A stretch of DNA of 64,000 nt from Candidatus Latescibacterota bacterium (GTDB lineage: Bacteria; Latescibacterota; UBA2968). Shown one piece after another: positions 1 to 64,000 of the stretch. Positions within the stretch are counted from its first letter, which is position 1. Every line of letters begins with the position of its first letter. The DNA lies in the NCBI GenBank assembly GCA_965208125.1, contig OZ242320.1, positions 3,040,001 to 3,104,000 of the forward strand. Reading direction: 5' to 3'. The translations under genes and the position numbers were made by a program. Under the pieces are notes generated by a model that was not told where the DNA came from, ran no database searches, and saw nothing but the letters and a program-made list of their open reading frames with translations.

Positions 1-1
1 T

Positions 2-913
2 GTTTTTCTGAACGCGACCGTGTGCGCCAAACATTTCGCCGTGGTCTGATGTGAAGACGACAAGGGTGTCGTGCGCGAGGTTGAATCTGTCTATCGCGTC
101 TAAAATTCGGCCCACGTTCCAGTCGAGGTTGGCAGTCATAGCAGCATAGATTCGCTGCCATTCAATGAGGTTGGGTTTGACGGATTTCATCCACCAATCG
201 CGGTCAAACCATGCGTGCCAGTATTCACCTGATCCGTCCCGGTAATTTGGCGGCAAGTCAAAGACCATGTCTTTGAAGTGCATACCCCATTCTTCGGGGA
301 CGTTGTCCCAGTTCCAGGGCTGATGGGGTGTGCCATAAGAGACGAAGAGGGCGAAGGGTTCTGGATTTTCGCGCGCGTTTTCGAGATAGGAGATGGCGAG
401 GTCGGTCATGGCATCGGGTTCATAGGCCTGGATGTCGATGCGTTCAAATTTGTCTTCGTAATAAAATCCCTTGTAATAGCTGTGGTTGAAGTTGTAGGCT
501 GCCCAATAGTGGTCAAACCCCAGTCGGTGCGGGCCTGGAGGCACGAATTGATTGGCGGGATTCTTGTGAAAATCTCCGGCCTGTTTATAAATTTTACCTT
601 CGGTCGCGTAAATGTGCCATTTGCCGATGTAGGCACAATGCGTGCCGTTCCGCGTCAATGTGCCGGCAAGCGTTGGCAGATCGGTGCGGGCACTCAATTC
701 GTTCATGACGTAGCCATTGGTGGTGGGATAACAGCCCGTAAAGAGGGATGCGCGATGCGGGCTGCACACGGGATAGACCGAGGTGGCGTTGACAAAGTTG
801 ATGCCTTCAGATGATAGGCGGTCGATATTGGGAGTGCGGGCGCGGTTGTCGCCCATATAGCCACAGGATTGCGGGCGGAGTTGATCGGCGAAGATGTAGA
901 GAAGGTTAGGCAC
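2..913 (-). CDS. Sulfatase (formylglycine-dependent), 3' end outside the window; absent from the ORF track
   Basis: Manual translation from GTG at 913 gives VPNLLYIFADQLR...RTPNIDRL...VCSPHRASLFTG...IGKWH, i.e. the CxPxR signature and the GKWH motif. Confidence 0.9.
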   Translation of the reverse strand, partial: MPNLLYIFADQLRPQSCGYMGDNRARTPNIDRLSSEGINFVNATSVYPVCSPHRASLFTGCYPTTNGYVMNELSARTDLPTLAGTLTRNGTHCAYIGKWHIYATEGKIYKQAGDFHKNPANQFVPPGPHRLGFDHYWAAYNFNHSYYKGFYYEDKFERIDIQAYEPDAMTDLAISYLENARENPEPFALFVSYGTPHQPWNWDNVPEEWGMHFKDMVFDLPPNYRDGSGEYWHAWFDRDWWMKSVKPNLIEWQRIYAAMTANLDWNVGRILDAIDRFNLAHDTLVVFTSDHGEMFGAHGRVQKN

Positions 914-916
914 AGA

Positions 917-1753
917 TTACGCGCTTTCGTGTTCTGCTCGCATTGCGTTAAAGAAGCGCACATCGATCCGCGCCAGGTCAATTACGGTTTCTATGGGTTC
1001 ACCGCTGTATTCGCTATGGAAACTCACGGGGCCTTCAAAGTTTAATCGATCCAGTGTTTTTACGACTGCGGGCCAATCGCCAAATCCCTGTCCCAGTCGC
1101 ATTGTCCCACCCGTGGGCGTCCCCTGTACAGTGCGCCCCAGAGGTCGCTGGCGAATCAGGTCTTTAAATGCCAGGACTGATAGGTACTCGCGCACGATAT
1201 CCAGTGCCATTTCTATGGGTTCACCGCATATTGACAGGTGTCCCGGGTCGGAAAATACGCCGATGTGTTCGGGATTAAATCCCTTGACCACGTTCATGAC
1301 GGCACACGAATTTAATCCCATCGATTTGCCCGAATGGTTGTGTACTACGGTTTTGACGCCGTGTTTTTCCGACAATTTCTCAAAGCCTTCCATCCAGCCC
1401 CGGATTTCATCCAGCTGATCCCAGTAGTGCTTTGCGTCCGACCAGTGCCAGTAGCCCAGTTTCACGTTCGCTACGCCGGCTTCGCCCAGCGCGCCGTAAT
1501 AACGCTCGGCGTAATCGATGTCCGGGCGACTAAAATCGCCGGGGGCTGTTACGAGTGGAATGCACAGGCCCGCAGCTTCAAACTGTTTGGCTGCTTCGGG
1601 CAGTGCTTTGTCGATATTGTCTGGGTTTACAGGATATCCCTCTCGCACACACAAATCCGCGCCCTGCACGCCTACCGATTGGAGGGATTCGATGATTCCA
1701 GAAACGTCCATGCCTTCGAGATGTTTTGTGAACATGATGTACGTGAGCTTCAT
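917..1753 (-). CDS. Sugar phosphate isomerase/epimerase (xylose-isomerase-like TIM barrel)
   Basis: HNH, DPGH, KD and HSEY metal-ligand pattern. Likely start is MKLTYIMF at 1753, behind an AG-rich RBS. Confidence 0.8.
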   Translation of the reverse strand: MKLTYIMFTKHLEGMDVSGIIESLQSVGVQGADLCVREGYPVNPDNIDKALPEAAKQFEAAGLCIPLVTAPGDFSRPDIDYAERYYGALGEAGVANVKLGYWHWSDAKHYWDQLDEIRGWMEGFEKLSEKHGVKTVVHNHSGKSMGLNSCAVMNVVKGFNPEHIGVFSDPGHLSICGEPIEMALDIVREYLSVLAFKDLIRQRPLGRTVQGTPTGGTMRLGQGFGDWPAVVKTLDRLNFEGPVSFHSEYSGEPIETVIDLARIDVRFFNAMRAEHESA

Positions 1754-1967
1754 TTTCTTTCCTTTCTCTGGTGTCGTTTGCATTTGTGAGCGCTTCAGGA
1801 TACGCAATTGTGCGTCAAAAATCAATGGTGAGTTGAAAGCTCAAATCTTGACAGGCTGTGAAAAATGTATACCTTGTCGTCAAATTGTTGTGAAAAATGA
1901 CGACAAGGTAGTCAAAAAACACGGTTTCCCATATTTCAGCATCCCGATGCAGAGGTCGTAAAAAGAC

Positions 1968-4900
1968 ATGAAGCTCAGTCGTTTTGCCATTTTTAAACCC
2001 ATCAGTACGATTATGATCGCGCTTAGTCTTGTGGTGATGGGTTTTATTTCCCTATTCAAGTTGCCGCTTGAATATTTGCCCAGCGTGACGTTTCCAGTCC
2101 TTTTTGTGTCTATTCGGTATCCGTCTTCGTCTCCAGAGGAAATTGAACGGTTTATCACGCGCCCGATTGAAGAGATATTGGGCACTATGCCCGGCATTGA
2201 AAATATGGGATCCACATCCAATGAGTCTTCTTCGACCATTCGCCTGGAATTTGCAATGGATGCGGATATGGATCTCGTCGGCATTCATTTGCGCGATAGG
2301 CTCGATCAGGTTCGCGCAGATTTGCCCGAAGATGTGGATTATATTGGTATAAAAAGTTTTGATACGGAAGATATTTCGGCTCTCGAATATACTGTTTCGT
2401 GGCTCGGTGAAGATCCCGAGGATCTCATCGCGGTCTATAACCAGCGCCTGTTGCCGCGATTGCAGCGGCTCGATGGCGTGGCAAGTGTTGAATTGAGGGG
2501 TTTACAGCAAAAGGATCTCCTCGTCGAGGTCGATCAGAGAGCTATGACCGCGCACAAATTGGATTTTCGCGCTATCAATCGCGCGCTTCGCAGAAATAAT
2601 ATCAATATCTCGGCGGGTTATGTCACCGATGGCGACAGGCGATTTGCCGTGCGAAGTGTGGGCGAGTTTGAGACCGTTGACCAGATTCGCAACTTGCCCA
2701 TTCGCCCAAATTTGACACTGTCCGAGGTTGCATCGGTTACTTACGATTATCCCCCTGCTCGTCGCTTTGATCGCCTCGATGGCATACCTTCTCTTTATCT
2801 TTCTGTGCATAAATCTTCAACGGCAAATATGGTTGATGTTTGCAAGCGTGTCCGCGAAGAACTCTCCCGCATCAACGAGGAGGTTGGCAAAGATAAACTT
2901 CGAATGCTTCTGGTTCGAGATCAGTCAACTGATGTTATTGCCAGCATAACCAGCCTCAGCCAATCGGCGATTATGGGCGGTCTCTTAGCCGTTATTGCCA
3001 TCTTCATTTTTCTCCGCAACTTCCGCAGTACGCTCATCATTGGCTCCGCCATTCCAATTAGCGCGCTCACGGTGTTTCTCATGATGTATTTTCTGCGACA
3101 ATCGGGTATTGATATTACCTTGAACTTGATTTCGATGATGGGGCTGATGGTCGCTATTGGGATGCTCGTGGATCCCGCTGTTGTGGCTCTGGAGAATATT
3201 TTCCGCAAATGTTTTGATGAAGGTCAGAGTGCCACACAGGCAGCGCTTGAGGGTAGTGAGGAGATTGGTCTCCCGGTTCTGGCTGCTACGCTTACTACTG
3301 TGTGTGTATTTGTTCCGGTCATTTTTGTGACTGATTCGGGCACTTCGCTCTTTATGCGGCAATTCTCTGTGACAGTAGTCGTGTCTGTGATTGCATCATT
3401 TTGTGTCGCGCTTTCCCTGATCCCGTTGGCTGCATCCCGCGCCTTTAATGAAGGGGGAAAGACGCTTGATCGCATTCTCAAAAGTATTTTGGTGCTCGCG
3501 GCCATTGTCGGGGTGGGCGCGTATATCTATTATACGGATTTCAGTAAGGTTGATTACGCTGGTTTGTGGGACGCAATTGCGAGTACTATCGCTGCTCTGC
3601 CTTTGTTTGCCAAAATTGGTGTTCCTACGACAATTGCACTGACGCTTTTTCTGTATTTCCGTTACCGCGCCATTGGTGCCAAAGCTCTGTACGCGAGGGT
3701 GGTCGCCAATACTTTGCACTATCGCTGGGCAACGCTTTCTGTTGCCTGCGTTCTTCTCTTTTTGGGAAACCACATCTACGGCAAAATAGAACAAGAACCC
3801 TTCCGCTATCAACCCACACGTGCGATCAGGCTGACGGTAGAGATGCCTCGCACGTACGATTTGGCGCAGGCGAGTAATACTTTCAAAATCGCCGAAGATA
3901 TGCTCATTCCCCTGAAGGAGGAACTGGACATAGAGGCTATTGCGACGAAGTTCAATACGGGTAACCGCCAGGGAAAGAGAAACGCACTTTTGACCATTTA
4001 TCTCACGCCTGCAGAAGAAAGCAAGTTGACGACAGACGAAGTTCAGCACAGGATCATCGCGCTTCTTCCAAAGGATATTCCCGGTGTGCGTTTCAGATCT
4101 CGCGGGGGCAAGTCGGGCGGGACCATTGGGGTGGGTGTTGAACTCAAAGGGCGAAAGCAGGAAATTCTGGAGGTTCTGGCCGAGGATATTGAAATGAGTA
4201 TGCAGGGGATGCCCGGCGTTCACGAGATCGAAACCAGCCTTGAGACGGGTATGGAAGAGATTCGCGTGGTTGTAAATCGCGAACGGGCGCAGCGGTATGG
4301 CATTTCTACGCGCGATATTGCCACCAATATTGCTTCGGCGCTCGGGTCGCGCGGTGCTTCACACTTCAAAACACCCCATGGTGAAATTGATATTACTGTT
4401 CAGCTTCGCGAAGAAGATCGCGCTACTCTCGAGCAACTCAAAACAACGGAGTTTGAGAGCGACAAAGGTGGGATGGTCACGTTCTCAAGTCTGGCGGATT
4501 TCAATCTTATACAGGGACCCAATGCCATCTCCCGCGAAGACCGCATGCCCACGCTAACGGTTTTTGCCAATACAGAGCAAAAAGCAGTATTCAGCGTGGG
4601 ACAGATTATGAAAGCGCGCATGGAAAGCGTGCCCCTGCCCAAGGGATATACGTATCAGATGGACCGCCGATTCAAGTCTATGGATGCAGAACAGGATCAG
4701 GATTTTGAGACGATGATTTTCGCGCTGATTCTCATTTATATTATTATGGCCTCGCTCTTTGAATCCTATGTCCATCCGCTTACCATTATGTTCTGTATTT
4801 TCTTTGCGTTCATCGGTGTTGCGCTCGGTCTCTACACTTTCAAGATCGCTATGGATAGCAATGCGAAGTACGGCCTTCTGGTGCTTTTTGGTATTGTGGT

Positions 4901-5237
4901 GAATAATGGCATTGTTCTGGTCGATCATATCAACAGATACCGAAAACAGGGGCTTGTTCGCCGCGATGCCATTATTCGCGGGGGGCAAGACCGTTTGCGT
5001 CCGATTATGATGACTGCCACGACCACCATTATTGGCCTGATGCCGCTTGTCATTCCGATGCTTTTTGGCCATGCCGAAGGCACAGCCCGCCGCTGGGGTC
5101 CCATCGGTCTGGTCGTTGTATCGGGGTTGTCTATTTCAACCATTCTGACACTTGTTCTCCTGCCCACGATGTATTCGCTTATGGATGACCTCTCCCAATT
5201 TGCCAGGCGCGTTGTCGCGGTGGCGCGTGCGCGATAG
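1968..5237 (+). CDS. RND-family efflux permease (AcrB/AcrD/AcrF-like)
   Basis: 1089 aa with RND topology; motifs GIVVNNGIVLVD and RLRPIMMT. Confidence 0.92.
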   Translation: MKLSRFAIFKPISTIMIALSLVVMGFISLFKLPLEYLPSVTFPVLFVSIRYPSSSPEEIERFITRPIEEILGTMPGIENMGSTSNESSSTIRLEFAMDADMDLVGIHLRDRLDQVRADLPEDVDYIGIKSFDTEDISALEYTVSWLGEDPEDLIAVYNQRLLPRLQRLDGVASVELRGLQQKDLLVEVDQRAMTAHKLDFRAINRALRRNNINISAGYVTDGDRRFAVRSVGEFETVDQIRNLPIRPNLTLSEVASVTYDYPPARRFDRLDGIPSLYLSVHKSSTANMVDVCKRVREELSRINEEVGKDKLRMLLVRDQSTDVIASITSLSQSAIMGGLLAVIAIFIFLRNFRSTLIIGSAIPISALTVFLMMYFLRQSGIDITLNLISMMGLMVAIGMLVDPAVVALENIFRKCFDEGQSATQAALEGSEEIGLPVLAATLTTVCVFVPVIFVTDSGTSLFMRQFSVTVVVSVIASFCVALSLIPLAASRAFNEGGKTLDRILKSILVLAAIVGVGAYIYYTDFSKVDYAGLWDAIASTIAALPLFAKIGVPTTIALTLFLYFRYRAIGAKALYARVVANTLHYRWATLSVACVLLFLGNHIYGKIEQEPFRYQPTRAIRLTVEMPRTYDLAQASNTFKIAEDMLIPLKEELDIEAIATKFNTGNRQGKRNALLTIYLTPAEESKLTTDEVQHRIIALLPKDIPGVRFRSRGGKSGGTIGVGVELKGRKQEILEVLAEDIEMSMQGMPGVHEIETSLETGMEEIRVVVNRERAQRYGISTRDIATNIASALGSRGASHFKTPHGEIDITVQLREEDRATLEQLKTTEFESDKGGMVTFSSLADFNLIQGPNAISREDRMPTLTVFANTEQKAVFSVGQIMKARMESVPLPKGYTYQMDRRFKSMDAEQDQDFETMIFALILIYIIMASLFESYVHPLTIMFCIFFAFIGVALGLYTFKIAMDSNAKYGLLVLFGIVVNNGIVLVDHINRYRKQGLVRRDAIIRGGQDRLRPIMMTATTTIIGLMPLVIPMLFGHAEGTARRWGPIGLVVVSGLSISTILTLVLLPTMYSLMDDLSQFARRVVAVARAR

Positions 5238-5248
5238 GATCGCGGAAT

Positions 5249-5488
5249 TTATATTTGCTGTGCAGATGCCAACATCTCACCAACGGTATCGGGCAGGTCA
5301 ACGCGATGAAAGCGGTGGTCGCCAAAAGCGTAATCTTCACCGCTTTCATCAATGATGCGAATATAGCCATGAGCAGAGGCTTCGTCATCGGGAATGATGC
5401 GATAAACCTTACCCACTTCGAGAGATGCCTCGTATCCCTCGTTATTGATGCAGAGGGCAAATTGTTGTGTAAAATTATTTTTTTTCAT
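5249..5488 (-). CDS. Small conserved hypothetical protein (immunity/antitoxin-like)
   Basis: Motif SLEVGKVYRII...IRIIDESGEDY; ATG at 5488 lies directly after the stop of the upstream remnant. Confidence 0.7.
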   Translation of the reverse strand: MKKNNFTQQFALCINNEGYEASLEVGKVYRIIPDDEASAHGYIRIIDESGEDYAFGDHRFHRVDLPDTVGEMLASAQQI

Positions 5489-5490
5489 AA

Positions 5491-5597
5491 TCAACCAAGA
5501 AAGGGTAGTTTGAGTTTAAATTCTTTTTTGCCAATGCCATGTGCTTCGTACCAATGAATTTCGGCAAGCCTTATACTGTTGTCAAGTAAGCGTATGA
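5491..5597 (-). pseudogene. 3' remnant of the partner (toxin-like) gene
   Basis: Manual translation ...IRLLDNSIRLAEIHWYEAHGIGKKEFKLKLPFLG*; no N-terminal part or start codon. Confidence 0.65.
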
Positions 5598-5673
5598 CAA
5601 AAAAAGAAAACGTTTGCGGTTGTAAAACACCTTATCGCTCTGCTGTCGATATTCATATTTCGGAGGGAAGAAG

Positions 5674-6804
5674 ATGAATCCACTGGAAGAACGTTTGAAC
5701 CAATTAGAGATGCGCGTTACGCGCTATCGCAATTTCAATATCCTGTTGTGTCTCCTGCTGGTGGCCATTGTAACAGTTGCGGCAACAGATGGTATATCAC
5801 CATTTCAGGCGGGATCAGCCCCTGACCCCATCCCAATGCCCAAAGGCAATATAGGAGTTCCTGATTTACGAAAAGAAGATATACCTGCTGTGATGTATCC
5901 AGATGCAGACAGAGCGGGAAAAGTGACGTCACAGATACAGGGTGTGATTCGCACGAGGGGATTGCAGATTGTGAACAGCGATGGACAAGCAGTTGTTGAA
6001 CTGTGGCCCAGTACCGTAGGTAATGGCCTCATTTTTGTCAATTCAGCAGAAGGTAAGCAACTGGTTTACATTGGATCCTTAGCCGCGAGTGGCGATGGGT
6101 TGGTGCATATCAATTCAACAGAAGAAAAGAACCAGATTGCTCTGGGATCAGATTCTGAAACAGGAGATGGGTTTATCGGTATCAGAAACAGAAATGAAGA
6201 GCCTTTGATTAGTCTGAATACGGGCGAGAGTTCTGGTTGGATAAGAATCGACAAAACTGGAAATGAAAATTTGGCATATCTGGGTGTAAACACTTTGGGT
6301 AATGGACTTTTGAGTCTGAGTAATAAATCGGGAAAAGATATGGTGTCAATGTATGCAGATGAGACCTCTGGTAATCTGTGGCTATCAAATCATAACGATA
6401 AGACGATTGCTCGCTTGGGGGCATATTCTGCTGGAGACGGATTCTTGAACATCAACTCCAAAACAGGCACAGAGCTTATTACTTTAGGTTCAAACACAAA
6501 TGATGATGGGTTGCTTAGAGTAAGTAATCGCTATGGTACCCTCGGCGTTTGGATCGTTGGCGCAAACGAACATGGATACGTGGGAATACAGGATAACCGG
6601 GAGAGGTTGCTTGCAGAACTGGGAGCGACGGTAGGTGGCAATGGGCTTGTTCGCACTTTATCTCCACAGGGTATCACGACCTGGTCGAGCAATTCTGTTC
6701 AAGTCAACACGGGTTCATCCTTAAGAGGTGATATGGACAATGATGGCGATATTGATGGCGATGATTTTCTCATTTTCTCTGAAAACTTCGGCAAAAAACG
6801 GTGA
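5674..6804 (+). CDS. Membrane-anchored beta-repeat protein with a C-terminal dockerin/EF-hand-like motif
   Basis: N-terminal hydrophobic helix; about ten ~23-aa G[DN]GxxxI repeats; C-terminus GDMDNDGDIDGDDFLIFSENFG. Confidence 0.75.
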   Translation: MNPLEERLNQLEMRVTRYRNFNILLCLLLVAIVTVAATDGISPFQAGSAPDPIPMPKGNIGVPDLRKEDIPAVMYPDADRAGKVTSQIQGVIRTRGLQIVNSDGQAVVELWPSTVGNGLIFVNSAEGKQLVYIGSLAASGDGLVHINSTEEKNQIALGSDSETGDGFIGIRNRNEEPLISLNTGESSGWIRIDKTGNENLAYLGVNTLGNGLLSLSNKSGKDMVSMYADETSGNLWLSNHNDKTIARLGAYSAGDGFLNINSKTGTELITLGSNTNDDGLLRVSNRYGTLGVWIVGANEHGYVGIQDNRERLLAELGATVGGNGLVRTLSPQGITTWSSNSVQVNTGSSLRGDMDNDGDIDGDDFLIFSENFGKKR

Positions 6805-6807
6805 GCA

Positions 6808-9696
6808 ATGTTTGTCTATTTGAAATCTTGGGGAAAGCGATTAGTTTTCTCTGTGCTCGTCCTGCTTTTTTATGATGCTGTGGCTTTTGGCGCAGCCCCA
6901 GTTGAGTACGAAAAGGTAGATCATCCCCCGAAGTTGGAAGGCGTGCTGGCTCGGATTCAAAAGAGTTGGGTAGCGCAAAAGCGGGCGTTGGCCAAGGCGA
7001 CGGCGAGACAATATGGTGCAGCAGATATTGATGGCGAAAATATCACAGTCGTATTGGAGCCACGCCAGGGCAGGCTTTCGGAAAGTATTGATTTTAGGGC
7101 GTTGTCCAGTTTGGGCGTTAGAATTGTTGCCCAATCGCGGCATTTGGTTGAGGTGTCTGCACCTATAGCTGCGCTTGAAAGGCTGACACAGGTGAATGGT
7201 GTGCAATTTGTGCGGTTGCCCATAAAGCCAAAATTACATGCTGTGGTCAGCGAGGGTGTAGAACGCATTAAGGCATCAGTTTATTCAAATAGGGGGTTTA
7301 CTGGACGAGGCATAAAAGTGGGGGTCATTGATCTCGGTTTTGTCGGGGTTCCAGCACTGCAAACTCGAGGAGAGTTACCCAATCTGTCTTATCGAGATTT
7401 TACGAGAGAAGGGATTTTTACTGAAACAGTGCATGGATCGGCCTGTGCTGAAATTGTTCACGACCTCGCTCCGGATGCTGAGATTTATCTGTATAAGGTC
7501 GGGAATCTGGTCAGTCTGGAAAACGCTAAGGATGCGGCAATTCAGGAGGGTGTTGACATTGTCACGGTATCTTTGGGAACCCATGCTACTGGTTTTGGCG
7601 ATGGATTGGGTTTTGAGTGCGAAATTGTAGATGATGCTTTTCAGAATAATGTGCTGTGGGTGAATGCTGCGGGGAATGAGGCCCAACGAGTTATATACGC
7701 CCAGTTGCGCGATCCCAATAGCAATGGGTATCACAACTTTGCAGGAGACAATGAAATAGTCAAGTTAAAAAATCGTCAAACGGGAAATACGTTCCTGCAA
7801 AGAGGAGAGGAAGTAGAAGCATGGCTGACATGGAATGAATGGCCTCTTACGTCTCACGACTACGATCTTGTGCTCGTAAAAATTGAAGCAGATGGTAGCA
7901 CTGAGATTGTTGAGCGCGCAGATACCAGACAGCTTCAGTCGCCTCCCAGAGAACATCTCATTTACACGATCCGCGATCCGGGAACTTATGGCTTTGCAGT
8001 TTGGAAAACAGAGGACGCCAAATTTACCGATTTCAAATTGATCAGTAGCAATCATGACCTCGATGGGCCTGTGTCAATTACGGGGTCCGTAGGCACACCG
8101 GGGGACGCCCGGGGTGCGCTGACTGTGGGGGCATTGTATCATCAAAACTGGACGACAGGGCCTATTGATTCGTACAGTTCGCAAGGCCCTACATTTGATG
8201 GGCGAATCAAACCGGATTTGGTTGCACCTGCGGGTGTTTCTACCATAAGCTATAGCCCCGATCCATACTTTGGAACATCGGCGGCAACACCGCATGTCGC
8301 CGGGGCGGCTGCTCTCTTAAAATCTGCCAATCCAGTCCATTATAATGCGCGAAATTTATATGACGCGCTGGTGCAATCTGTGGTCGATATGGGGGTTGCT
8401 GGACAAGATAATGTCTATGGCCATGGGAGGCTGGAGTTGTCTTTGCTTCCCGTTGGCGCACCTGTTATGAATCTTTCGCGTACTGCGCTCGATTTTGGGG
8501 CGGTCTTATTGGGGGCATCCCAAACCCTTAACCTTGGGATTGTCAACACGGGTCAGGCGTCATTGGTTATTACAAATATCCTGTTGCCATCCAGTGATTA
8601 TAGCCTTTCTCAATCTTCTTATGCCGTAGCACCGGGTCGTAGCCAGCAGATTTCTGTCACCTTTTCTCCGCAAAGTGTGGGCGATAAGTCTGGCGATATG
8701 ACCATTTTGAGCAATTTACCGCAGACCACTGTGACACTGCGAGCACAAGGTGTTCAACAACCCGTTGTTCCCATTCCGCAAATATCGATCAATGCTTCTC
8801 AGCGCGATTTTGGCAGCGTTGAGGTCGGCAGTTCAAATTCTATGACAGTGACTATCACAAATTTTGGAGACGCTTCCCTGTCAATTACAGATATTGTTGC
8901 CAGCGATGAACAGGTGGGTGTTACGCCCAGACAATTCGTGATTCCCGCAAAGCAAAACGGCTTTTTTACGCTTCGTTTTGAGCCGAATAGAGCGGGAGAT
9001 TTGTCAGCGCGTGTGACCATTTATAGCAACGATTCTAAAACGCCTGCGGTTAGTTTCCCTGTTGTTGGAAAGGGACTTCAATCTCAAACCACTTCTTTTT
9101 CCTTATCTCTTGTAACAAATGCGCCAGAAAATCAGGGTGTGTATGTCACGCCTTCGGATGGTGTGATTGCTGTGGAAATTCACGGGCAGCAGGTTGTAGA
9201 TGCAATAGGATTTCGCGCTTTGTTTGATTTTGATGCACCATTGTTGGCTTACGAAGGTTTTGATATTGGAGATGGTATTCCAAATGGACATTCGCCAGGG
9301 CCTTATTATCCTTCCTATCCTTCTTCTGTTGAAGTGATGGCAGCGTCATTTGGAGGAAAAATTGCACAGGAGTCGGTGAGGCTCGGCACGATACGTTTTC
9401 GCGTTTCGGATACTTTTCAGACGGGTCAAATACGACTGCGATATGCGCGTATTCGACGGTCTGGACAGTTTGAATCCTTTGCCAATCCCGTGGTCTTAAA
9501 GTTTTCGCAACAGGGGGCACTGCGGGCAGACTTTGATGGCGATGGCTCAGTGGGGATCAGTGATTTTCTCCTTTTCACGTCTCATTTTGGTTACGCGGTT
9601 GGTCACGCAAACTACAATGCGCGATATGATCTGGATGGTGATGGGCAGATTGGTGTTGGAGATTTTTTGATCTTTGTCCAGGATTTTGGGCAGTAA
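6808..9696 (+). CDS. Secreted S8 (subtilisin-like) peptidase with two Ig-like (ASH/choice-of-anchor D) domains, a cohesin-like domain and a dockerin-like tail
   Basis: Catalytic triad motifs VIDLGF, HGSACAE and GTSAATPHVAG; two DFGxV...N.G repeats; paired DFDGDG...DF motifs at the C-terminus. Confidence 0.9.
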   Translation: MFVYLKSWGKRLVFSVLVLLFYDAVAFGAAPVEYEKVDHPPKLEGVLARIQKSWVAQKRALAKATARQYGAADIDGENITVVLEPRQGRLSESIDFRALSSLGVRIVAQSRHLVEVSAPIAALERLTQVNGVQFVRLPIKPKLHAVVSEGVERIKASVYSNRGFTGRGIKVGVIDLGFVGVPALQTRGELPNLSYRDFTREGIFTETVHGSACAEIVHDLAPDAEIYLYKVGNLVSLENAKDAAIQEGVDIVTVSLGTHATGFGDGLGFECEIVDDAFQNNVLWVNAAGNEAQRVIYAQLRDPNSNGYHNFAGDNEIVKLKNRQTGNTFLQRGEEVEAWLTWNEWPLTSHDYDLVLVKIEADGSTEIVERADTRQLQSPPREHLIYTIRDPGTYGFAVWKTEDAKFTDFKLISSNHDLDGPVSITGSVGTPGDARGALTVGALYHQNWTTGPIDSYSSQGPTFDGRIKPDLVAPAGVSTISYSPDPYFGTSAATPHVAGAAALLKSANPVHYNARNLYDALVQSVVDMGVAGQDNVYGHGRLELSLLPVGAPVMNLSRTALDFGAVLLGASQTLNLGIVNTGQASLVITNILLPSSDYSLSQSSYAVAPGRSQQISVTFSPQSVGDKSGDMTILSNLPQTTVTLRAQGVQQPVVPIPQISINASQRDFGSVEVGSSNSMTVTITNFGDASLSITDIVASDEQVGVTPRQFVIPAKQNGFFTLRFEPNRAGDLSARVTIYSNDSKTPAVSFPVVGKGLQSQTTSFSLSLVTNAPENQGVYVTPSDGVIAVEIHGQQVVDAIGFRALFDFDAPLLAYEGFDIGDGIPNGHSPGPYYPSYPSSVEVMAASFGGKIAQESVRLGTIRFRVSDTFQTGQIRLRYARIRRSGQFESFANPVVLKFSQQGALRADFDGDGSVGISDFLLFTSHFGYAVGHANYNARYDLDGDGQIGVGDFLIFVQDFGQ

Positions 9697-9716
9697 AGAG
9701 AGGCTCTTTGTAATAT

Positions 9717-9752
9717 AAAAAGGGCTTGCGATTCGATCTCGCAAGCCCTTTT
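9717..9752. terminator. Bidirectional intrinsic terminator
   Basis: AAAAGGGCTTGCGA-loop-TCGCAAGCCCTTTT between convergent genes. Confidence 0.85.
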
Positions 9753-9772
9753 CTGCGCCAGGTGTTTATGAG

Positions 9773-9805
9773 CTATACCTGTTGTATAGATGCCAACATC
9801 TCACC
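9773..9805 (-). repeat. Diverged copy of 5249-5281 (3' end of the small gene)
   Basis: 27/33 identical with an exact 18-nt core AGATGCCAACATCTCACC; encodes GEMLASIQQV* versus GEMLASAQQI*. Confidence 0.75.
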
Positions 9806-9844
9806 CGTCTTTTGTGAACCAACGTCTTATTGTTCTAAATAAAA

Positions 9845-10051
9845 TTATCCGACCTTGAACAGAATGAGCGTTCCGAGAGTCAACAAGGTTGTGATTTGAA
9901 TGCCGATAACCCAACGAATATCGGTTCTCAAATCACGCTGGCCTTGCTCAACGCTTGTCAAGCGCGTGTTCATCTGTTCATTAATGCCTTCAATGCGAGA
10001 CAAGCGGGCATCAAACTCTGCCAACTTGTCTTGAGGTGTCGGAATCTGCAT
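9845..10051 (-). CDS. Small coiled-coil protein with a C-terminal TM helix (XhlA/DUF1640-like)
   Basis: Heptad region RLSRIEG...RLTSVE followed by hydrophobic WVIGIQITTLLTLGTLILF. Confidence 0.65.
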   Translation of the reverse strand: MQIPTPQDKLAEFDARLSRIEGINEQMNTRLTSVEQGQRDLRTDIRWVIGIQITTLLTLGTLILFKVG

Positions 10052-10253
10052 TATGGTTTTCTTTTGGGATTTTGGTGGTCAATGTTTGGAGTACGTTATA
10101 GAAATTTTCAGCAAATTCATTTGTTCAGACTATAAGAAATATAGTCACTGATTGGGGGGATTACAAGGATTTTTAGAAATATCCCTTGCTATTTCCTATG
10201 TATAAATTTAAACTCTGCTCCACCATGTCCCCTTTGTGTCTTAGTGTCTTTGT

Positions 10254-12248
10254 GTGATCCCTGCTCCTATGAAAAAATTGTCCCCGAAAAGCACTGTTCT
10301 ATCAAAAGTGACACGCCGATCCCTTGTAATCGGCCTGGTCATGGCGGCATGGGTCAATTTTTGGCCCGTGTACGCGAGTCTGGTGTTGCATTCCACACGC
10401 GCTGATCACGCGCATTTGTCCGTGGCTCTGCTCATTCCGTATTTGTTTTTGCTGGTGGGCAATCTGTTTCTGGGGCAGCGCGGTTTGTCGCCGTCTGAGT
10501 TGCTGGTCGTGTGTTGCATAGGCATAGTGGCTGCGTGTATGCAGGGTGAATGGTTGTCGAACTATTTTCTCGAAGCGCTTACTATGCCGCACTATTTTGC
10601 GTCGGCAGAGAACCGGTGGGGCGAGTTGCTGTTGCCGCATTTGCCGGGGTGGGCTGTGGTAAATGATCGCACGGCTGTGACGCATTTTTATGAGGGACTT
10701 CCGCCCGGGGAGGGGTTTCCGTGGCGTTTGTGGATTGCCCCGCTGTTCTGGTGGGGCACTTTTTTGGGTGCTATACTGGGTGTCAATCTCTGCTTGAGCG
10801 TGATTTTGCGAAGGCAGTGGGTGGCGCACGAGCGGTTGGCTTTTCCCGTGGCGCGTGCGCTTTTGGAACTGACGGGTGTGTCTGGAACGCGCGGCACGCT
10901 TTCCTCTCTGGTGAGGTCGCGTTTTTTTCTGGTGGGGTTTGCGGTCACTTTTCTGATTATTTGCTGGTTTATACTCACCTGGTTTTATGTGGCTGTGCCG
11001 CCACCGCCCATTTTGAGTGGCAATTTTGCGTCTAAATTGTTGCCACTTGCGCGGGGTTTTCCGCCTTTTCAGTTCCGGTTCAGTATTTTGACACTGGTGT
11101 TTGGCTATTTCACGAATCTGGAAGTGCTGTTTTCAATCTGGTTTTTTCATGTGCTGGCTATTGTGCAGGCAGGGGTGTTTAATCGCTTTGGTCTGGAAGT
11201 GGGCAGTGTGGATCCGTGGGGATCTTTTCACGCGGCGGTGGGGTGGCAGAGTTTTGGGGGGATGATCGTTTTTGTGGGCTGGGGCATGTGGATTGCGCGG
11301 TCACATTTGCGGGATGTTTTTCGCAAAGCGTTCTGGGGCGATGAGCGGGTGGATGATACTGGAGAATTGATGTCGTATCGGACCTCTGTGTGGGTGATGC
11401 TGGGCTGTTCTGCATATCTCCTGCTGTGGTTGAAAAGCGCGGGTATGGCCTGGGGCCCCATTCTGGCATTTTATTTTGCCACGCTGGTCTTGTATTTGGG
11501 ATTGGCGCGGATTATGGTGGAGAGCGGGCTTATATTTTTGCGCGGGCCGATCACGGCGCAGGCTTTTACCTGGCATTTGTTCGGCGTTTTGGGCATGGGA
11601 CCGGGCAGTGCAGTGATTTTGACGCTGACCAATGCGTTTGCCTGCGATGCCAAGACGTTTGCGATGACGCCTATGGCGCATGTGCCGAGATTGGGTATGG
11701 CAGTAAATCGCAGGTTGCGCAAAGTGCTCGCGCCAGGTGTGATGCTGGGGGCGTTAATTGGGGCTGCGATGGCGGTGGGATTTATTTTGTATTACGGCTA
11801 TTTTGTCATGGGAAGTTACAATTTTGGAACTGTGAGTTTCAGGGGTATTGGAGCGCTGAATCTGGCGGGGTTTAACCGGCTCGCCGCGGACCGCATTCAA
11901 GCCGGGACAATGGGGACGAGTTGGGATCGCATTGGTTTTTTGGGGATTGGTGCCGCATTTACGGGATTGTTGTTTTTTTTGCGGTATCGATTTCCGGGTT
12001 TTCCGATTCATCCGATTGGGTTTACGATTTCAGCTTCTGCACCGCTTCGCAATACAACACTGACGATTTTTATGGTTTGGGTATTGAAGACGATTGTTTT
12101 GCGGCTTGGTGGATTGGAGCGCTATCGCAGGTTGATACCGCTTTTTTTGGGGATGATGGTCGCTTATATGGCGGGCACGGCAATCGGTGTTGTTGTGGAT
12201 TGGATCTGGTTCCACGGGCAGGGGCATATGATCCATGTCGCGTGGTGA
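10254..12248 (+). CDS. DUF6785/DUF6784-type polytopic membrane protein (putative transporter)
   Basis: Many TM helices; motifs QWxxxERLxFP and FPIHPIG; paralogue of 18469-20490. Confidence 0.75.
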   Translation: MIPAPMKKLSPKSTVLSKVTRRSLVIGLVMAAWVNFWPVYASLVLHSTRADHAHLSVALLIPYLFLLVGNLFLGQRGLSPSELLVVCCIGIVAACMQGEWLSNYFLEALTMPHYFASAENRWGELLLPHLPGWAVVNDRTAVTHFYEGLPPGEGFPWRLWIAPLFWWGTFLGAILGVNLCLSVILRRQWVAHERLAFPVARALLELTGVSGTRGTLSSLVRSRFFLVGFAVTFLIICWFILTWFYVAVPPPPILSGNFASKLLPLARGFPPFQFRFSILTLVFGYFTNLEVLFSIWFFHVLAIVQAGVFNRFGLEVGSVDPWGSFHAAVGWQSFGGMIVFVGWGMWIARSHLRDVFRKAFWGDERVDDTGELMSYRTSVWVMLGCSAYLLLWLKSAGMAWGPILAFYFATLVLYLGLARIMVESGLIFLRGPITAQAFTWHLFGVLGMGPGSAVILTLTNAFACDAKTFAMTPMAHVPRLGMAVNRRLRKVLAPGVMLGALIGAAMAVGFILYYGYFVMGSYNFGTVSFRGIGALNLAGFNRLAADRIQAGTMGTSWDRIGFLGIGAAFTGLLFFLRYRFPGFPIHPIGFTISASAPLRNTTLTIFMVWVLKTIVLRLGGLERYRRLIPLFLGMMVAYMAGTAIGVVVDWIWFHGQGHMIHVAW

Positions 12249-12254
12249 GAGGGC

Positions 12255-13214
12255 CTACGTTGCTCTTATTAGCCGATATAAATTGGGGATTGTCTCCCGG
12301 TGGTCGCCCTGAATATAATAGCTTTCGCCGCCGTCTCGTACCGTGCGAACGAGGATGGTTTTGAAGGGGCGGTAGTAGTAGCGGGGGTCGGTTTTGGGGG
12401 CTTCGGTGTCGAGGTCGTCGCCGAGGGGGATGAGGTCGAAGACTGCCGTGGTAAATCTGGCGATGTTGCGACCTTCCTGGCGGGCGACATTGCGGGCCAT
12501 GGCGAGGGCTTTGAGATAGACTTCAGGCCCCATGATGGCCGTGCCGATGTTGAGCAGGACGCCGCCTTCGAGGTGGGAGATGGATTCTGTGAAAATTAAG
12601 AAGTCGGTGTAGGTGCTTGCGCCAATCGCTGCACCGTCGCAGTTGGGGTGTTCGTGCACAATGTCATAACCGATGCTGACGTGTGTGGTGATGGGGATGT
12701 TGAGTCGGACAGCAGCGGCAAAAATGCTGATGTCTTTGTGTGGGTAATTGCTTTCGAGGATGTTGCGCCCAACGGCTTCGCCCAGTCCAATGCCTTTTTG
12801 CGCCGCTGTTTGGGCAATGAGGTTGAGGTCGCCGGTTTCGGTCCACAGTCCAAATTCTCCGGTGCGGATATATCTGCCCACGCTTTCGGTGGTCGCGCCG
12901 ATGCGGGCAAGTTCGTAGTCGTGGATGGCACAGGCTCCATTGCCCGCAATATGGGTGATGAGGCCGCGTTCCATCATGTCGATGAGATAGCGCGCGGCGC
13001 CAGCGCGAATGACGTGTGCGCCAATCATGAAAATGATCGCGCAATTGTTTTGTCTGGCGCGTATAATGCGATCTGCGACAATGGGAAGGTTGGGGTTGTG
13101 AAAAGGGGGTATTGGCGCGTTGAGGTCGGGAATTTGATCGACGGAGAGGTCGTGTTTCCGCTGGTTGAGAGGGCGGAGTTTGAGTTTGGAGCGGTCGAAG
13201 GTTTTGTAGGGCAT
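12255..13214 (-). CDS. Conserved protein of deoxyhypusine-synthase-like fold (GSU2086-like)
   Basis: Motifs IGAHVI, NGACAIHDYE and GTAIMGPEVYLKAL. Confidence 0.6.
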   Translation of the reverse strand: MPYKTFDRSKLKLRPLNQRKHDLSVDQIPDLNAPIPPFHNPNLPIVADRIIRARQNNCAIIFMIGAHVIRAGAARYLIDMMERGLITHIAGNGACAIHDYELARIGATTESVGRYIRTGEFGLWTETGDLNLIAQTAAQKGIGLGEAVGRNILESNYPHKDISIFAAAVRLNIPITTHVSIGYDIVHEHPNCDGAAIGASTYTDFLIFTESISHLEGGVLLNIGTAIMGPEVYLKALAMARNVARQEGRNIARFTTAVFDLIPLGDDLDTEAPKTDPRYYYRPFKTILVRTVRDGGESYYIQGDHRETIPNLYRLIRAT

Positions 13215-13224
13215 GTTCTCTGTT

Positions 13225-13947
13225 TTAAATGTATTGATATGCTTTCATCGCGGGATGCAAAAACTCAAAATCATGGACGCCATCATCGGTTTTCCACCTG
13301 CCCACGGAATCGGGGCGCACGATTACTTTGCCCAATGGAAATCCGAGAAATTTTTCTACCCGCGCAAATGTCTCATCCTGATTTGTGATCGCATCCTCAA
13401 ATCGCACGGTGATACAGTGTTTGGGCACGGGTGTAGATTTCATGATTTCATACTGATACAACCAGGAGATTGCCCGTCGCTCGCGTATGTCATCTGTGTG
13501 CGGATATTGAATATCGAAGTCGCGCAGATCATCTGTTTTGTGCCCACTTAAGATGCAGTCGCGGGGATCGCGTACCCAGTGAATGTATTTTGCATCGGGA
13601 AACATGCGCACAATCCACGGATAGACCAGTGTGGTTTCGGGCAATTTCCATCCGTAGTTCTCGTACCGATTTCTGGGGGGAAGCACGTCTTGCAAATAGG
13701 TTTCGACGAGGTGGATAAATTCGGGGTCGATGTCCATGGTGTGCAGGTCATCAAAATCCCACGATAGATCGCCGTTCCATTTTACGTATTTTGCCATTAC
13801 GCGACACGCATCGTACAGCGCCTGGGGAGGCATTTTATCGCCCGATGCATTGATCAAGCGTCCCATGTACATACCGCTGGCATAGAGCGTGTGGGAGATC
13901 AAGCGCGTGCCCGAATGCCCACGTCCGATAACTGTGACTAACGACAA
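13225..13947 (-). CDS. Sulfotransferase family protein
   Basis: 5'-PSB loop GRGHSGT, YGWK, and 3'-PB motif VRDPRD. Confidence 0.85.
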   Translation of the reverse strand: MSLVTVIGRGHSGTRLISHTLYASGMYMGRLINASGDKMPPQALYDACRVMAKYVKWNGDLSWDFDDLHTMDIDPEFIHLVETYLQDVLPPRNRYENYGWKLPETTLVYPWIVRMFPDAKYIHWVRDPRDCILSGHKTDDLRDFDIQYPHTDDIRERRAISWLYQYEIMKSTPVPKHCITVRFEDAITNQDETFARVEKFLGFPLGKVIVRPDSVGRWKTDDGVHDFEFLHPAMKAYQYI

Positions 13948-13959
13948 TGTTTTTCCTCC

Positions 13960-14769
13960 TTATAGCTTTTCTTCAAACTCGTTTTTTATGCGAATTTTAT
14001 CGGCTGCATTTCCAAAGCCCAGACTGAACCATCCGTCATATCCCATGGTGTTTAAGCGTTTGAAAAGTGCGTCAAAATCGATTGTTCCTTCTCCCGGTAC
14101 CAGGTGTATTTCACGATCGCCATTGTTATCATTGATGCGTATCTGGCCGATGTTATCTACGCCAAATGCATCGAGAAATCCAGCCCAGCCTTCGGGTACG
14201 AGATGCCCATGCGCGACGTTGAAAGCCCACTTGAAGTGATCGGATTGAATGGCATCAAAAAACCACTGTGTCTCTTCGACATTGTGTGGCAAATAGTGAA
14301 TTTCGGCGTGTTCGGGTTCCAGGTTGTGGTTTTCAAAATAGATCGCGACATCGGTTTTTTCCGCCCGATGTACCAGTCGTTTCATGCGTTCTATGGCAGC
14401 ATCTCGGCGCGAGGCTATATCGCCAAAGTGATAGCCTCCATGGCCGACGATCCAGCCGCATCCCAATTGAACCGCGAGGTCAAAATTGGCGTTTACATAG
14501 ACATCGACGGCCTCGGATAATATCGGTACGTATTCGGCATTGTTAATGGCGGAGGAGGGATGTACGCCGATTTGCACAGCGTGTTTTTCGCACAGGTCTC
14601 GAATGCGTTTTACGCGCGCATTGTCAAAAGAGGCGAGATTATTTGGGGGCATATCGGCCTGAAAGTCGATATAGCGAAATCCATTTTCTGCACCCCACAC
14701 AATGCCCTCTTCAAGGGGTGTGGTTCTGTCCATGTTGTATCCAAATCGTCCGCTCATTATTGTCTCCAT
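13960..14769 (-). CDS. Sugar phosphate isomerase/epimerase (AP endonuclease 2 fold)
   Basis: FENH, NVAH, DNNG..EIHLVPGEGTIDF. Confidence 0.75.
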   Translation of the reverse strand: METIMSGRFGYNMDRTTPLEEGIVWGAENGFRYIDFQADMPPNNLASFDNARVKRIRDLCEKHAVQIGVHPSSAINNAEYVPILSEAVDVYVNANFDLAVQLGCGWIVGHGGYHFGDIASRRDAAIERMKRLVHRAEKTDVAIYFENHNLEPEHAEIHYLPHNVEETQWFFDAIQSDHFKWAFNVAHGHLVPEGWAGFLDAFGVDNIGQIRINDNNGDREIHLVPGEGTIDFDALFKRLNTMGYDGWFSLGFGNAADKIRIKNEFEEKL

Positions 14770-14787
14770 GAAGATGTAAAAAAATCA

Positions 14788-15987
14788 TTACGCAATCAAT
14801 GCCTGGTACACCAGTGTTTTAAATTCAGCGCGAATGCGATAATAATTTGCGGGCATAAATTGCGTGAGCAATAGCCCGACGAGTTCTTCTTCATAATCGA
14901 TCCAGAACGCAGTTGTTGCCGCACCACCCCAACGAAATGTTCCCACACTTCCGGGACCGCCAGCGGCAGCGTCGAGCAAAATCGCGCCTCCCAATCCAAA
15001 ACCTTCCCCCGATAGATTTGTCAGTCCCAGAGAGATGGGCATCAGTTCGTCGGGCAAGTGGTTCATTGTCATCAGTTCGACGGTTTTGCGTCCCAGAAGG
15101 CGTACGCCTTGAAACGCGCCTCCATTGAGCATCATGTGGCAGAAGCGAATATAATCAGAGGCTGTGGAGACCAATCCGCCGCCACCGGAAAAGAATTTTT
15201 GCGGACTGGAAAATTTGCTGGTCGCCGGGTCGTCAATTACTCGAATCCCACCTTCTTGTGCCGGGCCGTAATTTGTTGTAAACCGATGTCCCTGGCCCTC
15301 GCGCACCCAAAATTCCGTGTCTTCCATGCCGAGGGGATCTAAAATTCGCTCTCTGAAAAACGCATTGAGAGGCATGCCAGAGACAACTTCGACAAAATGC
15401 CCGAGTACATCGGTCGATACGCTGTAACGCCAGGCTGTACCCGGTTGATTCGCCAGGGGTAGCTTTGCCAGTGTTTGTACCATTTCTTTTGTCGAATGAT
15501 CTGGCCGATTAATTTTTGCCTGATTATACATTTGTTCGACGGGTGAATTGCCCAAAAAGCCATAGGTCATTCCCGATGTGTGGGTCATCAAATGGCGAAT
15601 TGTGATTTCTCGCTCCAGGTCCTCTGGGGGTACGCCTGTACCGGCGAAGACTTTTACATCATTCAATTCTGGAATATAATTCGATACGGGATCATCCAGT
15701 TGAAAAAGTCCCTCTTCAAAGAGCATCATGGCCGCGACAGTTGTGATCGGTTTGGTCATTGAATAAATCCGAAAGATCGTATCGCGCGTTGTGGGTACTT
15801 TTGTGTCTTGTGTTCCGAAACATGAAAAATGCGCGATTTTGCCCTGCCGACAAACCATCGTTATAATGCTGACGAGTTTGTCTTCGTCGATATAGCGCTG
15901 CATCACGCGATTGATGCGGTGCAGACGCGTAGCCGATAGTCCCACATCTTCTGGTGCAACGGTGGGAAGCCCTGGATCACTGTTCAA
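14788..15987 (-). CDS. Serine hydrolase, beta-lactamase class C-like
   Basis: SMTK catalytic motif, LMTHTSG, WRYS, WGGAA. Confidence 0.9.
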   Translation of the reverse strand: MNSDPGLPTVAPEDVGLSATRLHRINRVMQRYIDEDKLVSIITMVCRQGKIAHFSCFGTQDTKVPTTRDTIFRIYSMTKPITTVAAMMLFEEGLFQLDDPVSNYIPELNDVKVFAGTGVPPEDLEREITIRHLMTHTSGMTYGFLGNSPVEQMYNQAKINRPDHSTKEMVQTLAKLPLANQPGTAWRYSVSTDVLGHFVEVVSGMPLNAFFRERILDPLGMEDTEFWVREGQGHRFTTNYGPAQEGGIRVIDDPATSKFSSPQKFFSGGGGLVSTASDYIRFCHMMLNGGAFQGVRLLGRKTVELMTMNHLPDELMPISLGLTNLSGEGFGLGGAILLDAAAGGPGSVGTFRWGGAATTAFWIDYEEELVGLLLTQFMPANYYRIRAEFKTLVYQALIA

Positions 15988-16021
15988 GATTTACTCCTTT
16001 CGCTTAAAGTATGTATCGCTT

Positions 16022-17170
16022 TCAGTTCAGTCCATTTACCAGATCCGGTGGTATAGACGCCACATGAATCTGGGGCTGTCCACTCAGGTCGGATGTGAAC
16101 ACCAGCCATTGCATATCCGGAGAGGCGTAGGCGTGTGGATGCGCTTTTTTGACGAGAATTGAGGTGCGGGCGTCGCATACGACCGCATTTTTTCCCGTCT
16201 GGATGGATCCCAGCAGGAGCTTGCCGGATCCCTGCCAGTCATCGGCAAAAAAGTACTGGCCGCACGGAGATGTCCCCAGGTGATTAAATCGGTACCCGCG
16301 CGAGACGCTCCGGGGCGGTGCCCCGGCTTTTACGCCCAGCAGATTGCCCTTTTCGGGGGTGTAGTCGCCTTCTGCAAAATACCATTCCTCGGGGCTGTGT
16401 AGCCCGCGGGCGTTTGGGGCACGGACTGTGAGCAAGATCTCGTTCGTTCCCGCAATCCACGCCTCGTGTCCCACGATGCTGGGCGTATAAGGTTCCCCTA
16501 CCTGCAACCGCGTCACCTTTCCGCTCGGGATGTCCAGAAGAAATTCTGTGGCACCCTGTTCTCCGAAAATTACCGCCCTGGTACCGTCGGGCAGCACCTT
16601 GCATCCCCGGTTGTGCTGTACCATAATTTGCTTGCCCCAGGTGGGCTCGAACTGGGTGTGGGGGTTGCAAATATCCGGATCGGTGTGGATGAGATCCCGC
16701 GTGCCGGTCTTCAAATCCAGCAGTTCGATCCCGAACATCTGGGGTTCCAGGCTGAGGGTGACGCCATAGGCATAGTAGCGCTCGTCGGGAGACACTGTGT
16801 CCATCCCCCGGTGCTGAAAATCTTCGGGAAATTCAAAAATTACCTCCCATTCGCCCGTGGCGAGATCCACCCGCCGCAGTTCCAGGCATTTCCCCTCTCG
16901 AACATGGCGGTAGTAAAAGATCCCGGTGTGGCTCATCCCCGGTGCCCGCAGTCCCTGCCCCACAACCTCACTCTTCCAGGTCCCGAATTCGCAGGTCACA
17001 TATTCGGTATCGTTCGGGCCGGGTTTCGGATTTTGCCGTTCGTACACAAAAACTCGAGAGTCCGCCGAACAGTAGGGCTGTTCGCAGTAAATATTAGATT
17101 TTTCGAGTGGGTCGTCGGTGATCTGATAGACGACAGTGCCACTTGTATCTTCCTCAAGTATTCTGGCCAT
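16022..17170 (-). CDS. Oligogalacturonate-lyase-like beta-propeller protein
   Basis: CNPHTQFEP, GHEAW, FNHLG and C-terminal HPHAYASPD...FTSD; no signal peptide. Confidence 0.65.
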   Translation of the reverse strand: MARILEEDTSGTVVYQITDDPLEKSNIYCEQPYCSADSRVFVYERQNPKPGPNDTEYVTCEFGTWKSEVVGQGLRAPGMSHTGIFYYRHVREGKCLELRRVDLATGEWEVIFEFPEDFQHRGMDTVSPDERYYAYGVTLSLEPQMFGIELLDLKTGTRDLIHTDPDICNPHTQFEPTWGKQIMVQHNRGCKVLPDGTRAVIFGEQGATEFLLDIPSGKVTRLQVGEPYTPSIVGHEAWIAGTNEILLTVRAPNARGLHSPEEWYFAEGDYTPEKGNLLGVKAGAPPRSVSRGYRFNHLGTSPCGQYFFADDWQGSGKLLLGSIQTGKNAVVCDARTSILVKKAHPHAYASPDMQWLVFTSDLSGQPQIHVASIPPDLVNGLN

Positions 17171-17220
17171 AGCTGGTTTCCTTTTCTATCGTCCTCCTGG
17201 TTCTGGTGGCCAATGTCCTG

Positions 17221-18372
17221 TTATGGCTCAATCAGATTGTCGTTAATATAATCCCAGTTGAAATCAAATCCCAGACCTGGTAGCTGGGGGAGGATGACAT
17301 TGCCGTCATCATCCAGGGGATCGACAATGGAATTCAAATAGGGGGGTGGGGTTTCGTAGTCGAAGTCGGGACGCAAGAGGCCGCGTTCATAGTATTCACA
17401 AGTTGCTTCTGTTGTTGCGCCCAGGATTTGCATGTTTGCCCATCCGCCATAGTGCATTTCACACTGAATGCCGAAGGCCTGGGCTATGTTGACCATTTTG
17501 TAGCATCCCGTGATACCGCCATAGTTTTGGTCGATGCGCAGCATGTCAGATGCGCCCTGGAGTACCCATTCGGCGCGTGTGAATACGCCACCGGGAATGT
17601 GTTCGGGTGAGAGAATGGCGATGTCCAGCTCGCGGGTCAATCGTCGGTATGCTTCTGTTCGCGTTTCTACCATGGGATGTTCGAGCCAGTAATAGTTCAG
17701 TTTTTCCAACTCTCGACCGACCCAAAGCGATTGCTCTAAGGTATAAACGCCAAAGGGGTCTAACATCAAGACCATGTCATCGCCGACGGCTTCGCGCACG
17801 GCCTTGCATACTTCTATGTCTTCTTTGGGAAATCCGGGTACCTGTGGGGCAGGTTCCCAGGTGTGTGGATTCCAGCAGATGTACGCGTGAACTTTATAGG
17901 CTTTGTATCCCTGTTTTTTGCATTCGAGTGCATGTTCGGCATAGTCTTCGGGTTTGCCGATGTTGGGATAGGTGCTGGCATAAGCTTTGACTTTGTCGCG
18001 CGCACCGCCGAGGATCTTGTGTACGGGCAGGTCAACCATTCTGCCGAGCAGGTCCCAAAGGGCGCAATCGACTGCGCCCATCACATGCTCGGGCAAGCTG
18101 TGACCGAAAGTGACGAGTTGGTCCATCCAGTTCCAGATTGTTTCACGCGCAAGAGGATCTTCGCCGATTAACATGCGCTTGATTGGACCTTCAAGGTATC
18201 GCCGATCGCCGCCGACCATATATCCTTCGAGACCCTCATCTGTAGCGATTTTGAAGATTGAGCTTGCCGACTCTTTTTGCTCTTCTCCCCAGATGCCGTA
18301 GCCCCACTTACTCGGTCGAGACCTGCCGCCTGGCGTGCGGAATGTAATCACTTCGATGTCTGTAATTTTCAT
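17221..18372 (-). CDS. Mandelate racemase/muconate lactonizing enzyme family (enolase superfamily), probable acid-sugar dehydratase
   Basis: VDCALWDLLG, KVH, and metal ligands LD, LE, PE; C-terminal PGLG. Confidence 0.88.
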   Translation of the reverse strand: MKITDIEVITFRTPGGRSRPSKWGYGIWGEEQKESASSIFKIATDEGLEGYMVGGDRRYLEGPIKRMLIGEDPLARETIWNWMDQLVTFGHSLPEHVMGAVDCALWDLLGRMVDLPVHKILGGARDKVKAYASTYPNIGKPEDYAEHALECKKQGYKAYKVHAYICWNPHTWEPAPQVPGFPKEDIEVCKAVREAVGDDMVLMLDPFGVYTLEQSLWVGRELEKLNYYWLEHPMVETRTEAYRRLTRELDIAILSPEHIPGGVFTRAEWVLQGASDMLRIDQNYGGITGCYKMVNIAQAFGIQCEMHYGGWANMQILGATTEATCEYYERGLLRPDFDYETPPPYLNSIVDPLDDDGNVILPQLPGLGFDFNWDYINDNLIEP

Positions 18373-18468
18373 GGGGTCCTCAATTCAAAAGATGAAAAGG
18401 AACACAGATTGCTCGTGATGTTTCAATTTAGTTTTTTATACTGAAAAATCAAGGATAAGCGGATATCT

Positions 18469-20490
18469 CTACCAGGTGTGGATCCAGTGACCTCCCTCGG
18501 GAAACCAGATGAGGTCAACGATGGAGGAGGCGACGATGCCAGCGACATACCCCACCGTGATACCGATAAAAAAGGGTGCGGCGCGGCGGTAGAGCGCGAC
18601 CCCTCCAATGCGGAGCAGGATGAGTTTCGCCGCCCAGGTGAGGAATAGCGAAAAGGAATAGAATCGCAGGCCACGCGTGTCTTGAAAGACCAATCCGAGC
18701 GGGTGAATTGGCCACCAGGGAAGACGGTTGCGCAGAAGAATCAGAAGACTTGCCTGGAGGCCTCCTATCAGCCAGACGATCATTTTGGCGGGATCGAAGA
18801 CAGTGCGATCGGCGCGAAGGATATCTGATCGCATTGCGTTGTAGGAACCGACGGGACCTGCGCTCGAGCTGAATGGCGCAAGATGGAGGTTCTGTCCGCC
18901 ATAGTGATAGGCGATATAGATGATGGAGATGAATGAGGCGGCCATACCGACGACAAAGGCCAGCAAAGCCAGGTGAGGGAGGCGGGAAGATGTTCTGGTC
19001 TGTCTGCCGAGGAGCTTGAAGTGGTGGGGTAGCGCGGGCCACGCCGGTACGCGAGCGTTCCCGAAGAAACCGCAGGAGTTCACCAATCCGATGCCGATGA
19101 GGTTTTTCCGATCCAGATGCGCTGTGCCGACAAAGCTTGTCAGCAGTTCCCCGCCCTTGGCTCCATAGGGATTGGTGGTGGGGGGGAAGAGGTGGGTGAA
19201 CCCGGTGGCAGCGGTGAATTTGGCCACGGTGAAGTAGGCAATATAGAGCAGGAGTGTGTGAAACACAGCAACCGGATAGGCCATGCCAACTGCGTGCATC
19301 CACCCGATGATGTAAATTGTGGCGGCAAAAAACGCGATCAGTACAGCGCGATAGCGCCTCCTATCACCCGCTATGCGGTTACCAGTGCGCGCCGACTGCC
19401 ATACCTGGTGGAGATGCTCCCGTGTCGCCCAGACCGACCATATTACGAGCAGTACCATAGCGCCGTGGCTTTCGATCTCGATGATCTGTTCGGGGCGGGC
19501 CTGCTGGCCTGCCATGCCGACAGAGAAGCCCGTTCGGGTCATCAGGCCCAGTTTCAGGGTGGCGAGAAGTCGGATAAACCAGAAACTGAACAGAATATCG
19601 AGATCGCAGAAGTAGGTGAGTCCTACGACAGAAGGCAGGATGCGAATGGGGATGAATGGGTAGCCTTTGGCAATCTCTATCTGTTTGCTTCCGATGCCGC
19701 CATAGATGCCCAGAGGCGGTAGTTCGTGAAGGAAATAGCCCGCGATATTGTATAGAATGACGCCGAACACAGCGAAGAATCCTGCCCAGAAGATCTTTTT
19801 TTTGAAGATGGCAGGCACGCGGTCGTGTCCGTTGAACCCCGAAGTCAAGTGGATAGCGAACTGCCCGAGAGGATATGTCAGGCGCTCGGCATCTTCCCAC
19901 TGCCGTTGGAAGAGCATGCAGAGGCAGACTCCCGCGGTAAACAGGGCGATGGATACGCTCCCCCACCAGAACATGGGTTTGATCCACCCGATCCAGGGTA
20001 TCGACATGCCCGGAGAAAGACCGTCGAAGAAAGGCCGAATGACGCCCGTCTCTGTGTCTGTAAACGCCCACCAGGGAATAGCGCTGAAAAGGACCTCTTG
20101 CCACTGGTTTTCGGGAGACGCGTAATAGGTCGGGGTCGAGACGATAGTGGACCAGTAGGCTGCCCAGCCTTCAAGGGCAATGCCGGAGGAGATCCAGGAC
20201 ATACAATAGATGACCAGAAGCTCTCTGCTGCTGAGGGTGGCGGAAGGGAAGAAGGCTTTCAGAACGATATTTACAAAGAGCCAGAGGAAGAAAGGAATCA
20301 GCATCGCCATGGGGTATTGTGACTTTACAAGGGCGGAAGATCCCATGACCAGGCCTGTGTGATTGGTATAGATGTGCAAGGCAATGATGGTGACCACACC
20401 CAGGAGGACAGAACGAAGCGTGATGCGATCCGGTCTGGCGACTTCGACGTTTTCTGTCGGACTGATCCTCGGTGTATCCAGTGCTGACAT
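18469..20490 (-). CDS. DUF6785/DUF6784-type polytopic membrane protein
   Basis: Motifs QWEDAERLTYP and WWPIHPLG; C-terminus VDLIWFP. Confidence 0.75.
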   Translation of the reverse strand: MSALDTPRISPTENVEVARPDRITLRSVLLGVVTIIALHIYTNHTGLVMGSSALVKSQYPMAMLIPFFLWLFVNIVLKAFFPSATLSSRELLVIYCMSWISSGIALEGWAAYWSTIVSTPTYYASPENQWQEVLFSAIPWWAFTDTETGVIRPFFDGLSPGMSIPWIGWIKPMFWWGSVSIALFTAGVCLCMLFQRQWEDAERLTYPLGQFAIHLTSGFNGHDRVPAIFKKKIFWAGFFAVFGVILYNIAGYFLHELPPLGIYGGIGSKQIEIAKGYPFIPIRILPSVVGLTYFCDLDILFSFWFIRLLATLKLGLMTRTGFSVGMAGQQARPEQIIEIESHGAMVLLVIWSVWATREHLHQVWQSARTGNRIAGDRRRYRAVLIAFFAATIYIIGWMHAVGMAYPVAVFHTLLLYIAYFTVAKFTAATGFTHLFPPTTNPYGAKGGELLTSFVGTAHLDRKNLIGIGLVNSCGFFGNARVPAWPALPHHFKLLGRQTRTSSRLPHLALLAFVVGMAASFISIIYIAYHYGGQNLHLAPFSSSAGPVGSYNAMRSDILRADRTVFDPAKMIVWLIGGLQASLLILLRNRLPWWPIHPLGLVFQDTRGLRFYSFSLFLTWAAKLILLRIGGVALYRRAAPFFIGITVGYVAGIVASSIVDLIWFPEGGHWIHTW

Positions 20491-20581
20491 CCATAATTCC
20501 CGTTGGCTGGATCAATGCGTACCCATCAGGCGGAAAGAGTTCCTGAGATCGTGCTATCAGGGAAAGATCTGCTGATGAGTC

Positions 20582-22594
20582 TCATTCTTTCGACCAGGTG
20601 AAATCTCCTTCTTCCAGGGCGGTGAGGCCGGGCACTCCCCGATGCACTTCCAATGCCGTCCGGAAGATGCGCGATTTGCCCTTTGCTCTGAGGAGGATTG
20701 TGCCTCTGCTATCTGGAATGGGGTTGCCGGGGGTCCGCGCTGATGTGATTTCGAAGGGACCATCGGAAACGGCAAGTAGGCGCAGCCAAACCCGAGCGGA
20801 AATTCGCCAATCTACACAGAGAGTTCCGTCTGTAGAAGTGGTCTGGCGATTCCTGAGCCAGGCAAACACGCCGTAGTATGACAGAGGCGGGAAATCGAGG
20901 TTATCGATAACGTTTGATGGACGAACAATCATGCCGCCTTTAGCATGAAATACCCACGCGTACCGGTGGATGGTATCGGATGTGCAGCGATCTTCGATCC
21001 ATATGCAGGGCGGTTCGAACCGGATGCGGCGTTCCAATGCCACATCCTCGTACGCGTCTTCGATTACGGCAGATGCCAGTCGAGGATCTATTTCACGGAA
21101 TTCCAGCCGGGCCTTTTCCACAGGCTGCTGATTCTGCTCATCTACCATCAGGGTGTTATGCGACAATGTGCTTCTGTAATAGGCATGGATGTCGCTGACA
21201 GCATAGCCCGCTGTGCCGAGGTCGGGCGCGATTTGTACTCCGAGGGCCCTGAGATCGATGGATAGCTTATCGGGATGGTCGTGACCGGCTCCGTGCGCCC
21301 CTCCTTTGAACAAAAGATAGAAAGGGCCTTCGGCTGTGTCTTCTCGAAAGATGCCGAAGCCCATGGCCGAAAGATGGGTGGATCCCTGCGACAGTGGAGC
21401 TATGTCGATCTCATCAGGGCCGAAGGCGAGTGCGGTCAGGCTGTTACGGGGAATACCTCGCTTGTATATGGCGTTGAGCGTTTCTGCGAACAGATCGCCG
21501 CCGAGTTGTCCAGCAGCGTATTCGTAAACGTGTCTGTAGATGGCCAGAGAACGTGAACCAGGCGATCCCAGGTCGCCCACGCATGGCAGGTCGAGATTCT
21601 GGTCACACATGTGTACGGGTGCTTCGAGTAGCTTTTCAAAACGCGTCTGGATATCCTGGGTTACCTGACCTTGCTGGCGAAGCATTTCAAACACAGTGAC
21701 CATGGGGCAGATTGAGTAGAAATGGTAGAACATGGTGCCTTCAAACCAGAATCCATCCACTTTGCCTTCCGGGTCGGTTCTCAATCCATCGGTAAGTAGC
21801 GCAGATAGGCCTCCACGGTCGCCGCCCAGACCCATCGAAAGCCAGTCTTCATGGCCGGTCGCTTCGCCGGAGAGAGCCAGGCACGCACCCACATAACAGG
21901 TCATGTTGTGCGCGCCTGTACGTTCGAAAAATTGGATCTGCGAAGGCATCCCGGCTTCAAAGATCCCTTCGCGGATGGTTTGATGGTCGGTGCTGGAATA
22001 CACCTCGCTGTCGCGCGTCCAGGAGTAAGCGTTAGCTATTAGAGCCAGCACCTGGGCATCGTAAAGCGGCTGGAAATAGAGGGCGTCACCGTGGTTCCCT
22101 TCGCGGAGGTCTTCCCGGGTGAAGAACTGGGCTGCCAGGCGCATTCCCTCGGCTATCCACCTGGCATAGCGTTCATCTCCGGTGAGGCCGTAGAGCAGTC
22201 CCAGGCTGCGCATAAGGCGATAGGTACGTTCGTGGGTGAGCAGTGTCCAGGCCCGGTGTTGGACTTCACTTTCGTGGAGTGATTGATCTGCGGGATCCAG
22301 AAATCGATATGGACTCTGGGGATCATAGATCAGATGCTCGGCAGTGGTGTGCGAGTAGAAGTCGTGGCGCCACCCTATCCGTTCTTCGGGTAGCTGCGGT
22401 GGTTCTTTGAGTACAATCTCGGCTTCTTCTCGCATCTGTGAGAGGGAATCGGCGGCCCACTGCAGTGCGTCTGTTTTTCTGCGGATCTCTTTTAGGCGTT
22501 CTGCGCCAAAGAAAATTGTCGGCCAGACATCCTCGATGACCAGACCCGAGTCATAGGGCGATAAAGTGTAGGGCCATTGAAAGGTCTGGTTCAA
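20582..22594 (-). CDS. Heparinase II/III-family exo-lyase (oligo-alginate/uronate lyase-like), cytoplasmic
   Basis: HN motif, DGFWFEG..YHFY, GHDHPDKL, DLGTAGY, SHNTL. Confidence 0.85.
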   Translation of the reverse strand: MNQTFQWPYTLSPYDSGLVIEDVWPTIFFGAERLKEIRRKTDALQWAADSLSQMREEAEIVLKEPPQLPEERIGWRHDFYSHTTAEHLIYDPQSPYRFLDPADQSLHESEVQHRAWTLLTHERTYRLMRSLGLLYGLTGDERYARWIAEGMRLAAQFFTREDLREGNHGDALYFQPLYDAQVLALIANAYSWTRDSEVYSSTDHQTIREGIFEAGMPSQIQFFERTGAHNMTCYVGACLALSGEATGHEDWLSMGLGGDRGGLSALLTDGLRTDPEGKVDGFWFEGTMFYHFYSICPMVTVFEMLRQQGQVTQDIQTRFEKLLEAPVHMCDQNLDLPCVGDLGSPGSRSLAIYRHVYEYAAGQLGGDLFAETLNAIYKRGIPRNSLTALAFGPDEIDIAPLSQGSTHLSAMGFGIFREDTAEGPFYLLFKGGAHGAGHDHPDKLSIDLRALGVQIAPDLGTAGYAVSDIHAYYRSTLSHNTLMVDEQNQQPVEKARLEFREIDPRLASAVIEDAYEDVALERRIRFEPPCIWIEDRCTSDTIHRYAWVFHAKGGMIVRPSNVIDNLDFPPLSYYGVFAWLRNRQTTSTDGTLCVDWRISARVWLRLLAVSDGPFEITSARTPGNPIPDSRGTILLRAKGKSRIFRTALEVHRGVPGLTALEEGDFTWSKE

Positions 22595-23568
22595 AATGCA
22601 ATTCCCACTGAAAACCGGCTCACATTGGCGAAAAACTCGTTCCTGGTAAAGGAATAATCGATCAGGACCTGCCTCTCGCCGATACGTTGCATCACGCCGG
22701 CTCCCGCGGTCAGGCTTTCCATATCGTGATTGAACTTGTAGCCAACCCGGAGCGCCAGCATCTCCTGAAACCAGTATTCTCCGCCCAGGTAAATCCGCTC
22801 GCTGAAATCGCGCGGGTGGATGGCGTCGAATGCCAGCGATAGAGAATGTGAGGGGGAGTCAAAGAGTTCCATTGCGGCGCCGATATGGAATGTCAGGGGA
22901 AGCTGAAAACCAATTTTCTGGTATTCGATTTCTGGCGAGAAGTTCCGAATGTAGATCCCCAGTCTCAGGCTCCTCAACCCGGTGTAGTAGATGGTCCCAA
23001 ACGTGAAGTTCACCGCATTCGCTTTGTTATCAACGGCCAAGCTGGATGTCCCCGCAGGTGAGATTATACTTGAGCCCAGATGCTCGGACACATACTTGAT
23101 CTGACTCCCGATGAAGAACTTGTTTGTCAACTGCTTGGAATAAGCAAGTCCCACAAAATAGGCTCCCACGTCGATGTTTCCCGTCTCGGTAAATCCCTTC
23201 TCGTTCCCGGCGACCTGCGTCCCGATCAATTCACCGTAATCGATAGCGCCGAAGTTCACTGCAAAAATCCCGTGAGATGCTTTGTAGGCAGTCCCCAGTG
23301 CCGTATAGTTGATATCCGCGATCCACTGGACTCGGTGTGCGACCATCTGGACCTTAGAGTCCATGCGGGCCATGCCGGCCGGATTGTAGAACATAGCATC
23401 GGCGCCGTCACCTACCATCGAATACGCCCCGCCCATTGCCTCCGCCCGCGCACTGAGACCAATCTTCAGAAATTGAAACCCCGTCTGGGCCAGTTTCTTT
23501 TTCTGTGCCTCGGCAGGTGTAACCAGACACAGCAACAGTATCAGAATTAAACCCATACATTTTTTCAT
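22591..23568 (-). CDS. PorV/PorQ-family outer-membrane beta-barrel
   Basis: Signal peptide; motif FLKIG.SARA.AMGGA...FYNPAG; C-terminal Phe. Confidence 0.85.
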   Translation of the reverse strand: MKKCMGLILILLLCLVTPAEAQKKKLAQTGFQFLKIGLSARAEAMGGAYSMVGDGADAMFYNPAGMARMDSKVQMVAHRVQWIADINYTALGTAYKASHGIFAVNFGAIDYGELIGTQVAGNEKGFTETGNIDVGAYFVGLAYSKQLTNKFFIGSQIKYVSEHLGSSIISPAGTSSLAVDNKANAVNFTFGTIYYTGLRSLRLGIYIRNFSPEIEYQKIGFQLPLTFHIGAAMELFDSPSHSLSLAFDAIHPRDFSERIYLGGEYWFQEMLALRVGYKFNHDMESLTAGAGVMQRIGERQVLIDYSFTRNEFFANVSRFSVGIAF

Positions 23569-23596
23569 TGTTTTTCTCCTTCTCCGAGACCGTCGA

Positions 23597-25731
23597 TTAC
23601 CTGACGATGACGAATTTGACAAAGCTGGATTCTCCGCTTGGCGTCTCTATATGCGCAATATAGACGCCGCTGACAACGATCTGCCTGGTTTCGGTCGTCA
23701 AATCGCTCCAGGGCTCATCTCCCGAACCATCTGTGTGCTCCAGGACTTTGACCAGGTCTCCGCTTAGAGTGAAGATACGGATTGTACATTCTGGCGGCAG
23801 CCCTGCGAACAGGATCTTGTCATTTTCTCCTGGAAACTGCAGTCCTGCCTTCTGCTGCCGTAATATTGTAGGGATTGGGCACGACTCTGATATCGGCCAA
23901 TGTATTTCCTGGCGCTCGCGTCAGAGAGACCGGTTCCGTCGTTCGGTTATACAGGATGCCGCTTTCGACGCTCTCGCCGGGTTGAAGTCCATTCTCGATG
24001 CCCGGCTGATTCTGCGACCCATCGTCAAACGCTGTGACAGCGTAATAATAAGAAACGCCCCGCTGGGCGGTGATGTCGTCAAACGAGTGGACGCTGTTTC
24101 CCAGAGACTCGTGAATCACCGTGAACGTCGTGTCGGGACTCCCAACCGCTCGATACACCCTGTATCCGGCAAAGTCGGACGCGGATTCGGATTCGGACCC
24201 CCACAAAATCTGGACTTTATCGGGGCGCCCCCATACCTCAATGGATGGCGGCGGCGGAGCCTTGGGGACGTTGTAATTGTGTCTTACGGCCCACTCCGCG
24301 TTGTAGATGTTCTGGAACAGCGAGTCCTTACCCGTGGCGACCCAGTTGTCTTTGGCGCGATCAACGGCCGTCGGAATGAGATCCGGAACGTCTGGCCCAC
24401 GGGCGGGATCTTGTCTTCGCCTTCCCAGGTCAGCGTTCCATCTTTCCATCTTTGTCCGATATCCCACCTCATCTCGCGGGATATAGAGCCGCCGACAACG
24501 GCGAATACCACCCGGAAATCATCTCCGGCCTTCATCTCGTCGAACGGTCCCAGAGACATATAGATGGCCCCACGTCCCTTCGTTGCATCTTGTACCCATT
24601 TGATCTTTCGCTCATCCATTCGCGACTGGTAGCGCACACGGCCCTCGCGGGGACGTTAAGGCCGAAGTAGTAAGCCTTCTGACCCTCCACCAGTTCGGGA
24701 AAACCGTAGTGGAAGGAGCTGTATTCCAGTTCGGTCACTGTTGGATCGTTCTGGTCATGCTGTTTGGCTGTGGTGTATTTCTGCAGTCCGGATGCAAATA
24801 CGTGTGGCTGCTCTCGGTCGTCGGTCGGGTCGTCAACAGATTTGTCAACGTGTAGAATGGCGATGCCAACGTAGGATGGTTCTTTGATAAACCCCGTCGT
24901 AGGATCGGGATTTCCGAAAGTGTCGTATTGCTGACCCCTGTTCCAGGCGGGATAATTGTAGGCGACCCGCAGCGAATCGCCTTCCCGTTCGCCATACGTT
25001 GTGCTCCAGCCGAAATTTCCCATATCCTGATTGACCCATGCAGCGAGGGCAAAATATACGCCATTCAGGGTCTGGGCGGGCAGATCCACCTGTATCCCGG
25101 ACGGCGTCAGGTACTGACCTGTGGTATTCTTAAAAGTCCAGTCATAAAGCACATAGTCGTCGTGGTTGACCTGCGAAAAAACGAACACCTTCTGATGGAT
25201 CGTGATCCCGACCGAGGTTCGAATCCAGGATTCGATTAACTGATCAGCACCTTTTCCCCCACTCGAATCGATATAGTCTGGATTGACTTCATCCCCTTCT
25301 AATGGAAAGAAGGGCTGGATGGGAGCACCCTGAACGGATATAGATGGAGGCTGGAACCTCACATACCTTCTAATCGTAAACCCATCTACCTCGACGGGCA
25401 TATTGTCAAAGGCCTCTTCACCGTTATAGACGCTCGTACCGCTGGTCTTGAAGCCCCAGGTAGTACCCTTCTCATCGGTCCAGTCCCTAACCGCAACCCT
25501 CCACGCGATATTCTCCATGAATCGGTTTCCATTGTAGTAGAATTGCCGGTATGATCTGAGGGGCCTAGACATATCGCCGGAATCGAAAATGGCGCTCCAC
25601 ATTCGCCCGATTCTCACCCACTTGAACACATCCGCCCGGGCAGTGTTGTCGAGGATCAGGAAGGCAATCAATCCAAAAACGATCGCCACCAGTGCCTTCG
25701 GGATCCTTATCCTTTTCACTGAATATTTCAT
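23597..25731 (-). pseudogene. About 710-aa secreted protein with an Fn3-like domain and a T9SS type-A-like CTD, split by three frameshifts (near 24647, 24385 and 23850)
   Basis: Consecutive frames join 25731-24647, then EGRVRYQ...KIPP, then PDLIPT...VVPNPY, then LFAGLPPECTIRIFTLSGDLVK...SGVYIAHIE...KFVIVR* with the stop at 23597. Confidence 0.8.
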
Positions 25732-25772
25732 GGCTTTTCCTTCCTCTTAACTGTCAGAAACAGAACAGTTTT

Positions 25773-28736
25773 TTAAAAACTCACCTTGATTCCGAAGAAG
25801 ATATCCCTCGGAGGCAAGAAGGTCGCGCTTTCTGCGTTTGGCATTATGATATGGCTGTCCTCTCCTCCGATGGCTCCCATCCTGTCGTTCCCCACTGGAT
25901 TTTCATAGGCCGGGGATTCGGGCAGGTTCAAGGATGTCATATAGTCCTCCCTGTCGGAGGTGCTGACAAAACCCGCGTTCCCATTGAAGTGTTTCTGGTT
26001 GAACAGATTCGTAATATCCACAAACAGGCCGACATCTACTCCTCTCGCCGCGAAGTCCTTGGATATCCGCGCGTTCCAGTTCGAGTAGTTCTCCCACTGG
26101 AGGTTGTTCTGGATACCTGGAATCTGGTTTGGATTGTAGGTGATCCAGCCCCCGGCTCTCCAATTGTAGAAGAGGCTGAATCGAAATCTCTCCAGCGGCT
26201 TGAATCCGGCCACTTCTGGTCCGGAATCCGGCGGCACCAGGAGCATCACATTCGCCCGGAATGAGGGCCGGGTTTTAGGCCTGCTCTGGTATGGGTCCTG
26301 CAGGCCAAAAAGTCTGTGTTGAACCGGGTCCTCGTAGTAGTGCCGGCGCCCGATAAACCCACTGGTCAGGACCATGTAGTTGTAGTTCGCCCATCCTGTG
26401 AACCACTGCCCCACGCTTTTATCCACTCTGATTTCGAAACCCCTGATGTCCGCGTAGTTGTTGTTTTCAACGGTGGTATAGACCACACTTCCATCTACAT
26501 TGTTGTAGGTGACATTGCCAGCCTGATCGGCGACATCCTTATAGTATCCGGCCAGATGAATGAGCACCGTATTGAACAGATTGTGGTCGTACCCCAGTTC
26601 ATAAGCGATGGTTCGTTCCCACTCTGTGCTCGGGTTGCCCAGATAGGTTATCTTGCCCGGAAAACTTCTTCGGACGCCGTAGTAATGCTCTGTTCTGGGT
26701 ATGCTGTAGAAGTGACCGTAGTTGAAATAGATCTTTGAATTCACTGTGATGGGGTGTGATACGCCCAGCCGTGGGCTGAATTTGAGGTGGCTCTTAGCAG
26801 GCTCCGTGGGAACGACTTCCTCAAAGTCTTCCTGGTATTTCGCCGTCAGGAATTTGGAATAGCGATCCACTGAATACCAGTCTGTGGCGGGCGTGGCGTA
26901 ATCCATACGAACCCCAATATTCGCGATCATGCCCTCCACCTCCAGCTTGTCCTGGGCGTACGCGCTGAACCGTTTGGGGATCTTTTCGTACGTGTTGATC
27001 CAGGTGTAGGGTGTGATGCCCGGGTTGTAGATGGCATTCCAGATCGCCATGTCGTTATAGACGTAGTGAAATCCCGCTTTGGCCTGATTGTAACGGCCGA
27101 TCTGGCTGGTGATATCCACCCGGATATTCGTGGTCGTAATAATCGAGCTGTCACGAGCCGTCGAAAGATGCATGCCCATACGCATTCCGTCCTGGGCTTC
27201 AATTGAATCAAACCACAAACCCAGCGGTGCTTCATCTACCATCATTGGACCGAACTGGTATTGCGGCGTGCGGTCCCTTATGGGCAGAGCAGTCGTACGG
27301 TACTCGGATTCCATCTGATCTACCCTGAGGTTATAGAAAGTAGATCTGCCCAGCGTGTGTGTGAGTACGAAACCCAACGAGGTCCTCTTGAGGCTGAACA
27401 GAGAAAACCTGGATGGTGTATAGATCGTCGCGCCGCTATAGCTGGTCGCGTCTGCCAGTGCCTCGATGGCGTTGTCGTAATAGAGCCCTGTGTTGCCGTC
27501 TGCGACTGACTCGATATTGCTGTATCCTCCAACAACAGTGAGTTTCATTGATGGGATGATATTCAAAATCAGCTTCAGCGTCGAGTTGTCTTCCCGATGG
27601 TTGTCTCTTGACATCGGATAGGGATAGACATTGATATCCGTACGGTGTGATGCAAAGAAGCTCAGCTTCCTGCTGGCGGGAATCAGAGGGCCGCCGATAC
27701 TCGCGTCTCCAATATGGTCCGCTTTGTCCCCATCCTTCAAAGGACGCGGTCCGCCTTCGGCGAATTTTCTGAACATAAATAGCTGCTGGGCTTCTTGGGG
27801 CGACATGTCATTTGAGGGATCGTCATCTTCTGTATATCGCCTGGCTATCTCATTCCAGCCTACAAATTGCCTTTCCTGTAGCTGGGTTTCCTCATCCCAC
27901 TTGCCCGTACCTTCAAAGGCAACTTCAGGATCGAGAAAAGCCCGCAGATAGTAGTTATCTGCGCTATACCATGAGGGTCCGAAATGCTTTTTGGCAGGGG
28001 GGCTGTAGCGATAATCAACCGACCCGTGGTAACGGTCCTGGGCAGATTTTGTGATCACGTTGATCACACCTGATCTCACATTTCCGTATTCCGCATTGAA
28101 TCCACCGGTGATAATTGAGATCTCCTGTACGGCACTCAGGTTGAGGGAGGTCAGCGTGGGTCTGTTCACCCGTTCATCCACCATCAGGATGCCATCCACC
28201 ATCATCGCGACCTGGTTTTGCCCACCCCCTCGGACCACCATATTCTCGATTCCCGGCTGCGTGTTCAGAAACTGCTCGACCTTCACAACTGCAGGGATCT
28301 CCCTCACCTGTTCACCCTGGGCAATTACTTCGCTGGCGGAAACGTCCATCTGGACCACTTCCCTTTCAGCCGTGATCTGGATCTCCTGCCCCTCTATACT
28401 GCTAACCTGCAATGAGAAGTTGATAGGAACCGTACGTCGTCCCTGCACCAGCACATCCGTTTTGCTCACAGTCGTGTATCCGACCATGGATGCCCGGACC
28501 ACATGCTTGCCCGGCGAAACGTTCAGGATGTTGTAAACGCCTTCCGCATCGGTTGAAGCCCCCAGCGATGTGCCTTCGATGATTACATTCGCCCCCGGTA
28601 GGGGATCTCCGGTCTGCGCGTCTGTGACGACACCGCGGACCTTACCTGTCTCTTGAGCAAACAGGCCTCCCTGGACGAGGAAGAGGGAAAGCGCAATGCT
28701 GAGTAGCGGTAGAAAACACCTTCTTGTCCGTTCCAT
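25773..28736 (-). CDS. TonB-dependent receptor with an N-terminal carboxypeptidase-regulatory-like domain
   Basis: G.V.G.VTD..TG.PLPGANV; plug motif VRGG...GGFNAEYG...SGVINVITK; SPRLG; C-terminal Phe. Confidence 0.93.
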   Translation of the reverse strand: MERTRRCFLPLLSIALSLFLVQGGLFAQETGKVRGVVTDAQTGDPLPGANVIIEGTSLGASTDAEGVYNILNVSPGKHVVRASMVGYTTVSKTDVLVQGRRTVPINFSLQVSSIEGQEIQITAEREVVQMDVSASEVIAQGEQVREIPAVVKVEQFLNTQPGIENMVVRGGGQNQVAMMVDGILMVDERVNRPTLTSLNLSAVQEISIITGGFNAEYGNVRSGVINVITKSAQDRYHGSVDYRYSPPAKKHFGPSWYSADNYYLRAFLDPEVAFEGTGKWDEETQLQERQFVGWNEIARRYTEDDDPSNDMSPQEAQQLFMFRKFAEGGPRPLKDGDKADHIGDASIGGPLIPASRKLSFFASHRTDINVYPYPMSRDNHREDNSTLKLILNIIPSMKLTVVGGYSNIESVADGNTGLYYDNAIEALADATSYSGATIYTPSRFSLFSLKRTSLGFVLTHTLGRSTFYNLRVDQMESEYRTTALPIRDRTPQYQFGPMMVDEAPLGLWFDSIEAQDGMRMGMHLSTARDSSIITTTNIRVDITSQIGRYNQAKAGFHYVYNDMAIWNAIYNPGITPYTWINTYEKIPKRFSAYAQDKLEVEGMIANIGVRMDYATPATDWYSVDRYSKFLTAKYQEDFEEVVPTEPAKSHLKFSPRLGVSHPITVNSKIYFNYGHFYSIPRTEHYYGVRRSFPGKITYLGNPSTEWERTIAYELGYDHNLFNTVLIHLAGYYKDVADQAGNVTYNNVDGSVVYTTVENNNYADIRGFEIRVDKSVGQWFTGWANYNYMVLTSGFIGRRHYYEDPVQHRLFGLQDPYQSRPKTRPSFRANVMLLVPPDSGPEVAGFKPLERFRFSLFYNWRAGGWITYNPNQIPGIQNNLQWENYSNWNARISKDFAARGVDVGLFVDITNLFNQKHFNGNAGFVSTSDREDYMTSLNLPESPAYENPVGNDRMGAIGGEDSHIIMPNAESATFLPPRDIFFGIKVSF

Positions 28737-29120
28737 ATTTCTCTCCTCTTTTTTCCAACTTGTGATACAACGTGTTAAATTTTATAGCATTTAACCTCCT
28801 TTCTACCGAAAGGCCCGATTCGGTTGGCAATTTTTGTTGCTGAAAATGTTTAGGAAATTTAATACTAATCTTATGAATGAACTTTGACTGGTCCATTGTT
28901 TGCTGAAGCCGTAGCAGAGTCGGAAAAAGGATTTTCCTGCTACGAATTGCATACTATGGGAGCGATATCCCCGCCGAGATCGCCCAGTCAAGATTCTATA
29001 TTTAATTAGTATAATTTAATAAAATATCAAGTATAGTTTATTATCATAATTAGTAGATGTCAATATTTTATTTTTCTATCCGATGGGCTGCTTTATGGTG
29101 GGCGATACTGGATTCGAACC
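28702..29120 (-). repeat. TBDR 5' leader plus first codons; diverged copy at 32047-32514
   Basis: Direct alignment by eye shows long identical blocks, a ~30-nt indel and a 19-nt inversion. Confidence 0.9.
29035..29063 (-). promoter_or_regulatory. Sigma70-type promoter for the TBDR operon
   Basis: TTGACA-17 nt-TAAACT on the minus strand. Confidence 0.6.
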
Positions 29121-29172
29121 AGTGACCTCCTGCTTGTAAGGCAGGCGCTCTAACCAGCTGAGCTAACCGCCC
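29096..29172 (-). tRNA. tRNA-Val(TAC), copy 1
   Basis: GGGCGGTTAGCTCAG...CT-TAC-AA...GGTTCGAATCC...CCCACCA; 77 nt cloverleaf. Confidence 0.97.
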
Positions 29173-29180
29173 GGATAGTG

Positions 29181-29229
29181 TTAGCGCAAATTAGCCTAAT
29201 AACGGGTTCAAATTTTGGGTCACAGATCC
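29181..29229 (+). mobile_element. Isolated IS3-like right end
   Basis: 25-nt core GGTTCAAATTTTGGGTCACAGATCC is identical to 54847-54871, where it follows an OrfB fragment. Confidence 0.6.
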
Positions 29230-29274
29230 TGATTTGAATACTTCTTCAGTCATGCTTATCTCCTATACTCAATA

Positions 29275-29312
29275 AAACAGCCCTGTCTCCGCTGAAAGAG
29301 ACAGGGCTGTTT
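29275..29312 (-). terminator. Intrinsic terminator after the 692-aa gene
   Basis: 15-bp perfect stem AAACAGCCCTGTCTC/GAGACAGGGCTGTTT. Confidence 0.8.
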
Positions 29313-29384
29313 GTGTGTACCTCCGGTAAGGGAAGCTATTCGAGCTTTCCAATTTCCCCTACCGCGAGGTCTGGGGTTGATTGG

Positions 29385-31463
29385 TTAATTGATGGTCACG
29401 CCAAACGCATCCATAAAGATCAGAAAATCGGGCACCCCGATTTCCCCATCCATATTCAGATCGTATTTGGCATCGTATCTGTCATCGCCAAGTTTGGAAT
29501 CAAAGGCACTGACAAAGAGCACAAAATCAGCAACATTAACTATTCCGTTGCCATCAAAATCAGGTGTAAGGGCTGGTTTGAGCAACAAATCAATTCCAGT
29601 ATTGAGCGACACGAACACTGGATGTGTCACATATTGAATACGTGCTTCAACCATTCGTATAGTAGCACCTGAGAACTGGTCAGTTGTACGCAAATTTAAT
29701 GTAAACAGATGACCAGGTGAATAGTGAGTATGGTATGAACGGACTCGCACTCGCTTGATATCTGACTCTGTTGCAATAGGGACAAGATAATAAGAGGAAT
29801 GTGCGACTTCGATGTGATCTATCTGAGAAGAATCATACTCAAAGTCAATATATATCCGATGGACAGGTTCATCAGGCTCAGTGCTGAAAATCTGGATTGG
29901 GACGATCTCATTCGGCGCAACCTCGATTGAATTAACCGATTGATCACCACGAGCAAGGTTTAAATCCATAGAAAGCGTTGTGGGATTGACCGCAGGGGGA
30001 TCAACAGGTAAAGGTGTGGGTGGATCAGGCTGCACTGGTGGCGTGGGCGGTTGCACTGGGGGTTTAACTTCTGGCGGCGTGATATTCCGCAAGACGAAGC
30101 CCTTGAAACCAAGTGGTTTATTATCGCCACTCTGCATGTATTGATCTACTTGAACAATAGCTGGCTTTGAACGTCTAAGGTAGCCTTGACCAGAAGGAGC
30201 AGACTTAGGTGTATCATTTGTAAATCCAAAAGCATCATCATCTGTAAAGTGTGCAGCCCACACACCTTCCCTATCTTGTATCGGTTCGTAGTCGTCTGGA
30301 CCTCTGCCAACGGATATAAGAAAGGCTCGTTCAGCATCGAGATGAGCCCCACGTCCAATCTTACTATAATCATCAACAACATGATCGTAATCCACTGCAA
30401 CTCTATCAGTACTTGTCACTGCTTTGTTTAATGTCAGTGTGACATTCCTACCGCTGATAGAAACGGTTGATACTTTATACCCATGGCCAATATCTCCGTT
30501 CAAAGACGAACCGTTTATAATCATCGTGAAGTCCATAGGAGAAGGCGGTTTGGCTGTTTTTAGCAGTTCATCATAAGCAATCGTGACAGTGTTGCCATTT
30601 ACATTGCTTTCCGATGCTATGATGATAGGGGCAGGATTGATACTGGGAGAATGGTTCAAATTTGGAAGATTCGTAGCAGTTCCACCAATATTTGCTGTAA
30701 TTGTAGAACCGCCATGACGTACCAAGGTGTTTGCAAGCAATACTAATCCTGAACCCTTTGGGACGTTGCCAGTGCTGCGAAATGTCAATGTGTTGGTTCC
30801 GCCGCCTGAGTTATAATTGGCAATTCTATTATGAGTGGTGTTGTCTGACATTTTTCTCGCCCTGAATGTAACTCGAGGCGTGCCTGTGACTGTAACAATC
30901 TTAGAAAATTTCATCTTCACTGTAATGATACGATCCGCAATTGCTGCTTGCTCATATAACTGATTGTCGTCTGGTCCTGATATAGTTGCACTCAGAACCG
31001 TATTGGTCAAATTATTGGTTACAGATGTAGCAGTGAAACTCGGTGTGCTACCCAGGTTTTTACCTCCATCCTTCATCGTGTTGTCATAAGCAACCGTGAC
31101 AACTGCACCCCAGCCTATAGGCTCCATAACATAAACCTTCACCTCTGTTGACACATCATTATATCCCCAAGGATGGAGAGGGACATTTTCGCCATCTGCT
31201 GTGACAGTGATTCCGCTCGTGTGGAAGCTCCAAATATTGGCGGGCGGATTTGATATTGTAATCGGGGTAGGGTCACTTGTAAAATTCAATACTACGCAGA
31301 TGCCAGAGAGACGGCCCTGTGCATCTGGCTTGAAAGAATCCAATCTCATCTTGGCATTTTGAAGTGCTCCCCCATTCGGTTGCCCCCATGATTCTCCAAT
31401 AAACACTGCAAACAACATACTCATTGCAAAAACAAACCTGGTAAACCTTGTCGCTTTTTTCAT
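29385..31463 (-). CDS. Secreted surface protein with SwmB-like repeats, a Pro-rich linker, a cohesin-like domain and a dockerin-like tail
   Basis: Signal peptide; VNGNTVTIAYDE.L...VTLTL...V.VDY repeat; PPVQP linker; paired DFDGNG/DLNMDG...DF motifs; AT-richer than the core genes. Confidence 0.75.
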   Translation of the reverse strand: MKKATRFTRFVFAMSMLFAVFIGESWGQPNGGALQNAKMRLDSFKPDAQGRLSGICVVLNFTSDPTPITISNPPANIWSFHTSGITVTADGENVPLHPWGYNDVSTEVKVYVMEPIGWGAVVTVAYDNTMKDGGKNLGSTPSFTATSVTNNLTNTVLSATISGPDDNQLYEQAAIADRIITVKMKFSKIVTVTGTPRVTFRARKMSDNTTHNRIANYNSGGGTNTLTFRSTGNVPKGSGLVLLANTLVRHGGSTITANIGGTATNLPNLNHSPSINPAPIIIASESNVNGNTVTIAYDELLKTAKPPSPMDFTMIINGSSLNGDIGHGYKVSTVSISGRNVTLTLNKAVTSTDRVAVDYDHVVDDYSKIGRGAHLDAERAFLISVGRGPDDYEPIQDREGVWAAHFTDDDAFGFTNDTPKSAPSGQGYLRRSKPAIVQVDQYMQSGDNKPLGFKGFVLRNITPPEVKPPVQPPTPPVQPDPPTPLPVDPPAVNPTTLSMDLNLARGDQSVNSIEVAPNEIVPIQIFSTEPDEPVHRIYIDFEYDSSQIDHIEVAHSSYYLVPIATESDIKRVRVRSYHTHYSPGHLFTLNLRTTDQFSGATIRMVEARIQYVTHPVFVSLNTGIDLLLKPALTPDFDGNGIVNVADFVLFVSAFDSKLGDDRYDAKYDLNMDGEIGVPDFLIFMDAFGVTIN

Positions 31464-31533
31464 TTTATTCTCCTATCTTAATTGTCTTACATTCTGAATG
31501 ATAACGTTTGCCGGATTAGGCCAAAATTGCAAA

Positions 31534-32047
31534 ATCTGAACTGGCCAGAGAGTTTGAGCCAACCGCTCAGACGATCCAAAACTGGATACGCCATGCTGAT
31601 CGAGATGAGGGCCTTCGAGAAGATGGTCTTAAGAGCGATGAGCGCGAAGAGTTGCGTCGTCTTCGACGCGAGAAATGGCACTTATGGTGCCCCGCGCATC
31701 TGGAAAGATCTGATGGATGAGGATATCCGAGTAGGCAAGAAGCGCGTAGCGCGTCTGATGGGTGAGATGGGCATTTATGGCTTTAGGCGCCGAAAGAGCA
31801 CACAAACGACTGTTAAGAGGTGCATTAGGTGAATTTGTACAAATAGAAACGTCAGTTTATAGACAGTGGTGCTGAGATTTTCTCTGGTAATGATACAGTC
31901 AAGACGTATGAAGCGCGTCTTTCTGAGTTGGAGCGATTGCTGGGTCAGAAAGAAGTAGAACTGGCTCTGCTTAAAAATTTTTTAGGCAACCGTTGAACGT
32001 GCTTGAAACACAAGCCCTAAACTCTCCACCGAAGCGGGGTAACTCCA
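31534..32047 (+). mobile_element. Mosaic of decayed IS3-family fragments
   Basis: OrfA piece ELAREFEPTAQTIQNWI...EELRRLRRE; OrfB piece GTYGAPRI...KRVARLM; a second OrfA tail ERLLGQKEVELALLKNFL; terminal IR ...GGGGTAACTCCA. Confidence 0.85.
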
Positions 32048-32490
32048 GTAGCGGTAGAAAACATCTTCTTGTCCGTTCCATATTTCTCTCTTCTTTTTTC
32101 CAACTTGTAATACAACGTGTTAAATTTTATAGCATTTAACCTCCTTTTACCGAAAGACCCGATGAGGTATCTTCTAAACAGGACAAGGGGTTATCGGTTG
32201 GCAATTTTTGTTTATAGAAACGTTTGCATAATTGAATACTAATCGTATGAATGAACTTTGACTGGTCCGTTGTTTGCTGAAGCCGTAGCAGAGTCAGAAA
32301 ATCCTTTTTCCGACTGCGAATTGCTTACTGTGGGAGCGGCATTCCTGCCGAGATCGCCCAGTCAAGGTTCTATATATAATTAGTATAATTTAATGAAATA
32401 AAAAGTTTCTTTAGTAAATATATTAAATTTTATTTAATATTGCAATTAGAAAATATTAATATTTTATTTTTTTCCTATGGTTTGCTTTTA
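32047..32490 (-). repeat. Second copy of the TBDR leader, with a TBDR start (MERTRRCFLPL) cut by the IS end
   Basis: Homologous to 28702-29095. Confidence 0.9.
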
Positions 32491-32514
32491 TGGCGGGCAG
32501 TATCGGATTCAAAC
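32491..32514 (-). repeat. Degenerate tRNA-Val 3' fragment (att-like scar)
   Basis: TGGCGGGCAGTATCGGATTCAAAC versus TGGTGGGCGATACTGGATTCGAAC in the intact tRNA. Confidence 0.65.
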
Positions 32515-32550
32515 AAAAAAAGGCCTACGATTTTCTCGTAAGCCTTTCTT
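32515..32550 (-). terminator. Terminator after tRNA-Val copy 2
   Basis: AAAGGC(C)TACGA/TCGTA(A)GCCTTT stem with a U-run on the minus strand. Confidence 0.7.
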
Positions 32551-32555
32551 CTTTA

Positions 32556-32632
32556 TGGTGGGCGATACTGGATTCGAACCAGTGACCTCCTGCTTGTAAG
32601 GCAGGCGCTCTAACCAGCTGAGCTAACCGCCC
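32556..32632 (-). tRNA. tRNA-Val(TAC), copy 2 (native position at the end of the rplS operon)
   Basis: Identical to 29096-29172. Confidence 0.97.
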
Positions 32633-32644
32633 GGATAATGAAAC

Positions 32645-32899
32645 CTATCTCACATCGGTTGATGGCTCCTCTTCTTTCTGCCTGCTGAGCAGGGCTATTG
32701 GGATGAATACACAGTAACCGAGCACGAGCAGCAGCGGGGCAAGCGTGAGTGACATAAAACCATCGACTGGCGGTAGGGAGAGAAAAACATAGCCCAGTGC
32801 AATGGTGGCAAGCCCAAGTCCAAAAAGCCACATATTCCGTTCTGTATAGGGCAACTTTGGCCGGGGTTTGGGACGTTGTCGCGCTCGGCGAGGAGGCAT
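32645..32899 (-). CDS. Small two-TM membrane protein (DUF3098-like)
   Basis: MPPRR...LPYTERNMWLF...GY...LAPLLLVLGY. Confidence 0.7.
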   Translation of the reverse strand: MPPRRARQRPKPRPKLPYTERNMWLFGLGLATIALGYVFLSLPPVDGFMSLTLAPLLLVLGYCVFIPIALLSRQKEEEPSTDVR

Positions 32900-32909
32900 A
32901 ATAGAATTC

Positions 32910-33257
32910 CTATCGACGTTCTGCAATGCGGGCAGCACGACCGCGCAGATTGCGCAGGTAATAAATTTTTGATCGCCGCACTTTACCGCGACGCAGTACT
33001 TCAATTTTAGCTATGCGAGGCGTGTGCAGCGGAAAGATGCGCTCTACCCCAACGCCACCCGTGCTAATTTTGCGAACCGTAAATGTCGCGTGAATGCCCG
33101 ATCCCCGGTGCTGGATGACCACGCCCTCAAAAAGCTGAATGCGTTCTTTTTCACCTTCTACCACGCGCACCTGCACGCGCACGGTATCGCCGGCTTCAAA
33201 CTCGGGTACGTCATCGCGCAGTTGTGCTTCGGAAACAGATTTCAAAATGGCATCCAT
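32910..33257 (-). CDS. rplS: 50S ribosomal protein L19
   Basis: [31 protein letters not shown]. Confidence 0.98.
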
Positions 33258-33301
33258 GATTTACATACTCCTGAAAAAAATTAACGTTCAAACAAAGTTG
33301 G

Positions 33302-33970
33302 TTATTCCAACAAATCGGGGCGTCGCTCAAGCGTGCGTTGTCGCGCGTTGTCGCGTCGCCATTGGGCGACTTTTTTGTGATTTCCGCTGAGCAATGCCTC
33401 TGGCACGGTCAAGCCTTCAAATTCACGAGGCCGCGTGTACCACGCACAATCCAACAGGCCATTTTGAAACGAGTCTTCAAGTGCTGACTCGGCATTGCCA
33501 ATAGCTCCGGGAATTAACCGGATCAATGCATCGATTAAAATGAGGGCGGGCAATTCGCCGCCGCTGAGGACATAATCGCCGATTGAAATTTCATCATCGA
33601 CATAGTTTTCGCGAATGCGCTCATCAATGCCGCGATAGTGACCGCACAATAATACGAGATGATCCGACAAAGACAATTCATTGGCCACAGTTTGCGTAAA
33701 TAACCGCCCTTGAGGCGTGAGAAAAATCACGCGACCACCTGTGGGGAGTGCTTCTATCGCGCGTGCAATGGGTTCGGGTTTGAAGATCATTCCCGCGCCA
33801 CCGCCGTAAGGCGTATCGTCGATTGTTTTGTGCTTGTCGTCTGCGTGGTCTCGAAGGTCGTGCGCCAAAACGTCGATCAATCCCTCATCAATGGCGCGTC
33901 GCGGGATACTGTATTTCAGTACATCCCGAATCAGATCGGGAAAAATTGTGATCACGTCTATTCGCATCAC
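33302..33970 (-). CDS. trmD: tRNA (guanine37-N1)-methyltransferase
   Basis: DDTPYGGGAGM and SIGDYVLSGGE. Confidence 0.98.
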   Translation of the reverse strand: MMRIDVITIFPDLIRDVLKYSIPRRAIDEGLIDVLAHDLRDHADDKHKTIDDTPYGGGAGMIFKPEPIARAIEALPTGGRVIFLTPQGRLFTQTVANELSLSDHLVLLCGHYRGIDERIRENYVDDEISIGDYVLSGGELPALILIDALIRLIPGAIGNAESALEDSFQNGLLDCAWYTRPREFEGLTVPEALLSGNHKKVAQWRRDNARQRTLERRPDLLE

Positions 33971-33981
33971 AGATGGTCGTC

Positions 33982-34515
33982 CTACAAAAGTCCTTCGATT
34001 TCCTGAACGACAATTTTACCGGCTTTTTGATCTACGTGGACAATCTCGCGTACGGCCGGGATCAATACGTCTTCGCCATTGCGATCTACCACATACACAT
34101 CGTTGGCCGGGTACGACAAGACTTCTACGATATGTCCCACCATTGTGCCGGACGCTGTTTCAACTGGCAATCCCTCGAGTTCAAAAACGTAAAACGAATT
34201 GTCGGGCAAGGGATGCACGGCATCGCGGGGCACTAAAATAAAGTGTTCGCGCAATCGCCCCACATGTTCAGGGGTGTCAATGTCTTGAAATTTGATTGCC
34301 AGGCGCGAACCATAAGCGCGTACATAAGCCACATTCAATACAGAATATGTGCCATTGGGCGCTTCGACGCGCACAGAGTCCAAATCGTCAAATCGTTGCG
34401 GAAAATCGGTCAGCGGCAGCAAAAAAGCTTCACCCCGAATGCCTCGGGGTTTCATAATTTTGCCAACCGTGACAAAGCCTGTGCTGGAGTGGTTTAATTC
34501 AGTATCCGGCTCCAA
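33982..34515 (-). CDS. rimM: 16S rRNA processing protein RimM
   Basis: VGKI..PRGIRGE and a PRC-barrel tail; conserved synteny. Confidence 0.95.
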   Translation of the reverse strand: MEPDTELNHSSTGFVTVGKIMKPRGIRGEAFLLPLTDFPQRFDDLDSVRVEAPNGTYSVLNVAYVRAYGSRLAIKFQDIDTPEHVGRLREHFILVPRDAVHPLPDNSFYVFELEGLPVETASGTMVGHIVEVLSYPANDVYVVDRNGEDVLIPAVREIVHVDQKAGKIVVQEIEGLL

Positions 34516-34518
34516 GAC

Positions 34519-34821
34519 TTATTCCTCAGATGGGGCGTCTGACTCAGCATCCTCAGGTTGTGCGTCCTCATCGGGATTTTGTTTGAGCAGACCCTTTTGG
34601 CGAAATAAACTGCGCACTGTATCGGAGGGCTGTGCGCCTACGTCCAACCAATACCTTATGCGGTCTTCTTTCAATTCGATAATCTGGGGATCTTTTGTCG
34701 GATTATAATGCCCCAGGACCTCAATGAACCGACCGTCGCGAGGTGAAGTGGCATCAGCCGCTACCACGCGGTAGAACGGTGCTTTTTTCGCGCCCATACG
34801 ACGTAAGCGAAGTCGAACCAA
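34519..34821 (-). CDS. rpsP: 30S ribosomal protein S16
   Basis: TTG start; VRLRLRRMG...PRDGRFIE...GAQPSDTV. Confidence 0.97.
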
Positions 34822-34834
34822 ATCAAACTCCTTT

Positions 34835-34863
34835 GTTGGGGCGGGTTTCAAACCCGCCCGTAC
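34835..34863. repeat. REP-like palindrome
   Basis: GGGCGGGTTT-C-AAACCCGCCC flanked by GTAG-like tetranucleotides. Confidence 0.5.
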
Positions 34864-34886
34864 ATTGGGCGAAAGATCTTTCGCCC

Positions 34887-36212
34887 CTATCCGAACATCG
34901 GAATTGCCATTTTGCCCTGTTTTTCCATACGGGACATGCGTTTCATCATTTTTTGCATCATGCTGAATTGTTTGAGCAATTTGTTGACATCTTGAATGCT
35001 GCGCCCGCTGCCATTTGCAATGCGTTTGCGCCTGCTGCCATTAATAATATGCGGTTTTTCGCGTTCTGCGGGTGTCATTGAATAGATGATGGCCTCAATA
35101 TGCGAGAAGGCCTTTTCATCTACCTGCAAATCCGGCATGGATTTGCTCACTCCGGGAATCATTTTCATCAGTTGATCTAAGGGTCCCATTTGCCTGATTT
35201 GCGCCATTTGCTCGAGAAAATCGTCAAATGTGAACGATGCCGAGCGGAGCTTTTGCTCGACTTTTTTGGCCTGTTCATCGTCAATGGTCGCCTGTGCTTT
35301 TTCCACCAGTGTAACCACATCGCCCATGCCCAATATGCGAGAGGCCATGCGGTCGGGATGAAATGCTTCCAGACCATCGACTTTTTCGCTGACGCCGATG
35401 TATTTAATCGGAACGCCCGCAACCTCGCGGATGGATAAGGCCGCACCGCCGCGGGTGTCGCTGTCCATGCGCGTGAGTATCACACCCGAAAAATTGAGTT
35501 TTTCGTAAAAGGCAGAAGCTGACGATACGGCATCTTGCCCGGTCATGGCGTCGCACACAAACAGAATTTCTGAGGGCGATACGGCTTCGCGGATGCGAAA
35601 TACTTCATCCATTCGCTCGTCATCAACGTGTAGCCGACCCGCCGTGTCGAGAATTACCACATCGAAATTTTCATTTTGCGCCCGATCCATCGCTTGCGTG
35701 CAAATATCGACCGGATCGGTGCCTTCTGACGCCCGATGCACGGGTGCGCCTACTTGCTCGCCGAGTACGCAAAGTTGATCAATTGCTGCGGGACGATAAA
35801 TATCAGCCGCTACGAGCAGGGGTTTTTTGTTTTCCGATACCAATAATCGGGCCAATTTTGCTGCGGCTGTCGTTTTACCCGATCCTTGAAGCCCGACCAT
35901 CATTATTGCTGAGGGCGGCGATTCTGCAAATTGCAATGCGGCATTTTGATTGCCCATCAACGCGATCAATTCGTCGTGGACAACTTTTACAACTTGCTGC
36001 CCGGGCGTGATGCTTTTGAGCACTTCCCGCCCTATGGCGCGGTCTTTGACTCGCGCGATAAACGAGCGGGCGACCTTGTAGTTGACATCTGCCTCGAGCA
36101 ATGCCCGGCGCACCTCTCGCATGGCGTCGTCAATGTTCGATTCGCTCAATCGACCGCGGCTGCGAAGTTGCTTAAATACGCCATTGAGGCGCTCTGTCAA
36201 CATTTCAAACAT
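34887..36212 (-). CDS. ffh: Signal recognition particle protein
   Basis: [14 protein letters not shown] and an M domain. Confidence 0.98.
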
Positions 36213-36305
36213 AAAAAACCCTTAAAAATGGCGGGGCAAGACGGAGAAATATAGAAGATTCGTCAATTTTATGCAAGAAATAAGCTGACGAAAACCCCCT
36301 CCTGG

Positions 36306-36962
36306 CTATCCTATTGCCGCCTGGCGAATGGCCTGTACGTTTTTTGCAATAGCCCCGTCGCGAAATACTGCCGAACCCGCTACGAGCACTTGCACGCCGG
36401 CCTGGACCACCCGATGTGCGTTTTCCACGCCAATGCCACCGTCTATTTCTATTTCTACATCTAATTTCTGACGCACAATTTCGGCTTTTAATGTCCGCAC
36501 CCGATCGAGAGATGCCGGCATAAACGACTGACCACCAAAGCCCGGTTCGACCGACATAATGAGTGCGAGGTCCAATTTGGGTAGCAGCGGGAATAACGCC
36601 TCGATCTCCGTGCCAGGGCGCAGGGTAGCACCGGCTTTCATATTGGCTTTTCGGATGTGATCCAACAGTGCGGGTACATCTTCTTCGATCTCGACATGAA
36701 CGGTCAAAATATCTGTGCCCGCATCGGCAAAATCTTGCAGATATTTACCGGGTTCAGAGATCATGAGATGCACGTCCAGCACCAGGTCTGTGGTTTTGCG
36801 AATGGCTTCGACGACCAGCGCACCAAATGTGATATTGGGCACAAAATGCCCGTCCATAATGTCCAGATGGATGTATTCGGCACCGGCCTCTTCGACCAGG
36901 CGCACCTGATTTTCGAGCGTGCGAAAATCGGCAGAGAGAAATGATGGGGCGATTTTTACCAT
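36306..36962 (-). CDS. rpe: Ribulose-phosphate 3-epimerase
   Basis: HLDIMDGHFVPN, MSVEPGFGGQ, DGG. Confidence 0.97.
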   Translation of the reverse strand: MVKIAPSFLSADFRTLENQVRLVEEAGAEYIHLDIMDGHFVPNITFGALVVEAIRKTTDLVLDVHLMISEPGKYLQDFADAGTDILTVHVEIEEDVPALLDHIRKANMKAGATLRPGTEIEALFPLLPKLDLALIMSVEPGFGGQSFMPASLDRVRTLKAEIVRQKLDVEIEIDGGIGVENAHRVVQAGVQVLVAGSAVFRDGAIAKNVQAIRQAAIG

Positions 36963-36984
36963 TTTAACCTCAAATAAGACTTTC

Positions 36985-37725
36985 TCACAGTTTACTCACA
37001 ATCAACAGCACAGAAGCCCCGCGTTTTATTGGCGTGCCCGTTTCTGGCTCCTGGCGGATTACGACGTCGGGTTCATAAGCGGTGCTAAATTCGTATCGGA
37101 TATTATTTGGCTGCAGATCGAGCGACAATAACAAACGCCGGGCTTCGTCTAATTTTAGCTCGGTAACCCGGGGCATATTGACAAATGCGCGAGGAGGACC
37201 CGTGCTTACAATCAGTTCGATCTGCGTCCCCTGGGCGACTTTCTCGCCAGCTTTGGGTTTTTGATCAATAATATTGCCCTCTTTTATTTCTGAAGATGAT
37301 ATTTCGATGACTTTACTGACGGTCAAATCTGCCTGTGCTATCCACAACTGAGCCTGTCGCAAAGGGCGGTTGAGAAGATCGGGTACGGCGTGGAGACGCT
37401 GTCCCAGGCTCGGCGCGACATAGACCGTGCGATTGGGTTTTACATGCGAGAGAGCAGACGGATTTTGCCATATAATTTGTCCTGCAGGCACAGAAGCATC
37501 CCAGCGCGGTTCTCGTTCTTTCATGCGCAGGCCCTTGTCTTGCAATTTCGCCTGTGCCTGTGAGGGGGTAAGTCCGATGAGATCGGGAACAGCGACTTCT
37601 ACGCCTTGCCGCACATAGATGGGCATTGCAATTTGATTGACTACAATCAATCCAATTATTGCCGTAAATATGGCACATGCTCCAAAAAGGACGATTTCGC
37701 GCAAAATTTTCAAGGGCAAATTCAT
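36985..37725 (-). CDS. PASTA-domain protein (three repeats, N-terminal TM)
   Basis: VPDL.G...Q.P repeats; typical position upstream of rpe. Confidence 0.88.
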   Translation of the reverse strand: MNLPLKILREIVLFGACAIFTAIIGLIVVNQIAMPIYVRQGVEVAVPDLIGLTPSQAQAKLQDKGLRMKEREPRWDASVPAGQIIWQNPSALSHVKPNRTVYVAPSLGQRLHAVPDLLNRPLRQAQLWIAQADLTVSKVIEISSSEIKEGNIIDQKPKAGEKVAQGTQIELIVSTGPPRAFVNMPRVTELKLDEARRLLLSLDLQPNNIRYEFSTAYEPDVVIRQEPETGTPIKRGASVLLIVSKL

Positions 37726-37784
37726 TATTCCAAAATAGCCGGAGGCCCAAATCCTGTCAAGCGCGAATCCCTTGAAGCAAGGGG

Positions 37785-38687
37785 TCAATGCTCAAAGATC
37801 ACCGAAGCGCGATGCGTGATTCCCAGTACTGTATGCCATACTGCGGCATAGTCGATCGCAAAGCCACTTTTTCGTACGCCAAATCCCGCACTCAATCTTT
37901 CCGGGCGGCCGCCTGCACCCGTGCGTAACACGAGTTGGGGGTGGATATGATATATTACCCCTATGCCCGCACCTGTGGAGAAATTCGCTTCTTTCTGTAT
38001 ATCTGCCACCAGCGCGACCCGTGGCATGATGGCAATACCTATTCCCACGGTGCCACTCTGTCCCAAAAGCGATGTGTGCCTGCTACCTGCATTCCAGATT
38101 GTTGCGCCCAGAAAGACGCTTTTGCGCATTTGCAATTTTATCCCCGCATCGAATACCACCCAGTGTTGTGTGGGTATTCCCGTTGTGTTCAGTTGCAAGG
38201 CGCGTATGCCAACGCCCAGGCTCAGTTGTTGAAATACGCGCAGTCCATAACCGAGACCAAATACCTGCTCTTTGTATAGCGCGAATCCAAATCCCGTATA
38301 TCTCACGCCCAGGCCATGGCGCCCAATCCGCAGGCCAGCACTGAACGCATGAGTTGCCAGTTCGGCTATTCCAAAGGGCCGATCATACATGCCAAATAAG
38401 CTTATTCGCTTGCCCCAGACCAGTGCTGCGGGATTCCAATATGCGCCCGAGGCACCGGCTGCCAGTGCCACGCCTGCATCGCCAGTACCTGCTGTATGGG
38501 CGCCAATGGGTTGAAATTCAAAGGCTGCGAAAGATGATGATGGGAGGAGTGAGAAAAGTAAAACAAGGACAATCTGACGATATTTTGTTCGTATAAGCGA
38601 ACTGAGATACAGTTGATCTGGCATGTGAAACCACGTGTGGAATGGGTTGGGAATGTGCGTTTTTTGCAGTTTATCTGCAAATGACAT
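37785..38687 (-). CDS. PorV-like outer-membrane beta-barrel (true start probably downstream)
   Basis: GA...G.G.AGVA...YWNPAAL motif; amphipathic beta strands. Confidence 0.6.
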   Translation of the reverse strand: MSFADKLQKTHIPNPFHTWFHMPDQLYLSSLIRTKYRQIVLVLLFSLLPSSSFAAFEFQPIGAHTAGTGDAGVALAAGASGAYWNPAALVWGKRISLFGMYDRPFGIAELATHAFSAGLRIGRHGLGVRYTGFGFALYKEQVFGLGYGLRVFQQLSLGVGIRALQLNTTGIPTQHWVVFDAGIKLQMRKSVFLGATIWNAGSRHTSLLGQSGTVGIGIAIMPRVALVADIQKEANFSTGAGIGVIYHIHPQLVLRTGAGGRPERLSAGFGVRKSGFAIDYAAVWHTVLGITHRASVIFEH

Positions 38688-38925
38688 GCCAGAGTTATGG
38701 TTTAGCCCATAACTCTTTGATATTACACGCCAAAATCTGTTTGTTCTCAGTCAAAACAGGCGTATAACTGTCGGTAATTATGCGACAGAATATTTCAATC
38801 TGTCGCTTGTTATTAGACAAAAAAATTTTTCAATTGCGTGCGTTGATCGCAGTTGCTTTATGGAGAAAAAGAACCGATATTTTGTCTGTCCGGTTTCTGC
38901 GAATCTTTACTGGGGAGAGAAGGCT

Positions 38926-39663
38926 ATGGCTTATTTTACCGACGAAGAAAAATTGCATTTTAAAGAACAGGGGTATGTTGTCAAACGCGATGTGGTGCCG
39001 ATGCATTTGATCGATAAGGCGGTGGATGTGTTGTGGGAGGAGATTGAGGCAGATCGCAACGATCCCGAGACGTGGATCAACGCGGGGCCGAAGGGAAATT
39101 TGAAATGCAGCAGTCATCCCGATGTGCGGGCGACGTTGACGGAAACACCGATTCAGGATATGTGCGAAGAGATGGTGGGTAAAGGGACCCTGGCGGTGTC
39201 GAATTACACATTTGCCAAGATGATTTATCCCGAAGGGCACGACAATTGGACGCCGGCCAGGCATATGCATCTGGATGGCTATACGTGTGAAGGCGTGGTG
39301 GATACCTTTGCGATTGCGGTGACGGTGAATATCAATCACGTCAAGCCTCGCTCGGGTGGGTTTTCGATCTGGCCGGGTGCGCACAAGCGGGCGTATGAGT
39401 ATTTTAAGACGCACAGTCTGGTGAATGGGTTAGATGCATTTCGCAATGAGCAGGGGGAGTATTACGACCTTCCCACGCCGGTCGATGTTACGGGACCGCC
39501 GGGTACGGTGACGTTCTGGCATCATCTGATGTTGCACAGCCCGGGGGTAAATTGCGGGCGGGATATTCGCATGGCGTTTGTGAGTCGATTTCGGCGAAGG
39601 GATAATAACGAGATGCGCTTTGAGACGCCGGATGATATGTGGGCGTATTGGGATGGATTATAA
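38926..39663 (+). CDS. Phytanoyl-CoA dioxygenase family (2OG-Fe(II))
   Basis: F.EQGYVV, HLD, WPGAH, and a distal H...N...R. Confidence 0.85.
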   Translation: MAYFTDEEKLHFKEQGYVVKRDVVPMHLIDKAVDVLWEEIEADRNDPETWINAGPKGNLKCSSHPDVRATLTETPIQDMCEEMVGKGTLAVSNYTFAKMIYPEGHDNWTPARHMHLDGYTCEGVVDTFAIAVTVNINHVKPRSGGFSIWPGAHKRAYEYFKTHSLVNGLDAFRNEQGEYYDLPTPVDVTGPPGTVTFWHHLMLHSPGVNCGRDIRMAFVSRFRRRDNNEMRFETPDDMWAYWDGL

Positions 39664-39695
39664 GCCGATTCCGCGTTGGAATATCGAAGGATAGG

Positions 39696-42600
39696 ATGGC
39701 GAGTAAAAACGAACAAATAAAAAAACGCAGATCGCGTAGAAAGCGGCCGAGTCCGATGTCGTCAGTGTGGTCGCTGCTGCCCGCGTGTATGCTCAAAGAT
39801 GGCATGGAGATTGCGCGGCAGTTGCGGCAAATACAGCGGCAAAAGCGGCGCGATACAACGCGGTTGAAGAAGCTGAAGGTGCAGGCGGAGCGGTCGGCGG
39901 CGTTGCGGAAAGACCGGGGGGAGAATCCGCTGCATCTGACGTATCCAGAAGCGTTGCCGATTACAGCGCGGAAGGATGAGATTGTCAGGGCGATTCGAGA
40001 ACATCCGGTGGTGATTGTGGCGGGTGAGACGGGGTCGGGGAAGACGACGCAGTTGCCCAAGATGTGTTTGGAGGCCGGTCGCGGTGTGGCGGCGAAAATT
40101 GCGTGTACTCAACCCCGGCGCGTGGCGGCATTGTCGGTGTCGCGGCGGATTGCAGAGGAGTTAAATGTCGCGTGGGGTGCTGAGGTGGGGTGCAAAATAC
40201 GGTTTAAGGATGAGACGGCGCCCGAGACGCGGATCAAGATGATGACGGATGGGATGTTGCTCGCGGAGATCCAGGGCGATCCGAATTTGTATGAGTACGA
40301 TACGGTTATTGTTGATGAGGCGCACGAGCGCAGTTTGAATATCGATTTTTTGCTGGGATATTTGCGCCTGTTGCAAAAGCGTCGCCCCGAGTTGCGAATC
40401 GTGATTACATCGGCGACGATTGATACGGAGGCGTTTTCAAAGGCGTTTGACAATGCGCCTATTATTGAGGTGTCCGGGCGGATGTATCCGGTGGATGTGC
40501 AATACTGGCCTCTGGAAGATCTCGCTGGGGAGACGTATATCGATGCGGCGGTGACCGCAGTGGATATGGTGGTTGATGCAGGGCGAGGCGATGTTCTGGT
40601 CTTTATGCCTACGGAGAAGGATATACACGAGACGCGCAGGCGTTTGGAGGGGCGACACTTCCGCTTTACAGAGGTTTTGCCGCTGTTTGGGCGGTTGACA
40701 GCGGGCGATCAGCAGAAGGTGTTTCACAAGCAGAGATATCGGCGCATTGTGGTGGCGACGAATATTGCGGAGACGTCGATTACGATTCCGGGGATTCGAT
40801 ATGTGATCGATACGGGGCTGGCGCGAATCAGCCGGCACAATCCGCGCAATCAGACGCATCGGCTGCCGGTGGAGGAGGTTTCTCAAAGCAGTGCCAGGCA
40901 ACGGGCAGGGCGGTGTGGGCGCGTGCAAAATGGGGTGTGTATTCGTCTGTACGATGAGAAGAGTTTTCTCGCGCGACCAGAATACACGCAGCCCGAGATT
41001 CAGCGGTCGGATTTGGCCGAGGTCATTTTGCGGATGATTGCGCTGCGGTTGGGCGATGTCGAGACGTTTCCGTTTATTGATCCCCCCCGTTCTCAGGCGA
41101 TTCAGGGGGGTTTTAATGTGTTGAGGGCGTTGGACGCGATTGATGATCACAAGCGTCTGACACCGCTGGGGCGCGATATGGCGCGTTTGCCGCTTGCGCC
41201 GACGGTATCGCGGATGATTTTGCAAGCGCGGAAAGAACGCGCTTTGCGCGAGGTGCTGGTTATTGCGTCGGCAATCAGCATTCAGGACCCGCGCGTGCGA
41301 CCGCTCGAGCAAGAGAAGGCGGCAGACCAGGAGCACCGGCGGTTTGTGGATGGAGAATCGGATTTTATCGCGTTGCTGAATATCTGGAAAGCGTATCACG
41401 ATACGTTTGAGAAATTGAGAACGCAGAGCCAGATGCGGAAGTTTTGCAAGCAGCATTTTTTGTCTTTTAATCGCATGCGCGAATGGCGCGACATTTATAT
41501 GCAGATTCGACACACTCTGCGCGAGATGGGCGATTTTCGGATGAATCGGGACGATGCGGGATACGATGCGATTCATCGGTCGGTGGTGAGCGGGTTGTTG
41601 GGCAATGTGGCGCAAAAGAAGGAAGGCAATATGTATCGCGCGGCGCGCGGGCGCGATGTGATGTTGTTTCCGGGGTCTGGTCTGTTTCAGCGGAAAGAGG
41701 GAAGAGAGAAAGACAAAAAGAGTACGCCTGGTTGGGTGGTGGCTGCGGAGGTGGTGGAGACGTCGCGTTTGTTTGCGCGCACCGTGGCTCGCGTACAGCC
41801 GTCGTGGTTGGTGGAATTGGGCGCGCATTTGTGCCGGGCGTCTTATAAGGAGCCGTTTTACAGCATGCGGTCGGGGCGGGTGCTGGCGACCGAGACTTTG
41901 ACGCTGCACGGTTTGCAGGTGGGGCAAAAGCGCGTGGGGTATGGAGGTGTAGATGCCAGTGCAGCGACGGAGATTTTTATCCGCGAGGCTCTGGTGAATG
42001 ATGAGGTGGCGTTGCCTTATGAATTTGTGGCGCAGAATCGGGATTTGCGCGCGCGCGTGGAAACATGGCAGATGCAACAGCGGTTGATGCAATTTCTGGA
42101 TCTGGACGAGGCTGCGTATCGGTTTTATGCCGAGCGATTGGAGAATATATCTTCTACGCACGATTTGAATCGCCTGATTAAGAGGAAGGGCGCAGATTTT
42201 TTGCTGATGTCCGAGAAGCATCTGGCGGGTGAGCAGGTGGATTTTGATCGGGATGCGTTTCCCAATTTTTTGGAGGTGGATGGCGAACGGGTGCCGCTTT
42301 CTTATGCGTATCGGCCCGGACAGGATCGGGATGGTGTGACGTTGCAACTGCCGTACAAGCTGGTGCATTTTGTACAGTCCGAAGTGCTGGACTGGCTGGT
42401 GCCGGGGTTGTTGGAAGAAAAGATCACGCATTTGTTGCGCGGGCTTCCAAAGAGTATTCGCAAGCGGTTTGTTCCCGTGCCGGATAAGGCGCGAGAGATT
42501 GCCGCGATTTTGCAACCGACGCATGGTGCGTTTTTGGATTCGCTGTCTGCCCATATTTTGAGTCATTATGGTATTGAGATTTCTCAAGGCGATTGGAATG

Positions 42601-43589
42601 TGCGCGATTTGCCGGAACATTTGCAGATGCGCGTGGAAGTTCGGGATGAGAAAGAGAAGGCGATTGTGGCAGCGCGGGATTTGCGCGTGTTGCGCGAGCA
42701 GTTAGATGCGCGCGAAGAAGATGTGCAGTCCGATGCGTGGGTGCGGGCGCAAAAGCAGGTGGCGCGCCGAGATGTGACGGGGCAGACGATAGGTGAATTG
42801 CCCGAGCGCGTAGAGGTGATGCAAGCTGGTGGGATGCCGGTGTTTGGCTATGTGGGGTTGAGGCGCGAGGGGGATCGCGTGGATGTGTGTTTGTTTAAGC
42901 GCGCAGACGAGGCAGAACGCGAGACTCAGGCGGGTTGGATGCGGTTGTGCGAGCGCGAAATGCGGGATGAGATGCGGGCGTTGAGACGGTCTTTGGGCGA
43001 TTTGGCGCAGTTTGAGGGCGGGCGCGAGGCTTTGCGCGAGGGCGCGTACGCAAATTTAATGGCGCATCTGTTCACGCGCGACACGGCGTTTCCCATCACG
43101 CGCCAGCGCTTTGATTCGCGCGTTCAACAGGCGCGGTTGTATTTGCAGCATCTGGCGCCGCAATTGATTCAGGCGATGGAATCGCTGTTTGAAACGCATC
43201 GAGAAATTCGCCTGTTGCGCAGTGGATATCCCGAGATGGAGGCCGATCTCGCGCGTTTGATGCCGACGGATTTTTTGCGACAAACGCCTTATGATCAGGT
43301 GTTGCATTTGGGTCGGTTTTTGAAGGCGATTGTGATACGGGCCGAACGCGCGATGCTCGATCCTATGAAGGACCGACAAAAGGCCGAGCAGGTTCAACCC
43401 TTTCAAGATGCGGTGGATGAATTGATGGATTCGGAGTTGACGGGGGCGAAGCGCGATGCCGTGCAGGCGTTGCGGTGGATGGTCGAGGAGTTTCGGGTGT
43501 CGGTTTTTGCACAGGAACTCGGTACGGCGCAAAAGGTGTCGCCAAAGCGATTGTACGATAAATTGGAGCAGGTGAGAGGGATGGCGTAG
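39696..43589 (+). CDS. hrpA: ATP-dependent RNA helicase HrpA
   Basis: GETGSGKTTQLPK, DEAHER, SAT, QRAGRCGR; C-terminal EEFRVSVFAQ. Confidence 0.96.
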   Translation: MASKNEQIKKRRSRRKRPSPMSSVWSLLPACMLKDGMEIARQLRQIQRQKRRDTTRLKKLKVQAERSAALRKDRGENPLHLTYPEALPITARKDEIVRAIREHPVVIVAGETGSGKTTQLPKMCLEAGRGVAAKIACTQPRRVAALSVSRRIAEELNVAWGAEVGCKIRFKDETAPETRIKMMTDGMLLAEIQGDPNLYEYDTVIVDEAHERSLNIDFLLGYLRLLQKRRPELRIVITSATIDTEAFSKAFDNAPIIEVSGRMYPVDVQYWPLEDLAGETYIDAAVTAVDMVVDAGRGDVLVFMPTEKDIHETRRRLEGRHFRFTEVLPLFGRLTAGDQQKVFHKQRYRRIVVATNIAETSITIPGIRYVIDTGLARISRHNPRNQTHRLPVEEVSQSSARQRAGRCGRVQNGVCIRLYDEKSFLARPEYTQPEIQRSDLAEVILRMIALRLGDVETFPFIDPPRSQAIQGGFNVLRALDAIDDHKRLTPLGRDMARLPLAPTVSRMILQARKERALREVLVIASAISIQDPRVRPLEQEKAADQEHRRFVDGESDFIALLNIWKAYHDTFEKLRTQSQMRKFCKQHFLSFNRMREWRDIYMQIRHTLREMGDFRMNRDDAGYDAIHRSVVSGLLGNVAQKKEGNMYRAARGRDVMLFPGSGLFQRKEGREKDKKSTPGWVVAAEVVETSRLFARTVARVQPSWLVELGAHLCRASYKEPFYSMRSGRVLATETLTLHGLQVGQKRVGYGGVDASAATEIFIREALVNDEVALPYEFVAQNRDLRARVETWQMQQRLMQFLDLDEAAYRFYAERLENISSTHDLNRLIKRKGADFLLMSEKHLAGEQVDFDRDAFPNFLEVDGERVPLSYAYRPGQDRDGVTLQLPYKLVHFVQSEVLDWLVPGLLEEKITHLLRGLPKSIRKRFVPVPDKAREIAAILQPTHGAFLDSLSAHILSHYGIEISQGDWNVRDLPEHLQMRVEVRDEKEKAIVAARDLRVLREQLDAREEDVQSDAWVRAQKQVARRDVTGQTIGELPERVEVMQAGGMPVFGYVGLRREGDRVDVCLFKRADEAERETQAGWMRLCEREMRDEMRALRRSLGDLAQFEGGREALREGAYANLMAHLFTRDTAFPITRQRFDSRVQQARLYLQHLAPQLIQAMESLFETHREIRLLRSGYPEMEADLARLMPTDFLRQTPYDQVLHLGRFLKAIVIRAERAMLDPMKDRQKAEQVQPFQDAVDELMDSELTGAKRDAVQALRWMVEEFRVSVFAQELGTAQKVSPKRLYDKLEQVRGMA

Positions 43590-43592
43590 TTT

Positions 43593-45371
43593 ATGAGTCT
43601 CAATTTTTTTAAACCCTTTGCGGAGTATGTGTATCCCCATCGATGGAAGATTTTCTGGGGATTGGTGCTGTTGCTGGGTACGCAGGTGGTTCAGGCGCTC
43701 GTTCCGTTGTTGATGAAATGGGCGATTGATACGGCTAAAGCGGGGCTGGATGCTGGAGATCTTACAGGCGATGTGGTCGATACAATCACGGGCAGCCCGA
43801 TGGGCGATTTGCAGATGTACGGGGCGCTCATGGTTGCACTTGGCATCGCGCAATGGGGCATGTCATTTGGGATGCGCTGGTTTATTGCCAGTGCGTCTCG
43901 TTTTATAGAGCGCGATATTCGCACGATTTATGTGCGACATATTGTGCGGCTACCGCTGAGTTTTTTTCAGGCGCAGCGCGTGGGCGATTTAATGGCGCGG
44001 GCGACCAATGATGTGGAAGCGATTCAGCGGTTTTTTTATTTTGCGTATCGCCTGTCGCTACAGGCGGTTTTGAGTTTTGTGCTTAGTCTCATTTTGATGT
44101 GCATCATTGACTGGCAGTTGGCTCTTTTGGCACTGGCTCCTATGCCCGTGATGGCTTTTTGTGCTCGGTGGGTCGGGCAAAAGGTGCGCGTGGGATACCG
44201 CCGGGTTCAGGAACAATTTGCCGCTGTCAGTTCAAAAATTCAGGAGAATTTGACGGGTATGCGAATGGTCAAAGCCTTTGCCATGCGCCCGCTCGAGATT
44301 GTGGATTTCGGGATTCTCAATGAAGAATACGTCACGCGCAATCGCCATTTGATTAAAATCCGCAGTCTGTATTATCCGTTCACGTTTTTGTTGAGCGGTG
44401 TTTCTATGATTGTGATTTTGTGGCTGGGCGGTCTGCGGGTGATTGAGGGGAGTTTGAGTCTGGGGGCATTTGTGGCGTTCAATGCGTATTTGCTGCGTAT
44501 GAGTCGCCCGATGTCGATGTTGGGGCGAATTGTCGATGAGTATCAACGCGCTGTGGCTTCGCTGAGGCGTATTGAAGAGGTTTTGAAAATATCGCCGCAA
44601 CCCGATGTGAAGGGTGGTACAACAGATGGTATCACGGGGGAGATCGAGTTTCGCAACGCAAATTTTTCGTACAATGGTCGGCGCGTGCTCAAAGATATCA
44701 ATCTTCGGATTCCAGCGGGGAGTACGCTTGCCGTGGTGGGACGCGTGGGTTCGGGAAAATCCACGCTGGCGCGGTTGATCCCCAGGTTGATTCAGGCGAA
44801 TGAGGGACAGGTTTTGATCGATGGCAAGCCGGTGGAAGATATACCGCTTCAGACCATTCGTGACGCGACCGGATATGTGCCGCAGGATGCTTTTTTGTTT
44901 TCGGATACGATTCGGGAAAATGTGGCTTTGGGCACGCGGGCAGAGGGCGATGTTGCGCGCGCGACCGAGATTTCGCAATTGGCTCCGGATTTGCACCTTT
45001 TTCCCGAGCACCTGGAGACGATTGTGGGAGAGCGAGGGGTCACGCTTTCGGGGGGACAAAAACAGCGCACGGCAATTGCGCGTGCGGTGATCCGGGAGCC
45101 GCGGATTCTGATTATGGACGATGCTTTGGCCAGCGTGGATACGCGGACTGAAGAAGAGATTCTCAAACATTTGCGCGAAATTATGGCTTCGCGTACGACG
45201 ATTTTGATTGCCCATCGCATTTCGACTGTGAAAGATGCCGATCATATTATTGTGCTGGATGAGGGGCGCATTGTAGAGCAGGGGTCACACGACGATTTGG
45301 TTGAGCACGATGGGATTTATGCAGATATGTTTCGACGCCAGCATCTGGCTCAAGAATTGGAAATATTGTAA
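43593..45371 (+). CDS. ABC exporter subunit (TMD+NBD, MdlA-like)
   Basis: GRVGSGKS, LSGGQKQR, DD Walker B. Confidence 0.92.
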   Translation: MSLNFFKPFAEYVYPHRWKIFWGLVLLLGTQVVQALVPLLMKWAIDTAKAGLDAGDLTGDVVDTITGSPMGDLQMYGALMVALGIAQWGMSFGMRWFIASASRFIERDIRTIYVRHIVRLPLSFFQAQRVGDLMARATNDVEAIQRFFYFAYRLSLQAVLSFVLSLILMCIIDWQLALLALAPMPVMAFCARWVGQKVRVGYRRVQEQFAAVSSKIQENLTGMRMVKAFAMRPLEIVDFGILNEEYVTRNRHLIKIRSLYYPFTFLLSGVSMIVILWLGGLRVIEGSLSLGAFVAFNAYLLRMSRPMSMLGRIVDEYQRAVASLRRIEEVLKISPQPDVKGGTTDGITGEIEFRNANFSYNGRRVLKDINLRIPAGSTLAVVGRVGSGKSTLARLIPRLIQANEGQVLIDGKPVEDIPLQTIRDATGYVPQDAFLFSDTIRENVALGTRAEGDVARATEISQLAPDLHLFPEHLETIVGERGVTLSGGQKQRTAIARAVIREPRILIMDDALASVDTRTEEEILKHLREIMASRTTILIAHRISTVKDADHIIVLDEGRIVEQGSHDDLVEHDGIYADMFRRQHLAQELEIL

Positions 45372-47125
45372 TGGAAGAAGAGGAAATTGGTCATAAGGGT
45401 TTTGATCTGCGTTTGATGGCGCGGTTGATGAACTTTCTCAGGCCCTACGCCTGGTGGGTTGTTCTCACGTTTGTGCTCATCATTGTCGCATCGGTTGTGC
45501 GGCAGGCCGGGCCTTATTTGACCAAGATTGCGGTGGATGATTATATCGTGCCGGGAGATGTGGATGGGTTGACCTATCTGGTCATGATCTATGTCGGTTT
45601 GCTTGTCGCGCAATTTGGCGTGGGGTATTGCCAGAGTTGGACGACCAATATGATCGGGCAATGGGCTATGCACGATGTGCGGTTGCAGATTTTTATGCAT
45701 TTGCAGCGGTTGCCCATGCGATATTTCGACCGCACGCCTGTGGGCCGTTTGATGGCGCGCAATACAAATGATGTGGATGCCCTCAACGAGTTGTTTACCG
45801 ATGGCATTGTGTCGATGATCAGCGATATTTTTACGATTATCACGATTCTCGCATACATTTTTTATATGGATGTCACGCTCGGTTTGATGATCTGTCTCGC
45901 ATTGCCGGTGGCTTTTGTCGCAACCGTGTGGCTTCAGAATAAGACCTTTTTTGCGTATCGCGTTGCGCGCACGCTGTTCGCGCGATTTAGTTCTTCGTTG
46001 CAGGAGACCGTGTCCGGGATGGAGGTGGTGCAGTTATTCGGTTGCGAAGATCGCTGTGTGAAGCGGTTTGAAGATCCGAATAAAGAGTATCTGGATGCGC
46101 GGCTAAAGAGTACGTATTACCATGCGATTTATTTTCCGATTATGGAGTTGGGCGGTGTTTTGTTGTCTGCATTGGTGTTGTGGTATGGCGGCGCGCGCGT
46201 GCTGGACGAGGAGATCCAGTGGGGCGTGCTCGTGGCGATGTTGCAGTATGTTCCGCGGTTTTTTATGCCTCTCCGCGATATTGCCGATCGCTTTACCGTG
46301 CTTCAGGTTGCAATGGCGTCTTCAGAGCGCATTTTTGAATTGCTGGATGCGGAGCCTGAATCGCCTGGTGGCTCTGTGACGGCCGATCATCTGAAGGGTG
46401 AGATCGAGTTTCAAAATGTCTGGTTTGCGTACAATGAAGGCGAATGGGTGTTGCGCGGTGTGTCTTTTCGCGTTGCGCCAGGGCAGAGTTTGGCATTGGT
46501 CGGGGCAACGGGCGCGGGTAAGAGTACGGTGATTGGTCTGGTGTGTCGGTTTTACGATATTCAGCGGGGTGCGATTCTGGTAGATGGTGTCGATATTCGC
46601 GAGTGGGATGTCGAGGAGCTTCGCAGGCGCATTGGGGTTGTGCAACAGGATGTTTTTCTTTTTGCTGGCGATATTGAAGCCAATATCGGTCTGGGACATC
46701 CGCGCATTAGCCGCCAGGAGATTGAGCAAGCCGCACGGGATGTAAATGCGGACCGGTTTATCGATAAATTGCCCGATACCTATCAGCACGATGTGCAGGA
46801 GCGGGGGAGTTCGCTTTCGGTCGGGCAGCGTCAGTTGATATCTTTTGCGCGTACGCTGGCTTCTGGACCGGATATTCTCATTCTTGATGAGGCGACGGCG
46901 AATGTGGATACGGAGACCGAGATGTGGATTCAGGATGCGGTGGCAAAATTGATGCGGTCGCGGACTTCGATTGCGATTGCACACCGTCTTTCTACTATTC
47001 GAAATGCGGATAATATTCTGGTGATGCACCGCGGTCAAATCCGCGAGGAAGGCGACCACGATACGCTGCTCAAGCAGAATGGGATTTATGCCCGGCTTTA
47101 TCAGTTGCAGTATCAAGAGGAATAG
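45371..47125 (+). CDS. ABC exporter subunit (TMD+NBD, MdlB-like)
   Basis: GATGAGKS, LSVGQRQ, DEATA; translationally coupled to the upstream gene. Confidence 0.92.
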   Translation: MEEEEIGHKGFDLRLMARLMNFLRPYAWWVVLTFVLIIVASVVRQAGPYLTKIAVDDYIVPGDVDGLTYLVMIYVGLLVAQFGVGYCQSWTTNMIGQWAMHDVRLQIFMHLQRLPMRYFDRTPVGRLMARNTNDVDALNELFTDGIVSMISDIFTIITILAYIFYMDVTLGLMICLALPVAFVATVWLQNKTFFAYRVARTLFARFSSSLQETVSGMEVVQLFGCEDRCVKRFEDPNKEYLDARLKSTYYHAIYFPIMELGGVLLSALVLWYGGARVLDEEIQWGVLVAMLQYVPRFFMPLRDIADRFTVLQVAMASSERIFELLDAEPESPGGSVTADHLKGEIEFQNVWFAYNEGEWVLRGVSFRVAPGQSLALVGATGAGKSTVIGLVCRFYDIQRGAILVDGVDIREWDVEELRRRIGVVQQDVFLFAGDIEANIGLGHPRISRQEIEQAARDVNADRFIDKLPDTYQHDVQERGSSLSVGQRQLISFARTLASGPDILILDEATANVDTETEMWIQDAVAKLMRSRTSIAIAHRLSTIRNADNILVMHRGQIREEGDHDTLLKQNGIYARLYQLQYQEE

Positions 47126-47156
47126 GGGATCGTTCTTTATTTTAAGGAGGTACACC

Positions 47157-48038
47157 ATGCTGTTCGGAGAAGGCGATTATCGGTACGAGGAAGTTGAGGG
47201 TTGGGCGAAGTTGCCCGAGGGATGGGTGTTTACACAGGTGTCGGATGCTGCGGTGGATTCACAGGGCCGCATTTACGCCTTTACGCGCGGGATTCATCCC
47301 GTGGTCGTGTTTGATAAGGATGGCAATTTTATTACGTCGTGGGGGTATGGCGATTTTGGTATTTCGCCGAATTTGATCAGTCAGTCACACGGTATTTTTA
47401 TCGATCCGGACGATAAGGTGTTTTTGACCGATTCGTTTCAGCATATTGTCAGGCGTTATACCCGTTTGGGCGAATTGGAGCGCGAATGGGGCAATCGCGG
47501 GGTTCCGGGTCCGACGTTTCACCGCAGGGAATACAATATGCCTACGGGTGTTGCTTATGCGCCAGATGGCAATTCGTTTTACGTGTCGGATGGGTATGGC
47601 AGCCGGTGTGTTCACAAGTATTCGCGCGAGGGCGAGCATATCGGGGTGTGGGGCGAAGGGGGGAGTGGACCGGGGCAGTTTGCATTGGTACACAATATTG
47701 GATGCGATAAGACCGGGCGGGTTCTGGTGTGCGACCGGGAGAATAGCCGCATTCAGATTTTTGATCCAGATGGCAAGTTTATGGAGATGTGGACCGATGT
47801 GATGATGCCGGGCGATGTGTGGATTACGGATGACAATACGATTTATGTGGCAGAGCAAGGGGGCGGGGGACGCATCAGTGTGTGGTCTGCTGATGGGGAA
47901 TTGATTTGCCGCTTTCAAGATCAGAGTGCTGTGCAGTCGCCGCACGGGCTTTGCGTGGATGACGAGGGTAGTATTTATGTGGCTGAGATCGGTATGGGTG
48001 GACAGGGACAGCGGTTGCAAAAATTTGCGAGGGTTTAG
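47157..48038 (+). CDS. NHL-repeat protein (peptidyl-alpha-hydroxyglycine lyase-like)
   Basis: SHGIFID, VSDGYG, DRENSRIQ, PHGL; SD AAGGAGG. Confidence 0.85.
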   Translation: MLFGEGDYRYEEVEGWAKLPEGWVFTQVSDAAVDSQGRIYAFTRGIHPVVVFDKDGNFITSWGYGDFGISPNLISQSHGIFIDPDDKVFLTDSFQHIVRRYTRLGELEREWGNRGVPGPTFHRREYNMPTGVAYAPDGNSFYVSDGYGSRCVHKYSREGEHIGVWGEGGSGPGQFALVHNIGCDKTGRVLVCDRENSRIQIFDPDGKFMEMWTDVMMPGDVWITDDNTIYVAEQGGGGRISVWSADGELICRFQDQSAVQSPHGLCVDDEGSIYVAEIGMGGQGQRLQKFARV

Positions 48039-48072
48039 AGTTTTTAAGTAATCACAATATAGGGAGGGGTTT

Positions 48073-48816
48073 ATGGCTACACCAAATCGCATTCTCGAGC
48101 GTTATCGCAATGGCGAAAAAGCCGTTGGCGTGCAGATGAGTTTTGTTTCAGAAATTGTGATCGAAGTGGCGGCTAAGATGGGGATGGATTTTATTTCGCT
48201 GGATGGGCAGCACGGCGCATTGACGCTGCCGACTATTGAGACGGTCTGTCGCCTTTGCGATGCCTATGGTATGACGCCCACTATGCGGGTTGTGGATCAG
48301 TCTGAGGCGGCTATTTTGACGGCGCTGGACCGGGGTATGCAGATGATTACGGTGCCCAATTTGCAGACTGCTGAAGAGGCTGAGCGGATTGTCCAGTTTG
48401 GTTTTTACGGGCCTTTGGGTCGGCGGAGCGCGATGAGCCAGCGCGTGGCTTATGGTTTGAACGATACCAGTGATAGTCGGAAGATTTTTGAGTTTACAAA
48501 TGACAATACCATTATTGTGCCGCAGCTCGAGAGCAAGACGGCTTTTGACAATTTGGATGAGATTCTTCAGGTTGATGGGCTTATGTTTTTTGCGGGTGGT
48601 CCTCAAGATATTGCGCAGTCTATGGGGTATCCCGGAGAGCCGAATCATCCAGAGTGCATAGCGGCGTATGAGGCGGCGTGTGATAAGGTACGTGCGGCGG
48701 GGAAGCACATGAGTGGCGATGTGATGGTTAGTTTGGATGCCTTTGGGGCGATCTACGATGCGGGGAAGGCGTTGCTCGAAGCACACGGCCGCGAGTGTGG
48801 TATGAAGATTGGGTAA
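48073..48816 (+). CDS. HpcH/HpaI aldolase/citrate lyase family
   Basis: LDGQHG, QLE, GPQD. Confidence 0.85.
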   Translation: MATPNRILERYRNGEKAVGVQMSFVSEIVIEVAAKMGMDFISLDGQHGALTLPTIETVCRLCDAYGMTPTMRVVDQSEAAILTALDRGMQMITVPNLQTAEEAERIVQFGFYGPLGRRSAMSQRVAYGLNDTSDSRKIFEFTNDNTIIVPQLESKTAFDNLDEILQVDGLMFFAGGPQDIAQSMGYPGEPNHPECIAAYEAACDKVRAAGKHMSGDVMVSLDAFGAIYDAGKALLEAHGRECGMKIG

Positions 48817-48836
48817 AGATATCGGTGTACGATATT

Positions 48837-48930
48837 GTAGGGGCGGTGCCCCCGTGCCCGCCCGCTTGGTGGCAGGGTGGGGTTCGTCTATTCGTTGATT
48901 CGTTGATTCGCTGATTCGTCTATTCGTTTG
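48837..48930. repeat. GTAG-type REP hairpin followed by six tandem 8-mers
   Basis: GTAGGGGCGGTGCCCCCGTGCCCGCCC at 48837-48863; (TTCGTTGA-like) x6 at 48883-48930. Confidence 0.65.
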
Positions 48931-48934
48931 CGAG

Positions 48935-50350
48935 GTGCATTTGTCTAAGGCACAGGTTGCATCCGGGGAGGCAGAACCGCTGTCTCCTCGGGCGGCTCGG
49001 CGCGTGTTGATTAGCCTGATGTTTTCGTCTATGCTGATGCCTATGGTGGCTGGCATGTCGCGGGTTGCACTGCCGGTTATTCGGGATGATTTTGGGATTC
49101 CAGCAGATTTGACGGCGTGGGTTCTGGCAGCTTTTATGCTGCCTTTTGTCGTTTTGATGCCGATTTATGGGCGTTTGAGCGATGGCGTTGACCGGCGGTT
49201 GTTGATTCTGCTGGGGACTGTGATTTTTGGCGTTGGTTCTGCGATGACATTTCTGGCACCGAATATGCGCTGGTTGATGGCTGGCAGAGCGATTCAGGGT
49301 ATTGGCGTGGGGGGGATGACGCCGATGGGTATGGCGTTGCTTGTGTCGATTTTTAGTGCGGGAGAGCGCGGGCGCGTCCTGGGTACGTGGAGTGCGGTGG
49401 GACCGGCGATGAGTTTTTCGTCGTCGTTTGTCGCGGGTCTTCTCATTGCGCTTTGGGGGTGGCGCGCCGCTTTTGTGCCGGGGCTTTTGCTCAGTGTTGT
49501 GACTTTTGTCGCGATTTACAGGGGGGTGCCTTCTCAGGTGATTGGGGAGGCATCTAAATTTTTGCGGCAGTTTGATTGGGGCGGGGTCGGGCTGTTGTCG
49601 GGTGGGATTGTGTTTTTGATGTTTTATCTGTCCAGTCGGTCTGTGACGGGGGTTGCCCCGTTTGAGGATTGGCGATTGCTTTTGGGCGCGGGAGTGTTTT
49701 TCGCGGGTTTCTGGTGGTGGGAAAGAGGGCGGAGAGATCCTTTTCTTCCGCTCAATTTTTTTGGCAATCGCATGTTTTGCCGGGTGACGTTTTGCGCTTC
49801 GATGCGGATGTTTGTGCAGGGCGGTATTGGGGTGTTGATGCCGCTGTATCTGGTCGATGTTCACCGCATGGGGCCGGCACTGTTGGGCGTGTTTTTGATT
49901 ATTAGTTCTGCGGCGATGACGCTGATTGTGCGGTTTGGCGGGCAGATGTCCGATCGTTTTCAGAGTCGGTGGCTGGTGATGATTGGGATGTTTGTGCAGT
50001 TGACGGTGATGCTGGGCTTTGCCCATTTGTCCGATTCGATTTCGACATGGGTTATTGCTGGCCTACTGGCGTACTACGGGCTTGGGGCGGGGTTGATGCT
50101 GGCTGCATTGCACAGTACGGTTATGGGGACTGTCGATTCAGACCAGATGGGTGCTGCTGCAGGGCTTTATAGTATGTTGCGGTTTATGGGTATGGCGATC
50201 AGTACAGCACTGGTCGGGGTGGTGTTGCAGTTTTTCTTCGATGCAAATCTGGCTACACTCGACGCGTACCAGAAGGTGTTTATGGTGCTTGCGATATTTC
50301 CCGTTCTGGGGATGATGGTGGGGTTTGGGTTGCGAGAAAATAGGGGATGA
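48935..50350 (+). CDS. MFS transporter (DHA2-like)
   Basis: GRLSD..DRR, GRAIQGIG, ERGRVLG; about 14 TM helices. Confidence 0.9.
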   Translation: MHLSKAQVASGEAEPLSPRAARRVLISLMFSSMLMPMVAGMSRVALPVIRDDFGIPADLTAWVLAAFMLPFVVLMPIYGRLSDGVDRRLLILLGTVIFGVGSAMTFLAPNMRWLMAGRAIQGIGVGGMTPMGMALLVSIFSAGERGRVLGTWSAVGPAMSFSSSFVAGLLIALWGWRAAFVPGLLLSVVTFVAIYRGVPSQVIGEASKFLRQFDWGGVGLLSGGIVFLMFYLSSRSVTGVAPFEDWRLLLGAGVFFAGFWWWERGRRDPFLPLNFFGNRMFCRVTFCASMRMFVQGGIGVLMPLYLVDVHRMGPALLGVFLIISSAAMTLIVRFGGQMSDRFQSRWLVMIGMFVQLTVMLGFAHLSDSISTWVIAGLLAYYGLGAGLMLAALHSTVMGTVDSDQMGAAAGLYSMLRFMGMAISTALVGVVLQFFFDANLATLDAYQKVFMVLAIFPVLGMMVGFGLRENRG

Positions 50351-50475
50351 AATACGTCAATCATCACTCAATAGCCAAGGTTATATACGATAGTTAAAGA
50401 CTTGACGCTGTAGATAAAAAAAAGCCTCCAATTAAAAGGGGGTTATGTAGGATAGTGACCGGGCATATAGAGGCT

Positions 50476-51129
50476 TTACTGCCATTCTGGTGGTTTACGA
50501 AAAGTACCATTCGCATCAGTCAGTGTACCAGGAAGTTGACTGCGCTTAAGAATGCTGGGTCTAATTTCGCCTATAAACGTGGCGTATCTTTGAAGGTCTC
50601 TTGATTTTCTAATTATCTTTCGTGTGCCTGTATGTGGATCAATTGCACCAGTAGGAAATGCGACACCTACCTTCAGGTTTAGGTCTTGGGTCACAATTCG
50701 TAAGGCTTCTGATAAATCAGAATCATTTGATACAACAATAGCAACATCATAATCCTTTTTGTAAGCATCGTTTAACAGATGAACAGCCAAATTGACATCT
50801 GAACTTTTTTCTTCGGTTCTCAAAACTTCCACAGTGTTATGTGGTGGTGATGCTAATGGTAGTCTAACTTTGCGGGTCTGAAATCTTCCTTCAATAATTT
50901 CAATTTGTGAAAAAGTCCTTAAAGCCCGCAAATATATTTGTTGACGTACTGGTTTTCCCATGTCATCAGGGCGCGATTGTACAACCGAAGTGAAATACTT
51001 AATTTTATGAATCGTGTTTTGCGGGTATCTTTTTTGAACTAATTTAACTATATCCAACCACTTATAAGGCGTACCCTGAACGGCTCTATAATATAAATTA
51101 AGCCCATCAATATAGATATTTGTTTTCAT
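50476..51129 (-). CDS. NYN-domain (PIN-fold, LabA/DUF88-like) nuclease
   Basis: Acidic catalytic motifs YIDGLNLYY, EEKSSDV and VSNDSDL. Confidence 0.88.
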   Translation of the reverse strand: MKTNIYIDGLNLYYRAVQGTPYKWLDIVKLVQKRYPQNTIHKIKYFTSVVQSRPDDMGKPVRQQIYLRALRTFSQIEIIEGRFQTRKVRLPLASPPHNTVEVLRTEEKSSDVNLAVHLLNDAYKKDYDVAIVVSNDSDLSEALRIVTQDLNLKVGVAFPTGAIDPHTGTRKIIRKSRDLQRYATFIGEIRPSILKRSQLPGTLTDANGTFRKPPEWQ

Positions 51130-51148
51130 TAAATCCCCTAAAAATACA

Positions 51149-51247
51149 GGAGCCGTATAAAGATTCTATACGGCTCCGTGCCCTGCTCCCGAAGCAACAG
51201 GGGTGGTTAATTATTTGTATTATACAAAAGTAATAGCATAATATCAA
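51149..51247 (-). promoter_or_regulatory. Sigma70 promoter and two-hairpin leader of the NYN gene
   Basis: TTGATA-17-TATAAT (51247-51219); hairpins at 51181-51202 and 51149-51177 (11-bp perfect stem). Confidence 0.7.
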
Positions 51248-51286
51248 GTTTTTTTGGTCACTATTCTACATAATCCCCTGTGGGAC

Positions 51287-52611
51287 GGTCAAGTCCGAAA
51301 AGTTCTGTAAAATTGTAGCTTCGTGATATAGGGGTCAGAGCGTTTATTTCCAATCCGTCATGTCCAGGTAGCGTCTGCCGGTGATCCACTCGTCAGACCA
51401 CTCCATACACAACGCGCCGATGAGACGTTCACAAGCCTTTTGATTGGGGAAGATCTGCACCACATCGGCACGTCTTTTGATCTCACGATTGAGTCTCTCC
51501 AACAGGTTGGTGGTACGAATGCGTCTTTGATGCTTTTGGGGAAAGTGGAAGCAGGCCAGACAATGGATAATATCCCGGTCTATTTTGTCCACTATATTGG
51601 GCAGTATCTCTTCATAGGTGTCCATCATAGAAGATAGGCGGTCTTGTGCAGTGGCAAGATCGGGGGCATTGAAAACGTCTTTGAGTGCCTGTGCGACTTC
51701 GCGTTGATGCTTCGGCGGTGTGATACCTTTGATATTTCGGTGAAAGTGTGTCTGACAATGCTGCCAAGCGGCCCCCTGAAAGTGTCGTTTGATGGCGTTT
51801 TGTAAGCCTTCGTGGTGGTCAGAGATGACGAGATGCACACCCTTTAACCCACGCTTTTTAAGGTCTTTAAACAAGTCCGCATACGTGGCTTCTGTCTCAG
51901 TGTGCGCCACGTCAATGGCCAAAATGTCTCGGTGCCCACTCCCTGCGATCCCAGAAACGATTAAGACGCCTTCACAGGCGACCTGCCCCAAAGATCGGAT
52001 GTGGAGATAGGTCGCATCAATGATCAGATAGGGATACGCCTGTTCGAGAGGTCGCCCCCGCCAGGCGTTGATGTCTGCATCCAGGTCTTGACAAAGCTGT
52101 GAGATGTGAGACTTTGAGACGCTGGTCCCACATAAGGCTTCTGTGATCTTTGTCACCCTACGTGTGGAGACCCCTTGCAAATACGCCTCTTGAAGGGCAA
52201 GAATGAGGGCTTTTTCACTGCATTGAAAGCGTGAGAATAACTCACTGCAAAATCGCCCTTCCCGATCTTGAGGCACGCTTAGCTCGATACGGCCTACGCG
52301 CGTCTTGAGTATCCGCGGCTTATATCCGTTACGGTAGCCCGTACGAGTGGTCGTTCTTTGATAGGGTTCGGCTTGTAAAAACGACGTGATCTCGGCTTCG
52401 AGGAACTGTTGCAGGAAGCGAGTCACGGCCTGATTGAGAAAATCAGGAGCATTCAAAAGTGCAAATTGCTCTCTTTGAGAAATTTTAATATCTTTGGGGT
52501 GAGTCATCGTAGCCTCCAAGTTAGGGTTTATATTTCGTTCACCCCTATTTTAAGATTTTTCTCGGAGCTACGGTGACTTTTTACTTCTTACAGAAATTTA
52601 AGGACGCTATC
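51287..52611 (-). mobile_element. Complete IS256-family element
   Basis: Imperfect IRs ending TTCTGTAA; 8-bp target duplication TGTGGGAC at 51279-51286 and 52612-52619. Confidence 0.92.
51344..52519 (-). CDS. IS256 (mutator-type) transposase
   Basis: RNGYK.R, IDATY, SDHHEGL, CQTH, TTNLLER.NREIKRR. Confidence 0.95.
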   Translation of the reverse strand: MEATMTHPKDIKISQREQFALLNAPDFLNQAVTRFLQQFLEAEITSFLQAEPYQRTTTRTGYRNGYKPRILKTRVGRIELSVPQDREGRFCSELFSRFQCSEKALILALQEAYLQGVSTRRVTKITEALCGTSVSKSHISQLCQDLDADINAWRGRPLEQAYPYLIIDATYLHIRSLGQVACEGVLIVSGIAGSGHRDILAIDVAHTETEATYADLFKDLKKRGLKGVHLVISDHHEGLQNAIKRHFQGAAWQHCQTHFHRNIKGITPPKHQREVAQALKDVFNAPDLATAQDRLSSMMDTYEEILPNIVDKIDRDIIHCLACFHFPQKHQRRIRTTNLLERLNREIKRRADVVQIFPNQKACERLIGALCMEWSDEWITGRRYLDMTDWK

Positions 52612-52980
52612 TGTGGGACAGAGTATTTTGCTGGGTATGATAATAATATCGGCTTCTTTCAAAAGGCAATGCCAAAGATTCTAAACAAGATGATTGCCGC
52701 GCTTGGCGACAACCACGACGAGACAATCTTTCTTCTCGGATCAGATTATGAACAATGGAGCGTCTTGCGTTGTGGTAGCATCCGTCCAACATCCGGAGAG
52801 CCGGGAAAGGCAGACCGAATTGGTATAGACTTGCACAAGGATGGCAGTGACTACCGTAAGGGAAAGGGAAAGGCACTGATTGTCGAAGACCTTGCGGCCT
52901 ATCTTGCTCAGACCATTCACAGAGGCGATTTTTCAGTCTTTGAAAGGCAGATGCCCTTTCTATTCAATACACAATTTTAA
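52612..52980 (+). pseudogene. 3' part of an unknown gene; 5' part lost at the IS/cassette junction
   Basis: Open frame of about 120 codons whose called start lies inside the IS; followed by a terminator-like stem at 53026-53088. Confidence 0.45.
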
Positions 52981-53170
52981 GGAAAAAAGAAGGAGGGCCT
53001 ATGACTATGTGAAGCGTAGAAACGGAAAGCCCCAATTAAGTTTTTCATGAGGGAGAAACACGGTTTGTTGGGGCTTTCTGTTTTTTTATGCTCAACAGAA
53101 AGCCACGCACGCAGTATATTGTGCGCTGATATGCAAGGTCTTGCCCCTTCAACGCAGAAAGGATCTGACA

Positions 53171-53989
53171 ATGACAATATATTACTTATTAACAAATAGA
53201 GCAATGCCCGGGCTTGTGAAAATTGGACAAACAAATAAAACCGTAAATCAAAGAATAAAAGCTCTCTACTCTACAGGTGTTCCAACCCCTTTTGTTTGCC
53301 AATATGCTGTTGAAGTACCTTCTAATAACAAAGAAAATTATGAAAAATTGATGCATGATGCCTTAGACACATTACGGTATAATCCCGATAGAGAGTTCTT
53401 TGAAATTCCTGTAGATGATGCTATTAGCCTAATGAAAATGATACCAGGCACCCCTTTGCCTTTTCCCTCAACCGAAACACGCCCTATTGCTTTTGGACTT
53501 GGGGAAGAAATTAGTCCTGATGATCTCCAAACAAAGAAACAACGGCCTCAATTTCGGTTTTCAATGATTGGATTAAAAGTGGGGGATCCTGTGGCTTATC
53601 GTGATGATATATCTGTAGTTGCTGTTGTTTGTGATGACAAAAATGTAATGTATAATGAAACAAAGATGAGTTTAAGCAAAGCTGCGAAAATAATTGGAGG
53701 CTCAGATGTCTCAGGTCCAAGGATGTGGAAATACCATGGAGAAATCTTAGATAACATACGCACAAGAATGGAGAAAGAGGCAGAAGATAGCGAAACACGG
53801 CGAATAAATATACACGGCGATGTTGGGATAAACGGGAAAACAGGCGAGAAATGCCAAAGTAATGGACTATATCAAGCTGAGTGCTGCCACCAAGAAAATA
53901 TAGCAATTAAACAGAATGATTTTTTTCCTCCTTGCAGTATAGGATATCACGGTGTTTCTTGGAGACAGACAGGGACTTATCAGCCTTAA
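53171..53989 (+). CDS. GIY-YIG/T5orf172 nuclease fused to a RAMA-like domain and a YjzC-like tail
   Basis: YLLTN.AMPGLVKIG.T...R...REFF; FRFSMIG...SGP..WKY.GE.L; TGEKC..NGLY...FPPC...W. Confidence 0.75.
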   Translation: MTIYYLLTNRAMPGLVKIGQTNKTVNQRIKALYSTGVPTPFVCQYAVEVPSNNKENYEKLMHDALDTLRYNPDREFFEIPVDDAISLMKMIPGTPLPFPSTETRPIAFGLGEEISPDDLQTKKQRPQFRFSMIGLKVGDPVAYRDDISVVAVVCDDKNVMYNETKMSLSKAAKIIGGSDVSGPRMWKYHGEILDNIRTRMEKEAEDSETRRINIHGDVGINGKTGEKCQSNGLYQAECCHQENIAIKQNDFFPPCSIGYHGVSWRQTGTYQP

Positions 53990-54109
53990 AACGCAGTATA
54001 TTCTATTCGAGTGTGTAGCAAGATGTGCAAGGTCTTGCTCCTTCCCTTTACGTGGCGACGAAGAGGCGGAGCCATCCGGGTGCTCTACGCGAAGAGAAGG
54101 AGCAAGAAA

Positions 54110-54478
54110 ATGGAAGTAGAAATCAAACATGTGCCTGAGGGCTCCGCGACCGAAACCAGAACCATTATGTTTGATGTTTTCGTCAAAGGCGTAACCACCC
54201 CAATCTCAGAGGCAGAAATCATATTGAGCGTTAGTAATATGGCGAGTGAACGTCCGAGGACTGTCACCATCTGCGACACTAACTTTGAAAATTCAGCAAT
54301 AGAAAGGGAGGACATTCAACTCAGAAACAAAACGCCCAAAAAACTGCAAGCATCTGGCTTTCTCGCAAGAGTTGAAATTCCCCGAGTAGGCATTGTGCGA
54401 GTTGAGAAAGTTACGTTGACAGGATCACCTGAATATCCAAAAATTGTTCTTTCATCAAACATGACTCTCCGCTATTGA
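54110..54478 (+). CDS. Hypothetical protein (122 aa)
   Basis: SD AAGGAG before the ATG at 54110; no recognisable motif. Confidence 0.55.
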   Translation: MEVEIKHVPEGSATETRTIMFDVFVKGVTTPISEAEIILSVSNMASERPRTVTICDTNFENSAIEREDIQLRNKTPKKLQASGFLARVEIPRVGIVRVEKVTLTGSPEYPKIVLSSNMTLRY

Positions 54479-54618
54479 TAATTTTGTTCAATTGAGGAAA
54501 GAATATCTTGGCCACACTCAGGGCAGACTTTGCTGGAACACCTATCTAAGTCTGCCAATTTCCTTTTTCTCGATCGTTCCCGAAATTTCTTTATTTTATC
54601 TCGGGTGTAAGTACCTTT

Positions 54619-54871
54619 TGGAGTTACCCCGTTTTGGTGGAGTATTTAGGGCTTGGGTTTCAAGCCTGTGATTGATGCAGTTTTGCGTAAGCTATCGGCG
54701 CATGGTAGGCGATGGTATTGAGTCCTTTTGGAGACGTTTTAAGACGGAAAACAAAACTTTGCTTGTGTGCCACAAGAAGTGGTGCAGGCAATTCTTATGA
54801 GAAATATCACGGCTAATCCTTAGCACAAATTAGCCTACAAATTGCTGGTTCAAATTTTGGGTCACAGATCC
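54619..54871. mobile_element. IS3-family remnants: two different IS ends enclosing an OrfB fragment
   Basis: 54619-54665 matches the reverse complement of 32001-32047 (42/47); internal IESFWRRFKTEN; right end identical to 29205-29229. Confidence 0.7.
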
Positions 54872-54973
54872 CTCGTCAACTAACTGGTTGTGCCATCTCA
54901 GCCAATCAGGGTGCAGTATTTCCCAATAAGTTGTCCTATGCACGCCAGAAACTAAATACATAAAATCCTCCTT

Positions 54974-55026
54974 AAAAAATTATCAAACTTGACAAAAAAT
55001 TATCAAGTTTAAAAAGAAATTGTCAA
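54974..55026. promoter_or_regulatory. Three 13-bp direct repeats at a 20-bp period (operator-like)
   Basis: AAAAAATTATCAA x2 plus AAGAAATTGTCAA. Confidence 0.55.
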
Positions 55027-55424
55027 ATTCACAAAATACAATACTTTATACAAAAAACACACTGGATTTGTCGTTAAACTGCAAGAAAAAAAGTGAGCGA
55101 ATTGGTCAAGAGAGATCTGCGGTTGGAAAAGCGGTTGTTTGTGGCCTGAATTCAGGTTCTGTAAGCCCTATGTTTATTGCATTGAGACAGAATTCGGAAT
55201 TCGGCAACATCATCCAAAACGGGTCAAGTCCACTTTTGCCCAAAGGTATTTATGGTGTTGTTTTCGATATTGCCCGTTCTGGGTATGATCGTTGGCTCTG
55301 GTTTGCAAGAAAATAGGGGGTGAAATAGTTTGCGTGAGTGGAGGATTTTGGTTGTCATTGTGGCCTGTTTTAGCCGCCACGCGTAGCACAACGCCAGTAA
55401 TCCAGTTGTAAAATATTAAAATAG

Positions 55425-55456
55425 AAAAGCCGAAGGTCTAAAAACCCTCGGCTTTT
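55425..55456. terminator. Terminator after dndE
   Basis: AAAAGCCGA(A)GG-loop-CC(C)TCGGCTTTT. Confidence 0.75.
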
Positions 55457-55482
55457 TGTTTTGATCTGATGCCTTCTAAAAA

Positions 55483-55848
55483 TCATTTCCGCGGTAAGAG
55501 TCGCTGTAGGTCACTTAAGTCCTTGCAATTTTGATAAAGTGTTAGAACCCCGCGATTAAGATGCGCTCGGAAATAGTCTTCTAAACCATTCTCAGTATCT
55601 AACCCGTCATTGAAACAGCGCTGTTTTAATAGAGCAACAAAGAGGCTGTCCCATTCACCTGTTAGTGTATATCGATTGAACTCCTGCCCATCTTCGGGAT
55701 AAACATCTGCGTTGGGCAGGCCACTCTCTCGAAGCGACAGGCAGAAACCGATCCGGCATAAGATATTTGGCGTTAATCCCGTTCTGCCTTTTAAATGTCT
55801 AAGCCGGTTGGAGGCTTCCAAGCAGAGCTTGATCTTGTTGAGTTTCAT
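55483..55848 (-). CDS. dndE: DNA sulfur modification protein DndE
   Basis: LKGRTGLTPNILCRIGFCLSL, EFNRYTL.GE, HL.RG. Confidence 0.93.
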   Translation of the reverse strand: MKLNKIKLCLEASNRLRHLKGRTGLTPNILCRIGFCLSLRESGLPNADVYPEDGQEFNRYTLTGEWDSLFVALLKQRCFNDGLDTENGLEDYFRAHLNRGVLTLYQNCKDLSDLQRLLPRK

Positions 55849-57871
55849 GATCGGACTCTCTGTGTTTCCAAAAATAACCTTCGGATGCTGCGGATGATTC
55901 AGTCTCGGGACTGTATTGCAAGTGGTATGCGTGAGAAATGAATGGATTCAGTGCTTTGATATACTTTTGATCAATTTCTGTGTCAGTGGAAAGAATGATA
56001 ACCTGGTGACTGGCTTTAGAAAAGTAGCACTCTATCAGGTTGTGGCGATGGTCACTGTCAAGTCGCCCGAGAGGTGTATCGATAATTACGGGTAGTGGGC
56101 GTCCTGATGTTTGTGCCAATGCCCAGAGCATGGATATGGCGTAGATTTGTTTTTCTCCCGCAGATAACTGCTTTTTGGGAATGGCTTGACCTTGACGGTC
56201 ATAAAGGGTTACAGAGAATGTTTTGGGATCAATTTCAATACGGCGTATCATATCGCTTTTGCGGCAAAGCAGGTCGAAACATTGAGCCACAGCATGCTCC
56301 AGTTTACGCACCTTTGTTTGTGCCAGTTGATCAAAGTATTCGCCCAGAACGCCCTGGACACCATTGATCAATTTGAGACGATGGTCCATGTCTTCTTCAA
56401 GGGATAGTTCATCCAGTGCTTTTTGATATTCTCGATTGGTCTCTTTAAGCTGGTATTCATGCTGGCGGATTTCTCTTTCAATGCGCTCTGATTTGGTATT
56501 GAGTGATCCCAGGGTCTGGTTTAGATCATTCATTTTTTTGATATGCGGAGCAATTGCATCATCATCGGGAATGCGCTGTAAGTTCGTTTCGACTTTTTCG
56601 AGTTCTGTCAATGCTTTTTCAAGTTGACGGGTCTTGGCAATTACAACGTCACGACTAACTGGCGCGCCGCTTTTGGCCCAATTAATCAATTGAGCACCTT
56701 CGTCCTGAGAAAAGTTGTGTAAAATTTTAATGGTTTCAAAGTCTTCAGGAGGTTGGAATGCCTCTATGATCATAGAACCAATTTGGTCTATCAGGTTCTC
56801 ATTGTCAGCAATTGGGGGTTTTAATATTCCGTTGTTGAGATTTTCTTTTATATCTTCCCAACGAGTCTGTGCAACATCCTCCACGATGTGCCATTTTTGG
56901 ACTTCATTCTCACCTTGAACTTGCTGCGTAAGTTGCTCACATAATTCGGGTACCAATGAAAAGGGGAATAGGCGTGAGCATTCTTCTCGAATGCGGCTTT
57001 TAAATTGTTCAATTTGTGTCTGCAAAGAAGCGTGTTGAGATTTAAATTCCTGCCGTCTTTGTGCGTATTTTCCACCCGCTACTGCAAATTCGGTTTCGGC
57101 TTCTTCAATTTTGGCTGTTACACGTTGCAAATGTGCTTCAATCTGTGCCCTGTCTTGCCTTAAGTCTGAGAGTTGTTCATCAAGCGCAAATTGTCTTTTT
57201 TCAATATCTTTTAAGTATTTTTCTGTTTTTCCGTCTTGTGCTTTCTTTTTTTGACGGTTTGAATAAGTAGTCAAATCAGATTTTAACTGTTCAATGATGT
57301 CCAGACTGAGCATTGATTTGACAGATTCCGCCAGGATAGTGCCACCCTCTTCTTCAGCGAGATTTTGAATTTTTTCACCATCAAAGAAAAAGAGCTGTGA
57401 AACACCTATAGGAACCAAATCATTCAGAAACTCTTGCACTTGTTCCGTCTCAAACAGTTCTTCTCCATTTTCTTCAAGCGTCAATTGTTCTTCTATCTCA
57501 TCTTTCATAGAGTCCAATTTTTTCCAGGCTCTTTTTACAGTATAAAGGTGCTGTTCTCCAAACTTGGCGTAGGAAAACACAAGCTGGATGCTTGTATTTT
57601 TTAACTTTACACCCCCACCGCCTCTGGGGCGATGTATGCGTCCTGAAATGTACTTGCAATAGTCTCGATTGCTCATTCGACGATCAAGCGCGTTTTTGCC
57701 ATAAAGACAAAGCAGGATGGCTTCGAGGAAGGTAGTTTTTCCAGCCCCGTTTTTGCCCCCAAAAAGAATAATCGGACTTGTCTTGCGATATTTGGTACGC
57801 GGTTCAAGATCAAAGTCATGTGAACCACAAAAAAGTCCAAAATTTTGGATGGATAGGGTTTTAAAAATCAT
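55799..57871 (-). CDS. dndD: DNA sulfur modification ATPase DndD
   Basis: GGKNGAGKTT, FFFDGEKI, LSAGEKQ, IDTPLGRLD, STDTEID. Confidence 0.95.
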   Translation of the reverse strand: MIFKTLSIQNFGLFCGSHDFDLEPRTKYRKTSPIILFGGKNGAGKTTFLEAILLCLYGKNALDRRMSNRDYCKYISGRIHRPRGGGGVKLKNTSIQLVFSYAKFGEQHLYTVKRAWKKLDSMKDEIEEQLTLEENGEELFETEQVQEFLNDLVPIGVSQLFFFDGEKIQNLAEEEGGTILAESVKSMLSLDIIEQLKSDLTTYSNRQKKKAQDGKTEKYLKDIEKRQFALDEQLSDLRQDRAQIEAHLQRVTAKIEEAETEFAVAGGKYAQRRQEFKSQHASLQTQIEQFKSRIREECSRLFPFSLVPELCEQLTQQVQGENEVQKWHIVEDVAQTRWEDIKENLNNGILKPPIADNENLIDQIGSMIIEAFQPPEDFETIKILHNFSQDEGAQLINWAKSGAPVSRDVVIAKTRQLEKALTELEKVETNLQRIPDDDAIAPHIKKMNDLNQTLGSLNTKSERIEREIRQHEYQLKETNREYQKALDELSLEEDMDHRLKLINGVQGVLGEYFDQLAQTKVRKLEHAVAQCFDLLCRKSDMIRRIEIDPKTFSVTLYDRQGQAIPKKQLSAGEKQIYAISMLWALAQTSGRPLPVIIDTPLGRLDSDHRHNLIECYFSKASHQVIILSTDTEIDQKYIKALNPFISHAYHLQYSPETESSAASEGYFWKHRESDHETQQDQALLGSLQPA

Positions 57872-59316
57872 CTTTGAACACTTGCCTTTCGAGATCGCCG
57901 CTTTAATTCCCGTTCAATAGCCTCTTCCTCATTTTGCCATTCCTCGGTGAGCACTGCTTCGAGCTCTTTAGAGATGTTTGAACGATAAGCCATCCCATTC
58001 ATGGAAAGTTCGACATCCAGTAGCTTCATAACAAGTTTGGGTGGAATATTTCGCTCCTCACAGATTTTCTCCAATATAGAACGATCCTGGGGAGTAAAAC
58101 TCCCGGTATCATCTTCGGCCCAGGTTAAGTCATCACCTATAACCTCCTGGTAGATCTTCGGTACACTGTCTTCCCAATCCTGTTCTTCCATCCGCCAGAT
58201 TCGTCTGATTTCCTGTAATTCTTCGGGATGAATGAGTGTGGCATTCGGATCAGGCCCATTTTCACGCACTGATTGTTGTGCTTGTAAAACCATGCGTAAA
58301 ATTTCTTGCCGAATTCTCAAAAAATAGGGGCCAGGAACTACTTTTTGTTCGTTGCTGCGATCCAGCATAATGCGTCCATTGCGACGTTTGTAGTCTCTGT
58401 ATTCTCGCTTCTTTTCCGGATCTTGAGTAGCTGCCAACCAGTCGCGTAATTCCAGTAGTGGCTCCATCCAGTATTCGCCATTATCAATCATTGACTCCAT
58501 TGCTTTGTCCTGGGTTACGACTGTACAGACCCAACAGCCAAAGCGACTGTTTCCACAGGAAGGCGTTGTGGTGTCAATAACAAGGGGACATTCACCTGCC
58601 TGGGAGTTCTTGTAGAGTGCAACGAGGTCTCGATTGTTATTGCCCCAGGGAGATTTCCACTGGAGCAAATAGGTCCAGACATCATTGGTTGTAAAGTTCT
58701 CAATTGGCGTGTACACGTAAGCGCGAGGCAGTGTTGAATGCCGCTTGAGGCGATTACCCGTAATTTTGTGCAAGCTCATAACCTGAGCACGCGTTGCACT
58801 TTCATCGCTACGCACGCCGAGTACCATAATGACTTCGCCGTATTCTGCAACTCGCTCTAAAATGAATCGATTGGCGGGATCAATTTTCATTCGCTCAGTA
58901 CACCAGCGAAATGTTGTGGTAGGTGCAGGATAGCCACGACCAATGAGGTTGGTCCAAAAGCTATCTTCCATCAACGGCATAACTTTTTCAGCCTGAAAAG
59001 GCATGCCCTGGATTTTGGCTGCTTCGTTAATTCGATTCAGTGTGTTGTCGATGTAATCCACGATAACAGGTGTTTCGACCAGTGTATCGGATGATATTAC
59101 AAAGATCATTTTTTCCCGTTTTTCGCGCGGTAGTTCAGAGATGGCATACCATATTGCTTGAAGGGCTGTGGTGGAATCCTTGCCGCCGCTGTAACCGATA
59201 ATCCAGGGACGGTCATCGGATAAGTAAAGGTCTCGGATTTCTTCGTATAGGTCTTTTAGACCTTCACCGCTTAGATTCGAGGCACCATTCAAATCCTGTT
59301 TTCTAATTTCTATCAT
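57868..59316 (-). CDS. dndC: Phosphorothioation sulfurtransferase DndC
   Basis: PW.IGYSGGKDS, RWCTERMKI, CGNSRFGCWVCT. Confidence 0.96.
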   Translation of the reverse strand: MIEIRKQDLNGASNLSGEGLKDLYEEIRDLYLSDDRPWIIGYSGGKDSTTALQAIWYAISELPREKREKMIFVISSDTLVETPVIVDYIDNTLNRINEAAKIQGMPFQAEKVMPLMEDSFWTNLIGRGYPAPTTTFRWCTERMKIDPANRFILERVAEYGEVIMVLGVRSDESATRAQVMSLHKITGNRLKRHSTLPRAYVYTPIENFTTNDVWTYLLQWKSPWGNNNRDLVALYKNSQAGECPLVIDTTTPSCGNSRFGCWVCTVVTQDKAMESMIDNGEYWMEPLLELRDWLAATQDPEKKREYRDYKRRNGRIMLDRSNEQKVVPGPYFLRIRQEILRMVLQAQQSVRENGPDPNATLIHPEELQEIRRIWRMEEQDWEDSVPKIYQEVIGDDLTWAEDDTGSFTPQDRSILEKICEERNIPPKLVMKLLDVELSMNGMAYRSNISKELEAVLTEEWQNEEEAIERELKRRSRKASVQR

Positions 59317-59321
59317 GGCGT

Positions 59322-60437
59322 TTACTTTCTGTTCCGATTTGGTTTTTCAAAGTTGGCTTCCAGAATAGCTTCCTCTTCATTTAGGGCAAGGCCAAGGCGT
59401 TTTTTCAGGACATTGGTCGTCAGCCTGATATTATCCTGAGACCGACGAATCTTGCCCAACTCCATCGCACGTCCTTCCCATAGTGCTTTATTACTGCGAG
59501 ACCAATTGACTCTTTTGAGCCGTTTTAATCGCGTTTTCCAGGCGTCCGGATAGTGTTTAAGCAAATCAGCACCTGCAATGCCCATGGCTTTGAGCGCGAC
59601 ACCGTGAACGTGAAGATAATTCTCTCGAAGCGTAGCAGCAACAACATCTCCATCTGCTATCTGTTGCCATTCAGAAATGTGAGTGGTCATTTCCATCCAG
59701 AACTCATAGGCAATGACTTCGTCTGCTTCAAAAACAGAATCTTTTCTATTTTTACGCAGGAGCATTTGAGTGGCTTGATAGATATTGCTCAGGGTGAAAA
59801 TTTTAGTAGATCGATTTGAAATCGTCGTTTTTTCGAGTTCTGTCTGTCCGTCGAATACGGGAACACTTTGCACCAGATTACGCACCATCCCGGCCATTGG
59901 GTCGCGTTGGTCGTAGAGTATTCCGAGTGACCGCGTGGGACGCACGGCGTGCTTGTTCAGATCAGCGAACATCTGCTGGCTACGCTTCAAGCCAGCGTCG
60001 ATAAACAACACGACAGCAATGGTTTCGTATGCCAATTCGGGACATTCTTCCAACGCCAATTGAAGTGCCGCCCGCCGATGTTGACCATCGTTCACAATAA
60101 ACCTGGCTTCCATCGGCACAATGAGTGTACCGATCTTGCGATTGCCACCCCGTTCTGCGGCGGGTACAAACTCGATATCCCCATCAACAGAGGCCGTGAT
60201 CGCCGAAAAACAATAATTATCTTTGTTTTCGATGATGTACCGCGCAATTTCTGGCACCCGTGATCGATTCAAAACACGCTGGGCACGCATCTCTGCGGGC
60301 ACTTCGCTTTTTTCATCAAAACAAAAAAACCTCGTGATGTCCCTAAGAGAACACATAACGAGGTAATATTCGCGTTTTGCTTGAATACCACGAATCGCAG
60401 GAAAAGGGATTTTACCCTCTAAATCCGTTAAGTTCAT
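59322..60437 (-). CDS. dndB: DndB (DGQHR-domain regulator)
   Basis: RAQRVLN..R, NDGQHRRAA, SQQMFADLN. Confidence 0.94.
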   Translation of the reverse strand: MNLTDLEGKIPFPAIRGIQAKREYYLVMCSLRDITRFFCFDEKSEVPAEMRAQRVLNRSRVPEIARYIIENKDNYCFSAITASVDGDIEFVPAAERGGNRKIGTLIVPMEARFIVNDGQHRRAALQLALEECPELAYETIAVVLFIDAGLKRSQQMFADLNKHAVRPTRSLGILYDQRDPMAGMVRNLVQSVPVFDGQTELEKTTISNRSTKIFTLSNIYQATQMLLRKNRKDSVFEADEVIAYEFWMEMTTHISEWQQIADGDVVAATLRENYLHVHGVALKAMGIAGADLLKHYPDAWKTRLKRLKRVNWSRSNKALWEGRAMELGKIRRSQDNIRLTTNVLKKRLGLALNEEEAILEANFEKPNRNRK

Positions 60438-60452
60438 GATTTTCAGGGCCTC

Positions 60453-60530
60453 TTGGAAGTTTGTTTATTCCATTTGGAAGTTTGTTTTGCTGTTGTGCTA
60501 AAGTTTAACTCCTATCTCTATAAAAGTCAA
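60453..60530 (-). promoter_or_regulatory. dndB promoter with a downstream 14-bp direct repeat
   Basis: TTGACT-17-TAAACT (60530-60502); TTGGAAGTTTGTTT at 60453-60466 and 60474-60487. Confidence 0.65.
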
Positions 60531-60568
60531 TAACAAAGATCAGGATGGTGAACCCACCTTACAATTTC

Positions 60569-62266
60569 TTATTTAGAAGTAAGATCATCTAATTTTTTTT
60601 CTATTGTACTTGATTTGAAGGTATTCATTACTCGAGACAGGTCTTTATCACTGAGTCCCCTAACTATGGGTTTCAATTCCTGGATAGCTTGGTCATAAGA
60701 TGCCTCTAGTGAATCTGGGTCTTGCTCTATTTGATTAATAAAATTTTCCAACTTAGAAGGACCACAATTTTTCCAATTTCCTAATTCATAATACCCAACT
60801 AAACGTGCCACATGAAAGTGACCATATTTCGCAATAGCACTCTCAATTCCTGTAATTGATGCATCTTTTTGTAATTGCTTATTCATCTGATAACATTGTT
60901 GATATAATAGATACGCTGCCAATAATATTTCGACTTCAGAACTAAAAATATCTTCATAAAAATCTAACCAGATTTTAGACTTTTGAGCCATTGCGATGGC
61001 AGGTTTTTTTTCGACCACAGACAAATATGCTTGTCCAACCTTTTCATTTGAAATAACCTTCTGCTTTTCTTGTCTGCTTAAGTCCTTAAATTCTCTTGGT
61101 TTTTTCTCATAGTGGTAGTTTCGGTTCTTGAAGAGTGTACTTAAGGTCGATTGGAGGGTATCATTAGAACGTAGATCACGACTTGACACGGCATTTTGAT
61201 TATTAGTTGTAAGTGTAATTTTATCCACAATTTTTCGATCTTGAGTTTCATAGATTTTCACTAACAAAGAAACATCATCTTGTAATTTGCCTTCGTTAAG
61301 CGCCTCGACAAGTGTTAGTGAGGTTTGCCCTCCATTTACAATTTGGATACCATCGAGTTGTACACAAGGGACTGATTCTTGTATTTCAAAACTATCGCAG
61401 GTAATCGTTATTCCGTTATTGTAAAACCAAAAATATCCAGATTGGGTATCGTCTTGCGATGTCTTCAGGATTTCCTTATTTACCTTTCGATTAACGCCGA
61501 GAAAAGTTCTTACGTTTTCCTCAAAAATCACATCAATATGCTTTTTAACTAATTCAGCCAAATGTATCCCTTTAACTGTGCAAATAGCTGCTCTTACTCC
61601 TTTTGATTGGAAACGTATAACAGATTTATTATTGGCATCATATTCAATGGGTAGCTTTTTGTTTCTTATCTTATCTTTCTCTTTTTTATTTTTATTTTCT
61701 TCTTCAATAAGCTCGTTGGGTCCTAAAGTATAAAATTCAAATTCTTGAAATTCTTCATTTTTAAACTTACTTCTCGTATCTGCAACTTCCTTTTCGTAAT
61801 AGGCAGAAGGTTCTTCTATACTGTTAGCTACATAATAGACTTTTATATTTAAATTTTTTTTCCCAAAGGCTCTTTCTATCAAATCTCTTATATCTCCAAT
61901 TTTTAGGACTAAATCTTCATTTGTTAGTGTTTTGTACTTTTCTTCTGGATGTTTAAATATCCAATCAAGACCATCTCTCATTTGTACTATTATAGTACTT
62001 CTAAAACTGGAACTTTTTACTTGAACAAGATGTACAGTTGCTTGTCTATCATTTGCCTCTATATGAATGATATCAAACTGCCTGTCATCACTACCATCAA
62101 CTAAGTCGGCTTCGAAATCTGTATCATTAAATTCAGTATTAAATAAAACACTATATACATATCTCAAAAAAGCTACATCTTTTGTAATCTTCATTGATTT
62201 TTCGATCTCTGAAATTTGGTCATCAATGATCTGCTTTTTTTGTTTTAATTGCGCTTGATTATTCAT
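60569..62266 (-). CDS. AIPR-family protein
   Basis: FEENVRTFLG, FWFYNNGITI, QIVNGGQT, NNQN.V...DLRSND; markedly AT-rich. Confidence 0.9.
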   Translation of the reverse strand: MNNQAQLKQKKQIIDDQISEIEKSMKITKDVAFLRYVYSVLFNTEFNDTDFEADLVDGSDDRQFDIIHIEANDRQATVHLVQVKSSSFRSTIIVQMRDGLDWIFKHPEEKYKTLTNEDLVLKIGDIRDLIERAFGKKNLNIKVYYVANSIEEPSAYYEKEVADTRSKFKNEEFQEFEFYTLGPNELIEEENKNKKEKDKIRNKKLPIEYDANNKSVIRFQSKGVRAAICTVKGIHLAELVKKHIDVIFEENVRTFLGVNRKVNKEILKTSQDDTQSGYFWFYNNGITITCDSFEIQESVPCVQLDGIQIVNGGQTSLTLVEALNEGKLQDDVSLLVKIYETQDRKIVDKITLTTNNQNAVSSRDLRSNDTLQSTLSTLFKNRNYHYEKKPREFKDLSRQEKQKVISNEKVGQAYLSVVEKKPAIAMAQKSKIWLDFYEDIFSSEVEILLAAYLLYQQCYQMNKQLQKDASITGIESAIAKYGHFHVARLVGYYELGNWKNCGPSKLENFINQIEQDPDSLEASYDQAIQELKPIVRGLSDKDLSRVMNTFKSSTIEKKLDDLTSK

Positions 62267-62291
62267 TTTATTTCTCCAATTAAGAACAGGA

Positions 62292-62759
62292 CTATACGGA
62301 TAGTTCCCCTATAGCTTGATCCAATCTCATCTTATATATCGGCAAAAACACCTCTATTGTTCTTGGCCGATCATCAAACCATTCATTCGCCAGCACATCG
62401 TATCCGCCATACGAATAACGGTTGATCTCTCGCATGCCATCATCGCTAAGCCAAGATGGTTCCTGTGGATTAATAAGACGTGCAATCTGATCATGCACTT
62501 GACTCTTCTCCGACATGCTGACACCCATCTCCTCCAATTCTTTGCTCAGAAATAGTGCAATAATGACTCCTCTCTGAGACCGATATAGGCCAGGAAAATT
62601 ATTTACTAAATCTGTTGCTTCTCCAGTAGATATATTTTTTTTACGGCCCATAGCCAATCCGGCCATGAGACAAAAGTAGTAAGTATCGAAATCAAGCTCT
62701 AACTTGGGCCTTATGTCTCTAAACCACTTCCGAGCGTCTTCGCGCAACCTAAACGGCAT
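62292..62759 (-). CDS. Hypothetical protein, PbeD-like
   Basis: 155 aa, MPFRL...WF...FD.YYFCLMAGL; overlaps the upstream SMC-like ATPase; assignment rests on synteny and recalled similarity. Confidence 0.55.
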   Translation of the reverse strand: MPFRLREDARKWFRDIRPKLELDFDTYYFCLMAGLAMGRKKNISTGEATDLVNNFPGLYRSQRGVIIALFLSKELEEMGVSMSEKSQVHDQIARLINPQEPSWLSDDGMREINRYSYGGYDVLANEWFDDRPRTIEVFLPIYKMRLDQAIGELSV

Positions 62760-63999
62760 TTATAGGCTCCTCTTCAAGTTGGAATCCTTCAAAATACGTC
62801 TTGCCGTGTACACACCATCCGTCATCACTCTCTTCGGCGTGTTCACCATTTAAATTATCATCAGACTGCATATCTTTGCGAAACATCGTTATATATTGTA
62901 TATCACCATCAGCCGATGCTGCTTCAAGCGATGGTAAAAATCCTTCTCTTTCACTCGAAATCGTAAAGGCTATAAACTGATGAGAAAGTTTTGGCACTAA
63001 CTCTGCTACCTTGGCGCGTACTTTGAGATCAATTGGATTGGCCGGGCTATCTACAATAAACGGCAATTGATGCTCTGTCCTGTTAAACAGCGTTGCTAAG
63101 AAAGCATATCCAATAGATAAAGTCTCACCAACGCTGCCAGCTTCTTGGCCTCGTAGAACAAGCGATTGGGTAATTTTTTGAATGCGAATAGTATTTGATG
63201 GCATAAGTTCTTCAATGCGTTTATTAGCTTCCCGGCATAGATCAACACTAATTCCCTGCTTTGCCTTATTAAGTGCTCTCTCGATTATTTTGGTCATCAT
63301 ATCCCCCTTGGCTTTTAATTCCAATGTGTCCGTCGCCTTTGCCAATTGATGTTCTGCGTTCTTCAATCGGTCTTCCAATACCTGAATACCATAGGTATAT
63401 TGATCTCTTCGTGACGGATCAGGGTCCTCATACTTGCTCATATCATCCTTTAAGCTACGGCGTTCTTCCTCTAATTTGTTAATTTCTTGTTCGACTTTCT
63501 CCAGTTCAGGGTCATCGGCTACAGCTTTATTCTTTACGGCATCTCGCACTGTTTTCGCGTGTTCTTCTTTATCTCGAGCGTCATCAAGAACGGAGATTTT
63601 TTGTTTTAGTTCGGCTTCAGGTGAGTCTGCTTCAGGGCCCACGAAGTTTGCAACATCTCCCTTTAGCTGATTTAGTAGTGATACATCATCCGATCCCATA
63701 TACCGATCCGCCTGACCTTTTAGATGCGCACGTATGGCATCAGTAATGCATCGTCCACAAATACATTCTGCTTCGTCAGCTAATTCCTCAAAAAACTCTC
63801 GTGCTGCGCTTTCCGGTAACTTAGCTCGATCAAGGCTGTCTTTGAGAGTAATCATCCTTACAGCAAATGAAGATGACAAACTATGAGGATTTCGCATATC
63901 GATTAGGACATCGTGTGCTGCTGAAGCAACATGACGTTGTGCTTCTTTAAGGTTATCTTCTTCTTCTTGGAGTCGAGCCTTAATTTCTTTATGTTCAGT
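62749..63999 (-). CDS. Rad50/SMC-like ATPase, C-terminal part (PbeC-like); 5' end outside the window
   Basis: Frame stays open from 63897 to the edge; CICGR hook-like motif, coiled coil, SVGE signature-like motif, PFIVDSP Walker B. Confidence 0.75.
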   Translation of the reverse strand, partial: TEHKEIKARLQEEEDNLKEAQRHVASAAHDVLIDMRNPHSLSSSFAVRMITLKDSLDRAKLPESAAREFFEELADEAECICGRCITDAIRAHLKGQADRYMGSDDVSLLNQLKGDVANFVGPEADSPEAELKQKISVLDDARDKEEHAKTVRDAVKNKAVADDPELEKVEQEINKLEEERRSLKDDMSKYEDPDPSRRDQYTYGIQVLEDRLKNAEHQLAKATDTLELKAKGDMMTKIIERALNKAKQGISVDLCREANKRIEELMPSNTIRIQKITQSLVLRGQEAGSVGETLSIGYAFLATLFNRTEHQLPFIVDSPANPIDLKVRAKVAELVPKLSHQFIAFTISSEREGFLPSLEAASADGDIQYITMFRKDMQSDDNLNGEHAEESDDGWCVHGKTYFEGFQLEEEPINAV

Positions 64000-64000
64000 A

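Follow-up and report, generated by a model that had tools for sequence, protein, structure and literature searches.

Gene content of the locus

The window analysed here is a 64,000-nucleotide stretch of a Latescibacterota genome that shares 93-95% DNA identity with loci from four metagenome-assembled genomes (MAGs). Seven genes, all on the minus strand, follow one another in the order that the initial annotation of this DNA had given: TonB-dependent transporter (TBDT), a protein with a type IX secretion system (T9SS) C-terminal domain (CTD), here called MID, an outer-membrane barrel, a lyase, a DUF6785 protein, an enolase-family enzyme and a propeller. That annotation had also remarked on the absence of SusD, and scans of 14 and of 35 ORFs of the window indeed gave no match to SusD families. 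Close to the locus, an insertion of 3.4 kb that contains an IS remnant records a recent rearrangement. The features are as follows.

25773..28736, minus strand: TBDT, 987 aa; signal peptide, N-terminal carboxypeptidase-regulatory-like domain, plug, large barrel
23597..25731, minus strand: MID gene, for a secreted protein of ~711 aa, broken here by three 1-nt indels
22591..23568, minus strand: PorV/PorQ-family outer-membrane barrel, ~325 aa from a likely ATG at 23568
20582..22594, minus strand: heparinase II/III / PL17-type lyase, 670 aa; PF07940 (heparinase II/III C-terminal domain), 74 bits
18469..20490, minus strand: polytopic membrane protein, 673 aa; DUF6785 287 bits, DUF6784 71 bits
17221..18372, minus strand: enolase-superfamily enzyme, sugar-acid dehydratase type, 383 aa; MR_MLE_C 124 bits, MR_MLE_N 38 bits
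16022..17170, minus strand: propeller-like protein, 382 aa; weak, partial oligogalacturonate lyase resemblance
12255..15987, minus strand: four further co-oriented genes, possible continuation of the operon (Pfam matches, spacing), namely
14788-15987, minus strand: beta-lactamase-fold protein (Pfam)
13960-14769, minus strand: xylose-isomerase-like TIM barrel (Pfam)
13225-13947, minus strand: sulfotransferase (Pfam)
12255-13214, minus strand: ArgZ-like Rossmann protein (Pfam)

Orientation and short gaps suggest that the last four genes may continue the operon; a search for signs of their membership gave no signal above shuffles.

The state of the MID gene

The window's MID is read in four frames. 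Relative to its kin it carries deletions at ~24649 and ~24387 and an insertion at ~23851, all unique to the window, while four relatives (95-98% identical) and P0001 (96% identical to the window copy over residues 1-365) have intact genes of 709-711 aa. The protein of about 710 aa described initially is present with its Fn3 domain, its CTD and its quoted SGVYI...KFVIVR ending, the last in the final frame, though not as a single ORF. Either the copy has recently been inactivated or it has been mis-sequenced. That the locus is here a decaying remnant, with MID a genuine pseudogene and a cassette that has stopped working, has in our estimate slightly less than an even chance. Comparison with locus L002 over 11.6 kb showed no coding indels other than these three, and if indels fell at random over coding DNA the chance of all three landing in MID would be ~0.006; the recent rearrangement nearby points the same way. 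Against this, each of the three sits in a short homopolymer tract, the kind of place where sequencing or polishing errors arise, and the genes neighbouring MID are intact. Moreover, codon changes on the window's lineage (27 synonymous versus 8 nonsynonymous) are no more relaxed than those of intact relatives (15-26 versus 6-12).

The three proteins of the cassette

The transporter matches CarbopepD_reg_2 at 67 bits, Plug at 27.9 (cutoff 23.9) and OMP_b-brl_3 at 28.6 (cutoff 27). It is not a member of the SusC family: TIGR04056 scores 50 bits (cutoff 368), with the match confined to residues 32-244. A profile built from 32 members matched only generic TBDT plug/barrel and N-terminal-domain chains in the PDB, and orthologues adjoin MID in other loci at E values of 1e-138 to 0. 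By its profile scores, the TBDT belongs to a distinct, non-SusC subfamily.

MID is built of a signal peptide, a variable N-terminal region of ~440 aa, an Fn3 domain and a highly conserved, divergent type A T9SS CTD. The signal is of the Sec, non-lipoprotein kind, the lipobox being absent from 43 of 44 MID proteins. No Pfam or NCBIfam family could be assigned to MID by profile search. Both domains named in the initial annotation were recovered: the Fn3 domain by a profile match to 3mpc (E 1.8e-8), and the tail by its homology to type A sorting domains, since 44 MID tails, aligned by hhalign to 14 canonical CTDs from neighbouring genes, gave 95.4% (E 1.8e-8). In a PDB profile search the CTD matched residues 668-758 of PorZ chain 5m11_A (E 6.4e-5), and 4 of 12 MID members matched the NCBIfam PorZ model at its C-terminal end. 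TIGR04183 was matched by seven of the 12, two of these above cutoff. The MID tails form a subclass that mostly fails generic CTD models, which neighbouring cargo in the same loci pass easily. Mean pairwise identity is 55.6% in the CTD, 48% in Fn3 and 33% in the N-terminal region; a tail better conserved than the rest of the protein is what would be expected if it were retained and bound to a barrel.

For the N-terminal region, profile and PDB searches detected no relative of known function, so that glycan binding is argued by exclusion only. The protein appears strand-rich by a crude propensity profile, its only weak domain matches are to Ig-like or DUF11-type sandwiches, and the N-terminal consensus holds conserved acidic and histidine motifs such as an NHDDY block. 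The same N-terminal module occurs in multidomain T9SS cargo with beta-helix, BNR, LRR, dockerin and CBM modules.

The third gene has a longest ORF of 22591-23622, starting at 23622, but the likely ATG, with a GGAG motif, lies 28 nt past the MID stop and gives the signal peptide MKKCMGLILILLLCLVTPAEA. The product scores 191 bits against NF033709 (cutoff 90) and matches the PorV chain 6h3i_F of the PDB at E 2.1e-6; matches to PorP/SprF (35 bits vs 90.55) and Toluene_X/FadL are weak. What had been called a PorV paralogue is therefore a member of the PorV/PorQ family that misses the PorV equivalog cutoff (66 bits vs 250) and likewise that of PorQ (84 vs 220). All 17 barrels sampled are NF033709 members (149-228 bits), and PorQ is the best-scoring equivalog model for the window barrel and for 15 of 17 relatives.

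The downstream genes

The lyase gene overlaps that of the barrel by 4 nt, as first reported, and PF07940 supports the heparinase II/III label; among solved structures, however, PL17 alginate lyases (E 1.5e-12) are closer than heparinase III (E 1.7e-5), and there is a weak match to an oligoalginate lyase model. Neither a signal peptide nor a hydrophobic segment was seen at the N-terminus, and the enzyme is therefore probably cytoplasmic, with a polysaccharide or oligouronate as its probable class of substrate.

The DUF6785 and enolase-family assignments stood at the scores listed above. With ~11 hydrophobic segments by hydropathy, the DUF6785+DUF6784 protein is a candidate inner-membrane importer, and the enolase-superfamily protein has sub-cutoff matches to gluconate, galactonate, arabinonate and mannonate dehydratases. 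The last gene had been likened to Ogl, a resemblance that comes down to a sub-threshold PF14583 match (23 bits, cutoff 30) over 44 residues (331-374); a TolB propeller repeat was matched at E 5e-4.

Conservation of the cassette

Loci were gathered through MID: 325 relatives were found in species-representative genomes, and 76 loci with 85 MID genes were kept. All carriers of the triad are MAGs, some with doubtful labels. The full order TBDT>MID>PorV-like was found for 56 of 67 assessable MID genes; a TBDT immediately precedes MID in 63 of 74 assessable cases, and a PorV-like gene immediately follows it in 61 of 76. The gap between TBDT and MID has a median of 29.5 nt, that between MID and barrel one of 13 nt (62 pairs). 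Its recurrence in dozens of loci puts the arrangement far outside what chance would produce, and the triad picked out in the initial annotation is a conserved module. Two to four triads occur together in several of the MAGs or contigs. There are departures: two loci (L066 and L070) have tandem arrays of MID paralogues with neither TBDT nor barrel in view, and in two others (L068 and L076) the order is PorU>TBDT>PorV>MID>MID, the sortase being a true PorU (576 and 552 bits, cutoff 420).

In many uncultured bacteria related to Bacteroidota, the cassette stands at the front of operons for sugar use. Of 45 loci, 28 have GH, PL, CBM or sulfatase genes in their flanks, and in 10 loci a LacI-, GntR- or HTCS-type regulator lies directly upstream. 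MID genes of this one family are found in fucosidase, GH20, GH2/GH43, alginate-lyase and sulfatase loci alike; in 12 of the 45, several Marinimicrobia loci among them, the flanks showed no recognisable sugar gene. SusD had no match in the 242 flanking ORFs scanned (271 selected). Flanking T9SS cargo includes a GH5 with a FlgD_ig tail (L019) and an M12 peptidase (L021).

Divergence of the three genes

The TBDT and MID trees have 30 of 41 splits in common (mean with shuffled labels, 0.26) and no supported conflict, whereas the barrel tree has 6-7 supported topological conflicts with both. For distances, the partial correlation of the MID N-terminal region with the TBDT, given the barrel, is 0.785, and that with the barrel, given the TBDT, is 0.014. 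In a KSB1 MAG with two triads, all three genes of each triad share the same nearest relative. Genes that are tightly linked and share their descent would be expected to show such agreement of trees and distances for that reason alone.

The barrel is more exchangeable than the TBDT and MID. Barrels of the tandem triads in L058 are 96% identical, yet their TBDTs and MIDs are 38-42% identical, and the partial correlation between CTD and PorV-like distances reaches only 0.20. The conflicts of its tree, together with the lack of specific co-variation with the tail, argue against a strictly cognate barrel; the dedicated barrel first envisaged does not look cargo-specific.

A proposed surface machine and its alternatives

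The best explanation is that the locus is a polysaccharide-utilisation-type operon whose front end is the conserved outer-membrane cassette. Oligosaccharides would be imported by the non-SusC-subfamily TBDT, and MID, whose N-terminal region co-diverges with it, would most likely be the glycan-capturing surface partner, SusD- or SGBP-like. Its conserved type A CTD would bring it to the surface and keep it there: the domain would stay uncut and bind the PorV/PorQ-family barrel encoded next door, in the manner of PorZ with PorQ and of PorU with PorV. Passage of the sugar through the inner membrane would then fall to the DUF6785/6784 protein, and the PL17-like lyase and enolase-type dehydratase would process it in the cytoplasm. 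In this way the cassette may take the place of the absent SusD. We infer from sequence that MID is exported by the T9SS, keeps its tail bound to the barrel, binds glycan and contacts the TBDT, and put the probability of the whole model, a secreted MID held by the adjacent barrel as the TBDT's glycan partner, at about 0.5. The earlier picture of a secreted lid held by its own barrel fits the conservation and sequence data, with MID as a putative lid. The secretion system itself is present across the FCB superphylum (PMC11205867).

A different fate for the tail is unlikely. The barrel could be no anchor but an extra PorV-type shuttle that helps the export of MID or of nearby cargo, or a FadL-like channel, with the MID tail cut by PorU and the protein released or lipid-anchored. 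PorV is described as a shuttle of type A cargo in the accounts cited (PMC11205867, PMC10202324); barrels swap between divergent triads and their tree conflicts with those of the TBDT and MID, PorU adjoins the cassette in L068 and L076, and the weak Toluene_X/FadL match would suit a channel. Yet the tail is the most conserved segment of MID, mostly fails the generic models that neighbouring cargo pass, and has as its best solved-structure match the retained tail of PorZ, and the barrel gene keeps its place close 3' of MID.

Unlikely, too, is the reading of MID as a surface enzyme of an undescribed family (lyase, hydrolase or esterase) that degrades polymer and whose products the TBDT imports, rather than as a lid or binder. 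Many T9SS cargo proteins of PUL-like loci are enzymes, as the GH5 and M12 peptidase above illustrate, the NHDDY block and similar motifs are of a suitable kind, and no family assignment of MID excludes catalysis. But one MID family stands beside very different CAZyme sets, conservation within MID is lowest in the N-terminal region, larger proteins join the module of that region to distinct modules of catalytic type, and the sandwich folds are the only weak matches.

Export through a TonB-dependent transporter is known from Oar/PopC of Myxococcus. A secretion or attachment module, in which the TBDT-type barrel exports or aids the T9SS like the TonB-dependent-receptor-like PG0534 of P. gingivalis (listed as T9SS-required in PMC5445135) and MID and the PorV-like barrel belong to a complex for attachment at the surface, would also account for the PorU genes adjoining two cassettes, but it is very improbable, as the TBDT has importer-type plug and barrel features and several paralogous cassettes per genome each have their own sugar regulator and CAZyme set, a pattern of substrate-specific uptake unlike that of a core secretion component.

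Comparison with known systems

The proposed glycan partnership of MID and TBDT invites comparison with the SusC/SusD PULs. As there, a large TBDT with an N-terminal carboxypeptidase-regulatory-like domain has a surface accessory gene immediately after it, the pair recurs many times in a genome in the company of CAZymes, sulfatases and LacI-, GntR- or HTCS-type regulators, and the transporter and partner genes co-diverge. SusD is helical. MID, strand-rich by its crude profile, is neither SusD nor a lipoprotein and carries Fn3 and a T9SS tail; the cassette TBDT lies outside TIGR04056, and the unit includes a third gene, the PorV/PorQ-family barrel.

Other transporters have non-SusD partners. In Neisseria, TbpA-TbpB is served by the Slam translocon, a dedicated outer-membrane protein that surfaces the partner, and the three genes cluster. 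BtuG on BtuB provides an example of a TBDT with a surface-exposed, non-SusD binding protein, described as a 'pedal bin' lid (PMC10404256). In both, the partners are lipoproteins delivered by lipoprotein pathways and the cargo is a vitamin or an iron protein, whereas MID would travel by the T9SS and its barrel and would serve the uptake of a glycan. The CUT loci of Proteobacteria likewise place a SusD-less TBDT beside CAZymes and regulators, and are set apart by their description, from which, as cited, a conserved secreted partner and a PorV-family barrel are absent (PMC1790865).

SprB-SprF, the analogy first drawn, concerns type B tails. A locus-specific PorV-like barrel encoded beside its cargo is a shared feature, as described for type B cargo (PMC10202324, PMC11205867), but the MID tail is type A-like, the cassette barrel matches PorP/SprF weakly, and MID is a transporter-linked protein of ~700 aa and no giant adhesin. 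PorZ-PorQ is the closer analogy for MID and barrel. The tails of PorU and PorZ are described as kept, bound to PorV and PorQ, a type A CTD thus being retained on a PorV-family barrel (PMC10202324), and the same is proposed for MID, whose tail has that of PorZ as its best PDB and NCBIfam match. The likeness ends with the tail, beyond which MID is not similar to PorZ, and the cassette barrel reaches neither the PorQ nor the PorV equivalog cutoff. Unlike those pairs, the MID-barrel pair occurs in several copies per genome and goes with a TBDT and sugar genes rather than with the secretion machinery.

Gene order of the locus

Seven genes run head to tail along the minus strand of the window between 16022 and 28736, in the order that the initial annotation had given for them:

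25773-28736, minus strand: TonB-dependent transporter (TBDT), 987 aa, with signal peptide, carboxypeptidase-regulatory-like domain at the N-terminus, plug and large barrel
23597-25731, minus strand: secreted protein of ~711 aa (MID), made up of an N-terminal region of ~440 aa, a fibronectin type III (Fn3) domain and a C-terminal tail; frame-broken in the window
22591-23568, minus strand: PorV/PorQ-family barrel (NF033709, 191 bits, cutoff 90)
20582-22594, minus strand: heparinase II/III-domain lyase (PF07940, 74 bits against a cutoff of 24)
18469-20490, minus strand: DUF6785+DUF6784 protein with ~11 hydrophobic segments
17221-18372, minus strand: enolase-superfamily enzyme
16022-17170, minus strand: propeller-like protein (partial 23-bit match to 'Ogl', below cutoff)

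The lyase and barrel genes overlap by 4 nt, the nearest solved structures to the lyase are PL17 alginate lyases, and the locus holds both a lyase and a dehydratase. Four further co-oriented genes follow the seven and reach position 12255. A scan for promoters and terminators gave a signal no higher than that of shuffled sequences, and an Rfam scan upstream of the TBDT gene found a tRNA alone. The propeller had been called Ogl-like; that identity is rejected here, as its 23-bit match is partial and sub-threshold.

The DUF6785+DUF6784 protein has a paralogue at 10254-12248 on the plus strand. Both are polytopic membrane proteins with 10-11 hydrophobic segments, both genes adjoin sugar-acid and sulfatase-type genes, and the family may be an uncharacterised group of inner-membrane sugar transporters. 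It was considered as a conserved part of the cassette and discarded, since it accompanies the conserved genes only in the 4 Latescibacterota loci.

A conserved triad of transporter, MID and barrel

A one-genome-per-species scan returned 325 MID relatives, the best 80 of which gave 76 loci (L001-L076), all from metagenome-assembled genomes (MAGs). The locus query was an alignment of 16 sequences that share a DFAGYRVYR motif, and the loci are biased towards that motif. The carriers are labelled as Latescibacterota, KSB1, Calditrichota, Marinimicrobia/Fidelibacterota, Ignavibacteriota/Melioribacteraceae, Bacteroidota, Rhodothermales and WOR-3, some of the labels being implausible. Cassettes of the FCB type also turned up in MAGs labelled Actinomycetota, archaeon and Planctomycetota (L008, L055 and L032); the Actinomycetota-labelled L008 matches the Calditrichota-labelled L007 in its gene lengths and nearly so in its scores. 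These oddly labelled MAGs are likely to be mislabelled or contaminated bins.

The initial annotation had called for a survey of transporter, MID and barrel across the FCB candidate phyla, and in the loci gathered here the triad is conserved. The count covers 85 MID genes, each coding for 500 aa or more, in a set ascertained through MID and one motif and with near-duplicate loci kept. The TBDT subfamily of the window (E 1e-138 to 0) is the immediate upstream neighbour of MID in 63 of 74 assessable cases and a PorV-like gene the immediate downstream neighbour in 61 of 76; all three stand in this order in 56 of 67. The median gaps within the triad are 29.5 nt and 13 nt, and several MAGs or contigs carry two to four triads each.

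The 11 exceptions fall into three groups. In L055 and L058 a small gene with a lipobox-like N-terminus stands between MID and the barrel; inserted open reading frames of ~190-220 aa that match no family occur in L055 (5198-5866), L058 (9802-10431) and L060 (2065-2628), and those of L055 and L058 are homologous (E 3e-18). A second group, L066 (2-6739) and L070 (1-14859), consists of tandem arrays of 3-6 MID paralogues on contig pieces from which transporter and barrel are absent. The third, L068 (2-12154) and L076 (836-13639), has the order PorU, TBDT, PorV-like barrel, MID, MID, with a bona fide PorU directly upstream of the TBDT (576 and 552 bits, cutoff 420); these two come from other lineages than the window and are the only loci in which PorU was seen. 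The MID subfamily of L066, L070, L068 and L076 carries an extension of 6-10 residues past the usual KFVIVR end. In L076 a LacI-type gene lies further upstream of PorU.

The transporter and its glycan context

Judged by its sequence, the transporter of the window is not a SusC. It scores 50.2 bits against the SusC/RagA model TIGR04056 (cutoff 368), the match covering its N-terminal 213 residues only, and none of five triad transporters reaches that cutoff. No SusC barrel chain appears among its PDB profile matches, which cover the plugs and barrels of PhuR, PqqU, YncD and PfeA. The Pfam matches are to Plug (27.9 bits, cutoff 23.9) and OMP_b-brl_3 (28.6 bits, cutoff 27). Between the N-terminal domain and the plug lies a conserved stretch with the consensus EVxVxAERE and an invariant Ala123, which may resemble a TonB box. 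The locus had also been described as lacking SusD, and this stands: no SusD Pfam family matched any of the 49 open reading frames scanned in the window, nor any of 242 flanking frames from 45 loci.

The same flank scan (242 of 271 selected frames) found at least one glycoside hydrolase (GH), polysaccharide lyase, carbohydrate-binding module (CBM) or sulfatase gene in 28 of the 45 loci. The families include GH29 fucosidases, GH2, GH20, GH27, GH28, GH31, GH32, GH43, GH63-like, GH88, GH95, GH97 and GH106 proteins, alginate lyase, heparinase-type lyase and sulfatases. Five more loci have LacI- or GntR-type regulators alone, and in 10 loci a LacI, GntR or hybrid two-component (HTCS-like) regulator lies directly upstream of the TBDT. 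A layout that recurs in loci labelled Ignavibacteriota or Bacteroidota (L061-L065, L067, L072) opens with CBM_11/CBM_4_9 proteins bearing canonical type IX secretion system (T9SS) tails, followed by the triad and then by ROK, a GFO-type oxidoreductase, GH20, a sodium-solute symporter and an amidohydrolase, an arrangement suggestive of a locus for amino sugars or of the chitin type.

The flanks hold nothing sugar-related in 12 of the 45 loci, several from Marinimicrobia included. In an unlikely rival reading the cassette is a module for secretion or attachment. It is suggested by a TonB-receptor-like protein, PG0534, that is needed for T9SS (PMC5445135); the glycan-active genes and sugar regulators of the flanks speak for uptake.

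The barrel and the inheritance of the triad

The barrel of the window belongs to the PorV/PorQ family: NF033709 (cutoff 90) scores it at 191 bits and all 17 sampled triad barrels at 149-228 bits, and it matches the PDB PorV chain 6h3i_F (E 2.1e-6). It falls below the PorV and PorQ equivalogs NF033710 and NF033711 (66 bits, cutoff 250, and 84 bits, cutoff 220). None of the 17 reaches the equivalog cutoffs for PorV, PorQ or PorV2, and for 15 of them the highest-scoring equivalog is PorQ.

In a set of 44 complete triads, from which five near-duplicate loci had been dropped, two TBDTs are on average 41.7% identical, two MIDs 38.2% and two barrels 45.4%. The correlation between distance matrices is r = 0.95 for TBDT and MID, 0.89 for TBDT and barrel and 0.87 for MID and barrel; none of 2000 permutations gave a value as high. 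One KSB1 MAG has two triads, and in each the three genes share one foreign nearest neighbour. The expected co-phylogeny of the three genes is closest between TBDT and MID and looser for the barrel: FastTree phylogenies of TBDT and MID have 30 of 41 splits in common and no supported conflicts, and the barrel tree has 21-23 splits in common with them and 6-7 supported conflicts, against a mean of 0.26 common splits when the labels are shuffled. The distance of the MID N-terminal region has a partial r of 0.785 with the TBDT given the barrel, against 0.014 with the barrel, and the partial r between MID tail and barrel is weak (0.20). Much of this signal would arise from linkage and common descent alone, and what it demonstrates is therefore inheritance as a module and not contact.

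A barrel dedicated to its own cargo, as first supposed, finds little room here; it looks generic, not cargo-specific. L058 (4467-17834) carries two triads in tandem whose barrels share 96% identity, beside transporters (42%) and MIDs (38%) that are anciently diverged paralogues, a pattern that points to gene conversion of the barrel or to its replacement. Together with the tree conflicts and the low tail-barrel correlation, this led us to reject a strictly cognate, co-evolving tail-barrel pair. A generic barrel would suit a second rival, in which it is a shuttle only and MID is handled as ordinary cargo; on the other side stands the tail itself, the most conserved segment of MID.

The MID family

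The family is large: an exhaustive HMMER search (E<=1e-3) gave 226 representatives at 50% identity, most of them 690-780 aa long, and the species-representative genomes hold 325 loci. A word-indexed search had 99 matches listed. Relatives that are named at all are called 'hypothetical protein' or 'fibronectin type III domain-containing protein'. In a Pfam scan of 17 sequences, none of the 13 members of ~690-770 aa scored above a curated cutoff and just three longer multidomain relatives passed, via other domains; in an NCBIfam scan of 12, two exceeded the T9SS sorting-domain cutoff.

The Sec signal peptide, by reading, is MKYSVKRIRIPKALVAIVFGLIAFLILDNTARA ahead of the mature part, and 43 of 44 MID proteins have no lipobox. 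A PDB profile search places Fn3 at profile positions 482-561 (3mpc, E 1.8e-8) and aligns the last ~100 residues with the C-terminal domain of PorZ (5m11_A residues 668-758, E 6.4e-5). TIGR04183 matches 7 of 12 members, 2 of them above 23 bits, with 17.9 bits for P0001, an intact natural relative; PF18962 is found in 4 of the 46 members of an alignment, and the NCBIfam PorZ model matches at the C-terminal end in 4 of 12. Aligned by hhalign against 14 canonical sorting domains, taken from the tails of neighbouring cargo genes, 44 MID tails gave a probability of 95.4% (E 1.8e-8, 74 columns). From the PorZ and TIGR04183 matches and this alignment, the tail is a divergent type A T9SS domain; its homology to T9SS sorting domains is clear at the profile level, single sequences being mostly sub-cutoff.

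Mean identity within MID falls from 55.6% in the tail to 48% in Fn3 and 33% in the N-terminal region. The ~440 residues of that region had no match in a PDB profile search, and in Atlas they retrieved nothing; a further Atlas search gave same-family unannotated clusters only. Weak matches are solely to Ig-like or DUF11-type sandwiches, and a crude propensity profile is 7% helix-like and 34% strand-like (two helical controls, 46-47% helix-like). Part of the region recurs in T9SS cargo of 1000-1600 aa, beside beta-helix/DUF1565, BNR, LRR, PMP-repeat, dockerin and CBM modules. These sandwich-type matches and the recurrence in modular cargo speak against a less likely rival, that MID is an enzyme.

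Frame breaks and other features of the window

In the window MID is spread over four reading frames, and the analyses of the protein therefore used P0001 (711 aa, 96% identical to the window copy over residues 1-365). Aligned with four Latescibacterota MAG loci (L001-L004), whose MID DNA is 95-96% identical and intact in frame, the window has three single-base indels of its own, at ~24649, ~24387 and ~23851. A further rival, that the locus of the window alone is decaying, draws on their clustering, for among six indel events against L002 over 11.6 kb three are intergenic, three lie in MID and none falls in five neighbouring genes; but all three occur in short homopolymer contexts, and the window-specific codon changes in MID (27 synonymous, 8 nonsynonymous) are no more relaxed than in intact relatives. 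On these sequence comparisons the window copy would be either a very recent pseudogene or a sequence error.

A direct repeat of ~590 nt (28702-29180 and 32047-32640, 81-98% identical) holds a tRNA-Val(TAC), at 29096-29172 and 32556-32632, together with the opening 35 nt of the TBDT gene. Within the 3.4-kb insert that it brackets (29181-32046) lie the gene for a 692-aa SWM-repeat/dockerin protein and an IS3-type HTH_21 remnant; L001-L004 lack the insert and carry the repeat once. The stretch 50476-63897 is low in GC (0.36-0.47) and looks like a defence island. These features and a subtilase gene are as follows:

6808-9696, plus strand: S8 subtilase, 962 aa, with two choice-of-anchor D / HYDIN-type Ig domains
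50476-51129: HEC-09
51344-52519: Mutator-family transposase
53141-53989: PDC-S57
55483-60437: DndB/C/D/E
60569-62266: AbiU/AIPR

The subtilase is a probable surface or secreted protein, and no T9SS tail was detected in it at the thresholds used. The window contains no genes for SprA, PorK/L/M/N or PorU.

A proposed SusD-less front end for glycan uptake

PUL (polysaccharide utilisation locus) prediction, and with it the current picture of glycan uptake, is based on the SusC/SusD pair, which is not known outside Bacteroidota. For the large uncultured FCB phyla, degraders of sulfated and algal glycans, no recognised uptake-locus marker is known. Most likely the cassette serves SusD-less PULs as their front end in the outer membrane. 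The TBDT would import oligosaccharides, and MID would be exported by Sec and then by T9SS, staying on the surface because the PorQ-like barrel holds its conserved PorZ-like tail; its variable N-terminal region would capture substrate for the co-diverging TBDT. In the window, the DUF6785/6784 polytopic protein may carry a uronate-containing glycan across the inner membrane, and the signal-less PL17-like lyase and enolase-type enzyme may process it in the cytoplasm.

Precedents for the separate steps are published: the tails of PorZ and PorU are retained on PorQ and PorV (PMC10202324), T9SS is found across the FCB superphylum (PMC11205867), and BtuG is a non-SusD lid on a TonB-dependent transporter, BtuB (PMC10404256). 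By analogy, a tail that is PorZ-like and the most conserved segment of MID would be uncleaved and barrel-bound. In the model first advanced, of a T9SS-secreted lid held on the surface by its own PorV barrel, the 'lid' and the 'dedicated barrel' are the weakest links.

If this reading is right, type IX secretion builds an uptake machine itself and gains a new role in the assembly of a nutrient importer. The conserved, multiplied cassette would likewise supply an uptake-locus marker for uncultured FCB phyla, with TBDT plus MID marking PULs in Latescibacterota, KSB1, Calditrichota, Marinimicrobia/Fidelibacterota, Ignavibacteriota and their allies.

No description of the cassette was found in the literature searched, a body that excludes most subscription journals, and such clusters go unmentioned in the available part of the Caldithrix genome paper (PMC5317091). 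Its ingredients are known, namely a TBDT working with a surface partner and a C-terminal domain held by a PorV-family barrel; their conserved combination and the MID family are without Pfam or NCBIfam annotation. We put at roughly 40% the probability that the triad represents a third TonB glycan-capture architecture, beside the SusC/SusD and the lipoprotein-lidded ones, in which a T9SS-exported Fn3 partner would be kept by its uncleaved tail on a PorQ-like barrel next to the TBDT in eight or more SusD-lacking FCB lineages.

Follow-up and report, generated by a model that had tools for sequence, protein, structure and literature searches.

An AIPR/AbiU-family gene at the pbe/dnd junction of a bacterial DNA-phosphorothioation defence island

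With which genes are dndB, dndC, dndD and dndE associated in a bacterium whose genome gives no match to DndF, DndG or DndH, and what is the place of the AIPR-family gene among them? The question is raised by the window, a stretch of 64,000 nucleotides from a Candidatus Latescibacterota bacterium (contig OZ242320.1), in which a preliminary description had listed seven co-oriented open reading frames. Profile matches and positions place all seven on the minus strand as listed. They belong to an array of nine intact, co-oriented and closely spaced genes (pbeA-pbeB-pbeC-pbeD-AIPR-dndB-dndC-dndD-dndE), which spans 55483 to 66898 in window numbering and ends 2.9 kb beyond the window (Table 1). The window itself (62749..64000) holds the C-terminal 416 codons of pbeC, which is completed at 64728. 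The pbe genes overlap one another by 1–11 nt, with pbeB overlapping both of its neighbours, pbeA and pbeC; 25 nt separate pbeD from the AIPR gene and 131 nt the AIPR gene from dndB, and the dndB-dndC and dndC-dndD joins are gaps or overlaps of at most 5 nt. The terminator reported after dndE is present as a terminator-like hairpin with a T tail, which closes the array 27 nt past the dndE stop codon, in a scan that is not enriched overall (12 sites against 11.0 expected). Promoter-like sites are not above shuffled controls either (28 against 25.7).

Table 1. Features of the array and its surroundings, in window numbering.
Feature	Position	Strand	Evidence
MFS 3'-end copy	55265..55327	+	85.7% identical to window 50292-50354 (flanking MFS gene)
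Intrinsic-terminator-like hairpin	55425..55456	-	14-pair stem (6 G-C pairs), 4-nt loop, T-rich tail
dndE (121 aa)	55483..55848	-	TIGR03184 92.7 bits (cut-off 71.85)
dndD (690 aa), ABC ATPase	55799..57871	-	TIGR03185 559 bits (cut-off 245.85)
dndC (482 aa), PAPS-reductase-type sulfurtransferase	57868..59316	-	TIGR03183 597 bits (cut-off 290.4)
dndB (371 aa), DGQHR protein, Dnd-module regulator	59322..60437	-	TIGR03233 467 bits (cut-off 328)
Swappable cassette interval, pbeD to dndB	60542..62279		gap in blastn homology to G012
AIPR/AbiU-family gene (565 aa)	60569..62266	-	Pfam AIPR (PF10592) 154.5 bits (cut-off 25), 6.7e-45
pbeD (155 aa), DndE-like partner of CxC ATPase	62292..62759	-	predicted fold
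pbeC (659 aa), CxC-clade ABC ATPase	62749..64728	-	CICGRC at residues 322-327; Pfam AAA_23 1.6e-08
pbeB (65 aa)	64728..64925	-	Pfam Sp-CxC (PF20304) 49.2 bits (cut-off 27.5), 5.2e-13
pbeA (658 aa), HKD nuclease + SF2 helicase	64922..66898	-	PADLOC PbeA 1.2e-255

The four dnd genes are contiguous and co-oriented in one operon, and each of their products scores above its curated NCBIfam cut-off, far beyond chance. DndE is also matched by Pfam DndE (2.9e-26) and PADLOC DndE (1.3e-47), DndD by PADLOC DndD (4.5e-217), DndC by PADLOC DndC (1e-209) and DndB by Pfam DndB (4.8e-133). The Walker A motif GKNGAGKT is found at residue 39 of DndD, the sequence of which contains no CxC motif, and SGGKDS is found at residue 43 of DndC. 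There is no dndA-like match within the window, in agreement with the preliminary description, and the best match to the DndA model (TIGR03235) genome-wide, 2.1 Mb away at C1:943378, stays below the cut-off (428.7 bits against 480); this match is a cysteine-desulfurase gene. IscS can stand in for DndA. As dndA is lacking, the sulfur would have to come from a housekeeping cysteine desulfurase. The reported absence of dndFGH extends from the window to the whole genome, a single contig of 5.75 Mb and 96% complete, in which the DndF, DndG and DndH models (TIGR03238, TIGR03236 and TIGR03237) find no match, in searches where a positive control is absent because 0 of 14 control genomes matched either.

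Beyond 64 kb, where the preliminary description had predicted a PLD-helicase pbeA and a small pbeB, both genes are located. PbeA matches Pfam ResIII (4.6e-22), Helicase_C (1.1e-11) and PLDc_2 (7.7e-05), and its motifs are intact, with HEK...GSANET at residue 164 and DEVH at residue 390. Comparison of the upstream genes with Pbe profiles, which had been proposed as a check, gives PADLOC matches for PbeA and PbeC and a Pfam Sp-CxC match for PbeB. The matches of PbeC to the PADLOC PbeC models are weak (best 1e-17), and PbeB has no match to PADLOC PbeB.

The 155-residue protein encoded after pbeC has no match in Pfam or PADLOC, although 79 homologues could be collected, and it is identified as PbeD, a DndE cognate, by its predicted structure only. 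In the available text of Krishnan, Burroughs, Iyer and Aravind 2024 (PMC10853773), PbeD is defined by a DndE-like fold. Such a DndE cognate is expected to have two ribbon-helix-helix units. When the AF2 model of our protein (pLDDT 94.1) is compared with 48,161 chains, only two reach a Z-score of 5 or more and both are DndE structures: 7x4e_A (Z 7.3, 103 aligned residues, r.m.s.d. 3.0) and 5wtu_A (Z 5.9). Among the members of the nearest ESM Atlas clusters, 16–22% have Pfam DNA_S_mod_dnd_assoc_4. The profile-profile comparison of PbeD with DndE is not significant, Foldseek against the PDB returns nothing at E ≤0.001 (DndE 4lrv_I is at rank 39), and neither the PbeD nor the AIPR profile returns anything useful in a sequence search of the PDB.

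The arrangement resembles the haloarchaeal DndCDEA-PbeABCD system described by Xiong 2019 (PMC6459918; available text): the four pbe genes share their order and, very nearly, their sizes (PbeB 65 against 66 residues, PbeD 155 against 152), and they lie beside phosphorothioate (PT)-writing dnd genes without dndFGH. It differs in its bacterial host, in the presence of dndB and absence of dndA, and in the AIPR gene that separates pbeD from the dnd genes. It is also exactly the architecture that the available part of Krishnan 2024 describes for the CxC ABC-ATPase/DndE-cognate systems, which occur in tandem with DndD-DndE in 936 bacterial taxa: an HKD nuclease with an SF2 helicase, a small disordered protein, a CxC ATPase and a DndE cognate, likewise placed beside DndB, DndC, DndD and DndE. 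The same part of Xiong 2019 counts 235 pbeAC pairs in Bacteria and describes the pairing as widespread in this domain. The preliminary description was thus right in recognising a bacterial Dnd-Pbe variant with dndB, but the novelty it implied is overstated, as the pairing, dndB included, is already published and common. Such an island is ordinary and its arrangement is not new.

The array is a horizontally acquired, complete DNA-phosphorothioation defence island of this already described kind, with dndBCDE beside pbeABCD, and it is part of a 17-kb insert of low GC content in a variable hotspot of the chromosome. In a comparison with relatives over 61 genomes, AIPR is found in 12, with at most 36% identity in all except the window's own genome, and PbeD in 2; since neither is conserved, vertical inheritance of the island is rejected. 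The copy of an MFS gene 3'-end, found by self-blastn of 49800-67800, marks a join between two island modules. There is no tRNA gene found at the island ends.

What is new is the AIPR gene recurring at the pbe/dnd junction. Its product matches the PADLOC AbiU profile over its full length (1.2e-68, residues 10–561 on profile positions 2–532 of 537), and its AF2 model has a pLDDT of 88.8. Residues 1–198 of this model resemble the FokI cleavage domain (Z 10.6, 157 aligned residues, r.m.s.d. 4.3) and residues 221–369 a ParB-N domain (Z 6.1), so that a layout of an N-terminal PD-(D/E)xK nuclease, a central ParB-like domain and a C-terminal helical domain is predicted. The putative nuclease residues D65 and K84 are present in all of 72 relatives, and Q82 in 59 of the 72. 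Foldseek against the PDB gives nothing at E ≤0.001, with HamA, FokI and ParB appearing as weak rows, and the profile-profile comparison with DndB is not significant. Prediction of a complex of the AIPR protein with PbeD scored 0.00 (mark 0.32), which counts neither way. In the SspABCD-SspE system, a PT-writing module is accompanied by an effector in which a nuclease is joined to a ParB/DUF262-type domain. This pairing of PT writing with a ParB-type-domain nuclease effector serves as a working analogy of layout, not of sequence; PT-sensing by the AIPR protein would be conjecture.

The lactococcal AbiU protein (AbiUi) has a predicted nuclease that resembles FokI, according to the available text of a 2026 review (FEMS Microbiol Rev, PMC13064643), and our protein shares this feature besides the full-length profile match. 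Makarova 2012 (PMC3506569), as far as its available text goes, reports that AIPR proteins are often tied to restriction-modification (R-M) systems, and frequent linkage to DNA-modification systems is shared by our locus; unlike AbiU and Pfam AIPR proteins, ours belongs to a PT-based Pbe-Dnd array and is neither alone nor in a methyl-based R-M operon. The N-terminal HEPN domain that Makarova 2012 states for AIPR proteins was considered and rejected for ours, because the model of residues 1–198 has a PD-(D/E)xK nuclease fold instead.

From 348 relatives of the AIPR protein in metagenomes, 80 loci were kept. Pbe or Dnd matches occur only in the six closest (L044–L049, 44–54% identity), although many of the other 74 loci have flanks so short that a neighbouring Pbe gene may have escaped notice. 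In all five of these six loci that have upstream flanks, the AIPR gene directly follows an open reading frame of 135–149 residues, itself after PbeC, with a gap of at most about 110 nt or an overlap between the two. PbeC of L044 and L046–L048 contains the CICGR motif and matches PADLOC PbeC at 7e-200 to 3e-266, while in L049 PbeC is present just as a C-terminal fragment, outside the PbeC profile scan; L048 contains a full PbeA (7e-240), and dndA or dnd genes are located downstream in five of the six. The PbeC proteins of these loci are only 19–21% identical to ours, so that a single AIPR clade is found at the same site in two distantly related Pbe lineages. A quick tree search with 72 AIPR proteins places the six together with ours on one side of a branch whose SH-aLRT is 99; all seven members of the clade sit in Pbe and/or Dnd loci, and more distant AIPR proteins have varied contexts, including type I R-M operons, methylases, TIR and HNH. 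The PbeD HMM finds no match in the open reading frames of the 80 loci, and profile-profile comparisons of the small open reading frames of L044–L049 with PbeD and with DndE are not significant. A scan of genome contigs with the single AIPR protein confirmed none of 150 pattern matches. In the literature searched, mostly titles and abstract openings, there is no mention of AIPR inside Pbe-Dnd loci; the main text of Krishnan 2024 contains neither 'AIPR' nor 'AbiU', but its supplement may list AIPR.

The interval occupied by the AIPR gene is a variable one. When our locus is aligned by blastn with that of a genome of the same genus (G012, contig C225, L124), homology covers 55473-60541 at 91.8% and 62280-64185 at 80.3%, leaving 60542-62279 uncovered; between these homologous flanks, the other genome contains an unrelated 574-residue DGQHR-motif open reading frame. 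The GC content of the interval is 0.33–0.39, against 0.41–0.47 in the dnd genes, and this much lower value fits a separate, more recent acquisition. The slot was compared in 22 further bacterial loci from public data that encode a relative of PbeD, which have the window's own Pbe module type and in which PbeC is adjacent in 21, PbeA is present in 19 and Dnd genes are present in 21. None of the 22 has AIPR in the slot. Its cargo there is a GmrSD-type, Mrr-type or DGQHR-type gene, dndA or nothing; in one locus (L023) the GmrSD-type protein gives matches to PADLOC SspE models as well. An Aminotran_5 gene is missing from the scanned open reading frames beside pbeD in at least six of the related loci. 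From its absence from all 22 and its replacement in the same-genus genome, AIPR is dispensable for this module type.

We consider it probable that the locus is a complete PT-based Dnd-Pbe defence island with the AIPR protein as an accessory nuclease effector. Judging from the protein families, DndC, DndD and DndE would write PT with sulfur from a housekeeping cysteine desulfurase; the DndD-DndE pair would determine the motif and DndB would tune the writing; PbeC, the CxC ATPase, and its DndE-like partner PbeD would scan the DNA, PbeA with its HKD nuclease and SF2 helicase would act on unmarked DNA, and the small PbeB would regulate. As the comparisons suggest, the AIPR protein may be an addition at the 3' end of the pbe module and work with Pbe-Dnd as a second nuclease, for restriction or for suicide, by way of its FokI/MspJI-like (D65, Q82, K84) and ParB-like domains. 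That the island fails to work as a PT-dependent system appears improbable, whether because no PT is written, for want of dndA and of a housekeeping desulfurase in its place, or because the CxC/Pbe module is PT-independent: the nine genes are intact with their catalytic motifs, Dnd genes accompany nearly all related Pbe modules, and the missing dndA, which would speak for this explanation together with the lack of any above-cut-off match in the genome, is set against the cysteine-desulfurase gene elsewhere and the related loci that likewise lack an Aminotran_5 gene. In the available text of Krishnan 2024 it is nevertheless argued that PT-independence may often hold, and its section 16 doubts whether Pbe depends on Dnd; Xiong 2019, in the part available, finds 320 of 553 pbeAC pairs without nearby dnd genes.

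The preliminary description had also proposed an extra AIPR component. The gene is present and its clade is tied to Pbe-Dnd loci, but it is absent from the 22 related loci; it may be a component or a passenger. An independent, single-gene AbiU-type abortive-infection defence, carried in a recombination-prone slot and with no functional tie to Pbe or Dnd, is a possible but less likely explanation. The full-length AbiU match fits it, as do the low GC of the interval, the cassette swap, the varied cargo of the slot, the varied contexts of other AIPR proteins and the report that AbiUi alone, as a single gene, confers resistance (PMC13064643, available text). A position after a pbeD-sized gene that is kept across two Pbe lineages would however be unexpected for a chance passenger, every member of the clade is in a Pbe and/or Dnd locus, and the R-M linkage in the available text of Makarova 2012 suggests a general dependence of AIPR proteins on modification systems. 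We regard as unlikely the more specific idea that the position 3' of pbeD is a dedicated socket for interchangeable ParB/DGQHR-type effectors (elsewhere DGQHR or DpdB-like, GmrSD/SspE-like and ParB_N proteins) and that the AIPR clade is a true fifth Pbe subunit, the ParB-like domain of which would sense either the PT state or a signal from Pbe, and the FokI-like domain of which would supply the DNA cutting that archaeal PbeABCD reportedly does not perform.

This Pbe subtype is covered poorly by PADLOC 2.0.0, with its weak PbeC match and no match for PbeB and PbeD, so that automated annotation may yield no more than 'dndBCDE without restriction partner'. The means by which Pbe (CxC) systems stop viruses are disputed: as far as the available texts go, Xiong 2019 saw no DNA cleavage by archaeal PbeABCD, whereas Krishnan 2024 argues that nucleases must act in these systems and describes diverse extra nucleases in their neighbourhoods (HKD, HNH, REase families such as NERD, URI, HEPN and PIN), proposed as restriction or suicide effectors. 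Because it is retained at the pbe module's end in both of the divergent lineages, and because other ParB-type or nuclease genes replace it in close relatives, the AIPR nuclease clade is a concrete candidate for the cutting or suicide step of Pbe (CxC) systems.

The seven open reading frames on the minus strand of the window between 55483 and 64000, which are separated by small gaps or overlap, are as the preliminary description had them, and the PLD-helicase gene (pbeA) and small pbeB gene that it expected past 64 kb are both present there. The pbeA protein contains the motifs HEK...GSANET and DEVH, and the Pfam entry matched by pbeB, Sp-CxC, is described as a 'small protein from certain CxC ATPase-based DNA modification systems'. 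Beyond pbeA, the GC content is higher and housekeeping genes (amidohydrolase, M29 peptidase, TIM-barrel) follow. The genome of the window (G000) is a single contig of 5.75 Mb. Just upstream of pbeA and within the island, a minus-strand open reading frame of 96 amino acids is located at 11987–12277 of L001, the stretch that reads on past the window end (window 66987–67277); it has no Pfam or PADLOC match. Residues 411–456 of DndC show weak matches to Pfam Sp-DndD (0.0026) and PADLOC PbeB (0.00038), hinting at a possible fusion of the small-protein module with DndC in this locus.

Features of the island and its neighbouring module (window numbering; positions above 64000 lie past the window end)
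Feature	Position	Strand	Remarks
NYN gene	50476-51129		PADLOC HEC-09 2.9e-38; 5-kb module
Mutator-family transposase	51344-52519		5-kb module
ORF	52573-52980		without match; 5-kb module
T5orf172 gene	53141-53989		PADLOC PDC-S57 2.2e-54; 5-kb module
ORF	54011-54478		without match; 5-kb module
ORF	55020-55316		without match; overlaps remnant MFS 3'-end copy
Hairpin	55456-55425		14 pairs and T tail; 3' of dndE
dndE	55483-55848	minus	score above NCBI curated cut-off
dndD	55799-57871	minus	score above NCBI curated cut-off
dndC	57868-59316	minus	score above NCBI curated cut-off
dndB	59322-60437	minus	score above NCBI curated cut-off
AIPR gene	60569-62266	minus	565 aa; PADLOC AbiU match end to end, 1.2e-68
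pbeD	62292-62759	minus	155 aa; without family match; DndE-like predicted fold
pbeC	62749-64728	minus	DndD/SMC-like ATPase, 659 aa; CICGRC mid-protein; C-terminal 416 codons inside window
pbeB	64728-64925		65 aa; Pfam Sp-CxC 49.2 bits (cut-off 27.5); overlaps both neighbours
pbeA	64922-66898		658 aa; PADLOC PbeA 1.2e-255; ResIII, Helicase_C, weak PLDc_2

No dndA scores above the cut-off in the genome; the best match to the DndA model (428.7 bits, cut-off 480) is 2.1 Mb away and is, for both reasons, probably a housekeeping desulfurase. Nor does dndFGH lie just outside the window, as far as profiles for the DndF, DndG and DndH families can tell, which matched nothing in the whole genome and were likewise blank in all control genomes.

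In Krishnan 2024 (PMC10853773), PbeABCD is equated with the CxC ABC-ATPase system, in which PbeA combines an HKD nuclease with an SF2 helicase, PbeB is a small disordered protein, PbeC is the CxC ATPase and PbeD is the cognate of DndE. The 155-aa protein has 79 homologues, 44 of which went into the alignment for an AlphaFold2 model with a pLDDT of 94.1. In an all-against-all search of 48,161 PDB chains, the only chains with Z of at least 5 are those of DndE, 7x4e_A (Z 7.3, 103 residues aligned, r.m.s.d. 3.0) and 5wtu_A (Z 5.9), followed by other ribbon-helix-helix proteins. Foldseek gave no match at E ≤0.001 and the comparison with DndE by hhalign was non-significant; as a lead only, Pfam DNA_S_mod_dnd_assoc_4 is found on 16–22% of the members of the nearest ESM Atlas clusters. 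Judging from the predicted fold, the 155-aa protein is PbeD. The window PbeB and PbeD, of 65 and 155 residues, are close in length to their haloarchaeal counterparts, for which Xiong 2019 (PMC6459918) gives 66 and 152. PADLOC 2.0.0 fits the Pbe subtype of the window (62292–64925) poorly: the best PbeC match is 1e-17, while PbeA reaches 1.2e-255, and PbeB and PbeD have no PADLOC 2.0.0 match even at E up to 10. Automated callers may thus miss the system.

The preliminary description recognised a bacterial Dnd-Pbe variant with dndB, and the kind of system was rightly named. Its novelty does not stand: the bacterial Dnd-Pbe island is a system of known kind. Xiong 2019 (PMC6459918) lists 235 bacterial pbeAC pairs and terms the pairing widespread among Bacteria. 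According to Krishnan 2024 (PMC10853773), 936 bacterial taxa carry DndD- and CxC-centred systems in tandem, and DndB is present in 52% of the taxa having the modification system. A scan of public bacterial genomes, one per species, yielded 22 loci with a PbeD relative, where tblastn places PbeC adjacent in 21, PbeA in 19 and Dnd genes in 21, the last co-directional in nine, divergent in eight, convergent in three and upstream and co-directional in one.

The model of the AIPR protein (AlphaFold2, pLDDT 88.8) contains two domains with structural relatives. Residues 1–198 align with the cleavage domain of FokI (Z 10.6, 157 residues aligned, r.m.s.d. 4.3) and with those of N.BspD6I (Z 8.7), MspJI (Z 8.0) and AspBHI (Z 7.7), and residues 221–369 align with ParB-N domains (5k5d_B, Z 6.1; PadC, Z 5.3), at Z values in the middling range of the search tool's scale. 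Asp65 and Lys84 are invariant in all 72 relatives compared, and Gln82 is kept in 59, with serine in the remainder; this D...QxK arrangement presumably resembles that of MspJI-type enzymes. A likeness to FokI, as in the model of residues 1–198, is also reported for lactococcal AbiUi in a 2026 review (PMC13064643).

Whether the AIPR gene belongs to the system or is an independent AbiU passenger can be weighed from its neighbourhoods. None of the 22 public PbeD-relative loci contains an AIPR relative, and beyond pbeD several carry an antisense dndA or other cargo: a GmrSD-type gene (L023; PADLOC 'Orf5', 1.6e-194), DpdB-like or DGQHR genes (L022, L039 and L043), a ParB_N gene (L026) and Mrr-type nucleases (L026 and L028), with nothing in L030, L032 and L041. 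In the same-genus genome G012 (locus L124), homology to the window runs from dndE to dndB (91.8%) and from pbeD to pbeC (80.3%) but skips 60542–62279, which is replaced by a 574-aa open reading frame with an IDGQHR motif; the GC content of the AIPR interval is 0.33–0.39. These observations would fit a passenger, a reading we consider possible but rather doubtful. The AIPR protein has 611 homologues at E ≤1e-10, the three closest at 75–79% identity, and for two of these the longest contigs (8191 and 10088) have the same values as those of two PbeD homologues, no more than a hint of co-location. Metagenomes scanned with an AIPR alignment of 28 sequences yielded 348 relatives, of which 80 loci were retained. 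Pbe or Dnd matches are confined to the six of highest identity (L044–L049, 44–54%); the remaining 74, many with short flanks, have none. In each of the five that retain upstream sequence, PbeC is followed by an open reading frame of 135–149 residues and then by AIPR, whose gene either overlaps the preceding one or begins at most about 110 nt after it. In L044 and L046–L048, PbeC contains the CICGR motif and scores between 7e-200 and 3e-266 on PADLOC PbeC; these scores exclude L049, where only a C-terminal fragment is present. L048 also holds a small open reading frame and PbeA (7e-240), and L046 the end of a helicase gene. Convergent dndA and/or dndE-D-C-B lie downstream in five of the six; L046 has neither dndA nor dnd genes within its last 1 kb.

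A maximum-likelihood tree (quick search) was built from 72 AIPR proteins, 9 of 81 rows having been dropped for open reading frames below 500 residues. Here the window protein and the six together make up one side of a branch whose SH-aLRT is 99. The PbeC proteins of the six loci are only 19–21% identical to that of the window, so a single AIPR clade occupies the same junction in Pbe lineages as divergent as these two. AIPR proteins at greater distance are found inside type I R-M operons (L072, L090, L091, L108 and L112), next to methylases (L113 and L121) and elsewhere beside other defence or unrelated genes, in agreement with the frequent linkage to R-M systems described in Makarova 2012 (PMC3506569). 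A functional tie of AIPR to Pbe-Dnd is the reading we moderately favour.

The window DndE is 52–62% identical to DndE of the AIPR-bearing metagenome loci (L044–L048) and, leaving L022 aside, only 34–44% to that of loci sharing the window Pbe type. A mosaic origin of the window locus is therefore possible, with its Pbe module from one lineage and its AIPR and Dnd part from another.

Genome comparison indicates that the Dnd-AIPR-Pbe island is mobile. In the same-genus genomes G007 and G003 the site is empty, the MFS gene (window up to 50376) abutting the amidohydrolase gene (window from 67346). Between these flanks (48935–50350 and from 67346) lies a variable hotspot (50377–67345), which in seven other same-genus genomes is occupied by inserts whose lengths range from about 1.1 to about 16.4 kb; G012 carries its Pbe-Dnd island at this site. 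The G000 insert, of about 17 kb, has TCAATCATCAC(T/C)CA at both ends, and neither an integrase nor a tRNA was seen at it. A copy of the MFS 3' end (85.7%, 55265–55327) divides it into a 5-kb module and the 12-kb Dnd-AIPR-Pbe module. PbeD relatives occur in only two of 61 related genomes. The second module of the island spans 50476–55316. The intergenic stretch immediately before the MFS gene holds an element of about 90 nt (48836–48930) with many dispersed copies (about 80–100% identity) in G000 and same-genus genomes, and short tandem arrays in G004 and G012. The element has the look of a REP- or MITE-like repeat.

The analysis establishes the gene set and order of the island, the integrity of its motifs, the predicted folds and the pattern across the loci compared. 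That the island does not work as a phosphorothioate-dependent system is a reading we consider unlikely. As far as the literature search reaches, the AIPR-bearing form is new; the supplement of Krishnan 2024 and Krishnan 2020 may list it. Going by their families, DndCDE and a housekeeping desulfurase would write the phosphorothioate mark under regulation by DndB, PbeC-PbeD would scan DNA, and PbeA, with PbeB as regulator, would act on unmarked DNA. AIPR would be a second nuclease, either a restriction partner or a backup suicide effector, the latter a role that Krishnan 2024 (PMC10853773) proposes for Dnd-linked nucleases.
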